NCBI GenBank assembly: GCA_903902515.1
Contig: CAIUVD010000326.1
Location: 2,350-66,349 of the forward strand
Direction of reading: 5' to 3'
DNA: 64,000 nucleotides
DNA from: an uncultured Planctomycetota bacterium
GTDB taxonomy: Bacteria > Planctomycetota > UBA11346
Within the stretch, counting starts at the first letter, position 1. Each line of letters opens with the position of its first letter. The notes under the pieces are model-generated. The model was given only the letters and a program-made list of their open reading frames with translations, searched no databases and was not told the DNA's origin. Shown here piece after piece: positions 1 through 64,000 of this stretch. The translations under genes and the position numbers were made by a program.

Positions 1-167
1 TCAGGGTACGTCACGATGGGAGACCGGCGCAAGGCCTTTATGAGGCAGCATTAAAGATGACTTCATCCGGAATGGTCGGGCATATTTCACCCCCCAGGCC
101 ATCGAACTTGGGGTACATTGTTCTGTTCCCGTTTCGCAACCCTTCCCCTTGCAGGACAAGGTGCCCC

Positions 168-731
168 ATGCTCCGCATCGCCGTTTTCCTCCTCGCGACC
201 TCTCTGGTGTCTCTCCAGGGCGCTGACCTCGCTGCCGCCCAACGGAGCTACCATGTCGCCGGGCGCGCCGTGGTGGACATGGCCAATACCCAAAAGGTCG
301 ATGTGGCCGTGGTCGAAGCGAAGGTCCTGGAGATGACCCGGCATTCCGTCGCCCTCGCCCAGGCCTACGCCGCAAAATTCCCCGACGGGAAGCCCGTCAT
401 CGACATGACCATCGCCCAGGCCGCCATCCTCGGTCCCGACGGTGCGGTGACCGGCCTCGGACCCATGCAGAACCTACCGTTCAGTGACATTGAAGAGCAG
501 TGGCATGACTTGGGCCACTTCAAGACCAACCCCGTCGGGATCGACCTGAGTGACGAGAAAAACGAACACTTCACCGATCCTCTGCACACCATCATCCATC
601 CGATCATGACCTTGGTGGCGGCCCGGGCTTACGCCAAGGAAGGCAAACCCGACGACCTCAAGGCCATGAAGGCCGAGATGGAAGAGGGCATCGAACAAGC
701 CGAGAAACTGGTCGAAGCCCTCAACAAGTGA
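168..731 (+). CDS. hypothetical secreted protein (N-terminal signal peptide MLRIAVFLLATSLVSLQGADLAAAQ)
   Basis: ORF 57..731 trimmed to ATG at 168 preceding a hydrophobic signal-like segment; no recognisable family. Confidence 0.45.
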   Translation: MLRIAVFLLATSLVSLQGADLAAAQRSYHVAGRAVVDMANTQKVDVAVVEAKVLEMTRHSVALAQAYAAKFPDGKPVIDMTIAQAAILGPDGAVTGLGPMQNLPFSDIEEQWHDLGHFKTNPVGIDLSDEKNEHFTDPLHTIIHPIMTLVAARAYAKEGKPDDLKAMKAEMEEGIEQAEKLVEALNK

Positions 732-853
732 GGCCCCCTCACCACGATCTGCCCCGCACCACCAGCGGACCTGCACACCCTGCGTCCCCACGACAGACCG
801 GTGCGCCAGGATCATCAACGATCCGCAGACCACCCCCCATGGAAGCCACTCCC

Positions 854-1684
854 ATGTCCCGTTCCCTCGTCCTGCTTTCCCTGACCACCCTCCTCACGGC
901 CGTCGAGGTCGAACCCGCCAAACTGGCGACCGCCGATGCCGCTCCCGTGGATCCGGGAGCCCTCGAAATCGCCTTTGGCCTCACCCACACCCAGGCCCGT
1001 ACCCTCTTTGATGCCGACCGCCTGCGGCAGGACCGGGGAAGCGTTGGCCGCGAAACCGCCCTGGGCCTGGGGCTGACCTACGGAGTCATGGAAAACCTGG
1101 ATGTCGGGGTGGGCCTTGGAGTCGCTCGCGTCCAAGAGAGCGATGGCGATCCGGATCACGGCGCCGGCCTTCAGGATGTGGACCTCGGCGCGAAGTGGGC
1201 TTTCTGGAGCCACGGTGAGGGCGACCGCTCCTGTGCCGTGGCCCTGCTGCCCGGGATCACCATCCCAACCGGCACGCGGGACGACACGCCGGACACCATC
1301 CCCACGGGTTCCCGCGCCTGGGCGGTGGGCCTCACCCTGGCCACCTCCGGACAGGTGGGCCCCTGGTCCCTCAATGCGGATATCGGCCAAAGCCAGTACC
1401 AGGGCAGTGAGGAGGACCGGGAAGGCACCCGGGGCTCTACCGCCGCCAACGGCGCCATTGGCCTGGCAGTCACTCCGTGGCTCCAACCGGAGGTCGACCT
1501 GTCCTGGAGCCAGGACCAGGTGGAGGAGGGTGATGCCCCCTGGGCCGTGACTCTCACCGCTGGCGCCCAGGTGACCCTGGAATCGGGACGTCTCAGCCTT
1601 GGGCTGGCCCAGGTCATCGCCGGAGCCCAGGACACGGATGCGACCCTGACCCTGCTGGCGGGATTCGCCATTATTGTCGAATGA
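854..1684 (+). CDS. outer-membrane beta-barrel protein, transporter/MetA-pathway-like family
   Basis: Signal peptide MSRSLVLLSLTTLLTAVEV; alternating Gly/aromatic beta-strand pattern (GLGLTYGV, VGVGLGVARV); C-terminus AGFAIIVE; alternative start at 839. Confidence 0.5.
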   Translation: MSRSLVLLSLTTLLTAVEVEPAKLATADAAPVDPGALEIAFGLTHTQARTLFDADRLRQDRGSVGRETALGLGLTYGVMENLDVGVGLGVARVQESDGDPDHGAGLQDVDLGAKWAFWSHGEGDRSCAVALLPGITIPTGTRDDTPDTIPTGSRAWAVGLTLATSGQVGPWSLNADIGQSQYQGSEEDREGTRGSTAANGAIGLAVTPWLQPEVDLSWSQDQVEEGDAPWAVTLTAGAQVTLESGRLSLGLAQVIAGAQDTDATLTLLAGFAIIVE

Positions 1685-1969
1685 GCGCCGTTCCCTCCTG
1701 TGGCCCTGCCGCAGGAGGGAACCATGCGCCCAGCGACCACCCCCCGATCCGGCATTTCATCTGCGCCTTCACCGACGACAGCGACCTGACGAAACCACAC
1801 CCATTCACCCAGTGGTTAAAATCCCGCATCGGGCTCCAACCATGCCCATCGACACGTGATCGCCCTGAGGGACCCATGGCGTAGAACGTCCTCGAATGAG
1901 ATCCGAGAACGCCAATGCTCACGCCGTCTCTCCAAGGCCTGAATGCCGATAGGGACCCGCCCTACCAGG

Positions 1970-2977
1970 TCAGGCGCCGAACTGACGCAGGGAGCGCAGG
2001 TCCGCCCCGTGCATCACGCGGATGTCGGTGATGCCGTGGCGGATCATCGCCAGACGTTCCAGGCCCAGGCCGAAGGCGAATCCCTGCCAGCGCGTGGGGT
2101 CGATGCCGCCCGCCTCCAGGACCTTGGGGTGGATCATGCCACAGCCGAGGAGTTCCACCCAGCGGCTGAAACGGCTGCTGGGATCCGCCTGGGTCAAGCG
2201 CACATCGACCTCGAAGCCCGGCTCAACGAAGGGGAAGAAGCTAGGGCGGAGGCGAACCTCGATGTCGTCGCGCTTCAGCAGGGCCGACAACATGGTGCGG
2301 ATGGTGCCCACCAGGTGCTTGGCGTTGACGCCCTCATCGACCACGAAGCCTTCGACCTGGGTGAAGGTATTGTCGTGGGTGGCATCCACCGCCTCGTAGC
2401 GGAATACCTTGCCGACGACGACCTTGCGGAAGGGCGGCGTGGACTGGGGGTAGACCCGGCTCTGAACGGCTGAGGTATGGGTCCTCAACAGTTTCCCGTT
2501 ATCCAACCAGAAGGTGTCCTGGTGATCGCGGGCCGGGTGGTTCTCGGGGATATTGAGGCGTCCGAAGTTGAATTCGTCCATCTCGACGTGGGGGCCATCG
2601 ACGATTTCGTAGCCCATGCTGCTGAAGACTTCTTCCACCTCCTGGGCCACCTGGCTGATGGGGTGACGGCTGCCGCGACGGCGCTCGGCCCCGGGCAGGG
2701 TCAGGTCGATGGGGGCGTCGTTCTCGACCGACGCCAACCGGTCCTGGGCCGCGATGAAGGCCTCCTTGAGGGCGGTTTTCACCTGGTTCAGCACCGGGCC
2801 GAGGGCGCGTTTGTCCTCAGAGGCCGCAGCGCCGAAGGCCTTGGTCAGCTCCTTCTCGCGCCCGTTGGAGCCGAGGAAGCGGATACGAGCCTCCTCAAGC
2901 GCGGCGGCATCGCCGGCGGCGGCGAAGGCCGCCACGCCGTCGGTTTTGAGGAGTTCAAGGTCGTCGCGAAGGGACAT
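1970..2977 (-). CDS. pheS: phenylalanine--tRNA ligase alpha subunit
   Basis: Full-length class II aaRS motifs (FRYEAVDATHDNTFTQVEGFVVDEG, GFAFGLGLERLAMIRHGITDIR). Confidence 0.95.
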   Translation of the reverse strand: MSLRDDLELLKTDGVAAFAAAGDAAALEEARIRFLGSNGREKELTKAFGAAASEDKRALGPVLNQVKTALKEAFIAAQDRLASVENDAPIDLTLPGAERRRGSRHPISQVAQEVEEVFSSMGYEIVDGPHVEMDEFNFGRLNIPENHPARDHQDTFWLDNGKLLRTHTSAVQSRVYPQSTPPFRKVVVGKVFRYEAVDATHDNTFTQVEGFVVDEGVNAKHLVGTIRTMLSALLKRDDIEVRLRPSFFPFVEPGFEVDVRLTQADPSSRFSRWVELLGCGMIHPKVLEAGGIDPTRWQGFAFGLGLERLAMIRHGITDIRVMHGADLRSLRQFGA

Positions 2978-2983
2978 GGGAAT

Positions 2984-3070
2984 TTTCGTCTAGCGTGTGG
3001 CGTCTAGCGTGTGGCGTCTGGAGTCTGGCGTCGAGGTCTCCATGACCCCAGACGCCAGACGCCAGACGGT
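2984..3070. repeat. tandem direct repeat (tctagcgtgtggcg x2) plus imperfect 17-nt inverted repeat (gtctggAgtctggcgtc / gacgccagacgccagac) between ilvD stop and pheS start
   Basis: Read directly; hairpin lies immediately 3' of ilvD and 5' of pheS on the minus strand. Confidence 0.5.
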
Positions 3071-4747
<1,677 letters not shown>

Positions 4748-4795
4748 GGGATGACCTCGGGAAGTTGGAAACAGGGTAGAAAAATCGTACCGCAC

Positions 4796-6193
4796 TCAAT
4801 GCCCGGAGATGACCGGTATGCCACCCAGTGCCTGACGGACCTTCTCGCACAGATCCTTGGCCTCGGGCATGGTCGGCGCCTCGGCGATCACCCGGCTAAC
4901 GGGCTCCGTGCCGCTGGCCCGGACGTGGACCCAACGGTCGTTCCAGGTGAACTTGAGGCCGTCCCGGGTGTCGATGGTGGCCCCGTTGGTCACCGGATGG
5001 CCGTCGAGTTTGCCCATCGCCGCCGTCACGCCGGCCCGGTCCAAGGGGATTTTTTCCTTATGGATGGCGTAGCGCGGAATGGCGTTCAGGACCTCGGACA
5101 GGGGCTGCTTCACCCGGGCGAGGTATTCGAGGATCAGGGCCATGCCGGTCTGGCTGTCCCGGCCCCACACCACGCGGGGATCGATAACGCCGCCGTTACC
5201 CTCACCGCCGACCACGGCGCCGTTGGCCTGCATGGCATCGACGACATGGGCCTCACCGACCTTGGCCCGGATCACCCGGCCGCCGTGACGAGCGGCAATG
5301 TCCTCCAACATGCGGCTGGTGGAGAGGTTGGTGCAGGCCACCGCGCCGCGCCGGCCGGCGGCGTCTTCGGCGGCAAAGCGCGCAGCGGAGCAGAGGACCA
5401 GGGTGTATTCCTCGCCGATATAGGTACCCCGATCATCGACCACCGCCAAGCGATCGGCGTCCGGGTCCTGGACAAAGCCGATGTCGCCGTTCACCGCTCG
5501 GACAATTCCACCCAGGTGGCGGACATTGGTGGGCGTGGGTTCCGGATCCCGGGGGAAAGGCAGTTCCGGACGACCGTACAGCGGAATGACCTGACAGCCG
5601 AGGGCCGACAGCAGCTTCGGCCCAATGAGCGAGCCAGCCCCGTTCACGCTGTCGAGCACCACGGTCAATTTCGCGGCGCGGATCAGGTCCACATCCACGA
5701 CCTTGAGGATGCGCGCGATGTGTCGGTCGATGGCCGTGACGTCATCACGCTGGCCACCGATGGCGTCCCACCGCTTCCAGGTGGGGCCGGCGGTGTAGGC
5801 CGCCAGGATTTTGTCGAGTTGCGCCTGGTCGACATTCCGCCCCTCGGGGCTGAAGAACTTGAGGGCATTCCACTCGGAGTTGTTGTGGCTGGCGCTGATC
5901 TGCAGACCGCCCTGGGCCCCCAGTTCCTGAATCATGATCGGCACCGTCGGGGTCGGCACGATGCCGATGTCGATGACGTGGCAGCCGACGCCGCGCAGGG
6001 CAGCGGCCACCGTCTGGGCCACCATGGGGCCCGTCAGGCGGCTATCCCGGCCAAGAATGACCGTGCCACCGGCCCCGGCGATGGCCTGGCCATAGGCCGC
6101 CGCGAGGCCCTGGAATTGCGGCAGGTCGATGGTCTCGCCAACAATGCCCCGGATGCCGGAGACGGAGACGACGCAGCGGAGGGGAGCAGTCAT
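4796..6193 (-). CDS. glmM: phosphoglucosamine mutase / phosphomannomutase family protein
   Basis: alpha-D-phosphohexomutase active-site Ser motif ISASHNNSEWNALKF; four-domain length (465 aa). Confidence 0.8.
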   Translation of the reverse strand: MTAPLRCVVSVSGIRGIVGETIDLPQFQGLAAAYGQAIAGAGGTVILGRDSRLTGPMVAQTVAAALRGVGCHVIDIGIVPTPTVPIMIQELGAQGGLQISASHNNSEWNALKFFSPEGRNVDQAQLDKILAAYTAGPTWKRWDAIGGQRDDVTAIDRHIARILKVVDVDLIRAAKLTVVLDSVNGAGSLIGPKLLSALGCQVIPLYGRPELPFPRDPEPTPTNVRHLGGIVRAVNGDIGFVQDPDADRLAVVDDRGTYIGEEYTLVLCSAARFAAEDAAGRRGAVACTNLSTSRMLEDIAARHGGRVIRAKVGEAHVVDAMQANGAVVGGEGNGGVIDPRVVWGRDSQTGMALILEYLARVKQPLSEVLNAIPRYAIHKEKIPLDRAGVTAAMGKLDGHPVTNGATIDTRDGLKFTWNDRWVHVRASGTEPVSRVIAEAPTMPEAKDLCEKVRQALGGIPVISGH

Positions 6194-6879
6194 GGGTATT
6201 CCTGAGAATTTTTCGGGGTGTCGCCACCCCCGGGATCGCGGCCGTCCCGGCCGCTCGAAAAAGCACTAGACCAACGCCAATCATCAACCTCTTTACACAA
6301 GCCTGCCTCTACCGGATTCCGCTCAATATACGCAACCGCTTGGGCATAATGCTCGGCATCCCGAATATACCGATCCCAGTAATCAGGATGCCACACCGGA
6401 CCTTCCGTAGTACGCATCTTGTTGATCGCATGGGCCGTAAACGACTTCCAGGCCCCAACAACCGTCGTCATGGAGTAGCCAGGGACTTCCTGGAAGAGCA
6501 CATGGACGTGGTTGGGCATGATAACCCACGCCTGCAAAAGGTACCGGGTCCCATCAAAACAGCCCAGGGAATCTTGCATGATCTGCGCGCAGGTTGGGTC
6601 GCGTAACAAACAGGATCCATGGCCAGTATCGATCAACGCGTTCAGATGCTCGCGACGTTCGGAGGTCTGATCATCTTTTGGTAAGTCGGCCAGCATTCTG
6701 GCAATAGCATGGGCTGGGAGGGCATCGGCCAAATGCCACGTGACCATCTGGAGCATGCCGGCGGCATCGAAATGGGGGAGGTAGCCTCGGTGGTGCCAGC
6801 CTCGGTGATCGTTCGAGCGGCCGGGACGGCCGCGATCCCGGGACGAGACATCCGCCTCGGTCACAGCGTCCCGTCCCAC
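6190..6879 (-). mobile_element. REP-associated tyrosine transposase (RAYT; IS200/IS605-like TnpA, COG1943)
   Basis: WHHRGYLPHFD N-motif, HuH motif MPNHVHVL, catalytic Tyr region AVAYIERNPV; GTG start; both ends overlap the flanking genes (prfA stop, glmM start). Confidence 0.7.
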
Positions 6880-7952
6880 GTCGCCAGGAACTGGGCCTTC
6901 TCATGCTCGGCCATGGCCTTCAACAGTTCGTCACAACCACCGTCCATGTAACGGTCTAGGCTGTAGCCGGTCCAATTGATGCGGTGGTCGGTGATGCGGT
7001 TCTGGGGGAAGTTGTAGGTACGGATACGGTCGGAGCGTTCACCGGTGCCGACGGCATCCTTCCGCGTCGCCGCACGCTCGCGCGCCAAGCGTTCACGCTC
7101 GGCCTCGTAGAGGCGGGCCCGCAGCCACTTCATGGCCTTGTCCTTGTTGGCGCCTTGGCTGCGCTCCTCACTGCAGGCCACCACCACGCCCGTGGGGCGG
7201 TGGGTAATGCGGATCGCGGACTCGGTTTTGTTGACGTGCTGCCCGCCGGCGCCGCTGGCCTTGAAGGTGTCGATGTCGAGGTCGGCGGTGTTGATAGTTA
7301 CATCCGCCTCTTCGGCCTCGGGGAGGACGGCGACGGTGGCGGCGCTGGTGTGGACCCGGCCCTGAGCCTCGGTCTCGGGGACGCGCTGCACGCGGTGGCC
7401 GCCGTTTTCAAAGCGCAGCAATCCATAGGCCCCCAGGCCGTCCCGCGTGGTGCCCGTGACCTGGAAGGTGATTTCCTTGAAGCCGCCCTTTTCGCCCTCG
7501 TTGGCCGTCAGCAGGGTCAGGCGCAGGCCCTGGGGCACGCACCACTGGGTGTACAGACGCGCCAGATCACCGGCAAACAGGGCCGCCTCATCACCGCCGA
7601 TGCCCGCGCGGATTTCGAGGATGGCGTTGCGCTGGTGGGCATCGTCCGACGTCGCCAACCGTTCGCGGATCGACTCCAGGAGGGCCTCGCCCCGGGCAGT
7701 GGCTTCGGCAATTTCCTCCCGGGCGAGATCCCGCATCTCCGGGTCCTTCAGCAGGGCTTCGGCCCCGCTGCGTTCGGCCTCAGCGGCTTGCCAAGCGATG
7801 AACGGATCCACCACCCGCCCCAGACGCGCATGGTCACGGAGGATCTGTTGGTAGCGGGGCGTCCCGATGATCGCCGGATCCTCCATCTGGGCCGCCAACT
7901 GGCGCCAGCGGGCGTGGAGGCTCACCAGATGGGGGATCAGCGGGTCGGTCAC
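6861..7952 (-). CDS. prfA: peptide chain release factor 1
   Basis: GGQ motif ([19 protein letters not shown]) and PxT-type recognition region; full length. Confidence 0.95.
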
Positions 7953-10432
7953 GATGCGGAGGGCTCACCGCCATCGACCGGTTCCAGGCCCTCAGGCTTA
8001 TCGCTTTCCGGCGGGCACAGGGCCACGCCGGTCAGGACATCGCCCTTGTCCATGCTGATGATGGTCACGCCCTGGGCCGCGCGGCCGGTCGAGCGGATGG
8101 TATCGACGGCCGTCCGCACCACCTGGCCCTGGCGGGACATGAGCATGATCTCGTCCCCGGGGCGGACCGCGAGGCTGGCGACGACCGGGCCGTTGCGCTC
8201 GGAGGTATCGATGTTGGTCACGCCCTTACCACCACGGCTGATCAGGCGGTACTCGTCAAAGGGCGTGCGTTTGCCGAAGCCATTGGTGCAGATGGTCAGG
8301 ATTTCGGTGCCTTCGTCGCAGCGGACGAGACTGACGACCACGGCCCCCTCGGCGAGGTTGATGCCGGTGACGCCCTCGGTGGCTCGGCCCGTGGGCCGAA
8401 CATCGCCTTCCTCGAAGCGGACGGCGCTGCCATCGTCAGTAGCGATAAGGATCTGGTCCGTGCCGCTGGTCTCGACCACGCCGACCAGTTGGTCGCCCTC
8501 GGTCAGCTTAATGCCCTTGATGCCGCCGTTACGCGGATTGCCGTAGGCAGCGAGGGCGGTTTTCTTGACCGTGCCCTGACGGGTCGCCATCAACAGGAAG
8601 CGGTCTTCCGGGAAATCGCGCACCGGGATGGTGGCGGTGATGGCTTCGCCCTCGGGCAGTTCCAGGACATTGGCGAGGTGCTTGCCCCGGCTGGTGCGGC
8701 CCGATTCCGGGATGCGCCAGACCTTAAGCCAGTGGACCTGGCCGGTGCTGGTGAAGCACAGCAGGAACTGGTGGTTGGTGGCCGCGAACACCTGGGCCAC
8801 GAAATCCGTGTCGCCCTTGAGGTCACCACCGGAGACGCCCTTGCCGCCACGCCGTTGCAGGCGGAACGTCTCGACGGGCATGCGCTTGATGTAACCGCTC
8901 TTGGTGATCGTGACCACGCAGGGCGCGTCCTCGATCAGGTCTTCCATCTCGAAGTTACCGGCGGCAGCCACGATCTCGGAACGGCGTTCGTCGCCGAACT
9001 TCTCGATCAGCATCTCCAGGTCGGCCTTGATGATGGCGAACTGCCGTTCATCCCGGGCCAGGATGTCCATGAAATCGGCGATGGCGGCTTCGAGCTCCAG
9101 GCGCTCGGCATCAAGCTTGTCCCGCTCCAGGCCGGTCAGGCGGCGGAGCTGCATGTCGAGGATGGCCTGGGCCTGGCGGTCGCTGAACTGCCAGCGGGCC
9201 ATCAGGGCCTCCTTGGCGGCTTCCACCGACGGCGCGGCACGGATGGCCGCGATGATCGCGTCGATGACGTCGATGGCCTTCAGCAAGCCGTGAACGATGT
9301 GCAGGCGAGCCTCATCGCGGGCGAGCAGGAAGCGCGTCCGACGGATGATCACATCCTTGCGGTGCTCGATCCAGGCGCTGCACAGGCGGCGCAGGCCGAG
9401 GGTGCGGGGGCGGCCGCCATCCAGGGCGACGATGTTGATGGCGAAGTTGTACTGGAGGTTGGTGTGCTCCCACAATTGGTTCAGCACCAGTTCGGGATCC
9501 TCGCCCTTCTTCAACTCGATCACCAGGCGGATGCCATTGCCCACGGACCCGCCGTAGACCTTGGCCATGCCCTGGACCCGTTCCTGCTTGTCGGCCTCGA
9601 CAATAGACTCGGTGATCGTCTCCAGCTTGATGCCGTAGGGGATCTCGGTGACGACGATGGCCGGGCGGCCTTCGATTTCCTCGACGTGGGTCCGGGCCCG
9701 CATCACCACCCGGCCGCGGCCGGTCTCGTAGGCGTCGCGGACACCCATGGTGCCGCAGATGAAACCACCCGTGGGGAAGTCCGGGGCCCGCAGGAACTGC
9801 ATCAATTCCGGCACCGTCGCCTGGGGATTGGCGATCAGGTGGATCAGGGCCCGGCAGACCTCGGTGAGGTTGTGGGGCGGGATGTTGGTCGCCATGCCGA
9901 CGGCGATGCCAGAACTGCCATTGACCAGCAGGTTCGGCAGGCGCGACGGCAGGACCATCGGTTCCGTCAGGCGGCCGTCGAAATTGGGCCGGTGATCGAC
10001 GGTGTCGTACTGAATGTCGTCCAGCAGTTCGAGGGCCGGGGCCGCCATGCGGGCCTCGGTGTAACGATAGGCGGCCGCGCCGTCACCATCGATGGACCCG
10101 AAGTTGCCCTGGCCGTGAACCAGGGGGTAGCGCAGGCTGAAATCCTGAGCCATGCGGACCATCGCGTCGTACACGGCCGAGTCGCCGTGGGGATGGTAGT
10201 TACCCAGACAGTCACCGACCACCTTGGCCGACTTGAGGTGCTTGCGACCGGGCGTCAGGTTCAGGTCGCGGAGGGTCTGCAAAATGCGGCGATGCACCGG
10301 CTTGAGGCCATCGCGGACGTCCGGCAGGGCACGGTCCACCAGCACGCTCATGGCGTAGGTGAGGTAGCTCTCCTTCATCTCGGCTTCGATGAGGAGGTCT
10401 TTGGCAACAAGATTGGGCGGCAGGTCGGTCAT
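7949..10432 (-). CDS. gyrA: DNA gyrase subunit A
   Basis: N-terminus after trimming [51 protein letters not shown]; active-site AAMRYTE-like region (YRYTEARM); C-terminal beta-pinwheel repeats. Confidence 0.95.
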
Positions 10433-10513
10433 GGGGGTCCGCAGGGGAAGGCGGAGACGATACCGCAAGCCCGTGGGGGGCAAGGCGGTACCCCCCAAAA
10501 AACCGCCCGGATT

Positions 10514-11461
10514 TTAGCCCAGGCCGGCAGCCCGACGTAGGCGATCGTTAATGCCCAATCCAAGACCGATGGCGGGAACCAGGCGCGCAACGAGGTCCGT
10601 GGCACCCGAGGCATCCAGGCGGCGCAGGGACGCAAACAGCGTCCGGGCGGCCTCGGCCAAATCCCCGGACTGGCTCAGCAGTTCCGTGGGGCCACCGGCC
10701 GGCACGGGGCCACAGAGGGCCAGGCGACCAATGCGGGGATCCGTGGGCCAGGGCTCGTGCTCATCCAACAGCCGCAGGGGCGTGCGGGGGGCATAATGGC
10801 TGGCCAGGAGACCCGGGGCCGGCAGGGCAATGCTGGCGGCCCGGGCCTGGGCGTTGGCCACCGCCACCGGTTCGCCCAGGATCTCCTCCAAACGCTCGCG
10901 GGTCAGGCCGCCGGGGCGGAGAATCACCGGCTGGGGATCGACCAACAGCACGGTGCTTTCAATGCCGATGGCACAGGGACCGCCGTCGAGGATAGCCCCC
11001 ACCCGGTCGCCCAACTGGTCCCGCACATGGGCCGCGGTGGTGGGGCTGATGAATCCGAAGGGATTGGCGCTGGGGGCCGCCAGGGGCCGACCGGCCCGAC
11101 GGATCAGCTCCCGGGCCACGGGGTGATCCGGGCAGCGAACCCCGACGGTTTCCAGGCCACTGGTCACCACGTCAGGAATGGTGGCCCGGCGGCGCAGCAC
11201 CAGGGTCAAGGGGCCGGGCCAACAGGCGGCGGCCAGAAGGCGGGCCCGGGGCGTCGACTCGGCCACGGCCCAGGCCCCCTCGGGATCCGCCACATGGACG
11301 ATCAGGGGATCGAAGGTTGGCCGGCCCTTGGCGATGAAAATACCCAGGACCGCTTCGGCATTGGTGGCATCCGCCGCCAGGCCGTAGACGGTTTCCGTGG
11401 GCATGCCCACTAGGCCCCCGGCCCGCAGGATGGTCGCCGCCGTATCGAGGGGATCAGGCAT
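10514..11461 (-). CDS. tsaC: L-threonylcarbamoyladenylate synthase (Sua5/YrdC/TsaC family, with Sua5 C-terminal domain)
   Basis: YrdC fold motifs GGLVGMPTETVYGLAADA, KGRPTFDPLIVHV, SANPFG; start trimmed to MPDPLDTAATIL. Confidence 0.85.
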   Translation of the reverse strand: MPDPLDTAATILRAGGLVGMPTETVYGLAADATNAEAVLGIFIAKGRPTFDPLIVHVADPEGAWAVAESTPRARLLAAACWPGPLTLVLRRRATIPDVVTSGLETVGVRCPDHPVARELIRRAGRPLAAPSANPFGFISPTTAAHVRDQLGDRVGAILDGGPCAIGIESTVLLVDPQPVILRPGGLTRERLEEILGEPVAVANAQARAASIALPAPGLLASHYAPRTPLRLLDEHEPWPTDPRIGRLALCGPVPAGGPTELLSQSGDLAEAARTLFASLRRLDASGATDLVARLVPAIGLGLGINDRLRRAAGLG

Positions 11462-12308
11462 TGCCGGGAAACACGGCGATGGGCAAGCCGGCGGCGCGGA
11501 CCTGGGCGGCAATAGCCTCCAAGTTGGCAACGGGCAGGGCGGTGATGGTCGCCTCGGCCGTCGCCCGGGCCACGGTGTAGAGTTGGATCATGGCGATGTT
11601 GGCACCCTGGGCCCGGAGGGACGTCAAGCGTTCGATCCAGGCCGTGACCTCGGCCGGTGGCGGCACCTCGCCGTCGATCCGGGCCCACAGGGACTGAATC
11701 GTCAGTGGCCGACGCCGACCACAGATCAGAAGATTGTCGAGAATCCGCTGGAGGGAGACCTTGGAGCGGTCGATGCGCTGGAAGTAGTCTTCGGTACCCG
11801 CATCGAGCTTGGCCCACACCTCGCCCCGGTGCTGGTCGAGGATCGCCAAGCCGGCCTCGACCTCGGGCCGGTGCAGGAGGGTGGCGTTGGTGATGACCAC
11901 GATTTTGATCGGCAGCTCGTGCCAGGCGAGGACATCCACCATCAACTGGCAGGCTTCGGCAAAACGCGGGTAACTGGTGGGTTCACCATCCCCGCTGAAG
12001 GCCACATCGTTGACCCGGCGCAGGGCCGTTGGGGCAATGTCGAAGGGCGCCGTCTCCCAGATCCGGCCATCCTTGGCCAAGGGCAGGATGGCCCCCAATT
12101 CCGTACGGATGCCGTCAAGATCGACGGTCTTCACCGGGGCCGGCACCGTGCGGTCCACGCAGCAATACGCACAATCGAAGTTGCAGACCCCATCGGGATT
12201 GAGGTTGATGCCGATGGACAACCCCTGGGAACGCCGGGATACCACCGGATAGACAAAACGATTGTCGCGCCAGTGCCGGGAATGATCAGCGAATAGGGGA
12301 GTAAGCAT
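11454..12308 (-). CDS. radical SAM domain protein
   Basis: CxxxCxxC cluster CNFDCAYCC near the N-terminus; start trimmed to MLTPLFADH. Confidence 0.7.
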   Translation of the reverse strand: MLTPLFADHSRHWRDNRFVYPVVSRRSQGLSIGINLNPDGVCNFDCAYCCVDRTVPAPVKTVDLDGIRTELGAILPLAKDGRIWETAPFDIAPTALRRVNDVAFSGDGEPTSYPRFAEACQLMVDVLAWHELPIKIVVITNATLLHRPEVEAGLAILDQHRGEVWAKLDAGTEDYFQRIDRSKVSLQRILDNLLICGRRRPLTIQSLWARIDGEVPPPAEVTAWIERLTSLRAQGANIAMIQLYTVARATAEATITALPVANLEAIAAQVRAAGLPIAVFPGNA

Positions 12309-12455
12309 GGAGAGTCCGAGGAAAACCGAGAGGGAGTCGAGAGTGTTCAGGAGATGTTGAGTCACCAGGGGACCAAGCCTCCCTGCGGTTCCTCAACGTC
12401 TCCTCAACGCCTTCGACTCCCCCGGCTTCGAAATCGAGCAGGTGGTTGCGGCCCC

Positions 12456-13751
12456 TCAGTCGTCGAGCAGGAGGTCCTCGATCGCCATGTGGTTTTCTTC
12501 CAGGTGGGTCGCCCCCTCAATGGACAGGGGGGTCCAGGGGATGGCTTCCAGGCGGTTCTTGTTGATCGGCTCGCGAGTGTGCTCACACAGTCCGTAGGGA
12601 ATCGGACGGCCGACATCGATCTTGCGCAGGGCGCGATCGATCTGCCACAGGAGGTCCTTCTCCTGACCGGCCAAGGCCAGGCTCACGTCCTGGAGATCGG
12701 CATCGGAACCGCGCTCGGCGGCGTGGAGGGGCGTGGTGTGACCGTCTTCGGCCTCCATCGCGTCTTTTTCCAGGTCGGCGATGTCATCGGTCACCTGATA
12801 GCGCTGGGCCAGCAGGCGGGCACGCCACTTGGATAGTTCCTCGGCCGTGAAGGGCGAGGTGAAGCCCATGGAGCCGGTAATGACCGGCCGGGCACCCTCA
12901 ACCGCAACACTTTCAAAACGACCGGTAATGGGCTTCTTGGGGGCATCGCTCATGGCAGTCTCACGCTTGGAAAAGGTTTTGATGACGGCGCCAGGCTTGG
13001 GCGTCAGGGCGGAAGCCGCCTTGAATGACGGCGCCTTGACGGGCTTCGCCTCAACGGTTTTGGCGACGGGAATCGATTTGACAGGTGCGGGGGCCTTCGG
13101 GGCCGCCTTGACCGGCGACACCTTAGCGGGGGTGGGGGCGGGGGCGGGGGCTGAGGGAGCCTTCACCGGAGCAGGCTTGGCTGGGGCAGCGACTTTGGCA
13201 GGTGCAGCCTTGGCAACATGGGCAGGAGCGGGCTTGGCCGCCTTGGCGGGAGCTGCAGCCTTGGCGGGAGCCGCAGCCTTGGCGGGAGCTGCAGCCTTGG
13301 CGGGAGCTGCAGCCTTAGCCGGAACGGCCTTAGCGGGAGCCGCAGTCTTAGCCGGAACGGCCTTGGCGGGAGCCGCAGCCTTAGCCGGAACAGCCTCGGC
13401 GGGAGCCGCAGCCTTAGCCGGACCGGCCTTAGCGGGAGCCGCAGCCTTAGCCGGAGCCGCAGCCTTAGCCGGAACGGCCTTAGCGGGAGCCGCAGCCTTA
13501 GCCGGAACGGCCTTGGCAGGAGCCGCCGGTTTGGTCGGAGCACTCTTCGCCTCCTTCGCAGGAGGGGCCTTAGCTGGGACGGCCTTGATGACTTTGGCTG
13601 GGGAAGCCTTGACCTGGGCGGCTTTGGCCACCGGCTTGGGAATCACGGCCGCCTTCTTCACCGGAGCCGGCGATGTGGCAGCAGGCTTGGCGGGCTTCGC
13701 CGGGCTCGTCGAAGCCTTGGCGGTCGTAGGGCGGCTCTTGACGCTCGGCAT
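12456..13751 (-). CDS. DksA/TraR-family protein with long N-terminal Ala/Lys/Pro-repeat (histone H1-like) tail
   Basis: C-terminal ~120 aa with DksA-like coiled-coil plus C-terminal region (GLCEHTREPINKNRLEAIPWTPLSIE); ~300 aa of PAKAAA-type repeats upstream; start at MPSVKSRPT (13751) with upstream GAAGAA RBS; alternative internal start MSDAPKKPITG would give the DksA-like part alone. Confidence 0.6.
   Translation of the reverse strand: MPSVKSRPTTAKASTSPAKPAKPAATSPAPVKKAAVIPKPVAKAAQVKASPAKVIKAVPAKAPPAKEAKSAPTKPAAPAKAVPAKAAAPAKAVPAKAAAPAKAAAPAKAGPAKAAAPAEAVPAKAAAPAKAVPAKTAAPAKAVPAKAAAPAKAAAPAKAAAPAKAAAPAKAAKPAPAHVAKAAPAKVAAPAKPAPVKAPSAPAPAPTPAKVSPVKAAPKAPAPVKSIPVAKTVEAKPVKAPSFKAASALTPKPGAVIKTFSKRETAMSDAPKKPITGRFESVAVEGARPVITGSMGFTSPFTAEELSKWRARLLAQRYQVTDDIADLEKDAMEAEDGHTTPLHAAERGSDADLQDVSLALAGQEKDLLWQIDRALRKIDVGRPIPYGLCEHTREPINKNRLEAIPWTPLSIEGATHLEENHMAIEDLLLDD
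13160..13600. repeat. tandem ~18/36-nt coding repeats (gccttagcgggagccgcagccttagccggaacg...) encoding PAKAAA units
   Basis: Seen directly in DNA and in the translated ORF. Confidence 0.8.
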
Positions 13752-13919
13752 GGAAGAATCCTTTGAGGTTTCGTCGGGCAGGTCCGGGATCTGCGTTGGC
13801 TTAAAAGCGGCGGAAGGGTCTTCCGGTGGTTGAGATTGCAAGGGTATATCCGCGCAACTTTTCCTCCGTGAGGTCCAGCCTGGGTCAGCATACCTCAAAA
13901 TGACTGATTTCGGGGCTCG

Positions 13920-16253
13920 TCACGCCGAGGAAAGCTTCCCCGCCGCAAAAGCGAGCTGCAATTCCTTGAGACCGACCGGCCGGTCAAACTCAATTTGGAT
14001 GCTACGGCGATCCTCCGGGCCCCGACATCCGATGACCAGGCCCCGGCCAAAGGTGCTGTGGACCACCCGTTCACCGGGGCGGTAGGGGTCCGAGGCGAGG
14101 ATGATCGGGGCTTCGGGACCCGCTTTGGTGGCCCGACGACGGATCCGGCCAAGGCTATCTTCGATGAAGTCGTCGTCGTCCGGGTACTCCTCCTCGGGGG
14201 TCGCCACGGCGTCGGGCCGCTTCATCTGGGCGGCGGTGGTCAGGCGGCCTTTGGCGGCCTCAAGGGCCTTGGCCAACTTGGGATTGACGTGGCTGGTCGG
14301 CAGGGGGATGTCCCGGCGGCCAGTGGCATCGCGGGATTCAAAGCAATCCCCAGGAATTTCGCTGAGAAATTGACTAGGTTCGTTGTGGAAGGTCTGGCCG
14401 TAAAGCATCCGGCAACGGGCCCGGGACAGAAACAGTTCCTCCATGGCCCGGGTGATGCCGACGTACATCAGGCGGCGTTCCTCCTCCAGATCGCCGATCG
14501 CCCCATTGCGCATCAGGGGGAAGACCCCCTGTTCCACGCCCGTCACGAAGACGATGGGGAACTCCAGGCCCTTGGCGGCGTGGAGGGTCATGAGGGTCAC
14601 CCGGTCCTGGGCCGAGCCCACTTCCTCCCGGGCCTCGGCGTCGGTGTTGAGACTCACCAGCTCCAGGAAACCCGACAACCCGCCCTCGGGGTAGGTACTG
14701 TGGTACTGCTCGGCAGCGGTGATGACCTCGCGCATATTGGCGATGCGGTCGGCGGCTTCGCCGGGGTCCTCGGCTTTGCGGTAGTGGTCCTCCAGACCCG
14801 TCAACTCGACGATCCCGAGGACGCAGGCCGAGGGGTTCTGCTGGGGGAGTCGCAGGAGGGCTCGCCAGACTCGGGACAGTTCCCGCAGGGGCGCACCACT
14901 GCGGCCGACGGCGACCCGCTCCAGGAGATCGTCCTGGGCCAGGATTTCCGGTACCGTCACCAACTGGTCATCCGCCATTTGGTAGAGGTTTTCCAGGGCC
15001 TTGTCCCCCAAGCCGCGCTTGGGGACGTTGGCCACCCGGTCAAGACAGGTGCGGTCGGCGGGATTGATGAGGAGCTTCAGCCAGGCCAGGACGTGTTTGA
15101 CCTCCTCGCGGTCGTAGAAACGCAGGCCGCCGACGATCCGGTAGGGAATGCCGCGCCGTCGCAGGCCGTCTTCCAGGATACGGGACTGGGCGTTGGTCCG
15201 GTAAAAGACCGCGAAATCCGCCCACTTCCGCCCGGCCCGGGCCATGCTGTCGATCTTGGCCGCGACGCCGTAGGACTCGTCGAGTTCGTCATCCACCGCC
15301 ACCAGGGTAAGGGGCCGCCCCTCCGGGTTGTCGGTACGGATGGTTTTGTTCTCGCGCTGGGTGTTGTTCTGCACCACCCCCTGGGCGGCCCGCAGAATGA
15401 CCTTGGTCGAGCGGTAATTCTGTTCGAGGAGGACCTTCCGCACGCCCCGGTCCTGATAGTCCTTCTCGAAGTTGAGGATGTTGCTGATGTCGGCCCCGCG
15501 CCAACCGTAGATGGCCTGGTCCGGATCGCCGGTGGCGCAGATGTTGCCGTGCTCGCCGAGGAGGCGCAGCAGGCGATACTGAGCGGTATTCGTGTCCTGG
15601 TACTCGTCCACCAGGATGTAGGGAAAGCGTTCCTGCCACTTCTTCAGGAGGTCGGGATTGGCCTCGAACAGGCGCACCGGACGGACCAGGAGGTCGTCGA
15701 AATCGAGGTGGCAGCGTTCGTGGCACAGCCGGGCGTAGACGGCAGCGGCTTTCTGGGCCCAGACACTGACATCGTCGTTGGGCTCATGCTTCTCGATGTT
15801 GACCAATTGGTTCTTCCACTCGCTGATCTGGTGCATGACCCGCTTGAGTTCCACCACCTTGGGATCGAGTTTCAGTTCCTTGTAAACCTCCTTGAACAGT
15901 TTTTTCTGGTCATCGGGGTCAAGGATCGTGAAGGGGTGCTCCATCCCCAGGTGCTGGGTCTCCATCTTCAACAGGCGCAGGCCCGCCGAGTGGAAAGTGG
16001 TGATCCACGGCGTCTGCAGGTGGATGAGGCGGTGAACGCGCTCTTTCATCTCCCGCGCGGCCTTGTTGGTGAAGGTGATCGCGAGGATGCGGTCGCCCTT
16101 CAACTCCTTGACCTGAATCAGGTTGGCAATCCGGTGCGTAATAACGCGGGTCTTCCCGGATCCGGCACCGGCGACCACCAGCAGGGGCCCGTCGAGGTGG
16201 TCGATGGCCTCCCGCTGGGCGGGGTTCATACCGGAGTGAACGTCAATACGCAT
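13920..16253 (-). CDS. pcrA: ATP-dependent DNA helicase, UvrD/PcrA/Rep family
   Basis: Walker A AGAGSGKTRVITHRIANL, motifs ITFTNKAAREMKERV, DEYQDTN, GDPDQAIYGWRGA; start trimmed to MRIDVHSGMNPAQREA (or 16229). Confidence 0.9.
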   Translation of the reverse strand: MRIDVHSGMNPAQREAIDHLDGPLLVVAGAGSGKTRVITHRIANLIQVKELKGDRILAITFTNKAAREMKERVHRLIHLQTPWITTFHSAGLRLLKMETQHLGMEHPFTILDPDDQKKLFKEVYKELKLDPKVVELKRVMHQISEWKNQLVNIEKHEPNDDVSVWAQKAAAVYARLCHERCHLDFDDLLVRPVRLFEANPDLLKKWQERFPYILVDEYQDTNTAQYRLLRLLGEHGNICATGDPDQAIYGWRGADISNILNFEKDYQDRGVRKVLLEQNYRSTKVILRAAQGVVQNNTQRENKTIRTDNPEGRPLTLVAVDDELDESYGVAAKIDSMARAGRKWADFAVFYRTNAQSRILEDGLRRRGIPYRIVGGLRFYDREEVKHVLAWLKLLINPADRTCLDRVANVPKRGLGDKALENLYQMADDQLVTVPEILAQDDLLERVAVGRSGAPLRELSRVWRALLRLPQQNPSACVLGIVELTGLEDHYRKAEDPGEAADRIANMREVITAAEQYHSTYPEGGLSGFLELVSLNTDAEAREEVGSAQDRVTLMTLHAAKGLEFPIVFVTGVEQGVFPLMRNGAIGDLEEERRLMYVGITRAMEELFLSRARCRMLYGQTFHNEPSQFLSEIPGDCFESRDATGRRDIPLPTSHVNPKLAKALEAAKGRLTTAAQMKRPDAVATPEEEYPDDDDFIEDSLGRIRRRATKAGPEAPIILASDPYRPGERVVHSTFGRGLVIGCRGPEDRRSIQIEFDRPVGLKELQLAFAAGKLSSA

Positions 16254-16344
16254 GGGGCGGGGAGTGTGGAGTCCGCCACCACATGCAAACGCCCACGGGT
16301 CGCGAGGACCCGTGGGCGTCACATCGGCATGATGCCAGGATACC

Positions 16345-16557
16345 TTACTTGGCGGCAGGAGCTGGAGCGGCAGCCGGAGCCGGAGCGGCGGCAGGAGCCG
16401 GGCACTTCGTGCAGCTGCTACCAGCGGCCTTGGTCTCCGCACAGCAGCCGGACTTGGTGGCACAGGATTTCTCGCCACAGGAGGCGCGATCAGCGCCACA
16501 TCCGGCCACCAGGATTACGGAGGCGGCGAGGAAGAGGGAGGAGAGGATCTTGGACAT
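16345..16557 (-). CDS. small cysteine-rich lipoprotein (70 aa) with Pro/Ala-repeat tail
   Basis: Signal peptide plus lipobox LVAGC; 7 Cys in the ~50-aa mature part (SCGEKSCATKSGCCAETKAAGSSCTKCP); AAGGAAG RBS 6 nt upstream of ATG. Confidence 0.5.
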   Translation of the reverse strand: MSKILSSLFLAASVILVAGCGADRASCGEKSCATKSGCCAETKAAGSSCTKCPAPAAAPAPAAAPAPAAK

Positions 16558-16615
16558 GGGAACTTCCTTTCAGGGAGTGGAAATTGTACGACGCCCGGGG
16601 CGCCGTGTTGGGTGG

Positions 16616-17494
16616 TTATTCTTCGTCGATCTCGACACCAATGTGCTCCGCCCCGAGGTGGATATGGTCGATCAGCCGCACGCCATCAACGAACACCGCC
16701 GCCGCCAGCACGCAGCCCGGCACGGCCTGGGTCACTTCGGCAAAACCACTCAAACGAATCACATCGCAGTAATCCAGTTCAACACCTTCATGAACCAGCA
16801 GTTCATTGGCGACCTTTTCAATCAGGTCCATGGCATTGCGTTCGCCATCCATGTAGGCCTTGTTGGCCAGCTCAAGGCCCCGGGGCAAGCCCAGGGCTTT
16901 TTCACGGGACTCCTTGGAAAGACGGCGGTTACGGCTGGACATGGCCAAGCCATCGGGCTCGCGCACGGTGCGGCCAACCTGGATATCCACCGGCAGATTG
17001 AGGTCATTAACCATTTTGCTGATGATCAGGACTTGTTGGAAATCCTTTTCACCAAACACAGCGATATCCGGCAGGACGGCGCCAAACAACTTGGTGACCA
17101 CCGTCGCCACGCCCCGGAAGTGACCGGGACGAGCCACCGCACACAATTTGTCGGTCAGGGGGCCAACGATCTCGATGAAGGTGGCGTAGCCATCGGGGTA
17201 CATGACCTCGTTGGTCGGCAGGAAGACGGCATCAACGCCTTCCTTGGCCAGCAGGGCCAGATCGGCCTCCAGGGTCTTGGGGTAGTTGGCCAAGTCCTCG
17301 GGATTATCAAACTGGGTCGGATTGACGTAAATACTGACCACCACCCGGGTCGCCGACTCCTTGGCCTGACGGATCAAGGACAGGTGGCCGTCATGGAGGG
17401 CGCCCATGGTCGGCACGAAGCCGATGACGGCCCCCTCCCGCTGCTGGGTGCGGCTCCAGGCGCGCATGTCCGTGATGGTGCTGAACTGCTGCAT
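16616..17494 (-). CDS. panC: pantoate--beta-alanine ligase
   Basis: PTMGALHDGHLSLI HIGH-type motif, conserved middle region (VFGEKDFQQ, MSSRNRRL); start trimmed to MQQFSTI. Confidence 0.93.
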   Translation of the reverse strand: MQQFSTITDMRAWSRTQQREGAVIGFVPTMGALHDGHLSLIRQAKESATRVVVSIYVNPTQFDNPEDLANYPKTLEADLALLAKEGVDAVFLPTNEVMYPDGYATFIEIVGPLTDKLCAVARPGHFRGVATVVTKLFGAVLPDIAVFGEKDFQQVLIISKMVNDLNLPVDIQVGRTVREPDGLAMSSRNRRLSKESREKALGLPRGLELANKAYMDGERNAMDLIEKVANELLVHEGVELDYCDVIRLSGFAEVTQAVPGCVLAAAVFVDGVRLIDHIHLGAEHIGVEIDEE

Positions 17495-17544
17495 GAGTGC
17501 TCCAATCCTTGAATGGGGTCGGGGCATCCGTACCACCGTGGGCC

Positions 17545-18036
17545 ATGGCCTACCTGACCATCCGTATCAAGGGCGAGGAAGGGTACCGCCGCGTTCCCCT
17601 CGACAAGGACCGCATGGTCCTGGGTCGTTCCTCCGCCTGCGAACTCCTGATCCCCTCCACCGCCGTCTCCCGGGAGCACTGCGCCTTCGTCCGTGAGGGG
17701 GAGCAATGGCTGGTCGAGGACCTGGGCAGCTCCAACGGCACGCGCATCGGCGAGCGCAAGGTGGACGGCCGGGCACCCCTGGCTGAGAAGGATATGGTGA
17801 AGGCCGGCGTCGCCCGCTGCACCTTCCACCTTGGGCCCATCCCGAACGCGGACGAAGCCTCGGAACCCACCGAGGAAGCCGCCCCGACCCGGACTCGGGG
17901 CGCGGATGACCCACAGGATGCCATCCCCTGTTCGGACTGCGGCAAATGGATGTCCATCGCCCATCGCCTGCCGGGCGAACGCATGCCCTGCCCATTTTGT
18001 GACAAGCGCCAGACCGTCCCGACGTTGATCTCCTGA
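17545..18036 (+). CDS. FHA domain protein with C-terminal Cys4 zinc ribbon
   Basis: FHA core (MVLGRSSACELLIPSTAVSREHCAF...SSNGTRIG); C-terminal CSDCGKW...CPFCDK. Confidence 0.8.
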   Translation: MAYLTIRIKGEEGYRRVPLDKDRMVLGRSSACELLIPSTAVSREHCAFVREGEQWLVEDLGSSNGTRIGERKVDGRAPLAEKDMVKAGVARCTFHLGPIPNADEASEPTEEAAPTRTRGADDPQDAIPCSDCGKWMSIAHRLPGERMPCPFCDKRQTVPTLIS

Positions 18037-18046
18037 TCCTGAGATT

Positions 18047-19402
18047 GTGAACGGCCCCATGACTGACGTTCCCGCCCCCACCGCCCCCAAGCCCACGGCG
18101 CCCCCTCGGGCGATTCGGTGGTGGGGATTCCTGGTGATCTTCCTCCTCATCCTGGCCACGGCAGTCCTCGCCCCGTGGTGGCTGTCTTCCTTCCTTCGGG
18201 CCAAGATCGACACCGCCCTGGCCTCCCAGGGTTGGGAATTAGATCCCGCCCATCCCCTCTCCATCAGTATTTACGGAGCCCGGATTAGCGGCGAGGACCT
18301 GACTCTGCGGATGATCGCCGACCAGCGCGTCCTGATGCAGGCCAAACGTCTGTCCGCCGACGTGGCCGTCACGGAAAGCCTCCAGAAGCGCGACCTGGTG
18401 ATCGCCGAATTGGTGGCGGACGGCGTGGTCGGAAGCCTCCGGCGGGGCCCCGATGGCCGCCCGCCCCTGGTGGCGGAGGAGCCCGTTGCCCCCGGGGCCC
18501 CGCTCATCGACTGGAAAAAAGTCGACTGGAAGGCCAATTTCCAAAAGGGGATGGACCAGTACCAAGAATGGCAGGCCAAGCGTGAGGCCGACCTGAAGCT
18601 CCCCAAGGATCAGCCAGCCCCTCGCCCGGCCCCCGAAGCTGACATCGATTGGCCCCAAGCCGTCAAACACCAGCCCGCCCCCACCGTGGGTCGCCACATC
18701 CCGCGGGTGGTGGTCCGCAAACTGTCGATCACCGGCGGCAAGGTGCCGATGCCTGACGAAGGCCCCCTCGACATCGCCTCTTTCAGCCTCACGGGGTCTG
18801 ATGTGGCCCTCCGTCAAGACCAGGGCGAGGTCATGCTCCTGAAGGCGGAGATCACCACCGAAGGGGCCGGACCCATCACCCTGGATCTGACCCGGGAGCA
18901 AAGCGGCAACGGCCGCTTGAACTTCGCCGCCCCGACCATGCCCCTCCAGGCCCTGAGCTCACCCGCCATCGCTGGCGACAGCCTGGCCCCCTGGGGCCCG
19001 ACGGGCACCGCAGCCATCACCGGAGCCCAGACCTGGACCGGCTGGGCCCTCAACGGCACCGTCGAGGCCCAGGTCAGCGGCCTGGCCCTCCAACCGACTC
19101 CGGGAGCCCCCTCCGAGGCCAAAACCGCCGCCAAGGTGATTGCCGCCCTCAAGGGCAAACCGATCCGCTGGCCGGTGGTCATCGGGGGCACCCTGACGAG
19201 ACCGGAAATTGTCGACAGCGGCCTCAAGAAGGTGATGGAGGAAAACCAGGGGGTGTTGATCGAAGCCGCCAAGGAGGAAGCCAAAGACAAGGCCCTGGAA
19301 AAGGGCTCGCAGCTCATCGACAAGGAACTGAAAAAGCATCCCGAGGCTGAAAAAGCCAAGGACGCCGCCAAGGACGCCCTCAAGAACCTGTTGGGTCGCT
19401 GA
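18047..19402 (+). CDS. membrane-anchored hypothetical protein (possibly TIGR03545-like) with Lys/Glu-rich C-terminus
   Basis: N-terminal TM helix (WWGFLVIFLLILATAVLAPWWL); large extracytoplasmic body; immediately precedes a TIGR03546/DUF2062-like gene; family assignment from memory only. Confidence 0.45.
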   Translation: MNGPMTDVPAPTAPKPTAPPRAIRWWGFLVIFLLILATAVLAPWWLSSFLRAKIDTALASQGWELDPAHPLSISIYGARISGEDLTLRMIADQRVLMQAKRLSADVAVTESLQKRDLVIAELVADGVVGSLRRGPDGRPPLVAEEPVAPGAPLIDWKKVDWKANFQKGMDQYQEWQAKREADLKLPKDQPAPRPAPEADIDWPQAVKHQPAPTVGRHIPRVVVRKLSITGGKVPMPDEGPLDIASFSLTGSDVALRQDQGEVMLLKAEITTEGAGPITLDLTREQSGNGRLNFAAPTMPLQALSSPAIAGDSLAPWGPTGTAAITGAQTWTGWALNGTVEAQVSGLALQPTPGAPSEAKTAAKVIAALKGKPIRWPVVIGGTLTRPEIVDSGLKKVMEENQGVLIEAAKEEAKDKALEKGSQLIDKELKKHPEAEKAKDAAKDALKNLLGR

Positions 19403-19405
19403 ATC

Positions 19406-19939
19406 ATGTTCACCCTCTACAAACTGATCCGCAACCTGTTCAAGGCCCTGACCTCGGACGCGGCACCGTGGCAGATCTTCCTCGGCACCTTTTTCGGAAC
19501 CCTGCTTGGCTTCCTGCCGATCTTTCCCCTCTCCCAGGGCCCCTCACCCATCGCCCTGATCCTGATTGGCCTGGTTCTGGTCATCAACGTCCACCTCGGC
19601 TCGGTGTTCCTGTTCCTGGGTATCACCAAATTGCTGTCCCAGGTCCTCCACGGTCCGGCCCTGCTGGTCGGTGAGCAGTTCAGCGGCCTGGCCCAGACCT
19701 GCGCCGACATCCCATTCCTCCATTTGAGCCACTGGTCCCACACGGGGTACCTGGGCCTGACCCTGTTCGGCCTCGTCTGTGCGCCCTTGTTTGCCATCGT
19801 GATGTACCGCTTCTGCCTGTGGTTCCGCGTCACCTGGCGGGACAAACTGATGGAGAAGGCCCGCCTGCTGCGCGCTGGGTCGGTGGTCGACCACCCCTGG
19901 CTGGTACGGTTGGCCTGTTGGTTCTTTGGTATCGACTAA
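19406..19939 (+). CDS. DUF2062/TIGR03546-like small membrane protein
   Basis: PWQIFLGTFFGTLLGFLPIFP motif characteristic of DUF2062-related proteins; 4 predicted TM segments. Confidence 0.55.
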   Translation: MFTLYKLIRNLFKALTSDAAPWQIFLGTFFGTLLGFLPIFPLSQGPSPIALILIGLVLVINVHLGSVFLFLGITKLLSQVLHGPALLVGEQFSGLAQTCADIPFLHLSHWSHTGYLGLTLFGLVCAPLFAIVMYRFCLWFRVTWRDKLMEKARLLRAGSVVDHPWLVRLACWFFGID

Positions 19940-19941
19940 CC

Positions 19942-22902
19942 ATGCGCCTGCCCCTGACCACTTCCCTGCTGGCGTTAGCGACATGGGTCGGGGCCGCCGA
20001 AGGCCCCCTGCTGACCCGCCCGGGGAACGACCTGGCGGTCATCAACACGCCCCATCTGCGGGTGATCGTGCCGGCGGCTCAGGCTGAGGCCCTGGGGCCC
20101 CTGGCCCAACGGGCCGATACCCTCTACGCCCACCTCGCCCTGGAGGCGGGCTATACCATCACCCGACCCCTGACCCTGATCGTCAGTGATGATGCCGAGG
20201 ACCATAACGGCTTCTCGTCGGTCGTGCCTAACCGGATTGTCCAGGTGGAGTTGGCCTCGTCCCTGCCCCGCAGCGGGATTTTTACCGGCGTGGATGAAAC
20301 CGAGCGGACCCTGGTCCACGAGTTCGTCCATCATATCAGCAACGACCGTAATTACGGTTTTCGGGGCGTCCTCGAACGGATTTTCGGGCGCATCTACCCC
20401 GATGAGTTCCTGGGTCTCGGGGTGGCCTACCTCTCGGTCCCGGCCCATGTGACCATGCCATCCTTCTGGCACGAGGGCATCGCCCAGTGGGCCGAAACCG
20501 CCTATGCCGACCCGGCCTCACCCTGGGCCGGCCGGGGCCGGGATAGCCTGACCCACCTGGTGTGGCGCCTGGATGCCCAGGCCGGAGAGATCCCCTCGGC
20601 CGACGCCTGGCGGGCGACCTACCACCGCTGGCCCTACGGCAATCGCGTCTACCTCTACGGCCTGGCCTACACCCGTTACCTGGAAGCTGCCTACGGGAAG
20701 GCTCCCGGCCTGTGGTCCTTGATCGAGGAACAGGGCCGAGGTTGGGCCTTTGAGTTCGATGACGCTCCGCGCCGACTCACGGGTAAACCCCACGCCGTGA
20801 TGATCCAGGAAGCCCGGCAGGCCCTGTTAATCGAACAGCAGGGCCACCTGGCGACCTTGGGCTCTCGACCGCTCACCAGCCTGCAACGCCTGACCCCCCC
20901 AGAAACCCTGGTGGCCGCCCCGGCGTGGCTGCCCGGCGGCGGGCTGCTGGCGGCCTACCACGACATCTACGACATCCCCACCATGATCGTCCTGGAGCCC
21001 GATGGCACCCTGGTGGATCTGGATGTGATGGCCTGGGATCGTGGTGAAGCCCGCAGTGTGGGGGATGGGACGGCGGTGTGGGCGGAATCCCGGCACAGCA
21101 CCAATCCCTGGCGGCGAAGCCGCATCATGCTGCGCTATCCCGATGGCGCGATCCGCCACCTGGAAGGCGATCGCTGCCGTCAGCCCGACCTACGGCGGCA
21201 GGCCAACGGCCAGGTGGAGGTCACCGCCATTCGCCAGGGTCCCGCAGGTACCCAGGATCTGGTCGTGGGGGCCGTCGGCCAGGCCATCCTCGGTAAACTG
21301 CCGGTGGAATGGCGAACCGTTCCCAGCCAGGGCCGGGCGTGGAGCCCGGCTTTTCGCCCCGGATCCGAGGCGTTGTCCTGGGTCGAAACCGATGCCACGG
21401 GCAGCCGCCTGATCCTGGCCCCCCTCGCCGAGCCGACCAAACGTCAGGTGCTGGCCGAGGTCCGGGGACGCATCATCCATCCGGCGTGGAGCGCCGACGG
21501 CCAGCGGGTGTTCCTGTGCGCCGACCACACGGGGGTCCCCAACGCCTGGTATGTTGACGCCCAAGCCCCCGGAATCCTCAAGCCCGTGACCCACGTGGTG
21601 GGGGGCGTGGTGGCCTGCGTACCCTCCCCCGATGGCAAGGAGCTGGCGCTGGTCGCCTATGACCGCCAGGGCAATTTCCTGGCCCGGATCTCCAACGACC
21701 CCGCCCAATTCCCGACGGAAGTCCCGCGTATCGACCTCGCCTGGCCGGCACCGGTACCGGCGGTCGCCGTGCCCGGACCCGTTCCCCGACCCCTGACACC
21801 CCTGCCAGCCACCACCGGTACCGCACCCCCGGCCACGCCCTACCGGGGCCTCACGGAACTGGCCCCCCTGTTCTGGACCCCAACCACCCAGGTGACGCCG
21901 GTTGGCGGCCTGGGCGTGGTGGCGGTGGCTGCGGATCCTATCAATTCCCACCAGGTGATCGCCAGTCTCGGGGTCGGTGACCATGACCAGACCCTGGTCG
22001 GATCCGCCGCCTACCTGTGCGCCGCCTGGACCCTGGAAATTGGCGTCTTGGCGTGGCGGGATGAACGGACCTACGACAATCAACTCTACGATGGCGCCGG
22101 TAACGGCTACGACCTCGTCGACACCACGGAAAACGTCGAAATTCGGGCTGGTTATGGCCTCCTCGGGCGTCAGCGGCGTTTCCAGGCCTACCTCGCCCTG
22201 GGCCAGGCCCGGACCGAAGAAACCTCCGCCAGCCAGGACCGTCACCAGGGCCAGACCCTGTTTAACCGGCCCGCTTTTGCCGGCCGGGAAACCTACGTTG
22301 AGGGCACCCTGGCCTTCAGCAGCAACCTCCTGTTTCCCACCAGCTACACCCGCGAGGACGGCACCCTGGCGGCGGCCACGTGGCGCTCGAGTGGCTTTGG
22401 CGGGGACCTGGAAGGCCAGCGACTGGTCGCCCGGGCCGCCCACACCATCTCGGTCTGGCCCTCGGCCGGACATCAATTGGTGGTCGGCGGCCTGGTCGGC
22501 TGGACCAGCCAGGATGCAACCCGGACCCTCCAGGGTCGCTTCGCCGTGGGTCCGCCCAGCACCCTGGGCATTCCCCGGGGTTACCACGAAACCGCCGCCA
22601 TTGGCGATTACCTGCTGGGCTGGACCCTGGCCTACCGTTTGCCGGTATGGCGGCCCTTCCGGGGCCTAGGCACCACCCCCTTCGCCCTCCGCCAGGTGGT
22701 GGTCGAGGCTTTCCTTGATGGCGCCAAGGTGATGGCGGACTCCCTCGGTGATCGGGCCCCGTGGTACCGCTCGGCGGGTGGTGAACTGCATCTCGATACG
22801 GAAATCTGGGCCCTGCGCCTAGCCCCGGGCCTGGGGGTGGCCCGCCAACTGGACGGCCCCGAGGACACCGTGGCGTACCTGACCCTAGGATTCGCCTGGT
22901 GA
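19942..22902 (+). CDS. large outer-membrane protein: HExxH metalloprotease-like N-domain, PD40/TolB-like beta-propeller repeats, C-terminal beta-barrel
   Basis: Signal peptide MRLPLTTSLLALATWVGAAEG; LVHEFVHH zinc-binding-like motif; repeated AWSADGQRVF / PSPDGKELALVAY PD40-like units; C-terminus ...AYLTLGFAW (terminal aromatic typical of BAM substrates). Confidence 0.6.
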   Translation: MRLPLTTSLLALATWVGAAEGPLLTRPGNDLAVINTPHLRVIVPAAQAEALGPLAQRADTLYAHLALEAGYTITRPLTLIVSDDAEDHNGFSSVVPNRIVQVELASSLPRSGIFTGVDETERTLVHEFVHHISNDRNYGFRGVLERIFGRIYPDEFLGLGVAYLSVPAHVTMPSFWHEGIAQWAETAYADPASPWAGRGRDSLTHLVWRLDAQAGEIPSADAWRATYHRWPYGNRVYLYGLAYTRYLEAAYGKAPGLWSLIEEQGRGWAFEFDDAPRRLTGKPHAVMIQEARQALLIEQQGHLATLGSRPLTSLQRLTPPETLVAAPAWLPGGGLLAAYHDIYDIPTMIVLEPDGTLVDLDVMAWDRGEARSVGDGTAVWAESRHSTNPWRRSRIMLRYPDGAIRHLEGDRCRQPDLRRQANGQVEVTAIRQGPAGTQDLVVGAVGQAILGKLPVEWRTVPSQGRAWSPAFRPGSEALSWVETDATGSRLILAPLAEPTKRQVLAEVRGRIIHPAWSADGQRVFLCADHTGVPNAWYVDAQAPGILKPVTHVVGGVVACVPSPDGKELALVAYDRQGNFLARISNDPAQFPTEVPRIDLAWPAPVPAVAVPGPVPRPLTPLPATTGTAPPATPYRGLTELAPLFWTPTTQVTPVGGLGVVAVAADPINSHQVIASLGVGDHDQTLVGSAAYLCAAWTLEIGVLAWRDERTYDNQLYDGAGNGYDLVDTTENVEIRAGYGLLGRQRRFQAYLALGQARTEETSASQDRHQGQTLFNRPAFAGRETYVEGTLAFSSNLLFPTSYTREDGTLAAATWRSSGFGGDLEGQRLVARAAHTISVWPSAGHQLVVGGLVGWTSQDATRTLQGRFAVGPPSTLGIPRGYHETAAIGDYLLGWTLAYRLPVWRPFRGLGTTPFALRQVVVEAFLDGAKVMADSLGDRAPWYRSAGGELHLDTEIWALRLAPGLGVARQLDGPEDTVAYLTLGFAW

Positions 22903-23426
22903 ACACCCCCCTACGCCCCCAAAACCTCTGGTACCGCCGCTGGTGGCGGATCTCCGTGCACGCGGTGCGCGGCGTGACGCGGCTCCAAGACACCCCCCAT
23001 CGGATCGCCACCGGGGTCGCCTGCGGTCTCTTTTCCAGTGTGCTGCCGATTCTCGGCCAGACCGTGGTCGGCATCGTCCTCACCCGCCTCCTGCGGGGCA
23101 ACATCGTCGCCAGTCTGCCCTGGAGTTGGATCTCCAATCCCGTGACCTCCCCGCTCATTTTTTATGGGTGTTATCGCGTGGGAATCCTGCTTATCCCCGG
23201 CCAGGAAGTCCTGTCCTGGGTGCAAATGGAGGCCATGGTCACCAAATTCCAGGCCATGGGATTCCGTGAAGCCCTGGCCGAGGCTGCCGGGGTTTTTGCC
23301 GGGGCCGCCCTACCCCTGGGGCTGGGGAGTTTGCTGGTGGGAGCCATCGTCGGCGGCATCGGCTACGCCGGTGCCTGGGGGGTGGTCACCACCATCCAAC
23401 AGCGCCGAGCCCGCTCCACCGGGTGA
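22899..23426 (+). CDS. DUF2062 family membrane protein
   Basis: RIATGVACGLFSSVLPILGQTVVGIVL core; GTG start overlapping the preceding stop by 4 nt. Confidence 0.55.
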   Translation: MNTPLRPQNLWYRRWWRISVHAVRGVTRLQDTPHRIATGVACGLFSSVLPILGQTVVGIVLTRLLRGNIVASLPWSWISNPVTSPLIFYGCYRVGILLIPGQEVLSWVQMEAMVTKFQAMGFREALAEAAGVFAGAALPLGLGSLLVGAIVGGIGYAGAWGVVTTIQQRRARSTG

Positions 23427-23447
23427 AATCCTGGTGTAGACTGCTGC

Positions 23448-25067
23448 ATGCCGGATTCCGCCCTTCCTGACACCGTTCACGCTGTGGACCTGCTGCTGGG
23501 GGCGGAAAGCAGCCGAACCCTGCTCCGTCGGCTGGAAGACCTGCTGACCGCCGCCGAGGCCCTGCCCGCCCGGTTGTACCTCGCGGATATCCAGGGTGCG
23601 GTCTACTACATCGCCGCCGGTTTCGGCTGCTCTCGCGAGGGAGCGGACCTGCCCTTTGACCAACCCCGGACGCCCGGCCAGTTGGTGGTCACCAGCCAGG
23701 GCGAGCCCGTAGGCCTGCTGGAGGTCCCGGCCGCCGCCGCCCCGCGCCTCGAAGCCGTGGCCGGGATCCTGGGCCCCATCCTCGTCCAACGTCACCGCCA
23801 AGACCTGACGACCCACGACCTCCATCACGCCAAGGAACAAATCACCCACCTCCTGGCGGCCGGCGACCTTCTGCGCCACCTCGAAGTCGATACCCTGCTG
23901 GTGAAAATCCTGGAGACCGTTCTGACGGCCGTCCAAGCCCAGGTCGGCGCCGTCGTGGTTCCCGATGACCAGGGCCGACCCAAGGCCCGGGTCACCTGGG
24001 GTCTGCGCGAGGACCACCTCGCCCATATCAAACTGCGCGATGGCCGGTCCCTGGTGGCGGCAACCATGGAAGACGGCCAGACCCGTTGCCTGGATGAGCA
24101 GACCATTCAGCACGACCTCGATCTGACGGGCCTGACCGCCCATCTCACGGGCCTGATGACCCTGCCCTTGACCAGCCGCGGCGCGGTTCGGGGTGCGGTG
24201 ATCCTCGGCAACCCCCAGGAGGCCTTCACCCCGGCCACCAGCCGGATGGCCGAGACGGTCTGCGCCCTGGCCGCCATCGCCCTCGACAACGCTCTGCTGG
24301 TCAAGGCGATGGTCGAAAGCGAACGTCTGAAACAGGAGATGGAACTGGCCCGGGGCGTGCAGGCCGGCTTGTTTCCGGCCAAGGGCCTGCGCACCGGCCC
24401 CCTGGTGATCGAAGGAGCGAGCCGCTCGTGCAGTGAAACCGGCGGCGACTACTACACCTTCGGCGACCGGGGCCGGGACGTGGTGATGATGATCGGTGAC
24501 GTCTCGGGCCACGGCCTGGGGGCCGCCCTGTTCACGTTCATGGCCCACGTCCTCGGCAAACGCCTGTTCCGGGCCAGCATCGACCTGGATCACTGCTTCC
24601 GCCTCCTGAATGAGGAACTCTCCGACTACCAGAGCGGCCGGTTCATGACCGCCGCTCTGGTCGAAATCGACCCGAAAACTTTGGAATTTACCTACGTCAG
24701 CGCCGGTCACAACCCGCTGCTGTGGATCCACGAGGGCAAGGCGGTGTGGCTCGAAAGTTGTGGTTTCCCCCTCGGGATCATGTCGGAAGGCGAATGGCCC
24801 CCCAGCGCGTCCAAAACCCTTTCACCCGGCGACGTGCTGATCCTCTACACGGATGGCTTCAGCGAGGCGGTGGATCCCTCCGGCGAGATCTACACCGAGG
24901 AGCGGCTGGCGGCGGCCGCCATCGCCGCCTGGGAAAAAGGCCTCACTCCGACGGAAATGTTGGTCTCCCTCAACGCCGAGGCCGATACGTGGACCCAGGG
25001 AGCGCCCCACACGGATGACCTGACGATGGTGATCGCCAAGGTCGGCCCTCTGCCTGTCAGCGCCTGA
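23448..25067 (+). CDS. GAF-domain PP2C-type Ser/Thr phosphatase (SpoIIE/RsbU family)
   Basis: Two GAF-like regions, then PPM motifs GGDYYTF, MMIGDVSGHGLGAAL, YTDGFSEA, DDLTMV. Confidence 0.85.
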   Translation: MPDSALPDTVHAVDLLLGAESSRTLLRRLEDLLTAAEALPARLYLADIQGAVYYIAAGFGCSREGADLPFDQPRTPGQLVVTSQGEPVGLLEVPAAAAPRLEAVAGILGPILVQRHRQDLTTHDLHHAKEQITHLLAAGDLLRHLEVDTLLVKILETVLTAVQAQVGAVVVPDDQGRPKARVTWGLREDHLAHIKLRDGRSLVAATMEDGQTRCLDEQTIQHDLDLTGLTAHLTGLMTLPLTSRGAVRGAVILGNPQEAFTPATSRMAETVCALAAIALDNALLVKAMVESERLKQEMELARGVQAGLFPAKGLRTGPLVIEGASRSCSETGGDYYTFGDRGRDVVMMIGDVSGHGLGAALFTFMAHVLGKRLFRASIDLDHCFRLLNEELSDYQSGRFMTAALVEIDPKTLEFTYVSAGHNPLLWIHEGKAVWLESCGFPLGIMSEGEWPPSASKTLSPGDVLILYTDGFSEAVDPSGEIYTEERLAAAAIAAWEKGLTPTEMLVSLNAEADTWTQGAPHTDDLTMVIAKVGPLPVSA

Positions 25068-25101
25068 TCGTCGACGGATTGACGGCTTTCGCGGCGGACA
25101 G

Positions 25102-27849
25102 TTGGATCTAATGTCGGCACCCATGATCGCCCTGCGCCACCTGTCGCCCCTGCTTTTGACCCTGGCCCTGTGGTCGGCCAAGGAGCCGCTGCCGTTCCCG
25201 GAGATGGCACCAACCATCGGGACCCTGCTCCAGCGCAATTATTACGATCACCAGCGCTTCCAACCCCGGCTGATGGTGGAACGGGCCCTGCGGTCCCTGG
25301 AACGCGCGGAAATCACCATTGAAGCCCAGTGGAAGGATGGCGTCATCCGCATCCGTCACGAGAACGACCAGCGCACCATCCAGGCCCCGGACCCCCGGTC
25401 CCTGGAAGAAGCCATGATCTTGATTGAGGCCGTGCGCGGCGAACTCGACCGCACGCCCCTGACCAACACCCGCAAGCGTGAACTGACCTACGCCATGCTC
25501 AACGGAGCCCTGGCGACCCTCGATCCCCACACCGTTCTGATGCCCCCGGAGCCAGCCCAAAACTTCAGCGAGGATGTGGCGGGCGAATTCTTCGGCATCG
25601 GCGCCTACCTGGCCCAGAATGAGGGCATCATCTCCATCGAACGGGTCATGCCGGGTCTACCGGCCGAACGGGCCGGCATCGAGGACGGCGATGTCATTCT
25701 CGCCGTCGATGGAGAACGGACCGCCGGCCTGTCCCTGCATCAGGCCGTCAAGCGCATCAAGGGCCCCAAGGGCACCACCGTCTCGCTGACCCTCCACCGC
25801 AAGGGCATGCCCCAACCCATCGTCATCGCCGTGGTCCGCGACCTCGTGCAAGTGGTGACCATGCGGGCGTGGCGCCGCGACAGCATCGGCTATGTGCGGA
25901 TGGATGAGTTCAACGCCAACACCGCCCGGGATCTGGCCACCGCCCTCCTCGAATTGGAGCGCAGTGGCCCCCTGAGCGCCTTTGTCCTCGACCTGCGCTT
26001 CAACCCCGGCGGTCTCCTCGACCAGGCCAAACTGATCAGCGACTTCTTCCTGCCGGCCGGCAAGGAAATCGTCCGCACCGTGACCGTCGACGGCGACCCG
26101 CACATCACCTCCTCGTCACGCCAGACCCTGCTCGACGTGCCGATGGCCGTCATCACCTCGGGGGGAAGCGCCAGCGCGGCGGAAATCCTGTCGGGCTGTC
26201 TCCAGCTCAACGACCGGGCGGTAGTCCTCGGGACCACCACCTTCGGCAAGGGTTCGGTTCAGACCGTACGCCCCCTGCGGGACAACAGCCGCCTGAAACT
26301 CACCATCCAGGAATATCAGCTCCCCGGTGGCGTCTCGATCCAGGACGTGGGCGTAACCCCCGATGTGCGCCTGGTTCGGCACATCGTCGACAAGGATGGC
26401 AGCGTTGACCTCCTGCCCTTCAGCCCTCACCGGGAACACGACGAGGAATTCGCCCTCGCCAACCGCAAAGCCTACGCCCACCAGGCCACGGCCACCATCG
26501 GCTGGCTAGCCCATTACCGCAACAAGGACGAGCTGAAGGTCCATGGCATTGCGTCCCGTAGTTTCTCTCCTGACCAGGAGGCGATGCTGGTTCTCGACCT
26601 GATGGCCGCCGCCGCCAGCCAAGCCGACTTCGCCACGACCGGCCAGGCCGCGGTCAAATCCGGCCAGGGCCGCCGTTTCCTCCTTGATCGCCTGACCGCC
26701 CCCCTGCGGGAGCGGCAAGCCCGCGAGTCCGCCGCGCTGACCGAAGCCCTGGCCAAGCAGCCCCAGCCCATCACCTGGGGCCCGGAAACGGCCGTCGACG
26801 GCCTCCAGGTGTCGTTCGCCGGACCGGCCCAGATCCAGGCCGGCACCGATGCCGACCTGCGTTTCACCATCACCAACCCGTCCGACGTCCCGGCCGGTCG
26901 GATCTTCGGGATGATCGAGGCCGACATCGCTTCGCCCCTGTGGGAGGACGAACTCGTCGTCGGGGCGGTGCCGGCCCGCGGCACCGTCGAGGCCCGGCTG
27001 CACTTCCGCGTCCCCCCCCGGCTCTACGCCGGCGAGGAGCGATTCACCCTGGTCCTGCGCCATGATGGCCAAGAAGCCCCCCTCGCCCGCCTGCCCATCA
27101 GCCTGACGGTCGTGCCCCAGGAACGGCCCCATTTCGCCATTTCGTGGTCCATGACCCCGACGATCCTCAAGCCCGGCGAGCCCGCCTCCCTCGGTCTGCA
27201 GGTCCTGAACGATGGTTCCGGTACCTCGGCCCCCCTGAAGCTGCGGGTCTTCAAGTTGGACGATGCGTTCGTTCAATTGCTCGAAACCGAGCTGCCCTTC
27301 CCCAAGGGCCTGGCCCCCGGCTCGACCGCTCCCCCGGTGTCCGTGCCCCTCACGATTGCCGAGCAAGTCCGGGGCACGCCTTTCGCCGCCCATGAAATCC
27401 GCCTCCAACTGAGTCTGGCCGAGGATTTCGAAGATATCGATGATGAATCGCGAACCGATGGTCGCTACCGCTCGGGATTCGGCACCACCCTGACGATTCC
27501 GGTCGGCCAAGCCATCGCTCCCCGGTCCCTGGTGCCTCCGCGCCTGGCGACACGGGAGGTCAAGGTCGATGGAGGCATCGCCCACATCCGGATTCGCCTC
27601 GACGACGACAATCCCCGCTGGCTCACGATCCTCCGCAATGAGGACAAGATCGACCTCCGCAGCGTCACCGCCTCGGGGGAGTTCACCTTTGATGTGCCCT
27701 TGGAACCCGGCATCAACAGCGTCCAGGTGGTGGCGGTCGACGCCGACACCCTGGAACAGGGCATCCCCCTGCGGATCTGGGGCGCGGGCGAGAAGCCGAC
27801 CACCAAGCCCGCCGCCAAGGCGCCCCCGGGCAACGAGGTGCTGCCCTGA
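25102..27849 (+). CDS. S41 family C-terminal processing peptidase with PDZ domain and ~480-aa C-terminal extension
   Basis: PDZ (GIISIERVMPGLPAERAGIEDGDVILAVDG), S41 motifs LDLRFNPGG, ITSGGSASAAEI, TTFGKGSVQT; alternative start M8. Confidence 0.8.
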   Translation: MDLMSAPMIALRHLSPLLLTLALWSAKEPLPFPEMAPTIGTLLQRNYYDHQRFQPRLMVERALRSLERAEITIEAQWKDGVIRIRHENDQRTIQAPDPRSLEEAMILIEAVRGELDRTPLTNTRKRELTYAMLNGALATLDPHTVLMPPEPAQNFSEDVAGEFFGIGAYLAQNEGIISIERVMPGLPAERAGIEDGDVILAVDGERTAGLSLHQAVKRIKGPKGTTVSLTLHRKGMPQPIVIAVVRDLVQVVTMRAWRRDSIGYVRMDEFNANTARDLATALLELERSGPLSAFVLDLRFNPGGLLDQAKLISDFFLPAGKEIVRTVTVDGDPHITSSSRQTLLDVPMAVITSGGSASAAEILSGCLQLNDRAVVLGTTTFGKGSVQTVRPLRDNSRLKLTIQEYQLPGGVSIQDVGVTPDVRLVRHIVDKDGSVDLLPFSPHREHDEEFALANRKAYAHQATATIGWLAHYRNKDELKVHGIASRSFSPDQEAMLVLDLMAAAASQADFATTGQAAVKSGQGRRFLLDRLTAPLRERQARESAALTEALAKQPQPITWGPETAVDGLQVSFAGPAQIQAGTDADLRFTITNPSDVPAGRIFGMIEADIASPLWEDELVVGAVPARGTVEARLHFRVPPRLYAGEERFTLVLRHDGQEAPLARLPISLTVVPQERPHFAISWSMTPTILKPGEPASLGLQVLNDGSGTSAPLKLRVFKLDDAFVQLLETELPFPKGLAPGSTAPPVSVPLTIAEQVRGTPFAAHEIRLQLSLAEDFEDIDDESRTDGRYRSGFGTTLTIPVGQAIAPRSLVPPRLATREVKVDGGIAHIRIRLDDDNPRWLTILRNEDKIDLRSVTASGEFTFDVPLEPGINSVQVVAVDADTLEQGIPLRIWGAGEKPTTKPAAKAPPGNEVLP

Positions 27850-27855
27850 TGGGGG

Positions 27856-28914
27856 TCAGACCCGCTGCTGAACGCGCTTGGTCGGAGCCGGATTCCACCA
27901 CGCATCGATGCTCGACATGATGCGATCCCGCAGCAGGTAGGCGAGGACCAGGAAGATCACCAGACTGACCCCCACCAGCAGCCACCGCAGGGGTTCTGGC
28001 AACCCCGGGCCAGACGAGGACGGGCTGGCCCGGCGGGCTTTCAGGCCAGCGACGCAGGCCAAATCTTCTTCGAGGTCATTGAGGGTCTGATAACGGCGCT
28101 GGGGATTCTTTTTCAGGCAGCGTTGGATGACGGCGAGCATCTGCGGATCCATACGCGGGAAGCGTGGCTCCTCCTCGCAATGCATCTTCAACAAAACATA
28201 GGGATCCGTCGAGGTGAAGGGCGTGTCGCCGGTGACCATCTCGTACAGGATGATCCCGAGACTGTAGATATCCGACCGCTCGGTAACGTCCTTGGTATTC
28301 TGACACTGCTCGGGGCTCATGTAGAGCGGCGTGCCCATGATCTGGCCAGTCATGGTCAGTTTGGTGCGCTTCACGTCGAACAGTTTGGCCAGGCCGAAAT
28401 CGGCGACCTTGACCACCAGACCCTTGCGGATGTTGCCGATGATGAACCCACCCCGACCGTCCCCGGGACGGGTCAGGAGGAGGTTTTCTGGCTTGAGATC
28501 CCGATGAACGGTGGCCGCCTCCCGCAACCCCCGCAAGACCATGATCGCCACCCAGGCGGCCTCGGCCACGGGCAGGGACTTCCGCTTATCAAGCAGGTCC
28601 CGCAGGCTGCCCCCCGCCATGTGCTCCATGGCCACATAGGGGAACTGGTGATGCTGGCCGGTGGAACGGTACCCGACCACATGGTGACTGTTGCGAGCCT
28701 TGCGCAAAACCTCGCGCTCACGCTCAAAACGCGGGAGATCGCTGGCATTCTCCAAAACCTTAATGGCCACCAATTCTTCAGGATTCGACAGGAGCTGGCA
28801 GCGGAACACGCTGCCGCAACCACCCTCCCCGAGTTTCTTCACCACCCGGTATTTGCCGTCGATGATGTCACCCTGATTGACCCGTAACTTCAATTCCAGG
28901 GGCTGGGCGGGCAT
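27856..28914 (-). CDS. Ser/Thr protein kinase (Hanks-type) with C-terminal TM anchor
   Basis: GEGGCGSVF, AIK, HRDLKPENLLL, DFGLAK, SPEQ, DIYSLG motifs; ORF 27856..29676 trimmed to MPAQPLELK because the N-extension overlaps divergent folC. Confidence 0.85.
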   Translation of the reverse strand: MPAQPLELKLRVNQGDIIDGKYRVVKKLGEGGCGSVFRCQLLSNPEELVAIKVLENASDLPRFEREREVLRKARNSHHVVGYRSTGQHHQFPYVAMEHMAGGSLRDLLDKRKSLPVAEAAWVAIMVLRGLREAATVHRDLKPENLLLTRPGDGRGGFIIGNIRKGLVVKVADFGLAKLFDVKRTKLTMTGQIMGTPLYMSPEQCQNTKDVTERSDIYSLGIILYEMVTGDTPFTSTDPYVLLKMHCEEEPRFPRMDPQMLAVIQRCLKKNPQRRYQTLNDLEEDLACVAGLKARRASPSSSGPGLPEPLRWLLVGVSLVIFLVLAYLLRDRIMSSIDAWWNPAPTKRVQQRV

Positions 28915-29005
28915 GGCTCGGCACCCTATGGCCCGGCGAAGGCTGCCAAGACTACCACCCGTCGGCCTCCATTGACTGTCCTCCGGGCCGGCACGCTTCC
29001 CCACC

Positions 29006-30199
29006 ATGGTTTCACCGCCGACCCTCGACGGCCTCCTGGCGTGGCTGGATGCCGCCCCCAACCGGGAGCGCACCGGCAATTTCGCCGGCCTGCACACCCA
29101 GGCCATGGGCCGGGTCCTGGCCCACCTGCCAACACCCCCGGCCCCGGTGACCATCGCCGGGACCAAAGGTAAAGGCAGCACCCTGCACCTCATCGAGGCG
29201 GGCTTGGCCGCCCTGGGCCGGTCGACCACGGCCTTCACCAGCCCCCATGTCCGTTCCGTGGCCGAACGCTGGCGCCTCGATGGCAGGGAAGCCACCCCGG
29301 AGGATCTGCAGGACGCCCAGGCCACCGCCATGGCCGCTGAGGTCGCCGCCGGATGCCCCCTGTCGTGGTTTGAACGCTCCCTGGCCCTGGCCGTAATCCT
29401 GGCCAGCCGCCGACCCTCGGCGGTGTTTCTGGCCGAGGTCGGAATCGGCGGACGCCAGGATGCGGTGAACGCCCTCGACGCCGGAATCGCCGTGGTCACC
29501 CACCTGTCCCACGACCACCGGGATGTCCTGGGGCCGACCCTCGACCACATCGCCCACCAAAAATTGGGCATCGCCCGAGCGGGATACCCCCTGGTCATCG
29601 CTCCCCAAAGCCCCGAGGCCGCCGCGGCCATCAACCGGCGGCTGTCGGCGGGGGATGCCGACGGTGCGCTGATCATGGACGTCGGGCGCGGTCCAGCCCT
29701 CGACCTCGGCCTCCCCGGCGATCACCAGCAAGATAACGCCGCCACCGCTTTGGCGGTCCTCACGCTCCTCGCCCCAGGAGCCGACCTCGGGCCGGTCAAA
29801 GCCGCCTGGCGGGACCTCCACCTGCCGGCCCGTTGCCAACGGGTCCACCACCGGGGCCGGTCCCTGCTGGTCGATGGAGCCCACAATGGTCCGAGTATCG
29901 CCGCCACCCTCCAGGTCGCCCACCAGGACTTTTCCCAGGGTTTCACGCTGCTTCTAGCCCTGGCCCGGGACAAGGAGGTTGAGGAAATTCTGGCCACCCT
30001 CCCCGCCGGCCTGGGCGTCGTCCGTTGTGGCTACGCCAGCCCCCGGGCCCGTCAGGAAGCCGATTGGCCCCCCGAAGCTCGGGCGTGGCCGTGGTACGCC
30101 ACGGTGGCTGAGGCCCTGGCCGCCGTGCCCGGCCCCCTCTGCATCACCGGCAGTTTCTACCTGGCGGCCGAGGCCCTGGCGACCCTGGAGAGCCCCTAA
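29006..30199 (+). CDS. folC: bifunctional folylpolyglutamate synthase / dihydrofolate synthase
   Basis: Mur-ligase P-loop TIAGTKGKGST, HxxH-type THLSHDH, DGAHN. Confidence 0.85.
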   Translation: MVSPPTLDGLLAWLDAAPNRERTGNFAGLHTQAMGRVLAHLPTPPAPVTIAGTKGKGSTLHLIEAGLAALGRSTTAFTSPHVRSVAERWRLDGREATPEDLQDAQATAMAAEVAAGCPLSWFERSLALAVILASRRPSAVFLAEVGIGGRQDAVNALDAGIAVVTHLSHDHRDVLGPTLDHIAHQKLGIARAGYPLVIAPQSPEAAAAINRRLSAGDADGALIMDVGRGPALDLGLPGDHQQDNAATALAVLTLLAPGADLGPVKAAWRDLHLPARCQRVHHRGRSLLVDGAHNGPSIAATLQVAHQDFSQGFTLLLALARDKEVEEILATLPAGLGVVRCGYASPRARQEADWPPEARAWPWYATVAEALAAVPGPLCITGSFYLAAEALATLESP

Positions 30200-30717
30200 A
30201 ACCCCACCACCGCCGCGATCGCGACGCCGTGGGTCGCCACGCCATGGAGGCGGTCGCTGAGGAAGCCGGCGGCCTCGAACCCGACGCGGGTGCCATGGAC
30301 CGGGGGTTTCCACGGCAGGGTGGCCCCGATGACACCCTTGACGGTCGGCCGGAGGGAGGCGGCAACCCAGGTCGGTTGGCGGATGCGGATCACGCTGAGA
30401 CCCGCGCCGAGGCCCGCGTAAACGCCCCCGGAAATCGGCTGGCGCTCGATGTAGGCCGCGGTCAGGGCATCGAAGCGGTCGGCCCCGGCAGCCGTCGAGC
30501 GCCAATCGATATCCCCACCCATCCTCCCGAGGATCCCCCGCTGGGGCAGGATGACCCCGCCACCCAGGTACAGGCCCTGTTCGCCGACCAGGGTGCGCAC
30601 CTGCTCGTTGCCAAAAGTCAGGCCTGCCCGCAGGGCCCAGGGGCCGGGAATCCCGCCCTCGGCGGACCACAGGAGGGCGCTGACCCCGACCAGGGCGAAC
30701 CAACGGCAGCCCTTCAT
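30196..30717 (-). CDS. small outer-membrane beta-barrel protein (OmpA-like barrel / OMP_b-brl)
   Basis: Signal peptide MKGCRWFALVGVSALLWSA; 8-strand pattern; C-terminal IAAVVGF. Confidence 0.5.
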   Translation of the reverse strand: MKGCRWFALVGVSALLWSAEGGIPGPWALRAGLTFGNEQVRTLVGEQGLYLGGGVILPQRGILGRMGGDIDWRSTAAGADRFDALTAAYIERQPISGGVYAGLGAGLSVIRIRQPTWVAASLRPTVKGVIGATLPWKPPVHGTRVGFEAAGFLSDRLHGVATHGVAIAAVVGF

Positions 30718-31694
30718 GGGGGACTCCGGGAGAGGGCGAGGGTGGCTTTGACCGGATCCGATTCCAACCACACGGGGCCGATCAGGCGCACCGGCAGTTC
30801 ATGGAGGGCATTCGGGGGCAGATCATCGGGGACCAGGAGCGCCGCCGTCAGGTCCCGCTCGGGGCGGAGATCCCGGAGGAGATTCCGCGGCCCGCGCACG
30901 GTCACGGTGACCCGGGGCTGGGCGAGTTCGATACCGGAGGTCCGCCAGAGATCTGGAGTGGCGACAATCGCCAGGGGCAGGGTCAGGATCCGGCGGTCCT
31001 GGTCCTGGGGACGAATGTGAACCTCGGCACCGACGGTCTGGAGGATGCGGTAGGAGGCTTCCTGGGGTGGGACGAGGGGAATGGCGGTGCAGCGCTCGAC
31101 CCGGGGTTCGGCCAGGTCCGGCGGGATCTGACCGAGGGTGATGTCCTGGAAGCGGACCCGGTACCCTTCGGCCCGCAGCCGTTCCAAGAGCCCCGCCGGG
31201 GCCTGCACCCGGACCATGGTCACGTCGAGCACCACCGTCGCCAACAGCCCATCGGCCAGGCCGGTGACCCGGGGCGGCTCCAGGGGCAGCAACCCCTCGG
31301 CCACCCGATCGACCTGGACCTCAATTTCCCGGACCAGCTCCGGTTCCGTGGCTTCGATGCGAATATCATTGGGCAGGCGCAGCAGGGCACTGGTCAGGGG
31401 AAAACTGATGAGGCCGGCGGCCAATTGATCCGAGCGGACCTCCAGCCGGGGCACCAGGGTATCGAACTCGACCTCGACCTGGCGGCTCATCGGCACACTG
31501 AGCCGAACCTTGAACTCCCGGGGGCGGATGTGGACCGCCTGGTAATCCGCGGTCAGGCCCTTTACGGGGGCTTCGCCCGCAGTCACCGTCACCGTTCGCT
31601 CGACCCGTACCTGACCGCTGGTGTAGACCCACAGGGCCACGGCCAGGACCCCGGCCACCAGCTTCAGTTCCCAATGGGCGGTAATCCACTTCAT
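30714..31694 (-). CDS. cdaR: YbbR-domain protein (CdaR, regulator of diadenylate cyclase CdaA)
   Basis: N-terminal TM then repeated YbbR-like beta domains; directly downstream of and overlapping cdaA; start trimmed to MKWITAHWELK. Confidence 0.7.
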   Translation of the reverse strand: MKWITAHWELKLVAGVLAVALWVYTSGQVRVERTVTVTAGEAPVKGLTADYQAVHIRPREFKVRLSVPMSRQVEVEFDTLVPRLEVRSDQLAAGLISFPLTSALLRLPNDIRIEATEPELVREIEVQVDRVAEGLLPLEPPRVTGLADGLLATVVLDVTMVRVQAPAGLLERLRAEGYRVRFQDITLGQIPPDLAEPRVERCTAIPLVPPQEASYRILQTVGAEVHIRPQDQDRRILTLPLAIVATPDLWRTSGIELAQPRVTVTVRGPRNLLRDLRPERDLTAALLVPDDLPPNALHELPVRLIGPVWLESDPVKATLALSRSPP

Positions 31695-32512
31695 GACCGA
31701 GCCCCCGTGACTTCCGCCGCCAGGGCCGCCCGCCACACCCGACCAAGGAGGATCTCAACATCCTGACGGGACAGGCCACGCACCAGGGCCCCACGGTCCG
31801 CCATGCTGATGGCGCCGGTCTCCTCCGAGACCACCAAGGCCAGGGCGTCGGTGTCCTCACTGATGCCAATGGCCGCCCGATGGCGGGTGCCGGATAGGCC
31901 CTTGAACTCGGTGTTGGACGTCAGGGGCAGGATCACCCCGGCGCCGGCAATACGGCCCCGGCGGATGATCACCGCGCCATCGTGGAGGGGCGCGTCCTTC
32001 CAGAAGAGGCTGGTCAGGACCTTGGCGGTCATCTGGCAATCCAGCGGGCTTGAGGCGATGTAATGATCAAGGCGATCGGTGCGTTCGATGACGATCAGGG
32101 CCCCGATCCGGCGCGAAGCCAGGTGGGTAATGGCCTCGACCAGTTCCTGCACCGCCTCGGCCTGGGCGTAGGGCGCATCGGCGGTCGGGATGATGCCGCC
32201 TAAACGGCTAAACAGGCGGCGCAGTTCCGGCTGGAAGACCACCACCATGACCAACGCCATGAAACCGATGGAGGCCTGGAGGAGCCAGGAAATGGCGTGC
32301 AACTGCAGGAGCCGGGCCCCCATCCAGGCCCCGACCACCAGGGCCAGGATCAGGCTGATGCCCTTGATCTTGCCGCCCGCCGAAATGCGTTCGAGGGCCC
32401 GCAGCAGATGATAGATGACGATCGCCAGGATCGACAATTCGACCAGGTTCCGGAGGTACCAGGTGAGGTCCGTCAGGACCGTCGCTTCCAGGCTGGTCAG
32501 CCATCCCGGCAT
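31691..32512 (-). CDS. cdaA: diadenylate cyclase CdaA (DisA_N domain, 3 N-terminal TM helices)
   Basis: DAC motifs DGAVIIRRGRIAGAGVILPLT, GTRHRAAIGISEDTDALALVVSEETGAIS. Confidence 0.9.
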   Translation of the reverse strand: MPGWLTSLEATVLTDLTWYLRNLVELSILAIVIYHLLRALERISAGGKIKGISLILALVVGAWMGARLLQLHAISWLLQASIGFMALVMVVVFQPELRRLFSRLGGIIPTADAPYAQAEAVQELVEAITHLASRRIGALIVIERTDRLDHYIASSPLDCQMTAKVLTSLFWKDAPLHDGAVIIRRGRIAGAGVILPLTSNTEFKGLSGTRHRAAIGISEDTDALALVVSEETGAISMADRGALVRGLSRQDVEILLGRVWRAALAAEVTGARS

Positions 32513-33306
32513 TACGTCCGCCTTTCCTCCACGCCGGCCTGGCGTAGGGCGGCCATGGTGCCGCGCACATCATGGACACGCAACAGGGCGCAGGCCGGGG
32601 CCAGCAGGGCATGCAGGACGTGTCCCAGGGCGTCTGGGGCCGGATAGCTCGTGCCGCCGAGGGTGGCCAGGAACCGCTTACGGCTGATACCGAGGAGGAT
32701 CGGCAGGCCCACGGCTTCACGAAGGCGGGGCAGGGCCGCCAGCAGCGCCAGGTTATGGGGGACCTGCTTGCCAAAGCCGATGCCGGGGTCGATCAGCAGC
32801 CGGGAACGGGGAATGCCTGCCGCCTCGGCCCGGGCCACCCGGACCCGCAGGTGGGCGATCACCTCGGCCACCACATCGTCGTAGGCCGGGGCCACCTGCA
32901 TGGTGGCGGAGGTGCCCTGGCGGTGCATCAGGACCAGGAAGGCTCCGGCTTCGGCGGTGGCGGCCAGAAGATCCGGATCGTCGCCAGCGCTGACGTCGTT
33001 GACCATGGTGGCCCCAGCCCCCAGGGCAGCCCGGGCCACGGCGCCTTTCATGGTGTCCACGCTCAGGCCCGCCAGACAGCCCGCCGCCCGCAGCCCGGCG
33101 ATCACCGGCACCACGCGCCGGATTTCCTCGTCCACCGAGACGGCTAGGGCCCCCGGGCGGGTGCTTTCTCCGCCAATATCAATCCAGGCCGCCCCTTCGC
33201 TGGCCATCGCCAAACCGGCGGCCACGGCGGCCTCCACACTGGCCAAGCGACCGCCATCACTGAAGGAATCCGGCGTGACGTTGAGGATGCCCATGACCTC
33301 CGTCAT
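32512..33306 (-). CDS. folP: dihydropteroate synthase
   Basis: GILNVTPDSFSDGG, IDIGGESTRPG, MVNDVS, DPGIGFGK motifs. Confidence 0.9.
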   Translation of the reverse strand: MTEVMGILNVTPDSFSDGGRLASVEAAVAAGLAMASEGAAWIDIGGESTRPGALAVSVDEEIRRVVPVIAGLRAAGCLAGLSVDTMKGAVARAALGAGATMVNDVSAGDDPDLLAATAEAGAFLVLMHRQGTSATMQVAPAYDDVVAEVIAHLRVRVARAEAAGIPRSRLLIDPGIGFGKQVPHNLALLAALPRLREAVGLPILLGISRKRFLATLGGTSYPAPDALGHVLHALLAPACALLRVHDVRGTMAALRQAGVEERRT

Positions 33307-33314
33307 GGTGAGAC

Positions 33315-33962
33315 TCAGTACTTCGCCTGCTGCCAGCAGACCGCGCCACCGCTGCCGTCTTCGTCAACGAACACGAAGACCACGCCGCCATCACCGAGTT
33401 TCAGGTCCAGCAGGTCGGAGCTGAGACGATGATGAAAACGCAGGGGCCGCTTGACCAAATCCTCGATATCCACCGGGGCATTGGCCCACAGGGGCCAGCC
33501 GCCGACCTTCGAGCAGTCGCAGCCCAGGTCGTCCACCAGGTCGACCCAGGCGTCACTGGCCGCCACATCCAGGCCCGTGGGATCGACGTCGAGATCCACC
33601 GGCTCCTCGATTGGTTCGCCATAGGCGACCTTCAAACCCTTCCAATCCCCGGGGCAAACCCCATGGATCACCGAGAGGTGAACTTCGCTTTTTGGCGCGA
33701 TAATGACGGCGTTGTCGCCCTTGTGGGGCAGATAATCGAACGTCTCGACGGGATCCGAGCGATCGAGGAAGGTCAGGACCATCAGGTCACTGTCCTCGGC
33801 CAGGGGCAGGGCGCTCACCAGGGCCATGGTCTTGCCCGTGCGCTTGCCCTTGGGGTGCGGGATGCCGCGCTTCACGTGCCCACCCAGCTGCCCGACCGAG
33901 AGCAGGGGATTGGGCGCGCGTACCAAGGGACGACTCACGCGGACATCGGATTTTTTCGGCAT
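33315..33962 (-). CDS. hypothetical protein, possible DUF1963/YwqG-family
   Basis: KVGGWPLWANAPVD and C-terminal GDGGVVFVFVDEDG...VCWQ resemble DUF1963; basic N-terminal segment; weak assignment. Confidence 0.35.
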   Translation of the reverse strand: MPKKSDVRVSRPLVRAPNPLLSVGQLGGHVKRGIPHPKGKRTGKTMALVSALPLAEDSDLMVLTFLDRSDPVETFDYLPHKGDNAVIIAPKSEVHLSVIHGVCPGDWKGLKVAYGEPIEEPVDLDVDPTGLDVAASDAWVDLVDDLGCDCSKVGGWPLWANAPVDIEDLVKRPLRFHHRLSSDLLDLKLGDGGVVFVFVDEDGSGGAVCWQQAKY

Positions 33963-34149
33963 TTTTCGCTCCTGCTCCCGCTGCGGGGGTGGCGCATCCT
34001 GGTGCATCGGCGCAGGTGGCAACCACAGATCCTGCAAAATGCCGCAAGAATGGTGTTGCGAAGTATGGTAAAGTCTTCTAGGTTCGACCTATCAGCGCGA
34101 GAGCGATCGCCCGCGTCCCACAGATCACCCTCCTCATCAGGAGAATCCC

Positions 34150-34449
34150 ATGGCTAAAGCCAAGACCACCGCTCCCAAGGCCGCCGCTCCCAAGGCTGCT
34201 GCTCCCAAGGCCGCCGCCCCCAAGGCTGCTGCTCCCAAGGCCGTCGCCCCCAAGAAGGTCGTCGCCAAGAAGGCCGCCGCCCCCAAGGCTGCTGCTCCCA
34301 AGGCCGCCGCCCCCAAGAAGGCCGCCGCTCCCAAGGTTGCTGCCCCCAAGGCCGCCGCCCCCAAGAAGGTCGTCGCCAAGAAGGCCGCTGCTCCCAAGGC
34401 TGCTGCCCCCAAGAAGGCCGCTGCTCCCAAGAAGCCCGCCGCGAAGTAA
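34150..34449 (+). CDS. histone H1-like nucleoid protein (Lys/Ala/Pro repeats, 99 aa)
   Basis: AGGAGA RBS 7 nt upstream; entire ORF is AAPKAAAPK repeats as in Hc1/AlgP/BpH1-type proteins; followed by a strong intrinsic terminator. Confidence 0.7.
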   Translation: MAKAKTTAPKAAAPKAAAPKAAAPKAAAPKAVAPKKVVAKKAAAPKAAAPKAAAPKKAAAPKVAAPKAAAPKKVVAKKAAAPKAAAPKKAAAPKKPAAK

Positions 34450-34465
34450 TTCATTTTTTTCACGA

Positions 34466-34507
34466 CACCCTGGGGAAGCCGAAGCGGCCCCCAGGGTGTT
34501 TCGTTTT
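34466..34507 (+). terminator. rho-independent terminator (caccctgggg...ccccagggtg + TTTCGTTTT)
   Basis: 10-bp GC-rich stem and T-tract read directly, 17 nt after the histone-like gene stop. Confidence 0.75.
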
Positions 34508-34520
34508 ACGGGGAAATCCG

Positions 34521-35003
34521 ATGTTTGACGACCTCACCCACCTCGATGCCCAGGGCCAGGCCCGGATGGTCGATGTCACGGGCAAGATGCCTACCTCCCG
34601 CTCGGCCACCGCCCGCAGCGTGATCGAACTGCCGCCCCCGGCGGTGGCCGTCCTCGCCCGGGGCGGAGATACCCGCAAGGGCAATGTCCTGCAGGTGGCG
34701 CGGATCGCCGGCATCCAGGCGGCCAAGCGCACCGCCGACCTCATCCCCCTCTGCCATCCCCTGGCCCTGGCGGGCATCGACCTCGATCTGACGTTGGAGG
34801 GCGACCGCCTGGTGATCACCGCCACCGTCCGCTGCACCGGGCCCACGGGCGTCGAGATGGAAGCCCTGACGGCGGTGAGCGTCGCAGCCCTGACGGTCTA
34901 TGACATGCTCAAGGCCGTGAGCCACGACCTGGTCATCAGCCGCACGGAATTGGTCAATAAATACGGGGGAAAATCCGGGGCGATCGAACGCCCGCTCAGC
35001 TAA
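34521..35003 (+). CDS. moaC: cyclic pyranopterin monophosphate synthase
   Basis: THLDAQGQARMVDVTGK, KGNVLQVARIAGIQAAKRT, IPLCHPL motifs. Confidence 0.9.
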   Translation: MFDDLTHLDAQGQARMVDVTGKMPTSRSATARSVIELPPPAVAVLARGGDTRKGNVLQVARIAGIQAAKRTADLIPLCHPLALAGIDLDLTLEGDRLVITATVRCTGPTGVEMEALTAVSVAALTVYDMLKAVSHDLVISRTELVNKYGGKSGAIERPLS

Positions 35004-35004
35004 G

Positions 35005-37050
35005 TCAGCGCCGTTTTCCCCGGGTCCGCTTGGGTTGGCGGGGCTTGTCGGTGGTCACGCCATGGTCCGCCGCCTGGCCCGTCGCTTCGATGGCCTTGAT
35101 CACATCCCGCAGGCGGGCGGCTTCCTCGAAGCGCAGATTTTCCGCAGCGTCGATCATCAGGCGGGTGAGTTCCGGAAGGTCGGCAGGCGTCCGCACCACA
35201 CCATCGGCCCGATAGGAGCCACCCGCCTCGGCCACCTTGCGGGCCGTCAGGTGTTCGCTGAAAGAACCACCGAGGTCGCCTTGCTTATGGGCCGAGCGCG
35301 GCGTGATGCCGTTGGCCTCGTTGAAGGCCACCTGCTTCTCTCGGCGGCGGTTGGTTTCCTGGATGGCCGCCGTCATCGCCGGGCTGGAACCGTCGGCGTA
35401 GAGGATGACCTCGCCGGAAATATGGCGGGCCGCCCGGCCAATGGTCTGGATGAGGGAAGTCTGGCTGCGCAGGAACCCCTGCTTGTCGGCGTCGAAGATG
35501 CAGACCAAGGATACTTCCGGCAGGTCGAGGCCCTCGCGCAGGAGGTTGACGCCCACCAGGCAATCGGATTCGCCCGCCCGCAGACCCCGCAGCACGTCCA
35601 CACGCTCCAGGGCGTCGATGTCGCTGTGCAGCCAGGTGGTGCGGACCCCGGCCTCCGTCAGGTATTCCGCCAGGTCCTCGGCCAAACGCTTGGTAATGGT
35701 CGTGACCAGGGTCCGCTCGCCCCGGGCGACCCGGACTTTGACCCGGGTGATGAGATCCTCGACCTGACCCGAGGTCGGACGGATGGTGATCACCGGATCC
35801 ACCAGGCCGGTGGGACGGATCAGCTGTTCGGCCCGGAAGACCTCAGTCTTGGCCTCGTACTCCGAGGGCGTGGCGCTGACGAACAGCAGTTGGGGCGTCA
35901 ATTGCTCCCACTCGCTGAAGCGCAGGGGGCGGTTGTCGAGGGCGCTGGGCAGGCGGAAGCCGTGGCCGACCAGGGTCTCCTTCCGCGAGCGGTCGCCGGC
36001 GTACATGCCGCCGATCTGGGGCACGGTGACGTGGCTTTCATCGACCACGCACAGGAAGTCCGGGGGAAAGAAGTCGTAGAGACAGTAGGGCCGTTCACCG
36101 GGTTTGCGGCCCGTCAGGTGGCGGGCGTAATTCTCGATGCCGGAGCAGTAGCCGACCTCGGCCATCATTTCCAGGTCGTGGGTGGTGCGGGCCAGCAGGC
36201 GCTGGGCCTCCACCAGGGCGCCCTGCTGCATCAATTCCCGGTGGCGCTGGTCCAGCTCGTCCTTGATGCCCCCGATGGCGGCATCGACGGTCGCCTCATG
36301 GACCACGAAGTGCTTGGCCGGATAGACATTCAATTTCTCGTGCCGACCCAGAATTTCGCCCGTGAGGGTGTTGACGGTGGCAATCTCCTCGACCTCGTCG
36401 CCGAAGAACGACACCCGGATCGCTTGGTCATCGTAGGCGGGCCAGATTTCGACCACATCCCCGCGCACCCGGAAGCGGCCGCGCTGGAAACCGAGGTCGC
36501 CCCGGGAGTATTGAATGTTGACCAGAGCCGACAGGAAATCGTCCCGGGCCAGGGGTTGGCCGACCGCCACCGGCACCGTTAGGTCCTGATAGGCCCCCGG
36601 GGAACCGAGGCCGTAGATGCTCGACACCGAGGCGACGATGATGACGTCCTTGCGCGACAGAAGACTGCGGGTCGCCGACAACCGCAATTTGTCGATCTCC
36701 TCATTGATCGCCGACTCTTTTTCGATGTAGAGGTCCTTGCCGGGGACGTAGGCCTCGGGCTGATAATAGTCGTAGTAGGAGACGAAATATTCGACCGCAT
36801 TGTCCGGGAAGAAGCCCTTGAACTCGGCGTACAACTGGGCCGCCAGGGTCTTGTTGTGGGACAGGATCAGGGTCGGCTTCTGCAGCCGCTGGATCACATT
36901 GGCGACGGTGAAGGTCTTGCCGCTGCCCGTGACCCCCAGGAGGGTCGCCGCCTTGGCCCCAGCCGACAAGCCGTTGACCAGGGTCTCAATGGCCGTGGGC
37001 TGATCGCCCGTGGGTTGGTAGGGGGCAACAAGACGGAACAGGTCGGACAT
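35005..37050 (-). CDS. uvrB: excinuclease ABC subunit B
   Basis: N-terminal YQPTGDQP, Walker A GVTGSGKT, helicase motifs, C-terminal UVR domain (LRFEEAARLRD). Confidence 0.95.
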   Translation of the reverse strand: MSDLFRLVAPYQPTGDQPTAIETLVNGLSAGAKAATLLGVTGSGKTFTVANVIQRLQKPTLILSHNKTLAAQLYAEFKGFFPDNAVEYFVSYYDYYQPEAYVPGKDLYIEKESAINEEIDKLRLSATRSLLSRKDVIIVASVSSIYGLGSPGAYQDLTVPVAVGQPLARDDFLSALVNIQYSRGDLGFQRGRFRVRGDVVEIWPAYDDQAIRVSFFGDEVEEIATVNTLTGEILGRHEKLNVYPAKHFVVHEATVDAAIGGIKDELDQRHRELMQQGALVEAQRLLARTTHDLEMMAEVGYCSGIENYARHLTGRKPGERPYCLYDFFPPDFLCVVDESHVTVPQIGGMYAGDRSRKETLVGHGFRLPSALDNRPLRFSEWEQLTPQLLFVSATPSEYEAKTEVFRAEQLIRPTGLVDPVITIRPTSGQVEDLITRVKVRVARGERTLVTTITKRLAEDLAEYLTEAGVRTTWLHSDIDALERVDVLRGLRAGESDCLVGVNLLREGLDLPEVSLVCIFDADKQGFLRSQTSLIQTIGRAARHISGEVILYADGSSPAMTAAIQETNRRREKQVAFNEANGITPRSAHKQGDLGGSFSEHLTARKVAEAGGSYRADGVVRTPADLPELTRLMIDAAENLRFEEAARLRDVIKAIEATGQAADHGVTTDKPRQPKRTRGKRR

Positions 37051-37089
37051 GGGAGTGGAGGTTACCTCCAACGCCGGAAAGGCAGCCCG

Positions 37090-37461
37090 TCAGCGGGCCC
37101 GGCGGGCGAGGATGAACGAGCGCACCGCCAGACCGATAAACACCGCGCACACCACCGCGGTCAGCCCCTGGGCAATGGCCGCCGCGGGACGTTCCGGAGC
37201 GACCCCGGCGATCCCCCAATTCACGAGACGGAACAGACCGCCGACGGTCCCGAACACCGCCAGGAGGGCCACGCTGACAATCACGTGCATGACGTGCTTC
37301 CGGCTGCCAGGCCACGTCCGGGCCACGACCCCCGCCAAGACAAAGAGCAGACCAAAGGCGGCCGGGATCAGGGCCGTGAGGTGAGTCTGGCCGGTGGCGA
37401 GGTAGCCACCGACGCCGATCAGGGCCAGCAGGACACCCGTAAGCATAGTGATGATGGGCAT
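37090..37461 (-). CDS. small hypothetical membrane protein (4 TM)
   Basis: Hydrophobicity pattern only. Confidence 0.35.
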   Translation of the reverse strand: MPIITMLTGVLLALIGVGGYLATGQTHLTALIPAAFGLLFVLAGVVARTWPGSRKHVMHVIVSVALLAVFGTVGGLFRLVNWGIAGVAPERPAAAIAQGLTAVVCAVFIGLAVRSFILARRAR

Positions 37462-37602
37462 AGCGGACTACCGTGTCGGTTGGACTCCTGGGGGAAGTGC
37501 GGGGAATCGTCCACGGCCACCGGCAGGTTGCCCAGATCCTCATGGATTCCCCCCCATACCTTCAACAATCGGCCCACACTCCGCCGTCCCCAAGGAACTC
37601 CC

Positions 37603-38724
37603 ATGACGCATTCGGCTGCCCCCAGGGCCCCCACCGTGCGTACGGTGGCCAAAATCCGATTCGCCAAGGATGACGGTTTCCATGCCGCCCTGCGACAGCG
37701 GGTGGAGGCGCATTTCCAGGCCCATCCTGGCCGCCACGGCGGCTGGACCCTGGGCCTTAAGACGGCCCTGATTCTGATCGCCCTCGCGGGAGCCTACGGG
37801 TTCCTGGTCTGGGGTGACATCAATGTCCTGCAGGCCGTGGCCCTGGCGATGGCCATTGGCCTGCTTTCCGCCCTGGTCGGCTTCAATATTCAGCACGATG
37901 GTGGTCATCAGGCCTTCAGCGCCGTACCCTGGCGCAACCGCCTGGCAGCGGCGACCCTCGATGTCGCCGGGGCCAGCTCCTATGTCTGGAACTGGAAACA
38001 CGCCGTCTACCACCATGGGTTTCCCAACCTCTCGGGCCATGATACGGACATCGACGTCAGCAATCTGGTGCGCCTCGAACCCCACCAGCCCCTGCGGGCC
38101 CACCATCGGTGGCAGTTTCTCTACATTTGGTTCCTGTACGGCATTATGGCCATGCGGTGGCAGATTCTGGACGATTTCAGGGACGTAGCCAAGGGACGCA
38201 TCGGCCCCCACCGCATTCCCCAACCCAAGGGGCTGGAAGTGCTGATCCTCTACGGGGGAAAGGCGATTTTTTTTGCCCTCGCCTTCGGCATTCCGATGTG
38301 GTTCCACCCCCCCCTCCAGGTCCTGGGCCTTTACGCTGTGATGGCGGCCACCCTCGGGGTTTTTCTCAGCGTGGTGTTCCAGTTAGCCCACAATACCGGC
38401 CTGTGCGAGTTCCCGGCCCCACCGGAACCCGGGGGCCGGATGGCCCATTCTTGGGCCGTCCACCAGGTCCAGACCAGCGCCGATTTTGCCCGGGACAGCC
38501 GCCTGGCGACGTGGTTTCTCGGCGGGCTCAATTTCCAGATCGAGCACCACCTGTTTCCCCATGTCAGCCATGTGCATTACCCGGCCCTCTCCCGGATTGT
38601 GGAGGAGACCTGTCGGGATCATGGCATCGCCTACCGAGACCACGGATCCTTCCTCCAGGGCTTCATGGCCCATGTGCGCTGGCTGCGGGATCTCGGACGG
38701 CCCGCACCTCAACCGGCGTCGTAG
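37603..38724 (+). CDS. membrane fatty-acid desaturase (acyl-lipid/acyl-CoA desaturase family)
   Basis: His boxes HDGGH, HAVYHH, QIEHHLFP; ORF 36856.. trimmed to in-frame ATG MTHSAAPRAP. Confidence 0.85.
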   Translation: MTHSAAPRAPTVRTVAKIRFAKDDGFHAALRQRVEAHFQAHPGRHGGWTLGLKTALILIALAGAYGFLVWGDINVLQAVALAMAIGLLSALVGFNIQHDGGHQAFSAVPWRNRLAAATLDVAGASSYVWNWKHAVYHHGFPNLSGHDTDIDVSNLVRLEPHQPLRAHHRWQFLYIWFLYGIMAMRWQILDDFRDVAKGRIGPHRIPQPKGLEVLILYGGKAIFFALAFGIPMWFHPPLQVLGLYAVMAATLGVFLSVVFQLAHNTGLCEFPAPPEPGGRMAHSWAVHQVQTSADFARDSRLATWFLGGLNFQIEHHLFPHVSHVHYPALSRIVEETCRDHGIAYRDHGSFLQGFMAHVRWLRDLGRPAPQPAS

Positions 38725-40079
38725 GTCGTTTCCGGTTCGTTCAGCCGCTGCCGTCGGGCGCCTTCGACCACCGCCGTCAGCCACCCATCGGGGAGGCGGG
38801 CCTCGATGACGGTTCCCGGGGGGGCGTCGGCGAGGCTTCGCACCAGGATTCTCCCCGGGGTCCGAACCACGCTGTAGCCCCGGGCGATGACTCCCAGGGG
38901 ACTGAGGGCGTCCAGGCGGGCCGCTGTGCTGGCCAGGCGCTCCCCCTGACGTTCCTGCCGCCGGGTGACGCTCCGCTGCAGGCGTTGAATGGTCGTCGCC
39001 AGGCGAACCCGAGATGCCATCACCACCGGACGCGGTGAAGCCCCCCGCAGGCGCGAACCGAGCAGGGTCTGGCGATGGCGAACCTGGCGCAGCCGACCGT
39101 CCACGGCGTCCTCTAGGCGGGCCGCCAATTCGTCCAGACGCTGCTGCCGCAGGTGGACCTGGTAGGCCGGACCGGCCAGGGCCCGGTGACTGGCCAGGGC
39201 CTCCAGGCGCTCCCGCAGGTCGGCTATCTGGCGCTCCATGGCGTGGTCGAGGTCCTGACGCAGGTCCGCCACCTGATCCCGCAGGTCCTGTTCCACCGGC
39301 ACCACCAGTTCGGCGGCGGCGGTCGGGGTTTTGGCCCGCACATCAGCGGCGAAATCCGCCAGGGTGGTGTCGGTTTCATGGCCAACCGCCGACACGATCG
39401 GCACCCGACAGGCGGCAATGGCCCGGACCACCGGCTCCTCGTTAAAGGCCCACAGGTCCTCCAGGCTGCCGCCACCGCGACCACAGATGATGACCTCGAC
39501 CCGGGGATCCCGGGCCAGACGCCCAAGGGCCGCCACGATGCTGGCGGCGGCCGACGGGCCTTGCACCAGGCACGGAGCATGGACCACGACCATGGACGGG
39601 AAACGTTCCCGCAGGGAGTGCAGCATGTCCGCCAGGGCGGCACTGCCGCTGGCGGTGGCGATACCGACGGCCCGGGGCAAGAAGGGCAGCTCGCGCTTGC
39701 GGTCCTCGTCAAACAAGCCCTCGGCCGCCAGGCGGGCCTTGAGGGCCTCAAAGCGAGCCGCCAGGTCGCCCGCACCCACGGTTTCGATGCGGGTCGCGGT
39801 CAGTTGGTACTGCCCCCGGGGTCCATACACGGACAACGTACCCCGGACCACCACCTGGGCCCCCTCCTTGGGAATCGGCCCCTGACGGACCACCGTCGAG
39901 CGCCACATCACCAGACTGACGATCGCCTCGGCATCCTTCAGCGTTGCGTAAAGGTGCCCACTGGGGGCGACCTTCACCATCGACAATTCGCCCTGGACGC
40001 TCAGGGTCCCCAGGTCCGTCAAACTGGCCGCGATGCGCTGGGTCAGGGCGGCGACGGTCAGGGGGCGCGGCGTCGTCAT
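38709..40079 (-). CDS. xseA: exodeoxyribonuclease VII large subunit
   Basis: OB-fold N-terminus (SVQGELSMVKVAPSGHLYATLKD), catalytic core, C-terminal coiled-coil. Confidence 0.9.
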   Translation of the reverse strand: MTTPRPLTVAALTQRIAASLTDLGTLSVQGELSMVKVAPSGHLYATLKDAEAIVSLVMWRSTVVRQGPIPKEGAQVVVRGTLSVYGPRGQYQLTATRIETVGAGDLAARFEALKARLAAEGLFDEDRKRELPFLPRAVGIATASGSAALADMLHSLRERFPSMVVVHAPCLVQGPSAAASIVAALGRLARDPRVEVIICGRGGGSLEDLWAFNEEPVVRAIAACRVPIVSAVGHETDTTLADFAADVRAKTPTAAAELVVPVEQDLRDQVADLRQDLDHAMERQIADLRERLEALASHRALAGPAYQVHLRQQRLDELAARLEDAVDGRLRQVRHRQTLLGSRLRGASPRPVVMASRVRLATTIQRLQRSVTRRQERQGERLASTAARLDALSPLGVIARGYSVVRTPGRILVRSLADAPPGTVIEARLPDGWLTAVVEGARRQRLNEPETTYDAG

Positions 40080-40094
40080 GGGTAGCAGATCACG

Positions 40095-40146
40095 AAACCC
40101 TGAAAAAAGACAAGGGCCGGCGATCCCCCTGAGAATCGCCGGCCCT
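40095..40146 (-). terminator. rho-independent terminator for the porin gene (stem gggccggcgat/atcgccggccc; T6 run on minus strand)
   Basis: 11-bp stem read directly; on the minus strand it is followed by TTGTCTTTTTTCAG. Confidence 0.6.
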
Positions 40147-40199
40147 TGGCCCCCGTCCTACGGGAAGAACATGTTGTGGTCAGATCCCGAAGGATCGGA

Positions 40200-41417
40200 T
40201 TAGAACAGCACCTGGTGCTGAACGGTCACGAAGCGGGCCAGACCCTCATCGTTCAGGGCACGGGCCTGATTGAAGGCCACCTGGGTCTTATTCTTATGGC
40301 CGTTCCAGTAGGTGTTGAACACCACACCCCATTCGGTGCCGGACACGCCACCATCCTTGCCGAACTCACCATTGGGATAGAGGTCGGGGCTCTTGCTGGC
40401 AGCGCTGTTGGCGGCCACCGTGGGATCGCCGCTGATCTGGTCGGCGCGCTGGACGCGCAGGCCAGGCTCAATTACTATACCGGCTTCGAGGGGCACGGCG
40501 TAGGCAGCCGTAGCGGACCAGAAGCGAGCTTCCTTGCGGGTGGTGTCGGTAGTGGTGGCGCTAACGGCCGTCGCGTCCTGGGTGCGCAGGCGGTACTCAG
40601 CCAGGAAGGACAGGCCATCCAGGTGGTACTGGAAGTCTGGCCCGACGATGACCGTGGTGGTGCGGGCATTGGCCGCCGTGTAGGCGTCACCATTGCGAGC
40701 AGCCTCAAAACCGATGATTGCGTGGTGGCCAGGGGCACCAGCGAAGGACTCTAGCTTTTTCGCCGGAAGCAAACCGCCCTCGATGCGCGCGCTCGTGCGG
40801 GTGCCATTCTGACGGTTAGCTTCGTTGCCCGCAGGACCCGCAATCGTGGTCTTGTCAGCGGAGGTGTTGTTCTGAAGATCGACACCGAAACGGACGTACT
40901 CGTGGCTCAGGCGGTAGGCGATGCCGGGGCTGCGGGCGCCAAAGCTGTCGGAGACGTTGCCAGTCACTCGGTCGGACGGGAAGATCAGAGTCGAGCTGCT
41001 GATGGCCGCTTCATTGTTGAAGGACTTGTCGAGACCCAGCTTGATCTCGTGCTCGATCTCGCCGGTCTTGAACGCGCGGCCAACGTAGGCGTAGTAGAGC
41101 TGAACGGCACTGCTGGTCTCGGTGGCGGCCAGGTTGTTGGGCTCACCGGCGCGGACGGTCACGTTGCCGGACCAACCGTCGCTGGTCTTGGCGGACATGG
41201 CAATTCGGGCGCGGCGGATGCCGAAACGAGCGTACTCAGCGTTGCCATTCTGGCTACGGAGCATATCGTAGTTGTCACCGTCGGCATTGGTGGCGTAGTT
41301 TCCGAACAGGGCGCGGGCCTGGACAATACCCCCGACCTTGACGGTAAAATCTTCCGCACCCATGGCCGGGACGGCAACACAGGCGAGGACGGCGAGGGTG
41401 GGTGCAAGGTGCTTCAC
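40200..41417 (-). CDS. outer-membrane porin (phosphate-selective porin O/P-like beta-barrel)
   Basis: Signal peptide MKHLAPTLAVLACVAVPAMGA; long beta-barrel with C-terminal ...VTVQHQVLF. Confidence 0.6.
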   Translation of the reverse strand: MKHLAPTLAVLACVAVPAMGAEDFTVKVGGIVQARALFGNYATNADGDNYDMLRSQNGNAEYARFGIRRARIAMSAKTSDGWSGNVTVRAGEPNNLAATETSSAVQLYYAYVGRAFKTGEIEHEIKLGLDKSFNNEAAISSSTLIFPSDRVTGNVSDSFGARSPGIAYRLSHEYVRFGVDLQNNTSADKTTIAGPAGNEANRQNGTRTSARIEGGLLPAKKLESFAGAPGHHAIIGFEAARNGDAYTAANARTTTVIVGPDFQYHLDGLSFLAEYRLRTQDATAVSATTTDTTRKEARFWSATAAYAVPLEAGIVIEPGLRVQRADQISGDPTVAANSAASKSPDLYPNGEFGKDGGVSGTEWGVVFNTYWNGHKNKTQVAFNQARALNDEGLARFVTVQHQVLF

Positions 41418-41698
41418 GGGGTGATCTCCACAGGAGGGGCGGCCTTTGGGGGCCTTGGTGATGACGAGGGATCCTGATGCCCTCCATGAGGTTTTCGTGA
41501 AGAGCAGGCCAATCTCAAGTTAATGGTTTACACGTCAAACCATGCCAATGGACATGGAGGAATCCCTCGTAAGGGCAAATACTTCCGTCATGTCGGTCCG
41601 CGCCATCGCGTCGTGCCGTTCCTGGGGCCATACGGTATTCCAGCTCGTCCGTATGAGACCGCCCCGCCAACCTGGGCAGGCCCCGAACGGACCGAGGC

Positions 41699-42841
41699 TT
41701 AGGGGGTCGCCGGAGCCAGCTTATACATCTCGGACGCCGCCAGCAGGAACGCTCCTTGGGTGTAGTTGATGGAGGACTCCGGCTTCACCCGACCGGGTTT
41801 TTCTGCAACGGCCTGGGCGTATCCCACCATGCCGTCGGGCGTGACACAGGTTTGCAGCCCCGCCCAGGCTTTCAGGGCCGGGGCCAGGGCCCATTCCCTG
41901 GACAACCATCCACGATTCACGCCCGCCAGCAGGCCGAAGCAGAAGAAACTGGTGCCGCTGCTTTCTTTTTCGGGGTACCAAGTCGGCTCATTCAAGCTGG
42001 TGCGCCACAGGCCATCATCCCCTTGGTAGGGCAGGATGCCCTCGGTCATGTCCTGGAACAGTTTGAGGTAGTCGGCCCGCCGGGGATCTGTGCTCGGCAG
42101 GGTGTCGAGGATCCGCACCAATCCGGCGTAGACCCACCCATTCCCGCGGCTCCAATAGACCTTCTGGCCGCCCGGGGTCCGCTGGTCGAAATAGCGGGCA
42201 TCGCGCAAAAACAGCCGGTCCCCGGGGACGTACAGGTGCTCTACCGTATCCCAATACAGTCGATGCAGCAGCGCAAGGTAGCGGGCATCACCCGTGGCGG
42301 CAGCGAGGCGGGTGAGGACGGGCGGGGCCATGTACAGGGCATCCGCCCACCACCAGACGTGGCGACCTTGGAATGGCCGCACCTGGTCACCCGCAGTGGG
42401 ATTATCGGCTTCCCCGCGGGCGATGGTCGTTTTGGCGAAATAGGCCTCAAGTTTCCTTCGAATATCCGCAATGCGAACCGGATCCGCCTGTAGATCGTTC
42501 AATTCGAGATAACATTGGGCGACGCAAATATCATCGGCATGGAAGGGCTTCCCGGTCACCTTCCATCCCGCCTTTTCGGCCCATGCGCGAGCGGGTTCCG
42601 CGAACCGGGCATCGCCCGTGGTCCGGAAGGCCGCCAGGGCCCCCGTGAGGAAGGTCCCGGTCTTCCAGTCCGGGGGCGTCGTGGGTCCGAATTGCTGGAA
42701 TTGGAACCCGGCCACCCGATGCATGAGGGCCGTGAGTTCCGCCCGATCCGGTCGGGTGGCATCGGCGGCGGGAAGGGTGACGAGAAGACCCGTCAGGAGG
42801 AGCACCAGGCTGAGCGGTCGGAAGCAAGCGTGGGTGATCAT
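41699..42841 (-). CDS. glycoside hydrolase family 88/105 (unsaturated glucuronyl/rhamnogalacturonyl hydrolase-like)
   Basis: (alpha/alpha)6 family similarity incl. WSRGNGW and YVPGDRLF regions; signal peptide after M9; the ORF track's TTG start at 42865 is an alternative. Confidence 0.65.
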   Translation of the reverse strand: MITHACFRPLSLVLLLTGLLVTLPAADATRPDRAELTALMHRVAGFQFQQFGPTTPPDWKTGTFLTGALAAFRTTGDARFAEPARAWAEKAGWKVTGKPFHADDICVAQCYLELNDLQADPVRIADIRRKLEAYFAKTTIARGEADNPTAGDQVRPFQGRHVWWWADALYMAPPVLTRLAAATGDARYLALLHRLYWDTVEHLYVPGDRLFLRDARYFDQRTPGGQKVYWSRGNGWVYAGLVRILDTLPSTDPRRADYLKLFQDMTEGILPYQGDDGLWRTSLNEPTWYPEKESSGTSFFCFGLLAGVNRGWLSREWALAPALKAWAGLQTCVTPDGMVGYAQAVAEKPGRVKPESSINYTQGAFLLAASEMYKLAPATP

Positions 42842-43045
42842 TTTTTCAGGTTTGGAACGCTTCAAAAGACTGCAATCGCGAGCGCACTTCCCGCCAGTGG
42901 CGGGTTGATACGGGACATAGGGATCGTGAGCCAGCGGGTAGTGGTTTTCTCAAGACGACACGCCCACGCTGCCGCCACACCCGAACACCACGGATTCCGC
43001 CCGTGTCCGGTCCCCGACCCCCCACGCGCCGAAGGGTCATGCAGG

Positions 43046-44209
43046 TCAGCCGATCAGCTTGCGGTACTCCTCAACGGCGTACCGGTCAGTCATCCCGCTC
43101 AGGTAATCGACGACCACCCGTTGGGCGCCCGCAACGGGGATGCGGGCCGCAAATTCCGGCGGCAGGGCGTCCTCGTGCTGGATGTAAAATCGGAATAAGT
43201 CGGCCAGCATGGCTTTGGCCCGGTGAAAGGTGCGGTTGACCTGATAATGCCGGTAGAGATTGGCGAAAAGCCACGCCTCTAAGCCTTCCTTGGCGTCACG
43301 CATCTGGGCCCCAAGCCCGACCACCTGGTCGGGGCAGGCGCGGATCCCGTTCACGGTCGTCAGGCCCCGGGCCATCAGGGAGGCCCGGGTGTTGGTCACC
43401 AGATTATTGACCAGGCTGTCCATTAAGCGGCGGACCGCGCGATCCACCAGCAGGCGCTCCGGCGTGGACCGAGGACTGGCATCAATGGCCTCCTGCCAAG
43501 CACCGCGCCACAGGGAAACCTCCTGCAGGGCGTCGAGGGTCAGAAACCCCGAACGCAGGCCGTCATCCACGTCGTGACAGTCGTAGACCACGGAGTCCAG
43601 TTCATCAACAAGCTGGGCTTCCAAGAGGGGCGATTCCTCGGGGTGGAAGCGGTCCGGAACCCGGGAGCGGTCGTAGTGGGCCGAGTGCTTGATGATACTT
43701 TCCCGGACCTCGTAGGACAGATTCAGCCCGGGAAACTCCGGATAACGAACCTCCAATTCCTCAACAATCCGCAGGCCCTGGCGGTTGTGCTCGAAACCGC
43801 CGTGCTCGGCCAGTAGTTCATCGAGCATCGTCTCGCCCTGATGGCCGAAGGGCGGGTGGCCCACATCGTGGACCAGGGCCACGCACTCGACCAGATCCTC
43901 ATTGAGGTGGAGGCGGCGGGCTGCCGAGCGGGCCAACTGGGCCACTTCGATGGTGTGGGTCAGGCGATTACGAAAGTGGTCGCCCTGGTCCCAGGTGAAC
44001 ACCTGGGTCTTGTGTTGCAGACGGCGAAAAGCCCGACTGTGGACAATGCGATCGCGGTCCCGGGCGAACTCTCCCCGTTCCGGATCCGCATCGTGGCCGT
44101 GGACACGGCCCCGGGAGTTCCCATCGCGAAATCCGATACGAATCGGACTCAGACGGCCGACAAAAGGCCGGTCGTGGCGTTCCTCCAGGAAGTCGGCGAA
44201 GTGGTTCAC
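43046..44209 (-). CDS. dgt: dGTP triphosphohydrolase-like HD-domain protein
   Basis: RDRDRIVHSRAFRRLQHKTQV, HD motif RLTHTIEVAQL...VALVHDVGHPPFGH. Confidence 0.85.
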   Translation of the reverse strand: MNHFADFLEERHDRPFVGRLSPIRIGFRDGNSRGRVHGHDADPERGEFARDRDRIVHSRAFRRLQHKTQVFTWDQGDHFRNRLTHTIEVAQLARSAARRLHLNEDLVECVALVHDVGHPPFGHQGETMLDELLAEHGGFEHNRQGLRIVEELEVRYPEFPGLNLSYEVRESIIKHSAHYDRSRVPDRFHPEESPLLEAQLVDELDSVVYDCHDVDDGLRSGFLTLDALQEVSLWRGAWQEAIDASPRSTPERLLVDRAVRRLMDSLVNNLVTNTRASLMARGLTTVNGIRACPDQVVGLGAQMRDAKEGLEAWLFANLYRHYQVNRTFHRAKAMLADLFRFYIQHEDALPPEFAARIPVAGAQRVVVDYLSGMTDRYAVEEYRKLIG

Positions 44210-44856
44210 GGAGCGATCGATTCCGCCCAGCGCAGGAAGGCCGCCGGGTCCGCATCCTTAAAGAAGGCATTGCCACACACCAAACGGTCGGCGCCGTCGG
44301 CCACCACCAACGGAATGGTTTGGCGATTAATACCCCCATCGACCTGGATGGGCAGGTGGGGGAAGGCTTGGCGGGTGGCGCGGATGCGCTGACGTACCTG
44401 GGGGATGAAGGACTGGCCGCCAAATCCGGGATAGACGGTCATGAACATCACCAGATCGACCTGGGCAAAATGCGGGAACCACAGTTCCGGGTCGGTATCC
44501 GGATTGAGCGCCAGGCCGACCTGGGCGCCGGTGGCGCGCACCCGCTCGATGGCCTGGGCCATGGTCCGGGGGCCGACGGCCTCGACGTGGATGGTGATGG
44601 CATCGGCCCCGGCGGCTCGGAAATCGTCAACGTACCGCAGGGGATCGGTCATCATCAAATGGACATCGAGGTGCAGCCGAGTGCTGCGGCGCAGGGCCTC
44701 GACGATGAATGGGCCGAAGGTCAGGTTGGGGACGAAGTGGGCATCCATCACATCCAGATGGAGGACCGACGCGCCGGCGGCCTCGCAGCGGGCGCATTCG
44801 TCGGCGAGGTGGGCAAAGTCGGCGGATAAGAGACTGGGAAGGACGCGGACGGGCAT
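44206..44856 (-). CDS. rpe: ribulose-phosphate 3-epimerase
   Basis: ORF trimmed to MPVRVLPSLLSADFAHL; HLDVMDAHFVPNLTFG, VDGGI motifs. Confidence 0.9.
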   Translation of the reverse strand: MPVRVLPSLLSADFAHLADECARCEAAGASVLHLDVMDAHFVPNLTFGPFIVEALRRSTRLHLDVHLMMTDPLRYVDDFRAAGADAITIHVEAVGPRTMAQAIERVRATGAQVGLALNPDTDPELWFPHFAQVDLVMFMTVYPGFGGQSFIPQVRQRIRATRQAFPHLPIQVDGGINRQTIPLVVADGADRLVCGNAFFKDADPAAFLRWAESIAP

Positions 44857-45745
44857 GGCCGGGGATGCTAGACGGGATCGGCGAGACGCCAGACTGCCGC
44901 CCGTGCGCCGCCTGCTTCTGGTCCTGGTCGTCCTCCTGGGCGTGATTGCCCTCACGGGCTTGCGCTGGTCGCCGCGCACCCCCTCGAGTGTGGTCGAAGT
45001 CGTCTGCGGGTGGAATGCCGACCGCACCCAGCCGGAGGACCGGCTTTTGCCGCCCCTGGCCGTGCGGAAGGACGGCTCCCGGGTGGTCCTCGGCACGGAT
45101 GAATTAGGCCGACCCCTGGGCCTGCGCCTGTGGCTGGCCCTGGGCACCAGCCTGGCCATCGCCGGGGCCGGCGCCCTGGTGGCGGTGGCCCTGGGTACCG
45201 CCATCGGGACGGCGGCGGGGCTGGCCGGGGGGCGGATCGACGGAGTCCTGATGCGGATCACCGAGGTCACGGCGGGCGTTCCGGCGGTGCTGCTCATCAT
45301 GGTCCTGGTGGCGGCCCTGCGGGATTGGGGGGCGTGGCTGCTGTTTGCAGGGATGGGCCTGCTGTTCTGGCAGTCCATCGCCCGGCTGGTGCGGGCCCGG
45401 GTGCTGCGTCTGAAGTCGGAACCCTATGTCGAAGCGGCCCGGGCCCTGGGGGCCCCGGCGTGGCACCGCATCCGTCGCCATGTGCTGCCGGGGGTCTGGC
45501 CGACCGTCGGCACCGCCGGAACCTTGCTGCTGCCGCGCCTGATTCTGCTCGAAAGCCTGGTCGCCTACCTCGGGGTCAGCGGCGATGCGACGCCCCACAG
45601 TTTCGGCCGGATCATCGCTGGCATCACCGCCACCCTGACCCCCCTCTCGCCGTCCTGGTGGCCGGTCATCGTGCCATGCGTGGCTTTGGCCTGCGCTGTG
45701 CTGGTGATCAATCTCGCGCTGGATCAGGATGACCTGACCCGTTGA
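44855..45745 (+). CDS. ABC transporter permease, DppC/OppC-type
   Basis: LGTDELGRPLGLRLWLALGTSLAIA N-motif plus EAA-like loop; trimmed to MAGDARRD; no cognate ATPase or binding protein nearby. Confidence 0.7.
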   Translation: MAGDARRDRRDARLPPVRRLLLVLVVLLGVIALTGLRWSPRTPSSVVEVVCGWNADRTQPEDRLLPPLAVRKDGSRVVLGTDELGRPLGLRLWLALGTSLAIAGAGALVAVALGTAIGTAAGLAGGRIDGVLMRITEVTAGVPAVLLIMVLVAALRDWGAWLLFAGMGLLFWQSIARLVRARVLRLKSEPYVEAARALGAPAWHRIRRHVLPGVWPTVGTAGTLLLPRLILLESLVAYLGVSGDATPHSFGRIIAGITATLTPLSPSWWPVIVPCVALACAVLVINLALDQDDLTR

Positions 45746-45796
45746 CCTACCCCCGTCAGGGCCTTCACTACCCTGAACATCCTGCAGGAGCATCCC

Positions 45797-46114
45797 ATGG
45801 CCGCTGAATTCACCGATTCCAACTTCGACGCCGAAGTCCTCAAGAGCGACAAGCCCGTGCTGGTCGACTTCTGGGCCCCGTGGTGCGGCCCCTGCAAAAT
45901 GGTCGGCCCGATCGTTGAAAAGCTGGCCAAGGAACTCGAAGGCTCCTTCAAGATCGGCAAGCTGAACGTCGACGAGAGCACCGCCGTGGCCACCGAGTAC
46001 GGCATCCAATCGATTCCGACCATGATCCTGTTCAAGGGCGGCAAGCCCGTGGCCCAGACCATGGGCTTCCAGCCGGAGCCCAAGCTCCGTGCCTTCCTCG
46101 ACGCCAACAAGTAA
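45797..46114 (+). CDS. trxA: thioredoxin
   Basis: WCGPC active site, 105 aa. Confidence 0.95.
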   Translation: MAAEFTDSNFDAEVLKSDKPVLVDFWAPWCGPCKMVGPIVEKLAKELEGSFKIGKLNVDESTAVATEYGIQSIPTMILFKGGKPVAQTMGFQPEPKLRAFLDANK

Positions 46115-46116
46115 GC

Positions 46117-46890
46117 ATGGCGACGTCGACGATCGGGGTCGGGAGCTTTGCTCCCGGCCCCGATGGTTTTTTCCAGGTACCCCTGGAACGCACGATCCTC
46201 AAGCGCCGCTACCAGCGTTTCCTGGCGGACGTGGAACGGGCCGACGGGTCCGTGGTGACGGTCCACGTCCCCAACACCGGCAGCATGGCGACCCTCAACC
46301 ACCCCGGTTGCGGGGCGTGGATCGCGGCGGCCGCTAATCCGAACCGGAAGCTGCCCTGGACCCTGACCCTGGTAGAGACCCCCAGCGGGGGCCTAGCAGT
46401 GGTCGATACCCAATGGCCCAATCGCTTGGTGGCGGCGGCGATTGCCGTGGGCCGGGTCCCAACCCTGGCGGGATATCCGATCCTGCGCCGGGAAGTCACC
46501 TTCGGTACCCGGGGCAGCCGGGTAGACATCGTCCTTTCCGGGCATGCCACCGCCCCCGAGGCGCTGATTGAGGTCAAAAATGTTACGATGCTGGGGGCCC
46601 CCGGGCGGGCCGATTTCCCGGATGCGGTCAGCACCCGGGGTCAAAAGCACCTCGCAGAATTGACCGATGTGGCCCAGGCCGGTGGGGTGGCGGTGCAATT
46701 CTATCTCGTCGACCGCACCGATTGTCACGCCGCCGGCATCGCCGCCGGGATCGATCCCGCCTACGCCGCTGCAGCGAACGTGGCCAAGGCTGCTGGGGTC
46801 CGCTTCCTAGCCCATCGGGTCGAAATTCGACCCATGGAAAGCGGTTTTGCCCTGGGCCTGGGCCCCGAGGTACCGGTCCTTACTTCGTGA
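46117..46890 (+). CDS. sfsA: sugar fermentation stimulation protein SfsA
   Basis: Family-wide similarity (RYQRFLADV, HVPNTGSM, LIEVKNVT). Confidence 0.85.
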   Translation: MATSTIGVGSFAPGPDGFFQVPLERTILKRRYQRFLADVERADGSVVTVHVPNTGSMATLNHPGCGAWIAAAANPNRKLPWTLTLVETPSGGLAVVDTQWPNRLVAAAIAVGRVPTLAGYPILRREVTFGTRGSRVDIVLSGHATAPEALIEVKNVTMLGAPGRADFPDAVSTRGQKHLAELTDVAQAGGVAVQFYLVDRTDCHAAGIAAGIDPAYAAAANVAKAAGVRFLAHRVEIRPMESGFALGLGPEVPVLTS

Positions 46891-47449
46891 CTTTGGGCTT
46901 TAGGCAGAGTTCCTTGGGCCGGCCGCTAAAACCGCCGTCACCCATTTGATCGAACACCCGGACCACGATCCGATTGGGGCCCGCCTTCAGAAGGCCCGGC
47001 GGGACCGTATACACCCGCCGGAACGCCCAGAAGCCTGGTCGACTTTTATCGGTGCTGCCCACGATTTCGCCATTAATCCACGTCGTATCGAAATCATCAA
47101 TGGAACTGAGGCTCAACTCCCAGGGTTGGTTACCTGGCGAAGGAACCTCAAACGTGCGCCAGAAAACCGCCTCGCCGTCAAATTTGGTCCAGGGGTCTCC
47201 ATAGCTAGTCCAACTCATAGGGACGGTGCGGGACTGGATCTGCTCCGGGGCAGGGTCCTGGCCGCCCGCAATCTGCTTAGCCGCCACTGAAATCCCGGGA
47301 TCAGCCGCCACTCCAGCGTTCTGTTCCCGGGAAACCGGGGCGGTGATCGCGACCTGCCAGGTGCCCGCCAAAGGGATCGCAGAGGACTCCTCCGCCGACA
47401 GCGTCAAAGGAAGCGCAAGCAGCGCGAGAGGAAGGAACGATCGCTTCAT
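46880..47449 (-). CDS. secreted hypothetical protein with galactose-binding-like (GH2 sugar-binding-type) jelly-roll
   Basis: Signal peptide MKRSFLPLALLALPLTLSA; DDFDTTWINGEIVG...NRIVVRVFD pattern. Confidence 0.45.
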   Translation of the reverse strand: MKRSFLPLALLALPLTLSAEESSAIPLAGTWQVAITAPVSREQNAGVAADPGISVAAKQIAGGQDPAPEQIQSRTVPMSWTSYGDPWTKFDGEAVFWRTFEVPSPGNQPWELSLSSIDDFDTTWINGEIVGSTDKSRPGFWAFRRVYTVPPGLLKAGPNRIVVRVFDQMGDGGFSGRPKELCLKPKVTK

Positions 47450-48696
47450 GGATATTCATGATGTACGGAGGAAGGGGCACCGCGTTGATCCCCTCGGACC
47501 AGGAACAGGAGCAACAAACCGGGGACAGCGGCCACGGTCGTAAAAATGAAAAAGCCGGTCCAATCCAACTGGTAGGTGGCTTTGCAGGCACCCGCAGAAC
47601 TGGCCAAGACATCCCGGCCGGCAGCCACCAGACTGGAAAGCAGGGCGTATTGGGTCGCGGCAAAGGCCGGGGAACATTCCTGGGACAGGAATGCAACGAA
47701 GGCCGCCGTTCCGAGGCCAGCCGTCAGGTTTTCGATCGTCAGGACCATCATCAGCCCCGGCACCCCACCCCCCCAGGCCGCCAAACCCGCATAGGCGAGG
47801 TTCGAAAGCGCCTGGGCGATGCCAAAGACCATCAAACACGGGAGCAGTCCATAGCGAAGCAAGGCTGCCCCACCGGCCACCACCCCGAAGGCCGTGGCCG
47901 CCAGACCAACCGTCCCCTGGACGGACCCCAGTTCCGTGGCCGAGAAGCCCGATCGGAGGACAAACGTGGTCGCCAGACTCCCCGCCAAAGCATCTCCAAG
48001 TTTGTAGAAAATGGCAAAGGCGGCGATGATCAGGGCCATCCGCCAACCGCGCCGCTGGTGATAGTCCCGCAAGGGCTCCACCACCGAGGCCACCCACCCC
48101 ACCGGCGGGGCACACGAGACAGGCTCCCGGACCAGCATTGCCGCCAGCACCCCCACCGCCTGCAACGCCGCCATGATCAGGTACGTGGTCGGCCAGGACA
48201 GGTGATCCGCGAGGATGAAGCCCAGTCCTCCCGTCAGCAGCAAGGCGAGCCGATAGCCCAGGACCCCTGCCGCCGCACCAGCACCCTGGGCTTCGGGGGG
48301 CAGGCTCTCCACGCGCAGGGCATCCACGGCCACATCCTGGGTGGCCGACAGCAATGCCACCAGCACCGCAGTCCCCATGAGCAGGGTCAGATCCCCCTCA
48401 GGAGCCCCCCGGGCCATAGCCGCTAGGGCCAGACAGAGACCACAGGCCATCAGGCCCAACCACCCCCGCCGTCGCCCCCCCGGGGGAACCAGGCGATCCA
48501 ACAGCGGCGACCACAGGAACTTGAGCGAATAGGGAAGGGCCACCAAGCCGACATAGCCGATGGCGACATCGCTCAGACCCTCGGTCGTCATCCACGCCTG
48601 CAGACATTTGCCGACCAGGAACAGGGGCAGTCCCGAGGAAATTCCCGCCAGAAACAGCACCAGAATCCGGCGGTCAAGATACGGGGAGACCGTCAT
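47446..48696 (-). CDS. ampG: AmpG-family muropeptide MFS permease
   Basis: 12-14 TM MFS with AmpG-like N-region (LPYSLKFLWSPLLDR); start trimmed to MTVSPYLDRR. Confidence 0.8.
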   Translation of the reverse strand: MTVSPYLDRRILVLFLAGISSGLPLFLVGKCLQAWMTTEGLSDVAIGYVGLVALPYSLKFLWSPLLDRLVPPGGRRRGWLGLMACGLCLALAAMARGAPEGDLTLLMGTAVLVALLSATQDVAVDALRVESLPPEAQGAGAAAGVLGYRLALLLTGGLGFILADHLSWPTTYLIMAALQAVGVLAAMLVREPVSCAPPVGWVASVVEPLRDYHQRRGWRMALIIAAFAIFYKLGDALAGSLATTFVLRSGFSATELGSVQGTVGLAATAFGVVAGGAALLRYGLLPCLMVFGIAQALSNLAYAGLAAWGGGVPGLMMVLTIENLTAGLGTAAFVAFLSQECSPAFAATQYALLSSLVAAGRDVLASSAGACKATYQLDWTGFFIFTTVAAVPGLLLLFLVRGDQRGAPSSVHHEYP

Positions 48697-48787
48697 GGGA
48701 AGGCATGACCGTAAGACCCCTGATCCCCGGTCCATCCCCAGGGATTGGGGCCTCCCAATTCCGGGCCATTCCCCACCATCACCGCCC

Positions 48788-49657
48788 ATGCGCCACGCTG
48801 GTATCGATGAAGCAGGCTATGGCCCCCTCCTCGGGCCGTTGGTGGTGGCCTCCACCGCCGCCGAGACCGATGACTGGGCGGCTTTCACATCCGCACTCCT
48901 CGCCCACGGCGTGCGAGACAGCAAATCCATCCACAAAACCGGCTCGCTCCTGCCCCTGGCTCGGGTGGTGGTCCCCGGGGTGCAATGGCTGACGGGCTTT
49001 CCCATCGAGACGGCCGCCGATTTGTTCGCGGTTCTCGGCGAAAAACCCGAGGACCGGGCCAATCTTCCGTGGCTGGCCGGGGCCGAGGAACTGCTCCTGC
49101 CCGATCTCCCGCCCTGGGACGATCTCCCGGCCATCCCCCGGGGCTGCGCCGGACACCTCGTGCAACCGAGCGTCTACAACGCGGAACGACGGGCGGGAAT
49201 CAACAAAGCGGATCTTGAATGGCGGCGGGTCGGGGACCTCTTGAGCCGGGTGGATGGGCGACCCCAGGACACGGTGGTCGACCGCCTCGGCGGCCGTCGC
49301 TATTACGCCGACCTCCTCAAGCTCCAATTTCCCGGCCTCCCGGTTACGATCCTGGAGGAAGCGAACCATCTCAGCCGCTACGATATCGCCGGTCACGCGG
49401 TGTCCTTTGCGGTCGGTGGCGAATCCGTCAGTCCCCTGACGGCCCTGGCCAGCTGCATCGCCAAGTACAGCCGCGAACTCCAGATGGAGTTGCTAAACCG
49501 CTTTTGGTGCGGAAAGCTGCCGTGGCTCAAACCCACCGCCGGATACCCGCAGGATGCCCGGCGCTGGCTGTACCAGGTCGGCCAAGGCCTGGCCGGGGGA
49601 TGGCGGGATGAGCTGGTACGTAACGATGGTGAGGATCTTCCATGGACACCCCCCTAA
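48788..49657 (+). CDS. divergent RNase HII-like protein
   Basis: GIDEAGYGPLLGPLVV and C-terminal ALASCIAKYSRE match RNase HII catalytic segments; long atypical middle region. Confidence 0.4.
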   Translation: MRHAGIDEAGYGPLLGPLVVASTAAETDDWAAFTSALLAHGVRDSKSIHKTGSLLPLARVVVPGVQWLTGFPIETAADLFAVLGEKPEDRANLPWLAGAEELLLPDLPPWDDLPAIPRGCAGHLVQPSVYNAERRAGINKADLEWRRVGDLLSRVDGRPQDTVVDRLGGRRYYADLLKLQFPGLPVTILEEANHLSRYDIAGHAVSFAVGGESVSPLTALASCIAKYSRELQMELLNRFWCGKLPWLKPTAGYPQDARRWLYQVGQGLAGGWRDELVRNDGEDLPWTPP

Positions 49658-49950
49658 CCCGTGACGCCCTGGCGAAAGCCCTCACGCAACTCCCCGGGTG
49701 GGCCCACGAGGACCACGCCCTGGTGGTGCGGTGGGTCTTCCCCTCCTTCGGCGCGGTCCTGGATTATCAGGCCGATGCCCGGGAGCCGATCGAATTGGCG
49801 GATCACCACCCGACGTGGTCCAACACCTACAACCGGCTGGAGATCCGCCTGACGACCCACAGCGCCGGCAATCGGGTGACCAGCAAGGACGTCGAACTTG
49901 CGAAAACCCTGACCTGGCTGGCGCAACATCACTTGGCCCGGGTGGCCTGA
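49642..49950 (+). CDS. 4a-hydroxytetrahydrobiopterin dehydratase (PCD/DCoH)
   Basis: LPGW..., EPIELADHHPTWSNTYNRLEIRLTTHSAG family signature. Confidence 0.85.
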   Translation: MDTPLTRDALAKALTQLPGWAHEDHALVVRWVFPSFGAVLDYQADAREPIELADHHPTWSNTYNRLEIRLTTHSAGNRVTSKDVELAKTLTWLAQHHLARVA

Positions 49951-50006
49951 CCCGCGCATCGCGTTCAGGGCATCACCCGGGCCCGCGTCCCATGAAGGCG
50001 GCGCCT

Positions 50007-51596
50007 TCACCCCGACGATGACGGCGTCGTGATTCCGTGACTGGCTCCCACGGCCCGGCGACGGTCAAGGAAGGGGACGCCGAAGAAATCTCGGGAACCC
50101 CGTTGCGGCAGATACCAGTTCGATAGCCCGATGGTCATAAACACCGAGGGCGACTGAATCCTAAAATAGGGCATAAGATCCGGATTCGCCAGCGAGATTG
50201 GACGCGTAGCTCCAATCGGGGGGATAGAGAGTCTGCCCGCTTGAATGTCCTGATAATCCAAGGGAATGGCCTGATTGCCCTGCAAGAAACCGCCCGGCGA
50301 TGACGTAGCCCAAGCCCGGCTCGGATCCTGCAAAATCACGAGATTATCGAGGACCATTACCGAATAATCCTCGAACTTCGCGCCCCGGTCGGTCGTCTTC
50401 AGAATAATCCCACGGCTGGTCGGATAGCGGCCGAAAACGGTGTTATTGTAAATCCGTATCTGCTTGTTGCTGTTCGCATTTTGGCCACTGACGGCAATGC
50501 CGCCCGTCGTGCCCGACAACGCATCGTTGTCCGAAATATTATAGCGCACGATATGCCCACTATTGCTGAAGCCTCGATTGGTATAAATGAGGAATCCTGC
50601 ACCCTGATTATCGAAGGAATAATTGTACTGAAGAATGCAGTTCGTGGTTCCTTGGTCCAGGTCAAACCCTCCGCCATCCTGATTGTTCCGACTCCGGTTG
50701 TTGCGCGATACGCAATGCTGGATGGTGATGCCATCCGATGAGGCGGCCCAAATTCCCACCGGACCACCATCGCCCGCATTCCCCATCAAGGCTCCATTCC
50801 GCTGGGCAAGACAGCCATCAATCCTGGATCGACTGGTATTCTCCAAAAGGATTCCATTGCCACTGTGAGAGGTCGTGCGGTAGGGATCGCCTTGATTATC
50901 CTCGACCACCGAATTTCTGATCAGGATGTCGTAGGTATATCCGGCATTCGGGATTTGACGTGTTGGACTATTTCCCTGGGTGTGCACGCCCGCATATCCA
51001 TTTCCCGACGCCGTGACACGGTCCACGGTGATGGCGTTACTGCCATTCAGGTGAATCCCATTTCCGCGGAATCCTCGCACCGTGACGTTGCGAATCGTGG
51101 AATTACTCAACCAATTCCCATAGATCCCATCCGGGTAAGACACGGGGGTCACCGAGCCCGCCGATGACCGGGGAAGCGTAGGATTCCAGGCGCCGATCAC
51201 CTCCAGATTTTGCAGGATGATCCCTTGGCTACGCTGGAGCTGGATCCCATAGGTGGTGCCCGGAAGCACACGGAGGGTCGCACGGGCCGCGGTGGAGCTG
51301 GTCGTCGTATAAGAGTCAATCGTGATGCCATTTTTACGATCGAGCAACAATCCCTTCAGGCTTGGATCAATATCAAATGTATCTCCTGCCCTGAATAAAA
51401 TTTTGTCGCCACTCCGCAAAGAACCCATGGCCTGATTCATCTTCGCCACGGTTCTCCACGGCGATTGAGCACTCTTTCCCGTGGCAGTGAGATCGTTCCC
51501 CAATCTACTTACATAGTAATCCTGTGCGGATGCTGTCGCACAGCCTCCGACCAACAGCATGAGGTTGAAGAGCAGCTGATGTTTACGCATGGCCAT
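50007..51596 (-). CDS. secreted right-handed parallel beta-helix repeat protein (pectate-lyase fold)
   Basis: Signal peptide/lipobox-like MAMRKHQLLFNLMLLVGGCATASA; repeated NxxGxxxG / IRNVTVRG beta-helix rungs; GC lower than flanks. Confidence 0.65.
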   Translation of the reverse strand: MAMRKHQLLFNLMLLVGGCATASAQDYYVSRLGNDLTATGKSAQSPWRTVAKMNQAMGSLRSGDKILFRAGDTFDIDPSLKGLLLDRKNGITIDSYTTTSSTAARATLRVLPGTTYGIQLQRSQGIILQNLEVIGAWNPTLPRSSAGSVTPVSYPDGIYGNWLSNSTIRNVTVRGFRGNGIHLNGSNAITVDRVTASGNGYAGVHTQGNSPTRQIPNAGYTYDILIRNSVVEDNQGDPYRTTSHSGNGILLENTSRSRIDGCLAQRNGALMGNAGDGGPVGIWAASSDGITIQHCVSRNNRSRNNQDGGGFDLDQGTTNCILQYNYSFDNQGAGFLIYTNRGFSNSGHIVRYNISDNDALSGTTGGIAVSGQNANSNKQIRIYNNTVFGRYPTSRGIILKTTDRGAKFEDYSVMVLDNLVILQDPSRAWATSSPGGFLQGNQAIPLDYQDIQAGRLSIPPIGATRPISLANPDLMPYFRIQSPSVFMTIGLSNWYLPQRGSRDFFGVPFLDRRRAVGASHGITTPSSSG

Positions 51597-51977
51597 GGAG
51601 TTTCCTTTTGAGGTCATCCAGAGGAGGCAGGCAGCGCCGGAAGGCACATCTACTTTACTTGAATCAGTTGCATCATTCCATGCCTACCGTGGAAATCCCC
51701 TATCCATTTTGGAATGCGCCGTTGATCGCCCACCAGGGGGCCATGCAAATCGGCCCTCCTCCTGGCTCAATGGCGCGAACATCTGGTGATCAATACAAGA
51801 TAGGTCCATAGAACGACCAACGTGCGCAAACGCATCCGTGGTAAAACGGATCACCATCACCGAGCCACCTGACCAACTCCCGAGAACCCGAACGCACCTC
51901 CACGACGCGATACGAACGATTTCCAACGCACGCCGAGCCTTCCCGCCTCGTAAGCCGCCGTATGCTGCCACGCCCCC

Positions 51978-52823
51978 ATGCTCACCACCCTGCTCATCAC
52001 CAATGATCCCGAGGTCGCGCGGTTCGTCGTGACCCATGGGGTCGGCCGCATCATGGTCGACACCGAGATCACCGGCAAAGCGGAGCGGCAAGCCGGCAAG
52101 AACATGATTCTGTCAGACCACACCATCGAGGATGTGGGCCGGATCCGGACAGCGGTGCCGGCGGCAGACCTGCTGCTGCGGGTCAATCCCTTCCACGCCG
52201 GAACCGCCGAGGAAATCCGCCGGGGCGCCGCCCAGGGAGCAAACCTCGTCATGCTGCCGATGGTCCGCCATCCGGCCGAAGTGGCCGCCGCCGGCCTGGT
52301 GGCCCAGGAATGCGGCATTGGCCTCGTCCCTTTGGTGGAAACCGCCGCTGCCATGACCCGCTTCGAGCGCATCATCGGCTGCCCAGGCGTGAAGGAGGTC
52401 TACGTCGGCCTCAATGACCTGCATCTGGAACTGGGCTGCGATTTCCTGTTCGAGCCGGTTGCCGGCGGCCTGATCGACCACCTGGCGGGCATCGCCCGGC
52501 GGGCCGGCATCCCCTGGGGCTTCGGCGGCCTGGCCACCCTCGGCTCCGGCCTGGTCCCCGGCGAACTGGTCCTGGCCGAGCATGCCCGCCTGGGATCGAC
52601 CAGAGTGATCCTCTCCCGCGCCTTCACCCGCCACGCCAAAACCCTCCCGGACCTCCGGGCCGCCATCGACCTGCCCGCCGAGGTCGCCAAGGTTCACGCC
52701 GCCTGGCGGAACCTGACGGCCACCTCCCCCGCGGTCCTCGCCGAGCGCCACCGGGAACTCCAGGCCACGGTGGCCCAGATCGTCGACACCAAGCGTCCGA
52801 CCACCGAGTCCCCCCCATGCTGA
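51978..52823 (+). CDS. HpcH/HpaI aldolase / citrate-lyase-beta-like family protein
   Basis: TIM-barrel aldolase family pattern (MLPMVRHPAEV, VYVGLNDLHLELG). Confidence 0.55.
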   Translation: MLTTLLITNDPEVARFVVTHGVGRIMVDTEITGKAERQAGKNMILSDHTIEDVGRIRTAVPAADLLLRVNPFHAGTAEEIRRGAAQGANLVMLPMVRHPAEVAAAGLVAQECGIGLVPLVETAAAMTRFERIIGCPGVKEVYVGLNDLHLELGCDFLFEPVAGGLIDHLAGIARRAGIPWGFGGLATLGSGLVPGELVLAEHARLGSTRVILSRAFTRHAKTLPDLRAAIDLPAEVAKVHAAWRNLTATSPAVLAERHRELQATVAQIVDTKRPTTESPPC

Positions 52824-53392
52824 AACGGACCATCGACCTGGTCGTCTCGGGCAGCGCTCTCGTGGTGTTGGCCCTGCCCCTCATGTCGATTGCGGCGGTG
52901 ATTTCCGCAACCTCCCCCGGTGGGGCGATCTTCCGTCAGATCCGAGTCGCCCGGGGCGGCGGCACCTTCACCATCTGGAAATTCCGCAGCATGCGGGCCG
53001 ACGCCCCCAGCATGGGCCCCCACTTCACCGCCGCCGGCGATCCCCGCATTACCCCCGTCGGGCGCTTCCTGCGCAAGACCAGCCTCGATGAACTGCCCCA
53101 GTTGATAAATGTCTTTCTCGGCGACATGAGCCTGGTCGGGCCCCGGCCCAACGTCCCCCGCCAGCGCAACGAATACACCCAGGAGGAGTGGGACGCCCGC
53201 AACGCCGTCCGCCCCGGCATTACCGGCCTAGCCCAGGCGACCCTGCGCTCCGCTGCGACCCAGGAACAGCGCACCGCCCTCGACCTGGAATACGCCCGGC
53301 CCCGGGGTGAATTCGCCCGGGTCGCCTTCGACCTGCGGATCATCGCCATGACGGTCCGCCAAGTGCTGACCAAAGGTGGGAATGCGGGCTAG
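52817..53392 (+). CDS. bacterial sugar transferase (undecaprenyl-phosphate hexose-1-phosphate transferase, WbaP C-domain type)
   Basis: N-terminal TM then IWKFRSMR, DELPQLINV, GDMSLVGPRP motifs. Confidence 0.85.
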   Translation: MLKRTIDLVVSGSALVVLALPLMSIAAVISATSPGGAIFRQIRVARGGGTFTIWKFRSMRADAPSMGPHFTAAGDPRITPVGRFLRKTSLDELPQLINVFLGDMSLVGPRPNVPRQRNEYTQEEWDARNAVRPGITGLAQATLRSAATQEQRTALDLEYARPRGEFARVAFDLRIIAMTVRQVLTKGGNAG

Positions 53393-53641
53393 TAATGGTC
53401 CATATTACGGAGCAGAATGTCTTACAGGGTTCACTCAGCCAACCCCAGATGATCTGGCCAGCAGGAGGGCATCGGCGATAGCATGAACCGGGTCGCTGTC
53501 TCAGGCCTGGGGGCGACGGTCAGCGCCATTGCAGGATTTTTCCCGTTTGTGCTCAACCTCCGTCTACACCCCACCCCGCCGCCTTACCTCATGAAACCGC
53601 CCGCAAATGCACAGGCGTTGCGACTCCAGGGCGTAGCCCAT

Positions 53642-53757
53642 CTATGGGCCCTCATCGGATGGCGATTCATGCACAAACCGCCCGGCAATCACCCGCTCGT
53701 CAGGTAGGTGGATTTCCGCAACCTCTTCCAGGTAGGCGAGGCGCGGGCAGTAGGTCA
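53642..53757 (-). pseudogene. fragment: N-terminal ~35 aa of a Cas4/PD-(D/E)XK-type nuclease (YCPRLAYLEEV...GRFVHE), then stop
   Basis: Translated by hand from the minus strand; only the last ~40 codons of ORF 53642..54241 look protein-like. Confidence 0.25.
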
Positions 53758-53858
53758 CGGCATGGAGGGCGCTGACCCGGGTCAGCGTTCTGGGGGGGCA
53801 CCGTTGCCGGTGATGGAACGTCTGTGAACATGATGACGACACCCTGGGGTTTTCGGTC

Positions 53859-54179
53859 ATGTCATCCGCACCACGCACGACCGCCCTGACCATCCGCCAA
53901 CTGCCGCTCGCCACCGTCCGCAGCCTCAGGTCCCGGGCCAAGGAACACCACCGCAGCCTGGAAACCGAGATCCGCGACATCCTGATCCGCGAAGCCGCCC
54001 AGCCGAGCATGCCGGAATGGCGGGCCCAGGCAGAGCGCCTGCGCCAGGAGGTCACACCCTGGCAACCGGGCATGCTGACCGCCGTCGATCTGGTGGGCGA
54101 AGGCCGAGACGAGGATCGCCGAATGGAGTTCAATGGAGCCGCAGGAATGAACCTGCGGAAACCAATGCCGTTGAAATAA
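53859..54179 (+). CDS. orphan VapB/FitA-like ribbon-helix-helix antitoxin (no PIN toxin follows)
   Basis: LTIRQLPLATVRSLRSRAKEHHRSLETEIRDILIREAA matches FitA-type RHH antitoxins; ORF runs ~25 aa past typical length; no PIN ORF downstream. Confidence 0.55.
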   Translation: MSSAPRTTALTIRQLPLATVRSLRSRAKEHHRSLETEIRDILIREAAQPSMPEWRAQAERLRQEVTPWQPGMLTAVDLVGEGRDEDRRMEFNGAAGMNLRKPMPLK

Positions 54180-54542
54180 GCCACCTCCCGCTGCCTTTTC
54201 CTGGCTTTCCCCACGTCATCCCCAGATGCGCCAGCGTCCATGCATGCTCCTGCATAGGCAAAGACACTCGTGAGGTCGACAGATCCGCCCCCAGCGGCGG
54301 GCGAGGGCGAGCATTCGACGATGGAGAATGTCGAGCAGGCATCTGGGGACCTTTGTGCCCCGGCTGGTTGCCAGGAGTTCAGACAGACGGTCGCCGAGGG
54401 CTGCCCGGTTATGTCGTCGTGTTCGCGGATCGTCTGGGTAGGGTCTTTGGTCCTTCGGTAGGAGGTCGATGGCGACCTCCTCGGTGAGGCTCTCCAGCAG
54501 GAACATCAGCATGAGGGTGTCGATCTCCTCCTAAATACGTTG

Positions 54543-54743
54543 TGGCGTAGTGCCGTCGAAATCCTCGCACTCGCAGCGGATCTTGAGATCGCGAAAAGCA
54601 TTCTCGATGCCCCAGTGGCGGCGATAGACGGCGAACAGGTCGTCCGGGGTGACGTGTTCACGGTCCATGAGGTTGGTCACGAGAACCCGATCGGTCCCAT
54701 TGTGGTCGCGGCGGCGGACGAGGCCCAGCCCTCAACGGTATCC
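54543..54743 (-). pseudogene. IS4-family DDE transposase remnant (C-terminal ~66 aa only)
   Basis: Hand translation of minus strand: ...VLVTNLMDREHVTPDDLFAVYRRHWGIENAFRDLKIRCE... (Y-R-E-K C-terminal signature); stop immediately upstream, no N-terminal part. Confidence 0.6.
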
Positions 54744-54833
54744 GCATAAGCTAATAGCATAGTTTACTGACTGCCTTTTCAGGCCCTTGCCAGGAGACTT
54801 CGCATCGGAGCATGCTGCGATGGGAATCGTACG

Positions 54834-57461
54834 ATGACAAAGAATCCCAGGTCGATCGGCGCCCGTCTAGAGACGCCCTGGGGTAAATTGCAGCGACAGG
54901 ACCCCCAGGATCGCACCAGCCCAGTCATGGCCTGGCACCCCCTGCAGGATCATTGCGCCGATGTCGCAGCGTGCCTGGTGGCCCTCCTCGGAAGCGCCGC
55001 ACAGCCGACCGCCATGCGCCAGCGTCTTGCCGCCCTCGGGCACCAAGACCACCTCGACGACCAGCAAGTTGCGCGTCTTGGGGTGCTAGCGTTCCTGCAC
55101 GACATCGGCAAGGCGAATCGCGGATTCCAGGCCAAAGCCTTCGTCGAGGCCTCCCGGGATGCCGGCCATATTGCCGAAGTCATGGTCCTGCTGTGTCGTG
55201 GGGACCCACCCCTAATGAACGCCCTGGACTTCCCTTCAGACTGGTCAAAGGGAGACGGCACGATGGAACTGCTGGCGGCCGCCATCAGCCACCATGGCCG
55301 GCCAGCGGACCAGCCGCAGACCTTGCCCCACCCGGACACGGTGGCCCGCTGGTGGGCCCCGGGGTCCGACGGCGACCCGATGGCCACCATTCAGTCCCTG
55401 GTTGCCGCCACCCGGCGCTGGTTGCCCCAGGCTTGGGAATCCGGTGGCCGACCGCTGCCCACTACGCCGGGCTTTCAGCATGGTTTCTGCGGGCTCGTGC
55501 AACTCGCCGATTGGCTAGGGTCAGACACCGATTTCTTCCCCTACAGCCAGCCCGGCGAAGACCGCTGGCCCCGAGCCGTCGAAGCGGCGACTGCCGCCAT
55601 GGCCGCCACCGGTCTGGTAGCCACCGCCGCCCACGCGGCCCTGGCCGTGGATCCCCCCTTTTCCGCCATCAGCGATTTCCGCCCGCATCCCCTCCAAGCG
55701 GCCGTCGGTCGCCTGATACCAGCGGCGGGCCCCTCCTTGACCTTGATCGAAGAGGAGACCGGCGGCGGCAAAACCGAGGCGGCCCTCTGGCATTTCGCCC
55801 GGCTGTTCGCCGCTGGCCTGGTCGATGGGCTCTATTTCGCCCTACCAACCCGCACCGCTGCCACCCAAGTCCATCGCCGGGTCACCGAGGCCATCGCCCG
55901 CAGCTTTCCTACCAGCCCGCCAACCGTCATCCTGGCCGTCCCGGGCTACCTCCGCGTCGATGGGGCCGAAGGTCGGCCCCTGCCGGCGTTCGAGGTCTTG
56001 TGGAATGACGACCCGACCAAGGTTGACCGCCACCGCCGCTGGGCAGCGGAACACCCCAAACGGTTCCTCGCCGGAACCGTCGTCGTTGGCACCATTGATC
56101 AGGCGCTGTTGGCGGCTTTGGCCGTCGATCACGCCCACCTCCGTTCCGCCTGCCTGCTCCGGCACCTGCTGGTCGTCGATGAGGTCCACGCTTCGGACGC
56201 CTACATGAACCGCCTGCTGACGGCGCTCCTAGAACGCACCCGGGCCGCCGGGGGGCATGCGCTGCTGATGTCCGCCACCCTTGGGTCCGTGGCCCGCAAT
56301 GCCTTCCTCGGCTCCTGGGGCCACCCCACCACGACCAGCCCCGCCGAGGCCCAGGCCATCCCCTACCCCACCCTGTGGGCGGTCGGCGCTCCACCCCAGG
56401 TGGTGGAGCGTACCGGCCGGGACCGGCGGGTGACCCTGACCACGCTGGAGGCCGATGATCCGGCCGTCATCGCCCGTCGGGCCCAGGCAGCCGCCCAGGC
56501 CGGTGCCCGGGTACTGATCATCCGCAACACCCGGGCGGATTGCCTCGCCACCCAGGCCGCCCTGGAATCCACCGTGGCGCCGGACCTCTTGTGGCGGGTG
56601 GCTAGCCCAACCGGTCTCCTGCCCGTGCCCCATCACGCCCGCTATGCCCGCGAAGACCGAACCTACCTCGATGCCGGGATCGAAGCCGCCTTCGGCAAGC
56701 ACGCCGAGCGTCACGGCGGCCTGATCGCCTGCGCCACCCAGACCATCCAACAGGCCCTCGACCTGGATGCCGACCTCCTCATCACGGACTTGGCCCCGGT
56801 CGATGTGCTCCTGCAACGCCTCGGCCGCCTGCACCGCCATGCCCGGCCCCGGCCCACCGGCTTTACCGACGCCCAAGCCGTGATCCTCAGTCCCCCCGAT
56901 TCCCTGGCCACCTGGCTGGGTAACCCCCGCCGGGGGCCCCATGGCTGGGGCACCGTGTACCAGGACCTACGGATCCTGGAGGCCACCCGCCGGCTGGTGG
57001 CGGAAGGCACCTGGGCGATCCCCCAGGACAATCGCCGGTTGGTGGAACAGGCCACCCATCCCGATCTCCTGGCGGTACTCACCATCGATGATCCTCGCTG
57101 GGCTACCCACGGTTACGACCAACAAGGCCGCCTCTATGCCCTGAAGGATCGCGCCCGCCTGGGCCTGCTGCCCTGGCATCGTACCTTTGGCGAGCCGGAA
57201 GTCCTTTTCCCTCGTGAAGCGATGGATGGGGAACTGAAGACCCGGTTGGGGGAAAATGATCGGCGCATCGTCCTTCCCACGCCCTGGTCATCCGCCCTGG
57301 GGCAGACCATCCGCGAACTGACCGTGCCGGGCTGGTGGTGCGCTGACCTGCCCCCAGACGCCCCCGTTCGCGTTACACGCAACGAAAGTTGCGCGCAGAT
57401 CCAATTTGGGCCCCTACGCTTTTCCTATGACCGCCTTGGCCTACGCCGTGAGGAGACCTGA
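54834..57461 (+). CDS. cas3: CRISPR-associated helicase/nuclease Cas3 (type I-E; HD + SF2 helicase)
   Basis: HD motifs (HPLQDHCADVAA, LAFLHDIGKANRGFQ), Walker A EEETGGGKTEAAL, DExH LVVDEVHASD. Confidence 0.95.
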   Translation: MTKNPRSIGARLETPWGKLQRQDPQDRTSPVMAWHPLQDHCADVAACLVALLGSAAQPTAMRQRLAALGHQDHLDDQQVARLGVLAFLHDIGKANRGFQAKAFVEASRDAGHIAEVMVLLCRGDPPLMNALDFPSDWSKGDGTMELLAAAISHHGRPADQPQTLPHPDTVARWWAPGSDGDPMATIQSLVAATRRWLPQAWESGGRPLPTTPGFQHGFCGLVQLADWLGSDTDFFPYSQPGEDRWPRAVEAATAAMAATGLVATAAHAALAVDPPFSAISDFRPHPLQAAVGRLIPAAGPSLTLIEEETGGGKTEAALWHFARLFAAGLVDGLYFALPTRTAATQVHRRVTEAIARSFPTSPPTVILAVPGYLRVDGAEGRPLPAFEVLWNDDPTKVDRHRRWAAEHPKRFLAGTVVVGTIDQALLAALAVDHAHLRSACLLRHLLVVDEVHASDAYMNRLLTALLERTRAAGGHALLMSATLGSVARNAFLGSWGHPTTTSPAEAQAIPYPTLWAVGAPPQVVERTGRDRRVTLTTLEADDPAVIARRAQAAAQAGARVLIIRNTRADCLATQAALESTVAPDLLWRVASPTGLLPVPHHARYAREDRTYLDAGIEAAFGKHAERHGGLIACATQTIQQALDLDADLLITDLAPVDVLLQRLGRLHRHARPRPTGFTDAQAVILSPPDSLATWLGNPRRGPHGWGTVYQDLRILEATRRLVAEGTWAIPQDNRRLVEQATHPDLLAVLTIDDPRWATHGYDQQGRLYALKDRARLGLLPWHRTFGEPEVLFPREAMDGELKTRLGENDRRIVLPTPWSSALGQTIRELTVPGWWCADLPPDAPVRVTRNESCAQIQFGPLRFSYDRLGLRREET

Positions 57462-58996
57462 TGCCACCCCCTGACCTTCCCCCGGGCAACCTGCTCACCG
57501 AATCCCTGTTCGGGGTCGTGGACCTCCATGGAAACCGACACCATCTGACGCTCCCCGGCGTGCTTGCCCGTTTGGCCGACCCGGCCGCGACCACCATCGG
57601 CTTCACCGCTCTGCAGGCCCATCAATCCCATGCCTGGCATGCCTTCCTGGTGCAATTGGCGGCCATGGTCCTGCACCGGGCAGGGGTGACGGACCCACCC
57701 ACGGACGCCGCGTGGTGGGGTGACCGATTGCGTGAACTCGGAAGTGGCGAGGAGGCCTGGACCCTGGTGGTGGAGGACCTGTCGAAACCCGCGTTCATGC
57801 AGCCGCCGGTGCCAGAATTAAACTTGCAAGGCTTCAATGTCGCCGACTCATTTTCATCGGAATGTGACCTTCCCCAGACCGCTCGAAATCACGATTACAA
57901 AGTCAAAAATAACCCGGGCGATGCTGCCCATTGGATCTACGGACTGATATCGGTTCAAACCTGTCAGAACTATTCTGGGGCCACTAAATACGGAATTATT
58001 CGCATGAACGGTGGAACCGGCAGTCGGTTAGCTACCGGCGTGACCGTGGGGCTGGATGTAGGTCATCACTTTCGGAAGGATGTTCATGCCATCCTCGAAG
58101 CTCGCCCGGACATTTACGAGGCGGCTGGATTCGCCCCTGACCATGGAATCTGTCTTCTCTGGCAAGAGTCTTGGGACGGAAAATCGGGTTTGCCCGTGTC
58201 CACCTTGGATCCATTCGTCATTGAGATTTGCCGAAGATTACGGCTTATGCCTCGTAAAAACGGCATGCTCCTCCACGCAATCGGTTCAGAAACCGAACGG
58301 ATCATCATTCCCCGAGATAAAAAACAGTGGCGCATACGAAATGCACATGGCGACCCGTGGACACCCGTTGAAAAAGCCGACAGCAAAGCCGTCTCGATGA
58401 CGGAGCGGGGATTCACATATTCTGCAACAGTTAAGATCCTTCTTTCATCGGATGTTACTCGGCCGCCATCGCGCTTCCTCGCTGCGGGGGAATCCGGTGA
58501 TGCTCGGTGGTATGGCAAGGTTTTGGTCAAAGGAGGACAAGGAAAAATCGGTGCGTGGCACGAACGAGAGGTACCGATCCCAGGACACCTACGCTCCCGC
58601 TTTGCCCGCCCCGAAGGTCGCGATGCCCTAGCTATCGTCGCCAAAGACATGATCGACCTCGCCGCCACCATGCGGCTCAAGATCCTCAAGTCGGCCCTGA
58701 CCGCCCTGTGGGAGGATGCCGAGGGCCGCATCGATCAAGCCCTCGCACGTCTGGAACAGGCCGTCGATGCCTGTTTCTTTGACCACCTGTGGGCCCATCC
58801 CGACGATCCCACCCCGTGGCGGACTGTCCTGGCAGACCTCGCCAGGCAGATCCTCGACGAGGACTGCGCTCTGGTCGGCCCAGCGGCCGATCGCTGGCAA
58901 CGCCTAAGCGCCGCCGAAAGCCGCTTCACCTGGCACCTCCATCACAACCCCAAACACGGGCCCTTCCTGCCCCGGATCACCCATGCCACCCCCTGA
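57461..58996 (+). CDS. cas8e: Cas8e / Cse1 (CasA), Cascade large subunit
   Basis: Family-typical N-terminus (NLLTESLFGVVDLHGNRHHLTLPGVLARL); position after cas3; TGATG overlap with cas3 stop. Confidence 0.9.
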   Translation: MPPPDLPPGNLLTESLFGVVDLHGNRHHLTLPGVLARLADPAATTIGFTALQAHQSHAWHAFLVQLAAMVLHRAGVTDPPTDAAWWGDRLRELGSGEEAWTLVVEDLSKPAFMQPPVPELNLQGFNVADSFSSECDLPQTARNHDYKVKNNPGDAAHWIYGLISVQTCQNYSGATKYGIIRMNGGTGSRLATGVTVGLDVGHHFRKDVHAILEARPDIYEAAGFAPDHGICLLWQESWDGKSGLPVSTLDPFVIEICRRLRLMPRKNGMLLHAIGSETERIIIPRDKKQWRIRNAHGDPWTPVEKADSKAVSMTERGFTYSATVKILLSSDVTRPPSRFLAAGESGDARWYGKVLVKGGQGKIGAWHEREVPIPGHLRSRFARPEGRDALAIVAKDMIDLAATMRLKILKSALTALWEDAEGRIDQALARLEQAVDACFFDHLWAHPDDPTPWRTVLADLARQILDEDCALVGPAADRWQRLSAAESRFTWHLHHNPKHGPFLPRITHATP

Positions 58997-59486
58997 TGTG
59001 CCTCTCATGACCGCTCCCCCGAGTCTGGCCTCCCTCATCGGCCGTTTGGCGGCCCGGGTCGGCAGCCTGGGTGCCGGGCCCCGGGCAGAACTTCGCCGCC
59101 TGCATCCGGATGCCTCGGACCGTTGGCGGGCGGAGACCTTTTACCGTCTTTACGCCGAGGTCATCGCCCCCGAGGGCGCGGGCGGGGACCTCCACGAACG
59201 CCGGTGGGCCATCCTGCTGGCGGGTCTGGCGGCCCTGGAGCATGCCCCCGGTTCCGCCCTCGGGCGAGTCCTGGCTGAATCCGGCTTTGCCCCGGCCCGG
59301 TTCACCCGGCTCCTTGATGCCGACGACGACCACCTGCCGGACCAGATACGGGCCGTGGTGTCCTACCTCGGCTCGAAGGGCCAGACCGTCAACTGGACCG
59401 ATGTTGCCCATCTGCTGCTGGATGGCGACCGCGATGCGGTTCGTCGTCGTATCGCTGCCACCTACTACCGCTTTTCCAAGGCCTAA
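58983..59486 (+). CDS. cse2: Cse2 / Cas11e (CasB), Cascade small subunit
   Basis: ~160-aa helical protein in canonical position; start may instead be M9 (59007). Confidence 0.8.
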   Translation: MPPPDVPLMTAPPSLASLIGRLAARVGSLGAGPRAELRRLHPDASDRWRAETFYRLYAEVIAPEGAGGDLHERRWAILLAGLAALEHAPGSALGRVLAESGFAPARFTRLLDADDDHLPDQIRAVVSYLGSKGQTVNWTDVAHLLLDGDRDAVRRRIAATYYRFSKA

Positions 59487-59489
59487 ACC

Positions 59490-60701
59490 ATGTCTGCCCG
59501 CTTTCTTCAGTTCCATACCCTCACCTCTTTCCCCGCCAGCCTGCTGAATCGCGACGATGCGGGTCTGGCCAAGCAGATCCCCTTCGGCGGCAGCGTCCGC
59601 ACGCGCATCAGCAGCCAGTGCCTCAAGCGCCACTGGCGGACCTTCGAGGGGGACCACGACCTCAAGACCATCGCGGGGGATATGGGCCTGTCCGTCCGAT
59701 CCCGCGAGGCTTTCCGTCGCAAGGTGGCCCAACCGCTGATCGCCGATGGCCTGGATCCGGCCAAGGTCGAGGCGGTCGTCGGGGCCTTGATGCGCCAAGC
59801 CCTGGGGGAAAGCGCCAAGAAGGCCAAGGGCCGGGCGGCCGCCGATGCCGGGGGCGAAGCGGATGCCGAAGTCCCGGCCAAGGACGCCAAAGCGAAGAAA
59901 GACGACGGCGATGCCCTCCACACGGGGCAGATCGTGGTCCTCGGAGAACGCGAACTGGCCTTCGTTCGCGCCACCGCGGCCGCCGTCATCGCCGAGATCA
60001 AAGACCTCAAAAAGGTCGATGACGCGGTGAAGGCCGCCCTCGGCAAGGAAGCCCTGGCCAACCTCAAGGCTACGACCAATGCCGGCCTCGATGCGGCCGT
60101 CTTTGGTCGGATGGTGACCAGCGACAATCTGGCCCGCTGCGATGCAGCCATCCATGTCGCCCACAGCTTCACCGTTCACGCCTCCCAGAGCGAAGCCGAC
60201 TACTTTACGGCCATGGATGACCTGACCCTGGAGGCCGGCGAAGGCGGTTCCGGCCACATTAACAGCACCGACCTGACCACTGGCTTGTTCTACGGCTATG
60301 TGGTCGTCGATGTCGACCTGCTGGTGAAGAACCTCGGTGGGGACCGGGCCCTGGCGGCCAGCGTGGTGGAATCCATCCCCCATTTGATCGCGACCGTGTC
60401 GCCCGGGGCGAAGTTGGGATCCACCGCGCCCCACAGTTTCGCCCATCTGCTGCTGGCCGAGGCCGGCAACCGCCAGCCCTGCACCCTGGCCAATGCCTTC
60501 CTGGGATCGGTACCCCTGAAGGGCAATCTCCTGGAAACGACCTATGCCCGCTTGGCCCAGGAAGCCGGGGATCTGGATGCCAACTTTGGTTCGACCCCTG
60601 CACGGACGGCCATGATCCGGGGCGCCCCGTTCCCCCTCCCCGGCCTCGCGCCGACCTCCTTGCCGACGGTGGCCGCCTGGTGTGCGGACCAGGTGCGGTG
60701 A
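59490..60701 (+). CDS. cas7e: Cas7e (CasC/Cse4), Cascade backbone
   Basis: MSARFLQFHTLTSFPASLLNRDDAG...GSVRTRISSQCLKRHWR matches Cas7e N-terminal signature. Confidence 0.95.
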   Translation: MSARFLQFHTLTSFPASLLNRDDAGLAKQIPFGGSVRTRISSQCLKRHWRTFEGDHDLKTIAGDMGLSVRSREAFRRKVAQPLIADGLDPAKVEAVVGALMRQALGESAKKAKGRAAADAGGEADAEVPAKDAKAKKDDGDALHTGQIVVLGERELAFVRATAAAVIAEIKDLKKVDDAVKAALGKEALANLKATTNAGLDAAVFGRMVTSDNLARCDAAIHVAHSFTVHASQSEADYFTAMDDLTLEAGEGGSGHINSTDLTTGLFYGYVVVDVDLLVKNLGGDRALAASVVESIPHLIATVSPGAKLGSTAPHSFAHLLLAEAGNRQPCTLANAFLGSVPLKGNLLETTYARLAQEAGDLDANFGSTPARTAMIRGAPFPLPGLAPTSLPTVAAWCADQVR

Positions 60702-61441
60702 TGCGGGTCCTCCTTCTTCGCCTGGAAGGTCCGCTGATGTCCTTCGGGGATGTCAAAGTGGATGCCCGCAACCCGACCCGGGATCATCCGGGTCTCGGCC
60801 AGATGACAGGCCTCTTGGGCAATGCCCTAGGCTATGACCATGCTGACGCTGACCGGCTGACCCGCCTCCAGGAACGCCTGCGGGTAGCCAGTCGGTGCGA
60901 GGTCGCCGGCACCCCCCTGCGGGATTATCAAACGGTCGACCTCGGTCAGCCGTTCATGCAGGAAGGCTGGACGACCCGCGGCCAGGTTGAAGGTCGCAAA
61001 GGTGGCACCGCCAGTGATGGCACCCACATTCGTCAACGACACTACCACGCCGACCGCCTACAGATGGTCGCCGTGACCCTGACCCCCAGCGACGAATTTC
61101 CGACCATCGATGAGGTGGCGGCGGCCCTTGATGCCCCGGCCCGGCCTCTGTTCCTGGGCCGTAAGGCGTGCCTGCCTTCAGGGCGGCTCAATGCCGGCCT
61201 CATTGAGGCACCCACGCTGCACGCAGCCCTGGAACAAGCGCCCCGGGATCGCCGGGCGGCTACCACATTCCTCTCGGCGTGGTGGCCCGAGGACCCCGCG
61301 ACCACGCCGCCTGCCGATAGCCGGGTGGTCGCCGTGGTGGACGAGCGGGATTGGCGGGGCCAAGTGGTGGTGGGCCGGCGTCTGGTGCGTCAGGGCCGGG
61401 TGAATCCGCCCCTGGCATCGGCGGAGGTGGCCCATGTCTGA
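60701..61441 (+). CDS. cas5e: Cas5e (CasD)
   Basis: MRVLLLRLEGPLMSFGD signature start; ATGA overlap with cas7e stop. Confidence 0.9.
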   Translation: MRVLLLRLEGPLMSFGDVKVDARNPTRDHPGLGQMTGLLGNALGYDHADADRLTRLQERLRVASRCEVAGTPLRDYQTVDLGQPFMQEGWTTRGQVEGRKGGTASDGTHIRQRHYHADRLQMVAVTLTPSDEFPTIDEVAAALDAPARPLFLGRKACLPSGRLNAGLIEAPTLHAALEQAPRDRRAATTFLSAWWPEDPATTPPADSRVVAVVDERDWRGQVVVGRRLVRQGRVNPPLASAEVAHV

Positions 61442-62240
61442 TCTCCACCTCCTTCGGTTGGCCATCGACCCGGCGGGCCTCGCTCGTCTGGCCCGGCACC
61501 TGCACATTGCGGACGAGGACGACGCTGGCTATCGCCTGCATGCCCTGTTAGCCGGACTGTTCGGGGACGCCGCCCCCGCGCCCTGGCAGCGGGACGACCG
61601 CACCCCCACACGCCACCTGGTGCTGTGGGCGTATAGTTCCCTGACCTGGGATGCGCTCGCAACCCTGGCCCACGACCGCTTCACCGCACCGGATGCCGTG
61701 GGGTTAGACGCGGACCTCATCAGCCTGCTGCGAGGCGCCCTGGCCTGGGAAGCCTGCGCCAGCAAACCGGTCGTGCCCCTGGCCCAGGGGCGGACCATCG
61801 CCTTTGACCTGCGGGCCTGCGCCGTGGTTCGCCTGCACCGGGACCTGCCGGGGATTCCGGCAACGGGGGATCATGGGGCGATTGCCGCCCGCAAGGCGGG
61901 GAATGAGGTCGATGTGCTCATCGCGGAGGCTCTCCGCCAGCAGGTGCATCCGTCAGCCCTGCCCACTGAAACCATTTACCAAACTTGGCTTGCCTCAGCC
62001 CTGGGCCGGACGAATGGCAGCACGGTGGAACACCTGCAACTCACCGGGCAACGCACCATCAGCGGCCTTCGCCGCCACCAGGCCGGCGGACGGCGGCCGA
62101 TTCACCTGCCCGAGGTCCGCGCCACCGGAACGCTGACCATCACCGATCCCGTCGCCTGGGCCGCGACCCTAGCCCGGGGCATTGGCCGCCATCGTGCCTT
62201 CGGCTTCGGGATGTTGCTCCTGAGACCAGTGGCGGGATAA
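61434..62240 (+). CDS. cas6e: Cas6e (CasE/Cse3) crRNA endoribonuclease
   Basis: Overall Cas6e similarity incl. C-terminal Gly-rich loop (GIGRHRAFGFGMLLL). Confidence 0.85.
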   Translation: MSDLHLLRLAIDPAGLARLARHLHIADEDDAGYRLHALLAGLFGDAAPAPWQRDDRTPTRHLVLWAYSSLTWDALATLAHDRFTAPDAVGLDADLISLLRGALAWEACASKPVVPLAQGRTIAFDLRACAVVRLHRDLPGIPATGDHGAIAARKAGNEVDVLIAEALRQQVHPSALPTETIYQTWLASALGRTNGSTVEHLQLTGQRTISGLRRHQAGGRRPIHLPEVRATGTLTITDPVAWAATLARGIGRHRAFGFGMLLLRPVAG

Positions 62241-62247
62241 TCCGGCC

Positions 62248-62568
62248 ATGACCATCGACGACCTCCCCTTCGATCGCAAGGCCCTCGCCAACTTGTGCCG
62301 CCAGCGCGGGATCCTGCGGCTCGAAGTCTTTGGGAGTTTCGCTCGGGGAACTGCCGGACCGACCAGCGATGTCGACGTGCTGGTGACCTTCGATCCTGCG
62401 GTATCCCTGGGCTGGACCTATTGGGGCATCCCGGATGAGTTGTCCGCCGTGTTCGGCCGCCCCGTCGACATGCTGACCCGTGCCGTGGTCGAGACCGATC
62501 ACAACGCCGGATTCCGCGCCAGCGTCCTGGCGACCACCGAGGACCTCTACCATGCTGCTGCCGCCTGA
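62248..62568 (+). CDS. mntA: MntA-type minimal nucleotidyltransferase (antitoxin of HepT/MntA TA pair)
   Basis: GSFARGTAGPTSDVDVLV (GSx9-13DxD) motif; 106 aa. Confidence 0.85.
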   Translation: MTIDDLPFDRKALANLCRQRGILRLEVFGSFARGTAGPTSDVDVLVTFDPAVSLGWTYWGIPDELSAVFGRPVDMLTRAVVETDHNAGFRASVLATTEDLYHAAAA

Positions 62569-62905
62569 CCGGCACCGACTGGTCGATATGCGGCACTATG
62601 CCGCCAAAGCCCTGGCCTTCACGGACGGACTGACGGAAGTGGCTTTTCTAGCGGATGAACTGCGGTTATTTGCGACCATCCGCTGTATCGAGGTAATCGG
62701 CGAAGCCGCCTCGAAGGTCAGCAAAGAGACCCGGGAACAGCACCCCGAACTCCCGTGGGTTTTCATGGCCCCCATGCGCCACATCTGCATCCATGAGTAC
62801 GGGCGCGTCGATCCGCTGCGCATTTGGCAGACCGTCCGGTTCTCTTTGCCAGATTTGGTGGCCCACCTTGACCGCATCCTGGCCGAACCGGATTCCAGGC
62901 CCTGA
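62552..62905 (+). CDS. hepT: HepT-type (DUF86/HEPN) toxin
   Basis: Rx4HxY HEPN motif RHICIHEY; start MLLPPDRH overlaps mntA by 17 nt; stop overlaps cas1 ATG (TGATG). Confidence 0.8.
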   Translation: MLLPPDRHRLVDMRHYAAKALAFTDGLTEVAFLADELRLFATIRCIEVIGEAASKVSKETREQHPELPWVFMAPMRHICIHEYGRVDPLRIWQTVRFSLPDLVAHLDRILAEPDSRP

Positions 62906-63777
62906 TGCTGCGCGGGCGCCTGGGTCTGGAGACCGCCCGGGTTCCCCACGGGGACCGTCACGGTCTGTTGTGGCTGTCGTTCGGGAATCTGACGGTTGAT
63001 GACGGCTGCCTGCGCTTCACCGCCGCCGGGGGCCATGACCTGGCCGCCGGGGATTATCAGATACCCCATCAAACCCTCTCACTGATCTTGCTGGGACCGG
63101 GAACCACCATCAGTCAGGATGCCCTGCGCCTCTGTGCCCGGCATGGTACCGGGGTGGTCGCGGTGGGTGACGGCGGCGTTCGGATGTATTCAGCCCCACC
63201 CCTGGGACCCGACCAATCCCAAGCCGCTCGGGCCCAGGTCCGACTGTGGAGCGACCTGAACGGCGGACGGATGCTGGTGGCCCGCAACATGTACGCCCTG
63301 CGTTTTGGGGAGATGCTGCCCGCCACCGACATTGAAGCCCTGCGCGGCATCGAAGGCGGACGGGTGAAGGAATCCTACCGCCGGATCGCCCAGCAGTTTG
63401 GCATCCCTTGGCAAGGCCGCCGCTACGACCGCAACGATCCTGAGGGGGCCGACGCCCCCAACCAGGCCATCAACCATGCCGCCACCGCCGTCGAGGCCGC
63501 CGCCATGATTGCCGTCGCCGCCACGGGAACGATCCCCGCCCTCGGCTTCATCCACGAAGATTCCGGCATGAGTTGGATCCTCGACATCGCGGATCTTGCC
63601 CGAGCCGACACCACCATCCCGGTGGCCTTCGCCGCCGTCAAAGCCGCCAGTGCCGACCCCAGCGTCCCCCTCGAACGCCATGTCCGGCGCTGCGCCAACG
63701 CCGCCTTCCGCAAACAGGCCCTGATCCCCCGGTTCATCGACAACATCCACCACCTCCTCGACCTTCCGACCACCTGA
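62905..63777 (+). CDS. cas1: Cas1e integrase
   Basis: Cas1e family similarity along the full length (GFIHEDSGMSWILDIADL...). Confidence 0.95.
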   Translation: MLRGRLGLETARVPHGDRHGLLWLSFGNLTVDDGCLRFTAAGGHDLAAGDYQIPHQTLSLILLGPGTTISQDALRLCARHGTGVVAVGDGGVRMYSAPPLGPDQSQAARAQVRLWSDLNGGRMLVARNMYALRFGEMLPATDIEALRGIEGGRVKESYRRIAQQFGIPWQGRRYDRNDPEGADAPNQAINHAATAVEAAAMIAVAATGTIPALGFIHEDSGMSWILDIADLARADTTIPVAFAAVKAASADPSVPLERHVRRCANAAFRKQALIPRFIDNIHHLLDLPTT

Positions 63778-63778
63778 C

Positions 63779-64000
63779 ATGGTGGTCATCGTCACCCGCG
63801 ATGCCGCCGACCGGACCCGCGGCTTCCTCGCCAGTTGCCTGCTGGAAATCGCCCCCGGCGTCTACGTGGGCCCCCGCATGAACCCCGCTGTCCGGGAACG
63901 GGTCTGGGCCGTCCTCTGTGAATGGCAGCCCCTGACCGGCGGCTCCGTGGTCATGACCTGGAACGATCACCGGGCCATTGGTGGTCTTGGCCTCGCCGTC
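63779..64000 (+). CDS. cas2: Cas2e (5' part; runs off window end)
   Basis: ATG at 63779 one nt after cas1 stop; MVVIVTRDAADRTRGFLASCLLEIAPGVYVG matches the Cas2e N-terminus. Confidence 0.85.
   Translation, partial: MVVIVTRDAADRTRGFLASCLLEIAPGVYVGPRMNPAVRERVWAVLCEWQPLTGGSVVMTWNDHRAIGGLGLAV

Follow-up and report, generated by a model that had tools for sequence, protein, structure and literature searches.

A tailed DksA-like protein as the normal architecture of a Planctomycetota DksA clade and a candidate nucleoid-tethered RNA polymerase factor

The 64-kb stretch of planctomycetal DNA analysed here (the window) carries on its minus strand a gene for a 431-aa DksA-like protein with a long basic tail (positions 12456..13751, stop codon included). 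Translation of the open reading frame gives 431 codons and a stop from an ATG at 13751, and a Shine-Dalgarno-like motif (AAAGGA; 13759..13764, minus strand), read from the sequence, lies 7 nt upstream of this ATG. The protein consists of a polycationic low-complexity tail (residues 1–297; 12861..13751, minus strand) joined to a DksA-like core (residues 298–431; 12459..12860, minus strand). The upstream neighbour encodes UvrD; downstream lie a radical-SAM gene, Sua5, GyrA and RF1. Only the radical-SAM gene is shared with relatives, namely the two closest, so that the neighbourhood gives no functional clue. No second DksA-like gene was found within the 64-kb window, and a promoter and terminator scan, Rfam and a tRNA search returned nothing around the gene. 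A further gene of this genome specifies a free AKP-repeat protein of 99 aa.

The DksA-fold identity of the core is shown by several kinds of match. Pfam zf-dskA_traR (PF01258) recognizes the C-terminal 165 aa at 25.3 bits (cut-off 24.9), with the full-length protein falling just short (23.5), and the C-terminal region also matches the NCBIfam models yteA (1e-11) and dksA (7.6e-10). Among solved structures, the best match of the core is Chlamydia trachomatis DksA (CT407, 6PTG; 2.4e-11, or 3e-16 using the family profile), followed in the profile search by DksA2 (4IJJ, 2e-5) and by TraR and E. coli DksA (1TJL), both at approximately 1e-3. The AlphaFold model of the core (mean pLDDT 74) retrieves 4IJJ and 1TJL as the top Foldseek hits (E about 3e-4, TM 0.55–0.72) and predicts a two-helix coiled-coil hairpin, a small globular domain and a C-terminal helix, with helices at 37–70 and 81–113 in the numbering of the model and short helices thereafter. 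These Pfam, NCBIfam, PDB profile and fold matches all agree with the assignment of the C-terminal domain to the DksA/TraR family that a sequence-only reading of this DNA had proposed. The core nevertheless scores far under the curated cut-offs of DksA equivalogs of the E. coli type, with 39.2 bits against 115.5 for TIGR02420, 32.2 against 105 for NF033459 and 19.5 against 289 for PRK10778. It is acidic, with a pI of 4.6 and a net charge of −14.

In the full-length protein the predicted hairpin comprises a helix at residues 303–336, a tip loop at 337–347 (GHTTPLHAAER) and a second helix at 348–380 (12612..12845, minus strand). The DxxDxA tip of E. coli DksA (D71, D74 and A76) is replaced by T340, E346 and G348 with a 3-residue insertion, and the motif itself is absent. 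The tip sequence that stands in its place, DAMEAEDGHTTPxHxAERGSDADLQD, hardly varies among 69 relatives, and E346 and G348, at the positions of D74 and A76, are invariant in 69/69 family members. Substitutions of D74 or A76 abolish the function of E. coli DksA. As acidic and small residues are retained at these two positions, a function related to that of DksA is possible for the window protein.

The finger region has lost the C4 zinc finger and retains a zinc-free remnant, C389-x2-T392-x17-S410-x2-G413 (12513..12587, minus strand), that corresponds to the C1 variant CxxT-x17-SxxG. Relative to E. coli DksA, C114 is kept, and C117, C135 and C138 are replaced by T, S and G; the C, the S and the G occur without exception in all 69 relatives, of which 52 have T at position 117, 10 have S and 6 have N. 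The last position of the C1 variant motif, as defined in PMC9126822, is usually Ala, whereas the window protein carries Gly. C389 is the sole cysteine in the entire 431-aa protein, which bears out the earlier suggestion of a one-cysteine, zinc-less finger.

The basic residues of ppGpp site 2, whose roles in E. coli DksA have been described (bioRxiv 10.1101/188680), are lost as well. The residues R91, K94, K98, R129 and K139 are replaced by Q, D, Q, I and A, i.e., all five are non-basic, and the family consensus at these positions is E/D, D/E, Q, I and A; R125 is kept. The proposal in the sequence-only reading that the fusion could tether stringent-response control to the chromosome was therefore an overreach, given the loss of the five site-2 basic residues and the exchange of D74 and A76 for E and G. 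It is weakened further by the nearest solved relative, Chlamydia DksA, which does not complement an E. coli dksA mutant (PMC9126822).

The tail has a pI of 11.0 and a net charge of +46, and Ala (36%), Lys (16%) and Pro (19%) make up 71% of its residues. It is predicted to be disordered: in the full-length AlphaFold model the block-mean pLDDT is 41–60 over residues 1–300, and the tail is essentially devoid of secondary structure, with just two isolated one-residue bridges. Lys/Ala/Pro-rich tandem repeats (a 16-unit array), high pI and predicted disorder are features shared with histone H1-like and HC2 proteins, and the expectation of an H1-like basic tail of around 300 aa fused to a DksA-type domain is borne out by the 297 aa encoded in the same translated ORF. 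Lysines are, however, spaced more widely than in comparable proteins, at one in 5–6 residues compared with one in 4 in AlgP, and the C-terminal domain of histone H1 is also denser in lysine. Searches of the window tail with the HC2 and H1-like models (Pfam PF07382; NCBIfam NF038052 and NF038053) gave no match at E values up to 10, whereas a relative from the Phycisphaerae passes Pfam HC2 with 48.2 bits (cut-off 40); these profile models mostly capture composition.

Within the tail, residues 78–167 are encoded by a near-perfect tandem array (13251..13520, minus strand), delineated with TRF and a unit-by-unit parse. Its 270 nt comprise ten 18-nt units (nine PAKAAA and one PAKTAA) and six 15-nt units (four PAKAV, one PAKAG and one PAEAV), of which five units in all are identical at the DNA level. 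TRF reports periods of 18, 33, 66 and 99 with scores of 275–338 against a threshold of 50, so that the repeats are far beyond chance. The near-identical 18/36-nt repeats that had been described for the tail as a whole are thus real with respect to the array and its 18-nt units, but they are confined to residues 78–167 and the higher-order period is 33 nt, not 36; outside the array the tail is degenerate, though still rich in A, K, P, V and S. The predicted length polymorphism is observed among relatives: in three other groups, strains that are 97.6–99.7% identical are separated by indels of 6–36 nt, all multiples of 3. Strain comparison rests on these groups, as a metagenome contig of 92% identity ends at the tail, and the copy number in the window itself needs caution because in the only other assembly of this population the array is interrupted by a gap of 100 Ns. 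The tail appears to evolve rapidly, short repeat units being added and lost in frame with its charge and composition maintained. Tracts of this kind disrupt short-read assembly, with the consequence that databases systematically understate tail lengths; elsewhere, the same gene has been called as a 236-aa fragment.

The sequence-only reading had pointed to an internal start at Met267 (MSDAPKK; 12951..12953, minus strand) that would uncouple the two domains. In that case, the repeat region would be an untranslated leader and the product an ordinary DksA of around 165 aa. ORF openness and GC3 were initially considered as proof of coding and dropped, because the antisense frames of the tail are also largely open and because amplification of the GCT-rich unit flattens its GC3 (0.66, compared with 0.81 in the core and 0.80–0.84 in neighbouring genes); the case for translation was built on comparison between loci. 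In 11/11 relatives checked, a comparable motif (GAGGA, AGGAG or GAAGG) lies ahead of the distal ATG, and together with the window this makes 12/12 loci that combine an SD-like motif with a conserved N-terminus, M-[SP]-K..RP. The sense frame of the tail is also the sole frame that is fully open in all 12 loci. By comparison, no SD-like motif was found upstream of the internal ATG at 12953, and the position of this Met is not conserved across relatives. The one public call of the same gene that is short, the 236-aa fragment, is so only because its scaffold has the 100-N gap inside the array. Lysine-rich tails with pI >9.5 persist in relatives despite complete sequence turnover, and the strain-to-strain indels are without exception in frame. 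The shared N-terminal and SD-like motifs, the basic tails and the in-frame indels support translation of the tail from the distal ATG, and a start at or near Met267 is very improbable as the main mode of expression, although a minor short isoform might be made from it alongside the full-length product.

The tailed form is the normal architecture in this Planctomycetota DksA clade. Among 141 representatives of clusters at 50% identity, 128 have a tail of 50 aa or more, and in 125 of these 128 the pI of the tail exceeds 9.5. At species level, basic tails of 51–335 aa were found at 28/29 loci of related genomes. A second homology search assigns a second tier of homologues to the Phycisphaerae; these are tailed as well, with some of them exceeding the Pfam HC2 cut-off. 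A tail-less paralogue is present in at least one related genome, and only three of the 266 relatives collected have at least four cysteines in the DksA domain. The fusion can therefore not be called unusual, as it had been, all the more so because Streptomyces provides a precedent.

The tailed DksA fusion is real, yet its kind has already been described in DdbA (SCO2075), the "Dks-like DNA-binding protein" of Streptomyces coelicolor (Aldridge et al., NAR 2013, PMC3643593). Both proteins have an N-terminal, basic, Lys/Ala-rich low-complexity region joined directly to a DksA-like domain. According to the same study, the H1-like N-terminal domain of DdbA binds and condenses DNA in EMSA and AFM, whereas the DksA-like half alone does not; this half suppresses relA phenotypes; tail length differs among orthologues; and orthologues were reported in streptomycetes only. 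The two proteins differ in detail. The DdbA tail has 93 aa, a pI of 10.5 and (S/T)(A/T)AKK pentapeptides, compared with 297 aa and PAKAAA/PAKAV units in the window, and DdbA as published retains all four cysteines of the zinc finger (C4) as well as Asp at the positions of D71 and D74, where the window protein has one Cys, T and E. The planctomycetal fusion therefore probably arose independently, since DdbA orthologues were reported in streptomycetes alone and DdbA keeps C4, D71 and D74, in contrast to a C1/C2 clade in which only 3/266 members have four or more cysteines. Orthology with SCO2075 is also indirectly disfavoured by the tail-less state of Chlamydia DksA and of one planctomycete paralogue.

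Chlamydia DksA, likewise from the PVC superphylum, is also of the C1 type and zinc-free, and shares with the window protein G at A76, Q at K98 and I at R129. It lacks a basic tail (132-residue chain including the tag), has Asp at D74, where the family of the window protein has an invariant Glu, and keeps K at R91 and K94. With E. coli DksA (1TJL), P. aeruginosa DksA2 (4IJJ) and TraR (6N57) the window protein has in common the predicted fold, the first Cys and R125; it differs from E. coli DksA, DksA2 and TraR in the absence of the zinc site, the DxxDxA tip and the basic ppGpp site 2, and in the presence of the 3-residue tip-loop insertion and the 297-aa N-terminal extension. The tail itself resembles AlgP and PhaF of Pseudomonas, Hc1/Hc2 of Chlamydia and BpH1 of Bordetella in its short K/A/P tandem repeats, disorder, high positive charge and mutable tracts, although in those proteins it is C-terminal or forms the whole protein, is never attached to a DksA fold and is denser in lysine. 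The KPAA repeats of AlgP bind DNA (PMC9239181), and Anaeromyxobacter CarD is another transcription factor with an H1-like domain, in this case at the C-terminus (PMC2919716).

Our preferred reading, held with moderate confidence, is that the gene encodes a nucleoid-tethered, ppGpp-independent RNA polymerase (RNAP) secondary-channel factor of the DdbA type. RNAP binding, DNA binding and ppGpp independence are inferred for the window protein, and for the clade as a whole homology and composition suggest both kinds of binding. The coiled-coil hairpin of the acidic core would enter the secondary channel of RNAP and place the acidic tip, with E346 and G348, near the active site. The disordered polycationic tail would bind DNA without sequence specificity, in the manner of the Lys/Ala/Pro tails of DdbA, AlgP, Hc1/Hc2 and histone H1. 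It could thereby concentrate the factor on the nucleoid and bridge RNAP to nearby DNA, and such bridging would couple transcription to chromatin compaction. With none of the basic site-2 residues left, the factor is probably independent of ppGpp, like TraR and possibly Chlamydia DksA.

Two alternative roles for the tail appear unlikely to us, and to a similar degree. The tail could target another polyanion, i.e., polyphosphate granules, RNA or ribosomes, and place the DksA-like domain in a starvation-related compartment. AlgP, with a net charge of +55 and KPAA repeats, sits on polyphosphate granules and is required for their spacing (PMC9239181), the window tail is similar in charge and repeat chemistry, and electrostatics alone cannot separate DNA from polyphosphate or RNA. 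However, the tails of AlgP and PhaF also bind DNA and have been proposed to tether granules to the nucleoid, DdbA as the sole tested fusion of an H1-like and a DksA-like domain binds and condenses DNA (PMC3643593), and the window contains no ppk, ppx or ribosome-gene link. Alternatively, the tail could act intramolecularly, masking the acidic core until release by proteolysis or salt, or serving as an entropic spacer or a degradation or solubility tag. The opposite charges of tail and core would suit masking, and both the poor conservation of tail sequence and length, with composition alone being kept, and the tail-less paralogue (L030) are compatible with such roles. Yet +46 is far above what neutralization of −14 would need, tails of like composition in DdbA, AlgP and Hc2 bind DNA, and a high pI retained across hundreds of lineages suits an external polyanionic partner equally well or better.

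A drift of the core away from secondary-channel regulation, leaving a mainly nucleoid-associated protein with a vestigial or repurposed DksA fold, is less probable still. The altered tip, the loss of every basic residue of ppGpp site 2, scores far under the DksA equivalog cut-offs and the failure of Chlamydia DksA to complement would all fit such a drift. On the other hand, no part of the protein is more conserved than the coiled-coil tip, whose key residues are invariant in 69/69 relatives, the acidic residue at D74 and the small residue at A76 are as expected if the tip contacts the region of the RNAP active site, and R125 is kept.

Beyond the window gene, a more far-reaching reading, which we regard as tentative and rather doubtful, is that tailed DksA was gained independently of DdbA in several deep Planctomycetota lineages (that of the window, bins labelled Brocadiaceae or Kuenenia, and Phycisphaerae), where it would serve as an abundant nucleoid-associated protein that links RNAP physically to compacted chromatin independently of ppGpp, with a tail length tuned by repeat slippage. 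If true, this would provide a concrete candidate for the condensed-nucleoid factors sought in PVC bacteria.

The combination of a secondary-channel factor with a chromatin-binding tail, once a genus-specific curiosity of Streptomyces, now emerges as standard in a large DksA clade of an unrelated phylum. Its occurrence in both Streptomyces and Planctomycetota suggests a recurrent, probably convergent, coupling of transcription to nucleoid structure. Condensed nucleoids are characteristic of Planctomycetota and their PVC relatives. Isolation of the DNA-condensing factors has been called an important step in a review of the PVC superphylum (PMC3177640), and the tailed DksA family represents a testable candidate for such a nucleoid condensation factor.

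The gene at 12456..13751 on the minus strand, whose ends coincide exactly with the coordinates proposed in the sequence-only reading, runs from an ATG at 13751 through 431 codons to a stop at 12456-12458. Residues 1-297 of its product (the tail) are composed of 36% Ala, 19% Pro and 16% Lys, with a pI of 11.0 and a net charge of +46; residues 298-431 (the core) are acidic, with a pI of 4.6 and a net charge of -14. Secondary structure is essentially absent from residues 1-300 of the full-length AlphaFold model (block-mean pLDDT 41-60).

Matches to family models, PDB sequences and predicted fold show that the core truly belongs to the DksA/TraR fold family. The Pfam zf-dskA_traR match is borderline: against a cut-off of 24.9 bits, the C-terminal part by itself reaches 25.3 and the full-length protein 23.5. 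Hits to the NCBIfam models for DksA and YteA have E values of 1e-11 to 1e-7, yet fall far short of the curated cut-offs. The top PDB-sequence match is Chlamydia trachomatis DksA (6PTG; 2.4e-11 with the single sequence, 3e-16 with the family profile), followed by DksA2, Agrobacterium DksA, TraR and E. coli DksA. The AlphaFold model of the core (70 homologues; mean pLDDT 74) displays a two-helix hairpin and then short helices, for which P. aeruginosa DksA2 and E. coli DksA were the only significant Foldseek matches in the PDB (TM 0.55-0.72).

Key residues of E. coli DksA were placed on the core through the family HMM. Zinc ligand C114 is kept as C389, the single cysteine of the 431-aa protein, and C117, C135 and C138 are replaced by T, S and G. 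The finger is thus zinc-less, as had been proposed, and shares the zinc-free 'C1' pattern described for Chlamydia DksA (PMC9126822). The conserved R125 is also kept. At the coiled-coil tip, D71, D74 and A76 correspond to T, E and G, and three residues are inserted; E346 and G348 are unchanged in 69/69 relatives, and the tip, DAMEAEDGHTTPxHxAERGSDADLQD, is the best-conserved segment of the family. The tip appears to be strongly constrained, which fits continuing contact with RNAP. Residues R91, K94, K98, R129 and K139, which contact or support ppGpp at site 2 of E. coli DksA (bioRxiv 10.1101/188680), are Q, D, Q, I and A here. Judged from these residues, E. coli-style ppGpp synergy is unlikely, and they lend no support to the earlier idea of tethered stringent-response control.

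Within 13240-13526, Tandem Repeats Finder reported overlapping arrays with periods of 18, 33, 66, 84, 99 and 117 nt (scores 248-338). A unit-by-unit parse placed the tandem array at 13251..13520 on the minus strand (270 nt, residues 78-167), with ten 18-nt units (nine PAKAAA, one PAKTAA) and six 15-nt units (four PAKAV, one PAKAG, one PAEAV), numbers that are as assembled in the window, another assembly of the same population being gapped inside the array. Five units have the same DNA sequence. The tail had been described as near-identical 18/36-nt repeats; near-identical units do exist, but with units of both 15 and 18 nt the higher-order period is 33 nt (PAKAV + PAKAAA), and the true array makes up about one third of the tail, the remainder being degenerate and rich in A, K, P, V, S and T. 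The second assembly, ENA scaffold BUCK21-1...scaffold_953 (L001), has a 100-N gap at 5611..5710, corresponding to window position ~13454, and two nonsynonymous differences in its repeat units (V/G and K/E). The identical protein is called there as 236 aa from a GVG-type alternative start (P0001), which is a truncation artefact. A 92%-identical JGI contig ends at the tail; this break and the gap indicate that such tails are under-reported in public protein sets.

Openness of the reading frame is uninformative about translation of the tail, since GC-rich Lys/Ala/Pro repeats keep antisense frames open as well. The low GC3 of the tail (0.66 vs. 0.80-0.84 in neighbouring genes) is explained by amplification of one GCT-rich unit. 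An antisense ORF at 12829..13833 (plus strand; 334 aa, Ala/Gly/Leu-rich) was rejected as a by-product of composition; its frame is broken in the related loci L002, L008 and L010. Comparative evidence is decisive. Of 29 related loci from species-level genomes, 28 have an in-frame basic tail (51-335 aa, pI 9.4-11.5) ahead of the DksA core; in the closest relatives (core identity 69-73%) it measures 257-335 aa. The far N-terminus is conserved (MPSVKSRP in the window; MSKPTDRP, MPKTKERE or MAKAKE in others). In the window and 11 relatives (12/12 loci), the distal ATG is preceded at 4-9 nt by a Shine-Dalgarno-like motif containing GGA, and the sense frame is the only one open through the entire tail. 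Tail lengths differ among close relatives by in-frame indels, as anticipated for a slippage-prone tract: in three groups of metagenomic sequences, 88.5-100% identical (97.6-100% in L035-L039 and in L059, L061-L063; 88.5-92.4% in L040-L042), these span 6-54 nt, all multiples of three, short units (ADK/SDK triplet repeats, for example) having been gained or lost. The indels are supportive and not independent proof, because the unit lengths are likewise divisible by three. The distal start and in-frame basic tails uphold the proposed fusion of a DksA/TraR-like domain to an AKP-repeat tail. The suggested internal MSDAPKK start at Met267, which would uncouple the domains and leave the repeats untranslated, has no Shine-Dalgarno-like motif upstream of its ATG and is highly improbable.

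A search of the core profile against 1.84 billion cluster representatives recovered 3,699 relatives, including 774 with E no higher than 1e-10. Among the top 141 representatives whose N-terminus could be measured, at least 50 residues precede the core in 128, at least 100 in 111 and at least 200 in 66; tail pI exceeds 9.5 in 125 of the 128 tailed proteins (median Lys fraction 0.20). Second-tier matches (~100 bits) are Phycisphaerae proteins annotated 'TraR/DksA family transcriptional regulator' and, in one case, 'histone H1-like repetitive region-containing protein'. Several have precomputed Pfam HC2 and zf-dskA_traR matches together, and the related protein P0309 scores above the HC2 cut-off. 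Some related loci lie in bins labelled Kuenenia or Brocadiaceae. The frequency of tails and the Phycisphaerae members indicate that the fusion, initially regarded as unusual, is the norm for this DksA clade in Planctomycetota; that view also overlooked DdbA of Streptomyces coelicolor. A conserved linker, (K)KSGRKGITVV ... RPLIPSGP, separates basic tail and core in the Phycisphaerae-type proteins P0137, P0143, P0150 and P0152 and is absent from the window protein. One MAG, La1_maxbin2.009, encodes both forms: a tailed protein of 261 aa (L012 4001..4396) and a tail-less paralogue of 145 aa (L030 4001..4399), the latter 51% identical to the window core. Such pairing hints that the two forms divide their labour. 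In similar tail-less representatives, the position of E. coli D74 is Asp in P0131 and P0159 and Glu in P0132.

The window further encodes a stand-alone 99-aa Ala/Pro/Lys-repeat protein (MAKAKTTAPKAAAPKAAAPK...; 34150..34449, plus strand) with 15-nt-period tandem repeats, so the genome also has a free H1-like protein; matches to the HC2 and 'histone H1-like DNA-binding protein' models are weak and under cut-offs. GGAGA stands 6 nt before its ATG, and a hairpin and T-run follow the stop. An ORF with a Y1 (tyrosine) transposase domain (6190..6879, minus strand; Pfam table of the matching ENA scaffold) adjoins prfA, gyrA and Sua5. No tRNA genes, and no Rfam families at gathering threshold, were found in the whole 64-kb window (1..64000).

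The combination of H1-like and DksA-like parts is already known from DdbA (SCO2075), and what is new is the planctomycete clade; a literature search found no publication describing a tailed DksA from Planctomycetota. The N-terminal part of DdbA binds and condenses DNA, its C-terminal part alone does neither, overexpression suppresses relA phenotypes, and orthologues were reported from streptomycetes only (PMC3643593). DdbA retains a C4 finger and the Asp equivalents of D71 and D74 (PMC3643593), whereas the planctomycete clade is C1/C2, with at least four Cys in the domain in only 3/266 collected relatives. Chlamydia DksA, unlike the window protein, lacks a tail, as does one planctomycete paralogue. 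These differences suggest separate origins for the two fusions.

We lean towards a DdbA-type two-part factor. The invariant acidic tip would dock the core in the RNAP secondary channel, and the disordered polycationic tail would bind DNA non-specifically, holding the protein at the nucleoid and perhaps also bridging RNAP to neighbouring DNA; its action would probably be independent of ppGpp. Related tail chemistry occurs in Anaeromyxobacter CarD, which carries an H1-like domain (PMC2919716), and in AlgP (net +55), which has KPAA repeats in a readily mutating tract and binds both DNA and polyP granules (PMC9239181). The tail might instead target polyP, as in AlgP, or RNA, which we consider rather unlikely, and we rate equally low a tail serving as an intramolecular mask or spacer. 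A core repurposed away from RNAP is more doubtful still, the constrained tip being the feature that fits RNAP contact. Nucleoid-condensing factors of these bacteria are still sought (PMC3177640), and the two-part factor would represent a phylum-wide, probably convergent case of a secondary-channel factor tethered to chromatin.

Follow-up and report, generated by a model that had tools for sequence, protein, structure and literature searches.

Diderm bacteria depend centrally on AsmA-like proteins and on Omp85 barrels for building their outer membrane. The two meet in the TAM, an Omp85 plus AsmA-like pair (PMC11014939), and the DUF748 family is related both to the DUF490 domain of TamB and to AsmA (PMC4494059). 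POTRA-less Omp85 subfamilies have also been recognised (PMC4104836), and in the functionally uncharacterised WD40-Omp85 proteins a TolB-like propeller lies N-terminal to a POTRA-less Omp85 barrel (PMC4104836, Heinz & Lithgow 2014). The enzymatic N-terminal domain of another Omp85 protein, PlpD, is periplasmic (PMC11116518). Small AsmA-like families (TIGR03545/DUF748), the roles of TIGR03546/DUF2062 partners and the regulation of all these are poorly understood.

The window analysed here, that is, the whole stretch of 64,000 nt from an uncultured Planctomycetota bacterium (GCA_903902515.1 CAIUVD010000326.1:2350-66349), carries at 17,545-28,914 an array of seven ORFs on the + strand and one on the - strand (g1 to g8). 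ORF calling recovered all eight genes that the initial annotation had placed there, in agreement with the public calls for this contig (g2 447 aa, g3 177, g4 986, g5 175, g6 539). Most of the earlier domain calls also held in Pfam/NCBIfam searches (FHA plus zinc ribbon, DUF2062, GAF-PP2C, PDZ-S41, Hanks kinase), as did the tight packing of the + strand genes, which are separated by gaps of 2-34 nt or overlap: g1-g2 10-22 nt, g2-g3 3 nt, g3-g4 2 nt, g4/g5 a 4-nt overlap, g5-g6 21 nt and g6-g7 34 nt. The 4-nt overlaps thought to flank g4 on both sides were found on the g5 side, but on the g3 side there is a 2-nt gap between the TAA stop of g3 (19937-19939) and the ATG of g4 at 19942. The kinase gene g8, described as divergent from the array, is convergent with g7, the two stop codons being 6 nt apart, and is divergent from folC only. 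A scan of the array with consensus promoters and terminators gave no signal above the shuffled expectation. A folP-cdaA-ruvB block lies near the array within the window (30196-33306).

The first gene, g1 (17545..18036, +; 163 aa), encodes an FHA domain followed by a C-terminal CxxC...CPxC zinc ribbon, as had been proposed. The protein matches PF00498 at 55.8 bits (Pfam cut-off 20.7) and, having the GR, SxxH and NG residues, belongs to the FHA family; the pThr-binding residues GR, SREH and NGT and the four zinc-ribbon Cys are kept in 24 orthologues. Its best NCBIfam match is FhaB/FipA (60 bits, under the cut-off of 125), and with no predicted TM segment it was assigned to the cytoplasm.

The ORF of g2 opens at GTG 18047 (451 aa), and ATG 18059 (MTD...) is the start used in orthologues and public calls (18059..19402, +). 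As annotated, the product is a single-pass protein of ~450 aa, held by a single TM anchor near its N-terminus, as in TamB/AsmA (residues ~28-46 in the 451-aa ORF), and with a short periplasmic part of about 400 residues. HMM searches with the window protein gave no Pfam, TIGR03545 or DUF490/TamB match. Weak collinear TIGR03545 matches were found in 5 of the 11 orthologues (12-51 bits, best E 1e-13, cut-off 173.35), aligning profile positions 1-129 and 299-552, with ~170 central positions apparently missing; among the same 11, two matched DUF748 and one YhdP. By score, g2 thus falls outside TIGR03545. By context, g2 has traits of this family, which is encoded beside a TIGR03546 gene: it adjoins a TIGR03546-like gene in all informative loci and has an N-terminal anchor. 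In place of the TIGR03545-like label, g2 appears to be an inner-membrane-anchored periplasmic protein only remotely related to TIGR03545/DUF748/YhdP in the AsmA superfamily, an assignment drawn from weak HMM matches of 12-51 bits.

The small polytopic inner-membrane protein g3 (19406..19939, +; 177 aa) has three hydrophobic segments and resembles the TIGR03546 family: its alignment takes in profile positions 1-145 of 154 and scores 65 bits, against a cut-off of 79.45; many of its orthologues (45-59% identity) carry the JGI label TIGR03546 family. The proposal that g3 and g5 are DUF2062 paralogues could not be demonstrated. BLASTP similarity between them was not significant, hhalign gave a probability of 3.8% (E 0.011), and the DUF2062 (PF09835) gathering score of 27.4 was reached by g5 only, g3 scoring 14.4 bits.

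Among about 80 related loci from uncultured Planctomycetota relatives, FHA-g2-g3 was nearly always intact, and its genes are often coupled in translation. The g2 and g3 genes adjoin wherever the sequence permits a check, and the FHA gene is directly 5' of them in about 26 loci, with overlapping stop and start codons in some. In roughly 20 loci, g4 follows g3 on the same strand, mostly within 120 nt (two at 156 and 406 nt); g4 identity among these loci ranges over 45-71%, and FHA and panC are missing from two. Only within a single clade of the g4 tree does g4 lie behind the core, and g4 is absent from about half of the g3 loci having enough downstream sequence. It occurs without g2/g3 in 37-38 other loci, and also in distant phyla such as Ca. 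Lernaellota; its distant relatives have unrelated neighbouring genes, and in sister lineages it adjoins the folP-cdaA-ruvB block. The stable unit is FHA-g2-g3; g4 follows it in one sub-lineage only, which is consistent with a single ancestral juxtaposition, and is probably co-transcribed there with the upstream cassette. The initial annotation had named a lack of conserved co-occurrence as what would refute it; the eight-gene set is not conserved, but the four-gene core is. Judged by gene order, the region looks like a mosaic operon-like array rather than one fixed module.

The product of g4 (19942..22902, +; 986 aa) starts with a signal peptide, behind which come a gluzincin domain of thermolysin/M1-like type (residues ~22-318; 20005..20895, +), a TolB/PD40-like beta-propeller (~320-585; 20899..21696, +), a Pro-rich linker and a 16-strand Omp85-superfamily barrel (~641-986; 21862..22899, +). 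The tripartite peptidase-propeller-barrel architecture is fixed in 66/66 long relatives, and the family spans several hundred metagenomic proteins from more than one phylum. The earlier description of a ~990-aa outer-membrane protein with an HExxH motif and a PD40 propeller was borne out, with HExxH at residues 126-130 (20317-20331, +) and a weak PD40/TolB match in profile searches. HExxH is invariant in 114 homologues, and the domain keeps an invariant HExxH/E signature, with E178 or E185 as candidate third zinc ligand; the motif, the downstream Glu and the thermolysin-like alpha/beta fold place the domain among the gluzincins (clan MA(E); M1/M30/thermolysin-like), and the peptidase looks catalytically intact. 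Peptidase family M1 was considered and rejected on three counts. Its HExxH-x18-E spacing is lacking, as G149 stands 19 positions after H130; the conserved upstream strand has HNGFS in place of the exopeptidase motif GxMEN; and Pfam gives no Peptidase_M1 match. The domain is therefore only fold-related to M1.

The initial annotation, which called g4 an outer-membrane protease, missed that it is an Omp85-family barrel. Omp85 proteins are marked by (V/I)RG(Y/F) in loop L6, which joins strands 11 and 12, and by (F/G)xDxG in strand 13. Both motifs are recognisable in the C-terminal domain of g4, an Omp85-like 16-stranded transmembrane beta-barrel. The long loop 856-889 contains P-R-G-Y (residues 878-881; 22573-22584, +), with P878 kept in 107/114 sequences, R879 and G880 each in 109/114 and Y881 in 114/114; strand 13 reads E922-x-F-x-D (E922 114/114, F924 105/114, D926 105/114), the final G not being conserved across the 114 sequences. 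The C-terminal residue is aromatic. No POTRA domain was found in g4: the model contains no beta-alpha-alpha-beta-beta unit, and the Pro-rich linker directly precedes strand 1. Although g4 does not reach the gathering score of PF01103 (Omp85), its barrel profile finds a distant relative, P0276 (E 4.8e-41), which scores 26.3 against PF01103 (cut-off 24); another relative, P0362, has a weak precomputed Omp85 match, and g4 relatives carry PD40 and Omp85 Pfam matches. As modelled, g4 is a POTRA-less Omp85-superfamily outer-membrane protein, and this makes a role of the locus in the biogenesis or upkeep of the outer membrane more likely than a proteolysis pathway.

The reading that we tentatively favour, while rating it slightly less than even, is that an AsmA-like/TIGR03546 inner-membrane pair is controlled by the FHA protein and co-transcribed with an Omp85-type partner, to which proteases and a phosphatase have been added in a lineage-specific manner. 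The set FHA-g2-g3-g4 may be a regulated outer-membrane-building unit. In this model, g3 would be the obligate small polytopic partner of g2, and together they would form an inner-membrane AsmA-like device handling lipid or outer-membrane components. The device would pair with the Omp85-type g4, loosely as TamB does with TamA, and the peptidase and propeller of g4 would be periplasmic and would process outer-membrane-located substrates. As a cytoplasmic phospho-threonine reader, g1 would recognise a pThr in a cytoplasmic part of g2 or g3, or on an in-trans kinase, and so place the device under Ser/Thr phosphorylation. In loci that have them, the GAF-PP2C and S41 proteins could bring extra regulatory or proteolytic layers. 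The analysis itself establishes which genes are present, their domains and folds, and how they are conserved; we infer the interactions, substrate, topology and phosphorylation target given here for g1-g4.

The alternative that best withstands the data, though we consider it unlikely, is that no functional link extends past g2-g3, with or without FHA: g4 would be an independent, widely conserved housekeeping outer-membrane protein and g5-g7 unrelated envelope or signalling genes, all sharing a direction after a lineage-specific rearrangement. Indeed, most loci with a g4-family gene, and those in other phyla, have it on its own, g2-g3 are found without g4, and the adjacency, because it maps to a single g4 clade, may be one inherited rearrangement rather than the product of repeated selection. 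Moreover, the folP-cdaA-ruvB genes that lie beside g4 in sister lineages are still near it in the window, which suggests that the position of g4 is ancestral and that the cassette moved in. However, 2-nt gaps or overlapping stop and start codons are kept down to ~45% g4 identity and in two upstream contexts, all partners are envelope-located, the pairing of AsmA-like and Omp85 proteins has a precedent in TAM, and it is at this locus specifically that g5, g6 and g7 turn up again.

The behaviour of these downstream genes bears on the model of the initial annotation, in which all eight genes form one phospho-regulated envelope-proteolysis or sorting pathway, with a dedicated kinase as writer, FHA as reader and GAF-PP2C as eraser in control of two proteases and the membrane proteins. 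The g5 gene (22899..23426, +; 175 aa) encodes a DUF2062 small membrane protein (PF09835, 101.6 bits, above the gathering score of 27.4); the gene begins with GTG and shares 4 nt with the stop-codon end of g4. The predicted GAF-PP2C of g6 (23448..25067, +; 539 aa) was confirmed as a cytoplasmic protein with a GAF domain (GAF_2, 45 bits) and a SpoIIE/RsbU-type PP2C phosphatase domain (PF07228, 147.9 bits). The long PDZ-S41 protease was likewise found in g7 (25102..27849, +; 915 aa), a secreted serine protease of the C-terminal-processing type (PF03572 Peptidase_S41, 153 bits) that exceeds the TIGR00225 prc cut-off (277 bits against 218.6). Assignment of g7 to the long S41 family of MXAN_5808 was rejected, since TIGR03900 was matched at 420.8 bits over profile positions 16-719 of 973 (cut-off 660.95); it is related to that family only. 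The three genes are accessory and recur only at the 3' end of FHA-g2-g3-g4, in several combinations. The g5 gene is present in L004, L060 and L083 and absent from L059, L014 and L061; g6 follows g4 in L059 and L014 or g5 in L004/L083, and is absent from L060, L061, L006, L013 and L055; g7 is present after g4 or g6 in L059, L014 and L061/62 only. Among close relatives, L059 and L014 have g6 and g7 without g5, L060 has g5 only, L061 has g7 only, and L006, L013, L015 and L055 have none of the three.

At the end of the array, g8 (27856..28914, -; 352 aa) encodes a Hanks-type Ser/Thr kinase (PF00069 Pkinase, 154.6 bits) with a single C-terminal TM (residues 309-327), which agrees with the membrane-anchored kinase first proposed. 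No g8 orthologue was found at the matching position in syntenic loci of relatives, and none of the kinases near g4 in other loci is its orthologue. Related loci carry a Hanks kinase in about every 66 kb, so that one abutting the array is unremarkable; g8 is probably an incidental neighbour outside the unit. The eight-gene pathway, which we consider improbable and which synteny refutes in part, does account for the close packing of the seven + strand genes with a kinase abutting their 3' end, for the presence of all three signalling domain types and for the recurrence of g6 and g7 here in some relatives. Against it, the kinase is convergent and never syntenic, close relatives can do without any one of g5, g6 and g7, and g4 is of Omp85 type and more than a protease. 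Furthermore, the PP2C is found in part of the clade and belongs to the SpoIIE/RsbU family (PF07228), whose usual targets are the pSer substrates of partner switching and not those of Hanks kinases. The claim of a complete writer, reader and eraser toolkit was overstated on this ground. In a dedicated STK/PP2C/FHA module, as in the T6SS threonine-phosphorylation pathway, all three would be conserved with the machine they control, and here the FHA gene alone is conserved. For the core, the data support the general idea of an envelope system tied to an FHA protein; the kinase is not conserved, and g5-g7 come and go.

An even-stranded barrel leaves its N-terminus periplasmic by default, and g4 is without POTRA and has no evident cleavage site or surface signal. 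We give the least credence, very little in all, to g4 being a type-V(d)-like self-exporter unrelated to the cassette, whose barrel would move the peptidase and propeller to the surface for extracellular protein degradation or nutrient acquisition. In its favour, the catalytic residues are invariant, and the enzymatic N-terminal passenger, Pro-rich linker and Omp85 barrel follow the layout first proposed for PlpD (PMC4104836); against it, the enzymatic domain of PlpD was shown to stay periplasmic (PMC11116518).

Returning to the FHA-controlled pair with its Omp85-type partner, the conserved association of an FHA phospho-reader gene with those of an AsmA-like/TIGR03546 pair suggests a regulatory input, and g4 is a candidate outer-membrane partner of that pair. 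It also offers a well-modelled, undescribed Omp85 architecture with a peptidase and a propeller and no POTRA. A more far-reaching proposal, which we hold to be doubtful, is that gluzincin-propeller-Omp85 proteins form an Omp85 subfamily of their own, spread over several phyla, with an active zinc peptidase and a propeller where POTRA would be, and that in this lineage they partner the FHA-gated AsmA-like/TIGR03546 pair as a phospho-regulated, protease-equipped TAM analogue. If the links of FHA and g4 with the pair are real, Planctomycetota would offer a natural TAM-like variant that has its own proteolysis and is under Ser/Thr control; otherwise, the g4 family still widens the catalogue of Omp85 scaffolds reused for enzymes, as in PlpD.

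Compared with the TIGR03545/TIGR03546 pair, the locus has the same order of a large single-pass and a small polytopic protein, always adjacent, with a near end-to-end match for g3 and collinear matches for g2 orthologues; it differs in that window g2 and g3 both fall under the curated cut-offs and g2 apparently is without ~170 central positions. To our knowledge, an FHA gene in front and an Omp85 gene behind lie outside the definitions of these families. The locus resembles TAM in that a gene for an inner-membrane signal-anchored AsmA-superfamily protein stands beside one for a 16-strand Omp85-family barrel, both acting in the envelope (PMC4494059, PMC11014939). In contrast to TamA, whose POTRA contact TamB, g4 has a gluzincin peptidase and a propeller and no POTRA; g2 is ~450 aa and TIGR03545/DUF748-like, whereas TamB has ~1,260 aa with DUF490; and here there are an extra TIGR03546 partner and an FHA gene, and adjacency is facultative. 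A true TAM (TamA with three POTRA, in a physical complex with a TamB that has a C-terminal DUF490) was excluded, there being no POTRA in g4 and no DUF490 in g2, so that the likeness would be one of working only.

As in the WD40-Omp85 proteins, the propeller of g4 precedes a POTRA-less barrel, and g4 relatives have PD40 and Omp85 matches; the description in PMC4104836 includes no gluzincin HExxH domain, which is present in 66/66 long members of the g4 family. PlpD, the patatin-Omp85 protein of Pseudomonas aeruginosa, shares with g4 an N-terminal enzyme fused to an Omp85 barrel, and its periplasmic topology is assumed for g4; PlpD is a lipase with one POTRA and no propeller, whereas g4 is a metallopeptidase with a propeller and no POTRA. 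The T6SS PpkA/PppA/Fha1 and mycobacterial FhaA/FhaB-PknB systems likewise place an FHA gene with an envelope machine, PP2C and Hanks kinase nearby, but here the FHA gene is conserved without the kinase and the SpoIIE-type phosphatase, and the locus is without T6SS or peptidoglycan-synthesis genes. Finally, BepA (an M48 protease at BAM), Prc-NlpI and CtpA-LbcA (S41 proteases with outer-membrane partners) are conceptual analogues of the g4 peptidase and g7, as periplasmic proteases at the outer membrane.

The initial annotation described eight consecutive genes, g1 to g8, as one phospho-regulated envelope-proteolysis module. Between panC (16616 to ~17494, - strand) and folC (29006-30199, + strand), we found eight ORFs, of which seven share one direction and the eighth is on the other strand, and public gene calls on an ENA contig encoding an identical g4 protein (ERZ18634931) gave the same gene model (g2 447 aa, g3 177 aa, g4 986 aa, g5 175 aa, g6 539 aa). 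The domains proposed for g1, g5, g6 and g7 were all recovered: g1 (17545-18036, +) is an FHA protein (Pfam, 55.8 bits) whose pThr-binding residues (GR, SREH and NGT) and C-terminal CxxC...CPxC zinc ribbon are kept in 24 orthologues; g5 (22899-23426, +) is a DUF2062 protein (Pfam, 101.6 bits); g6 (23448-25067, +) combines GAF with a SpoIIE-type PP2C domain (Pfam, 147.9 bits); and g7 (25102-27849, +) combines PDZ with Peptidase_S41 (Pfam/NCBIfam), scoring 277 bits against TIGR00225, above the cut-off, and 421 bits against TIGR03900/MXAN_5808, below the cut-off of 661. The g8 product (27856-28914, -) is a membrane-anchored Hanks-type kinase as described (154.6 bits, one C-terminal TM helix), but its gene is convergent with the array rather than divergent, the g7 and g8 stop codons being 6 nt apart. 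Likewise, a 4-nt overlap had been reported on both sides of g4; only g4/g5 has one, and the g3/g4 junction (TAA cc ATG) leaves a 2-nt gap. The proposal that g3 and g5 are paralogues bracketing g4 was dropped, as BLASTP was not significant, hhalign gave a probability of 3.8% and g3 scored only 14 bits on DUF2062. Scanning for promoter and terminator consensus sequences gave counts no different from those in shuffles. The G+C content of the window is 64-70%, and long antisense "shadow" ORFs are numerous, such as those of 925 aa opposite uvrD (13995-16772, +) and 465 aa opposite g4; these are typical of high-GC DNA and are not genes.

The eight-gene set is not conserved in relatives. Loci drawn from genomes around homologues of g4 (55) and from metagenomes around those of g3 (15) were compared, together with contigs looked up individually (12 look-ups), all scored by tblastn and iterated profiles. 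Solid conservation was found for the cassette made up of the FHA, TIGR03545-like and TIGR03546-like genes (g1-g3): g2 and g3 were adjacent wherever the sequence permits a check, and the FHA gene, absent in L065 and L078/79, lay directly upstream of them in ~26 loci, with overlapping stop and start codons in some. The g4 gene was found directly 3' of g3 in ~20 loci, the gap mostly staying within 120 nt but reaching 156 and 406 nt in two of them, and it lay 5 kb from g3 in L066. Of the g4 loci whose upstream sequence was long enough, 37-38 lacked g2/g3, and g4 was missing from 5 of ~10 informative g3 loci (L063, L065, L070, L072 and L080). In a neighbour-joining tree of g4, all g3-adjacent cases fell into one clade together with a few non-adjacent members, a placement consistent with one ancestral g3-g4 juxtaposition followed by losses. 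Because adjacency is restricted to that clade, co-inheritance could also account for it; this would be in line with a functional link limited to g1-g3, with none beyond, which we regard as a credible if rather unlikely alternative.

Downstream of g4, gene content varied among close relatives. The window and L083 carry g5-g6(-g7), L004 carries g5-g6, L059 (71% identity) and L014 carry g6-g7 without g5, L060 has g5 only, L061/62 have g7 only, and L006, L013, L015 and L055 have none of the three. The g5, g6 and g7 genes are optional additions, a loose accessory set. With this variation, and with no kinase at the g8 position in any relative examined, the integrated eight-gene module proposed initially is improbable. 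Hanks kinases occur at a density of ~1 per 66 kb in related loci, and those near g4 in other lineages belong to a different orthogroup from g8. A conserved g4-kinase link, considered for L002, L020 and the L023-L038 group, was rejected: the kinases are not g8 orthologues, their architectures differ and kinase density is high. In another Planctomycetota lineage (L023, L025, L026, L027, L030, L031 and L038), a Ser/Thr kinase orthogroup with a conserved C-terminal "ADGWRRFAEQF" motif, again not orthologous to g8, lies downstream of the g4 homologue at a distance of ~0.7 kb, on the - strand and convergent to it, with a gene for a 220-300-aa unknown protein in between.

The g3 protein scored 65 bits over almost the whole TIGR03546 profile (cut-off 79), and many of its orthologues of 45-59% identity are labelled as TIGR03546 family by JGI. 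Family searches with g2 of the window gave no match beyond a weak one to GspN (E 0.002); among its orthologues, 5 of 11 matched TIGR03545 (best E 1e-13) collinearly, with N-terminal parts at profile positions 1-129 and C-terminal parts at 299-552. DUF748 was matched by two of the 11 and YhdP by one. DUF748 is related to AsmA and to the DUF490 of TamB, the AsmA-like subunit of TAM, the translocation and assembly module (PMC4494059), and, like TamB and AsmA, g2 is anchored by one N-terminal TM segment. On the basis of these weak HMM matches, the DUF748 kinship and the anchor, we read g2 as a putative short, divergent AsmA-superfamily protein; g2-g3 would be a remote TIGR03545/TIGR03546 pair. A PDB sequence-profile search with the g2 family returned nothing significant, and no function for the TIGR03545/TIGR03546 pair was found in the literature searched. 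The idea of a phospho-acceptor Thr within the N-terminal tail of g2 was discarded, since just Thr2 of "MT(D/E)" is semi-conserved, which is not convincing.

The AlphaFold model of g4, built from a 114-sequence alignment (pLDDT 93.9, pTM 0.93), begins with a signal peptide (residues 1-20), followed by an alpha/beta domain (30-306), a TolB-like beta-propeller (320-585), a Pro-rich linker and a 16-strand barrel (641-985). A P-R-G-Y motif in the long loop that joins strands 11 and 12, kept in 107-114 of the 114 sequences, and E-x-F-x-D in strand 13 are what we take to be the Omp85 L6 (V/I)RG(Y/F) and strand-13 (F/G)xDxG hallmarks. The model contains no POTRA domain and g4 gave no match to Pfam Omp85; a distant relative (P0276), retrieved with a barrel-only profile at E 4.8e-41, passes the Pfam Omp85 threshold (26.3 vs 24). 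The g4 protein belongs to the Omp85 family; its earlier description as an outer-membrane protease with HExxH and a PD40 propeller was correct for both of these features but missed the nature of the barrel. Modelled separately (pLDDT 83), the N-terminal domain is a gluzincin, and the invariance of H126, E127, H130, E178 and E185 in 114/114 sequences argues for an active enzyme. Assignment to M1 was rejected (no Pfam match, no GxMEN motif, wrong Glu spacing), and a PDB sequence-profile search with the domain gave nothing significant. To gauge how widespread the architecture is, a barrel-only HMM was run against 1.84 billion representatives, yielding 433 proteins; among the listed matches of at least 900 aa, the N-domain was present in 66 of 66 and HExxH stood at the same place in 64. 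One family member belongs to Ca. Alcyoniella australis of the phylum Lernaellota, and one homologue locus is binned as Desulfobacteraceae. The constant N-domain of the long matches and the spread to other phyla point to a tripartite gluzincin-propeller-barrel architecture that is old and fixed. Heinz & Lithgow described a POTRA-less, uncharacterised "WD40-Omp85" cluster with a TolB-like propeller (PMC4104836); a gluzincin ahead of the propeller is mentioned neither there nor in the other literature searched, and the complete architecture is well supported and apparently undescribed. The presence of the F3 and Tricorn_N/2nd Pfam families among the matches prompted the idea of a Tricorn-like cascade (S41 plus an M1-type factor) joining g7 and g4, which was abandoned as g4-g7 linkage is not conserved.

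In sister clades, g4 follows folP-cdaA-x-x-ruvB; in L016, L017, L018, L020 and L034, folP (Pterin_bind), cdaA (DAC) and genes for 340-aa and 191-aa unknown proteins lie directly upstream of ruvB-g4. The folP-cdaA block of the window (30196-33306, -) lies on the strand opposite to g4, ~7 kb downstream of it, and this displacement suggests that an inversion or insertion brought the FHA-g2-g3 cassette beside g4. In the window clade, uvrD (13920-16499, -) flanks panC upstream of the cassette, and in L082 (5995-10895) a UvrD-type helicase gene and a distant g4 homologue share 4 nt at the start of the latter; the proximity of uvrD in both contexts may be coincidence. Elsewhere in the window, the sole low-GC stretch (50007-51647, -; 55% vs ~65%) specifies a 546-aa product that is secreted or lipoprotein-like and contains repeats of the right-handed beta-helix type (NNRSRNNQDGGGFDLD...); horizontal acquisition is possible, and no tandem repeats were found near 50-52 kb. 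A type I-E-like CRISPR-Cas gene set occupies 54834-64000 (+), with Cas3 (HD + helicase, 54834-57461), a 511-aa ORF lacking a Pfam match (57461-58996), Cas5 (60680-61441), a Cas6e/CasE-type "CRISPR_assoc" protein (61434-62240), Cas1 (62905-63777) and a short Cas2-like ORF that starts at 63779 and runs past the window end, all on the + strand; no CRISPR array was seen within the 64 kb.

The locus resolves into a conserved cassette, an apparently undescribed gluzincin-propeller-Omp85 architecture and loose accessory genes; the original observation is partly confirmed and its interpretation partly supported. Our preferred reading, plausible but tentative, is that g2-g3 would form an AsmA-like device of the envelope, with g1 coupling its activity or assembly to Ser/Thr phosphorylation; in the window lineage, this device would be co-expressed with the Omp85-type g4 and possibly dock to it. 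The FHA reader g1 and, in some genomes, the GAF-PP2C g6 would be cytoplasmic, g2 and g3, with or without g5, would lie in the inner membrane, and g4, with or without the S41 protease g7, would occupy the periplasm and outer membrane. A barrel with an even number of strands has its N-terminus in the periplasm. The enzymatic domain of PlpD, the patatin-Omp85 of Pseudomonas aeruginosa, is periplasmic (PMC11116518), and on these two grounds the peptidase and propeller of g4 are predicted to face the periplasm, making a surface-displayed peptidase very improbable. For a g1-coupled g2-g3 device acting with g4, the closest working analogy is TAM, in which the inner-membrane-anchored, AsmA-like TamB works with the Omp85 protein TamA (PMC11014939, PMC12800296).

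Follow-up and report, generated by a model that had tools for sequence, protein, structure and literature searches.

The Omp85 superfamily is central to the building of the outer membrane, and we know of no function for those of its branches that lack POTRA domains. The described group closest to the protein considered here is the 'WD40-like Omp85' subfamily, whose architecture is already known, having been catalogued in 2014 (Heinz and Lithgow, 2014; Front Microbiol 5:370, PMC4104836). Table S3 of that study gives, for about 100 members, Phyre2 matches to a BamA/TamA barrel, a TolB propeller, and an M1 or M9 aminopeptidase, and the corresponding Pfam pattern, PF07676 x n + PF01103, is set out in Table S2. 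The main text treats the WD40/TolB/BamB analogy alone, likens the group to a BamA-BamB fusion, and leaves Planctomycetes unmentioned. Outer-membrane translocation is suggested there for the patatin-like and 'Metallo' Omp85 groups only, not for the WD40-like group (PMC4104836). A 2024 paper describes the subfamily as 'divergent WD40 and peptidase domains'. The initial annotation of the present locus knew of no characterised protein with a protease-propeller-barrel arrangement. Our literature search agrees insofar as it found no experimental work on any WD40-like Omp85 member, but the arrangement itself had been catalogued (PMC4104836).

The DNA analysed (the window) is a stretch of 64,000 nucleotides from an uncultured Planctomycetota bacterium. 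Positions 19942 to 22902 of its forward strand hold a complete gene of 986 codons plus a stop codon, which translates from ATG 19942 into a peptidase-propeller-Omp85 fusion of 986 aa; all features described below lie on the same strand. A longer ORF, initiated by GTG at 19819, overlaps the upstream gene, whose stop codon lies 3 nt before ATG 19942, and the alignments of homologues begin at residues 1-5 of the ATG-started protein. In order, the protein comprises a signal peptide, a zinc-peptidase-like domain, a TolB-like propeller, a proline-rich linker, and a barrel, and its full-length AlphaFold2 model has a pLDDT of 93.9 and a pTM of 0.93. The signal peptide, read from the sequence as aa 1-20 (MRLPLTTSLLALATWVGAAE; 19942 to 20001), has no lipobox cysteine; it is the sole segment modelled with pLDDT <50 and appears as a lone helix. 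An identical protein, P0001, occurs on four metagenomic contigs, and the 64-kb window contains no second copy of the gene. More than 120 full-length homologues are found at 40-72% identity, and 661 clusters (50% identity) are retrieved at E≤1e-30, with full-length members for most among the matches listed. These homologues and clusters, together with the confident AlphaFold2 model, rule out a chance ORF of a GC-rich genome and establish the gene. By sequence and model, the product is a real outer-membrane protein that combines an apparently active zinc peptidase, a TolB-like propeller, and a BamA-type barrel. The same three domains had been called in the initial annotation, as an HExxH domain, a TolB-like propeller, and a C-terminal barrel; AlphaFold2, Foldseek, and profiles agree with each call, and the domain folds are established.

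The N-terminal domain (aa 21-306; 20002 to 20859) is recognised from its model and from Foldseek as a gluzincin (M1/M61/M9-like) zinc-peptidase domain. Modelled alone, it reaches a pLDDT of 92.5, and its Foldseek matches in the PDB include the cold-active aminopeptidase 3cia (E 9e-5), LTA4 hydrolase, ERAP1, and IRAP, with further matches to the M61 structure 7xyo and to M9 collagenases. The motif LVHEFVHH occupies aa 124-131. It had been placed about 170 aa into the protein; the motif stands, but it begins about 125 aa from the ATG, and the larger distance applies only from GTG 19819. Within it, HEFVH (aa 126-130; 20317 to 20331) would supply H126 and H130 as zinc ligands and E127 as the catalytic base. 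WHEGIAQWAE (aa 176-185; 20467 to 20496), which resembles the M1 motif WLNEGxxxYxE, would contribute E178 as the third zinc ligand, and in Y237-L-Y-G240 (20650 to 20661), Y237 may be the transition-state tyrosine, comparable to Tyr383 in LTA4 hydrolase (Y-E-K-G). These assignments draw on conservation: H126, E127, H130, E178, E185, and Y237 are invariant in alignments A1 (114 sequences) and A2 (69 sequences, down to about 19% identity), as is G240 alongside Y237 in both. The HExxH motif, the downstream Glu, and a thermolysin-like fold matching M1, M61, and M9 together identify the domain as a gluzincin of clan MA(E).

M1 peptidases (LTA4 hydrolase, ColAP, ERAP1, and tricorn-interacting factor F3) resemble this domain most closely in their thermolysin-like gluzincin fold, with M61 and M9 next-nearest. 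Common to M1 and this domain are HExxH, a Glu within a W-x-x-E-G-x-x-x-(Y/W)-x-E helix, and the Y-x-x-G tyrosine motif. The M1 motifs used for comparison also include HExxH-x18-E and the exopeptidase motif GxMEN. Unlike in M1 enzymes, the spacing from HExxH to Glu is 47 residues rather than 18 (H130 to E178; about 31-49 across the family), GxMEN is absent, with HNGFS (aa 88-92) on the upstream strand, and the N-terminal beta-sandwich and C-terminal helical cap are missing. The window protein has no Pfam M1 match, and none of its matches reaches a peptidase-family Pfam threshold. Among 31 family members, Pfam Peptidase_MA_2 gives weak matches in six and Peptidase_M1 a match in one, at E 0.19 only. 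The N-domain profile retrieved nothing significant from PDB sequences, the top match being a zincin-like protein at E 0.22. When the N-domain alignment was compared by hhalign with a fragment of human LTA4 hydrolase, Y237 was paired with Y383 and G240 with G386 in a local match, a hint at most given its weak probability of 5.9%.

An N-terminal domain too divergent for any Pfam peptidase model could be a pseudo-peptidase or binding module with a structural role, such as TolB-like envelope tethering or BamB-like help in assembly. The confinement of the 2014 main text to the WD40/TolB/BamB analogy is in keeping with such a non-catalytic scaffold (PMC4104836), as is the existence of at least one relative, P0134, that has lost HExxH. 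However, HExxH, E178, E185, and Y237 are invariant to 19% identity, 333 of the 335 full-length relatives retain HExxH, and EGx[AGS] occurs no more than 90 aa downstream of it in 328 of the 335. Such invariance is expected under selection on catalysis, not on a scaffold, and a purely structural role is highly improbable. The initial annotation had raised the prospect of non-catalytic homologues without HExxH; in the homologue alignments, HExxH and the downstream Glu are invariant, and the objection fails. With conservation of the catalytic residues established to about 19% identity, the domain is probably an active peptidase, for which zinc binding and catalysis are predicted from the sequence.

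A TolB-like PD40 beta-propeller follows (aa 320-585; 20899 to 21696), as indicated by sequence, Foldseek, and the strands of the AlphaFold2 model, whose count suggests about 5-6 blades. The match to TolB by sequence is at E 6e-4 for the single protein and at 3e-54 for the family profile against the PDB, and Foldseek also retrieves TolB. Two repeats noticed at the outset as TolB-like, AWSADGQRVF (aa 515-524) and SPDGKELALVAY (aa 562-573), do lie inside the TolB-matching region. The propeller shares homologous PD40 repeats and a similar fold with those of TolB, tricorn, and S9 peptidases, and distant relatives also match the Pfam propeller families Tricorn_N and Tricorn_2nd. By sequence, however, the window protein is not a TolB orthologue, because it scores 30.1 bits with TIGR02800 (NCBIfam TolB) against a cutoff of 343, with aa 465-577 alone covered. 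It also lacks the N-terminal domain of TolB and carries other domains fused on both sides of the propeller. The propeller leads into a proline-rich linker of 54 aa (aa 586-639; 21697 to 21858), delimited by composition (28% Pro), conservation, and AlphaFold2. Conserved residues in and around it are W601, P602, P604, Y634, G636, and R641, and its pLDDT is about 89-98 despite a mostly coil conformation.

The remainder of the protein (aa 640-986; 21859 to 22899) is predicted by AlphaFold2, Foldseek, and profile to be a 16-stranded Omp85-type beta-barrel. It had been delimited as a C-terminal region of about 400 aa; the barrel is upheld, but the barrel proper spans about 347 aa and the 54-aa linker precedes it. 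The AlphaFold2 model has 16 long barrel strands between aa 641 and 985, mostly with pLDDT >90, and a helix (762-767) in L4, the loop joining strands 7 and 8. A fold prediction with no C-terminal barrel had been named as grounds for rejecting the assignment, and the confident model removes them. The top PDB matches in Foldseek are Sam50, BamA, TamA, Toc75, and CdiB, with E-values near 1e-6, and the family profile matches Deinococcus radiodurans BamA (E 8e-8) and TamA (1e-4) in the PDB. PRGY (aa 878-881; 22573 to 22584), in a 34-aa L6 loop running from strand 11 (844-855) to strand 12 (890-903), is the Omp85 loop-6 motif (V/I)RG(F/Y). R879 is conserved in at least 90% of sequences, G880 is invariant in A1 and A2, and Y881 is invariant in A1; RG[YF] lies within the last 160 aa in 275 of 335 full-length relatives. 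The C-terminal strand (22870 to 22899) ends in LTLGFAW, with the alternating hydrophobic pattern of a beta-signal and a terminal aromatic residue. The GFAW end reported in the initial annotation is thus the true terminus, and the last residue is F, W, or Y in 280 of 335 full-length relatives.

PF01103 (Pfam Omp85) does not match the window protein even at E≤10, and distant full-length relatives score 24.6-47 bits with this model against a cutoff of 24. Omp85 homology follows from the family-profile match to BamA and from these PF01103-positive relatives, and the Omp85 identity of the barrel is established. By model and sequence, it is of the BamA/TamA/Sam50 type and not of the classical 12-stranded autotransporter type. 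The likeness to BamA, TamA, and Sam50 comprises the 16-stranded barrel, the L4 surface helix, the L6 (V/I)RG(F/Y) motif, and the C-terminal aromatic. The window protein differs from them in having a peptidase and propeller in place of POTRA domains, none of which was found by Pfam; in the AlphaFold2 model, aa 21-585 are peptidase and propeller, followed by the coil linker. A BamB-E or TamB partner, moreover, is not evident for it.

The WD40-like Omp85 proteins are defined by a TolB-like PD40 propeller placed ahead of an Omp85 barrel, with no POTRA, as is found here. The window protein shares their three-part architecture, and the PD40 (PF07676) plus PF01103 Pfam pattern of the subfamily (PMC4104836) recurs in its distant full-length relatives. 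The N-domain also shares the Foldseek templates 4fgm and 3qnf with the peptidase matches of Table S3, and its template 4ar8 is close to 4ar1/4ar9. Shared architecture and profile-level homology to PD40/PF01103 proteins therefore point to a new member of the subfamily, although a divergent one that falls below the Pfam Omp85 threshold. Its identity to the PF01103-positive relatives is about 20-25%, and every genome retrieved in a scan with A1 was an uncultured Planctomycetota MAG, a few having been deposited under a different name. On sequence grounds, the window gene falls within a divergent, uncultured-Planctomycetota clade that the Pfam Omp85 model misses. UniProt entries of the WD40-like cluster include Q2IIM8, C1A6X2, and D0MEQ5, and Anaeromyxobacter, Gemmatimonas aurantiaca, Rhodothermus marinus, Cytophaga hutchinsonii, and Vibrio vulnificus are among its culturable carriers. 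Current annotations name these genes "hypothetical", "PD40 domain-containing", or "Tol biopolymer transport system component", and the peptidase is recorded in none.

The most likely working of this WD40-like Omp85 member, held with moderate confidence on sequence, models, and analogy, is that of an outer-membrane-anchored, periplasm-facing peptidase gated by its propeller. After Sec export, BAM would insert the 16-stranded Omp85 barrel through its terminal aromatic beta-signal, and this barrel possesses an L4 helix like that of BamA as well as the PRGY latch of L6. The proline-rich linker would keep both soluble domains, peptidase and propeller, on the periplasmic side, close beneath the outer membrane. 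L6 connects strands 11 and 12, and the linker runs into strand 1; by strand parity, strand 1 should then begin on the periplasmic side, where the linker would also end, so that a periplasm-facing peptidase is likelier than a surface-exposed or self-exported one. In solved Omp85 proteins, the N-terminal domains are periplasmic, which supports the same orientation. Zinc would be held by H126, H130, and E178 in an M1/M9-like gluzincin site, with E127 as the catalytic base and Y237 as the probable stabiliser of the transition state. For the propeller, the most plausible role is that of a gate or of a platform for substrate binding, by analogy with the tricorn protease and the S9 peptidases; it would let in nothing but peptides or unfolded chains. 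On this view, the protein would be an envelope peptidase tethered to the outer membrane, whose periplasmic orientation, gating, and substrates are suggested by models and analogy.

PlpD and TpsB are Omp85 proteins that export polypeptides. Because some Omp85 proteins do so and the family lacks POTRA domains, surface exposure has to be considered as well. The barrel could move the peptidase-propeller passenger to the surface in a self-exporting type V-like system, as PlpD (type Vd) does with its patatin, giving a surface-anchored or released protease for nutrient acquisition; the initial annotation had already raised an autotransporter-like export of this kind. The window protein resembles PlpD in placing an N-terminal enzyme domain before a C-terminal 16-stranded Omp85 barrel, the barrel type of type Vd and TpsB transporters, and its long proline-rich linker of 54 aa could reach through a barrel lumen. 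PlpD, however, has a patatin lipase passenger and one POTRA, whereas the window protein has a zinc peptidase and a propeller; neither patatin nor POTRA was found in it by Pfam or AlphaFold2, which sets it apart from type Vd. The missing POTRA, possessed by both type Vd and TpsB proteins, argues against export, as does the barrel's retention of a BamA-like RGY latch in L6 and of the L4 helix, features that seal BamA and TamA on their outer side. The passenger of about 565 aa is also tightly folded and forms one rigid unit with the barrel in the model (pTM 0.93), and a processing site is not evident. Self-export is accordingly judged unlikely.

A special case of the periplasmic arrangement is fused quality control of outer-membrane proteins, in which the barrel seam would capture stalled or misfolded beta-barrels and the propeller-gated peptidase would degrade them, like BamA together with the M48 peptidase BepA in Escherichia coli. 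In its favour, the barrel retains BamA-like hallmarks and the catalytic residues are invariant. BepA, a periplasmic zinc peptidase beside an Omp85 barrel, is the functional analogue; it works in association with BAM, breaking down LptD and BamA when these stall (PMC13067283). The comparison of the WD40-like group to a BamA-BamB fusion fits as well (PMC4104836). BepA is nevertheless a separate soluble protein of family M48, with TPR instead of a propeller, whereas the peptidase fold here is M1/M9-like. Analogy is the sole basis of this proposal, POTRA domains for substrate reception are absent, and the gene shows no linkage to bam, surA, skp, or degP that is kept across relatives. Dedicated quality control of this kind is therefore quite doubtful.

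The neighbourhoods compared revealed no conserved gene partner across the family, nor any conserved neighbour suggestive of substrates. The local order is panC / FHA, a gene for a 451-aa membrane protein, a TIGR03546-like gene, the fusion gene, (DUF2062), a SpoIIE phosphatase, and an S41/PDZ peptidase. This order is kept only in the nearest subclade and is missing at 43-47% identity and in Myxococcota-type relatives. It was rejected as a sign of a functional system, as it travels together with the unrelated panC and is lost outside the nearest subclade. A TamA-TamB-like pairing with the upstream 451-aa protein was likewise rejected, a GspN match at E 2e-3 being all that spoke for it.

Beyond the tethered, periplasm-facing peptidase favoured here, the fusion might operate as a single-chain machine. 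Its barrel could present stalled or misfolded outer-membrane proteins to the peptidase, as a fused analogue of BamA and BepA, or it could export a folded passenger of about 565 aa without POTRA, as a new type V-like variant. This broader proposal is tentative, a possibility on the less probable side.

The family is large and widespread, and the literature has so far handled it mainly as a "WD40" curiosity. The near-invariant catalytic residues and the rigid, high-confidence model turn a catalogue entry into a testable hypothesis, that of an outer-membrane-tethered, propeller-gated zinc peptidase. If the barrel does cooperate with the peptidase, in substrate capture or in export, it would represent a novel mode of action among Omp85 proteins.

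The product of the gene at 19942-22902 (+) is a divergent member, from Planctomycetota, of an Omp85 subfamily that has been catalogued but not characterised. The initial annotation had regarded its combination of an HExxH domain, a TolB-like propeller and a C-terminal barrel as lacking a known precedent, but this arrangement was catalogued in 2014 as "WD40-like", one of the ten bacterial subfamilies into which the Omp85/TpsB superfamily was split (Heinz & Lithgow 2014, PMC4104836). The propeller, described as TolB/BamB-like, is the only part of the group discussed in the main text of that study, and Table S2 gives its Pfam pattern as PF07676 x n plus PF01103 (PMC4104836). For about 100 members, Table S3 records a BamA/TamA barrel, TolB, and a "best aminopeptidase hit" at ~99% confidence, with templates from M1 (1z5h, 4kxd, 3qnf, 4fgm) and M9 (4ar1, 4ar9) (PMC4104836). 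These templates are the same as, or close relatives of, the Foldseek matches of the N-domain studied here. A 2024 paper credits the subfamily with "divergent WD40 and peptidase domains" (PMC11358297). Full-text literature searches turned up no experiments on any WD40-like member, and relatives are named in databases as "hypothetical", "PD40 domain-containing protein", "BamA/TamA family outer membrane protein" or "Tol biopolymer transport system component". New here are the invariance of the catalytic residues across the family, a high-confidence full-length model, the explicit Omp85 hallmarks, and the absence of a conserved gene partner.

The gene is real. Its ORF is intact (986 codons plus stop), four metagenomic contigs encode an identical protein, and full-length homologues at 40-72% identity number more than 120. 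Searched against 1.84 billion cluster representatives, a family profile matched 661 at E<=1e-30, and most of the matches listed at that threshold are full-length (~950-1050 aa). The identical copies, homologues and cluster matches rule out a chance ORF of GC-rich DNA. Translation likely starts at the ATG at 19942, because the TAA of the upstream gene lies 3 nt before it and alignments of homologues begin at residues 1-5; a longer reading from a GTG at 19819 runs into the upstream gene. The N-terminus is a typical signal peptide, MRLPLTTSLLALATWVGAAE. The proposed zinc site, LVHEFVHH, is present at aa 124-131; its placement about 170 aa in fits the GTG only, the distance from the ATG being ~125.

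The window is ordinary planctomycete chromosome (ilvD, gyrA, sua5, uvrD, panC, uvrB, rpe), and close relatives in GTDB genomes are all found in uncultured MAGs, almost every one deposited as Planctomycetota. The target belongs to a closely packed run of genes on one strand (17497-27849, +). Upstream are an FHA plus zinc-ribbon protein (17497-18036, +), a 451-aa membrane protein (18047-19402, +) that carries an N-terminal transmembrane segment and weakly matches GspN (E 2e-3), and a TIGR03546-like small membrane protein of DUF2062 type (19406-19939, +; 65 bits, under the cutoff of 79). Downstream follow a DUF2062 small membrane protein whose start overlaps the target stop by 4 nt (22899-23426, +; E 5e-29), a GAF-SpoIIE (PP2C) phosphatase (23448-25067, +) and, three genes from the target, a 915-aa S41/PDZ peptidase (25102-27849, +). 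A Ser/Thr protein kinase lies beyond (27856-29676, -). Small DUF2062-type proteins thus flank the target on both sides, and the FHA protein, phosphatase and kinase are three Ser/Thr-phosphorylation signalling parts around it.

The gene order of the run, together with a divergently transcribed panC, is confined to the nearest subclade (~14 loci), as is the upstream pair of the 451-aa and TIGR03546-like genes. Neither clade members at 43-47% identity nor Myxococcota-type relatives have this order, and the DUF2062 gene is already missing beside a 71%-identical homologue (locus L006). A conserved gene partner was rejected on this limited linkage, and the protein is therefore treated as acting on its own. 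Tricorn protease, itself of S41 type, also has PDZ and propellers and is partnered by an M1 aminopeptidase, F3; modules of these kinds therefore occur at this locus, divided between two proteins. This clade-restricted linkage of the S41/PDZ gene may be coincidence. Several Planctomycetota MAGs carry two family copies (L064/L067, L049/L068, L055/L070), one ~50-58% and the other ~31-41% identical to the target, a sequence pattern that suggests ancient paralogy in this clade. Elsewhere in the window, a Cas3 gene for an 875-aa HD nuclease plus helicase (54834-57461, +) precedes same-strand ORFs at 57461-58996, 59490-60701, 60680-61441, 61434-62240 and 62905-63777 (+), and 54834-63777 (+) probably represents a CRISPR-Cas operon of type I. 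A GC dip at 50-52 kb (0.55 vs ~0.66) coincides with a gene for a 546-aa right-handed beta-helix (NosD-like) protein (50007-51647, -), and this region may have been acquired horizontally.

AlphaFold2, run with an alignment of 114 sequences, gave a full-length model with mean pLDDT 93.9 and pTM 0.93, in which disorder is limited to the signal peptide. It comprises a mixed alpha/beta plus helical N-domain (aa 21-306), an all-beta propeller (aa 320-585), a coil linker of 28% proline with pLDDT still high (aa 586-639), and a barrel of 16 long strands (aa 640-986). Together with homology matches, the model bears out all three domain calls of the initial annotation.

No Pfam or NCBIfam peptidase model is significant on the target, and six of 31 diverse family members match Peptidase_MA_2 weakly (best 5e-4). 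Modelled alone, aa 22-312 reach pLDDT 92.5, and the predicted fold is that of a thermolysin-like gluzincin. Its Foldseek matches include M1 enzymes (Colwellia cold-active aminopeptidase 3cia, 9e-5; LTA4 hydrolase, ERAP1/2 and IRAP), one M61 aminopeptidase, and M9 collagenase peptidase domains. HExxH is conserved in 333 of 335 fetched relatives of >=880 aa, and EGx[A/G/S] follows within 90 residues in 328. Only eleven columns are invariant among 69 full-length sequences, some ~19% identical to the target, and six of them are H126, E127, H130, E178, E185 and Y237. With these catalytic residues invariant, a non-catalytic scaffold is highly improbable. W-x-(x)-E178-G-x-A-x-W-x-E185 resembles M1 WLNEGxxxYxE, in which the first Glu supplies the third zinc ligand, and Y237-x-x-G240 resembles the M1 catalytic tyrosine motif Y-E-K-G. 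An hhalign comparison with an LTA4H fragment pairs these same residues, a weak match (probability 5.9%) that is only a hint. The family falls outside M1 as formally defined: the Glu follows HExxH at x47 in the target and ~31-49 family-wide, vs x18 in M1, and GxMEN is absent. The domain is therefore placed among the MA-clan gluzincins as a divergent form whose fold is M1/M9-like, an assignment that favours neither an exo- nor an endopeptidase. One full-length metagenomic relative, P0134 (953 aa), has lost HExxH and carries EA for EG in the Glu helix; its sequence makes it a likely pseudo-peptidase offshoot.

The propeller repeats reported earlier lie at aa 515-524 (AWSADGQRVF) and aa 562-573 (SPDGKELALVAY). 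TolB is the best PDB sequence match (E 6e-4 for the single protein, 3e-54 for the family profile) and is among the top Foldseek matches. With 30 bits against TIGR02800 (cutoff 343), the protein does not qualify as a TolB orthologue. The Pfam Tricorn_N and Tricorn_2nd propeller families also match distant relatives.

The barrel, which ends in GFAW as first noted, is of Omp85 type. Foldseek against the PDB matches Sam50, BamA (E. coli, D. radiodurans), TamA, Toc75 and CdiB (E ~1e-6), and the family profile, by sequence alone, finds D. radiodurans BamA (8e-8) and TamA (1e-4). The Pfam Omp85 model does not pick up the target; distant full-length relatives pass it with 24.6-47 bits (cutoff 24). The hallmarks of the target barrel are 16 strands, a short helix in L4 (between strands 7 and 8) and an RGY in L6. 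The 34-residue L6 (strands 11-12) bears PRGY at aa 878-881, and (V/I)RG(F/Y) in L6 is a signature of Omp85 barrels. R879 is conserved in at least 90%, G880 is invariant in both the 114- and the 69-sequence alignments, and Y881 is invariant in the former.

With L6 placed between strands 11 and 12, and with strand 1 following straight on from the linker, the linker should finish on the periplasmic side. To our knowledge, every solved Omp85 protein has periplasmic N-terminal domains and an L4/L6 dome that shuts the barrel to the outside, and a periplasm-facing enzyme is thus the simplest reading. A PlpD-like route that exports the soluble part onto the cell surface is unlikely: POTRA domains are lacking, the folded passenger is large, and the barrel has the hallmarks of a closed one. 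A role in outer-membrane-protein quality control, by analogy with BamA plus BepA, would be a special case of the periplasmic arrangement and is distinctly doubtful. The protein is probably an outer-membrane-anchored zinc peptidase facing the periplasm. The Omp85 barrel would anchor the predicted peptidase with its soluble part toward the periplasm. As in tricorn and S9 peptidases, the propeller would gate access or provide a platform for substrates.
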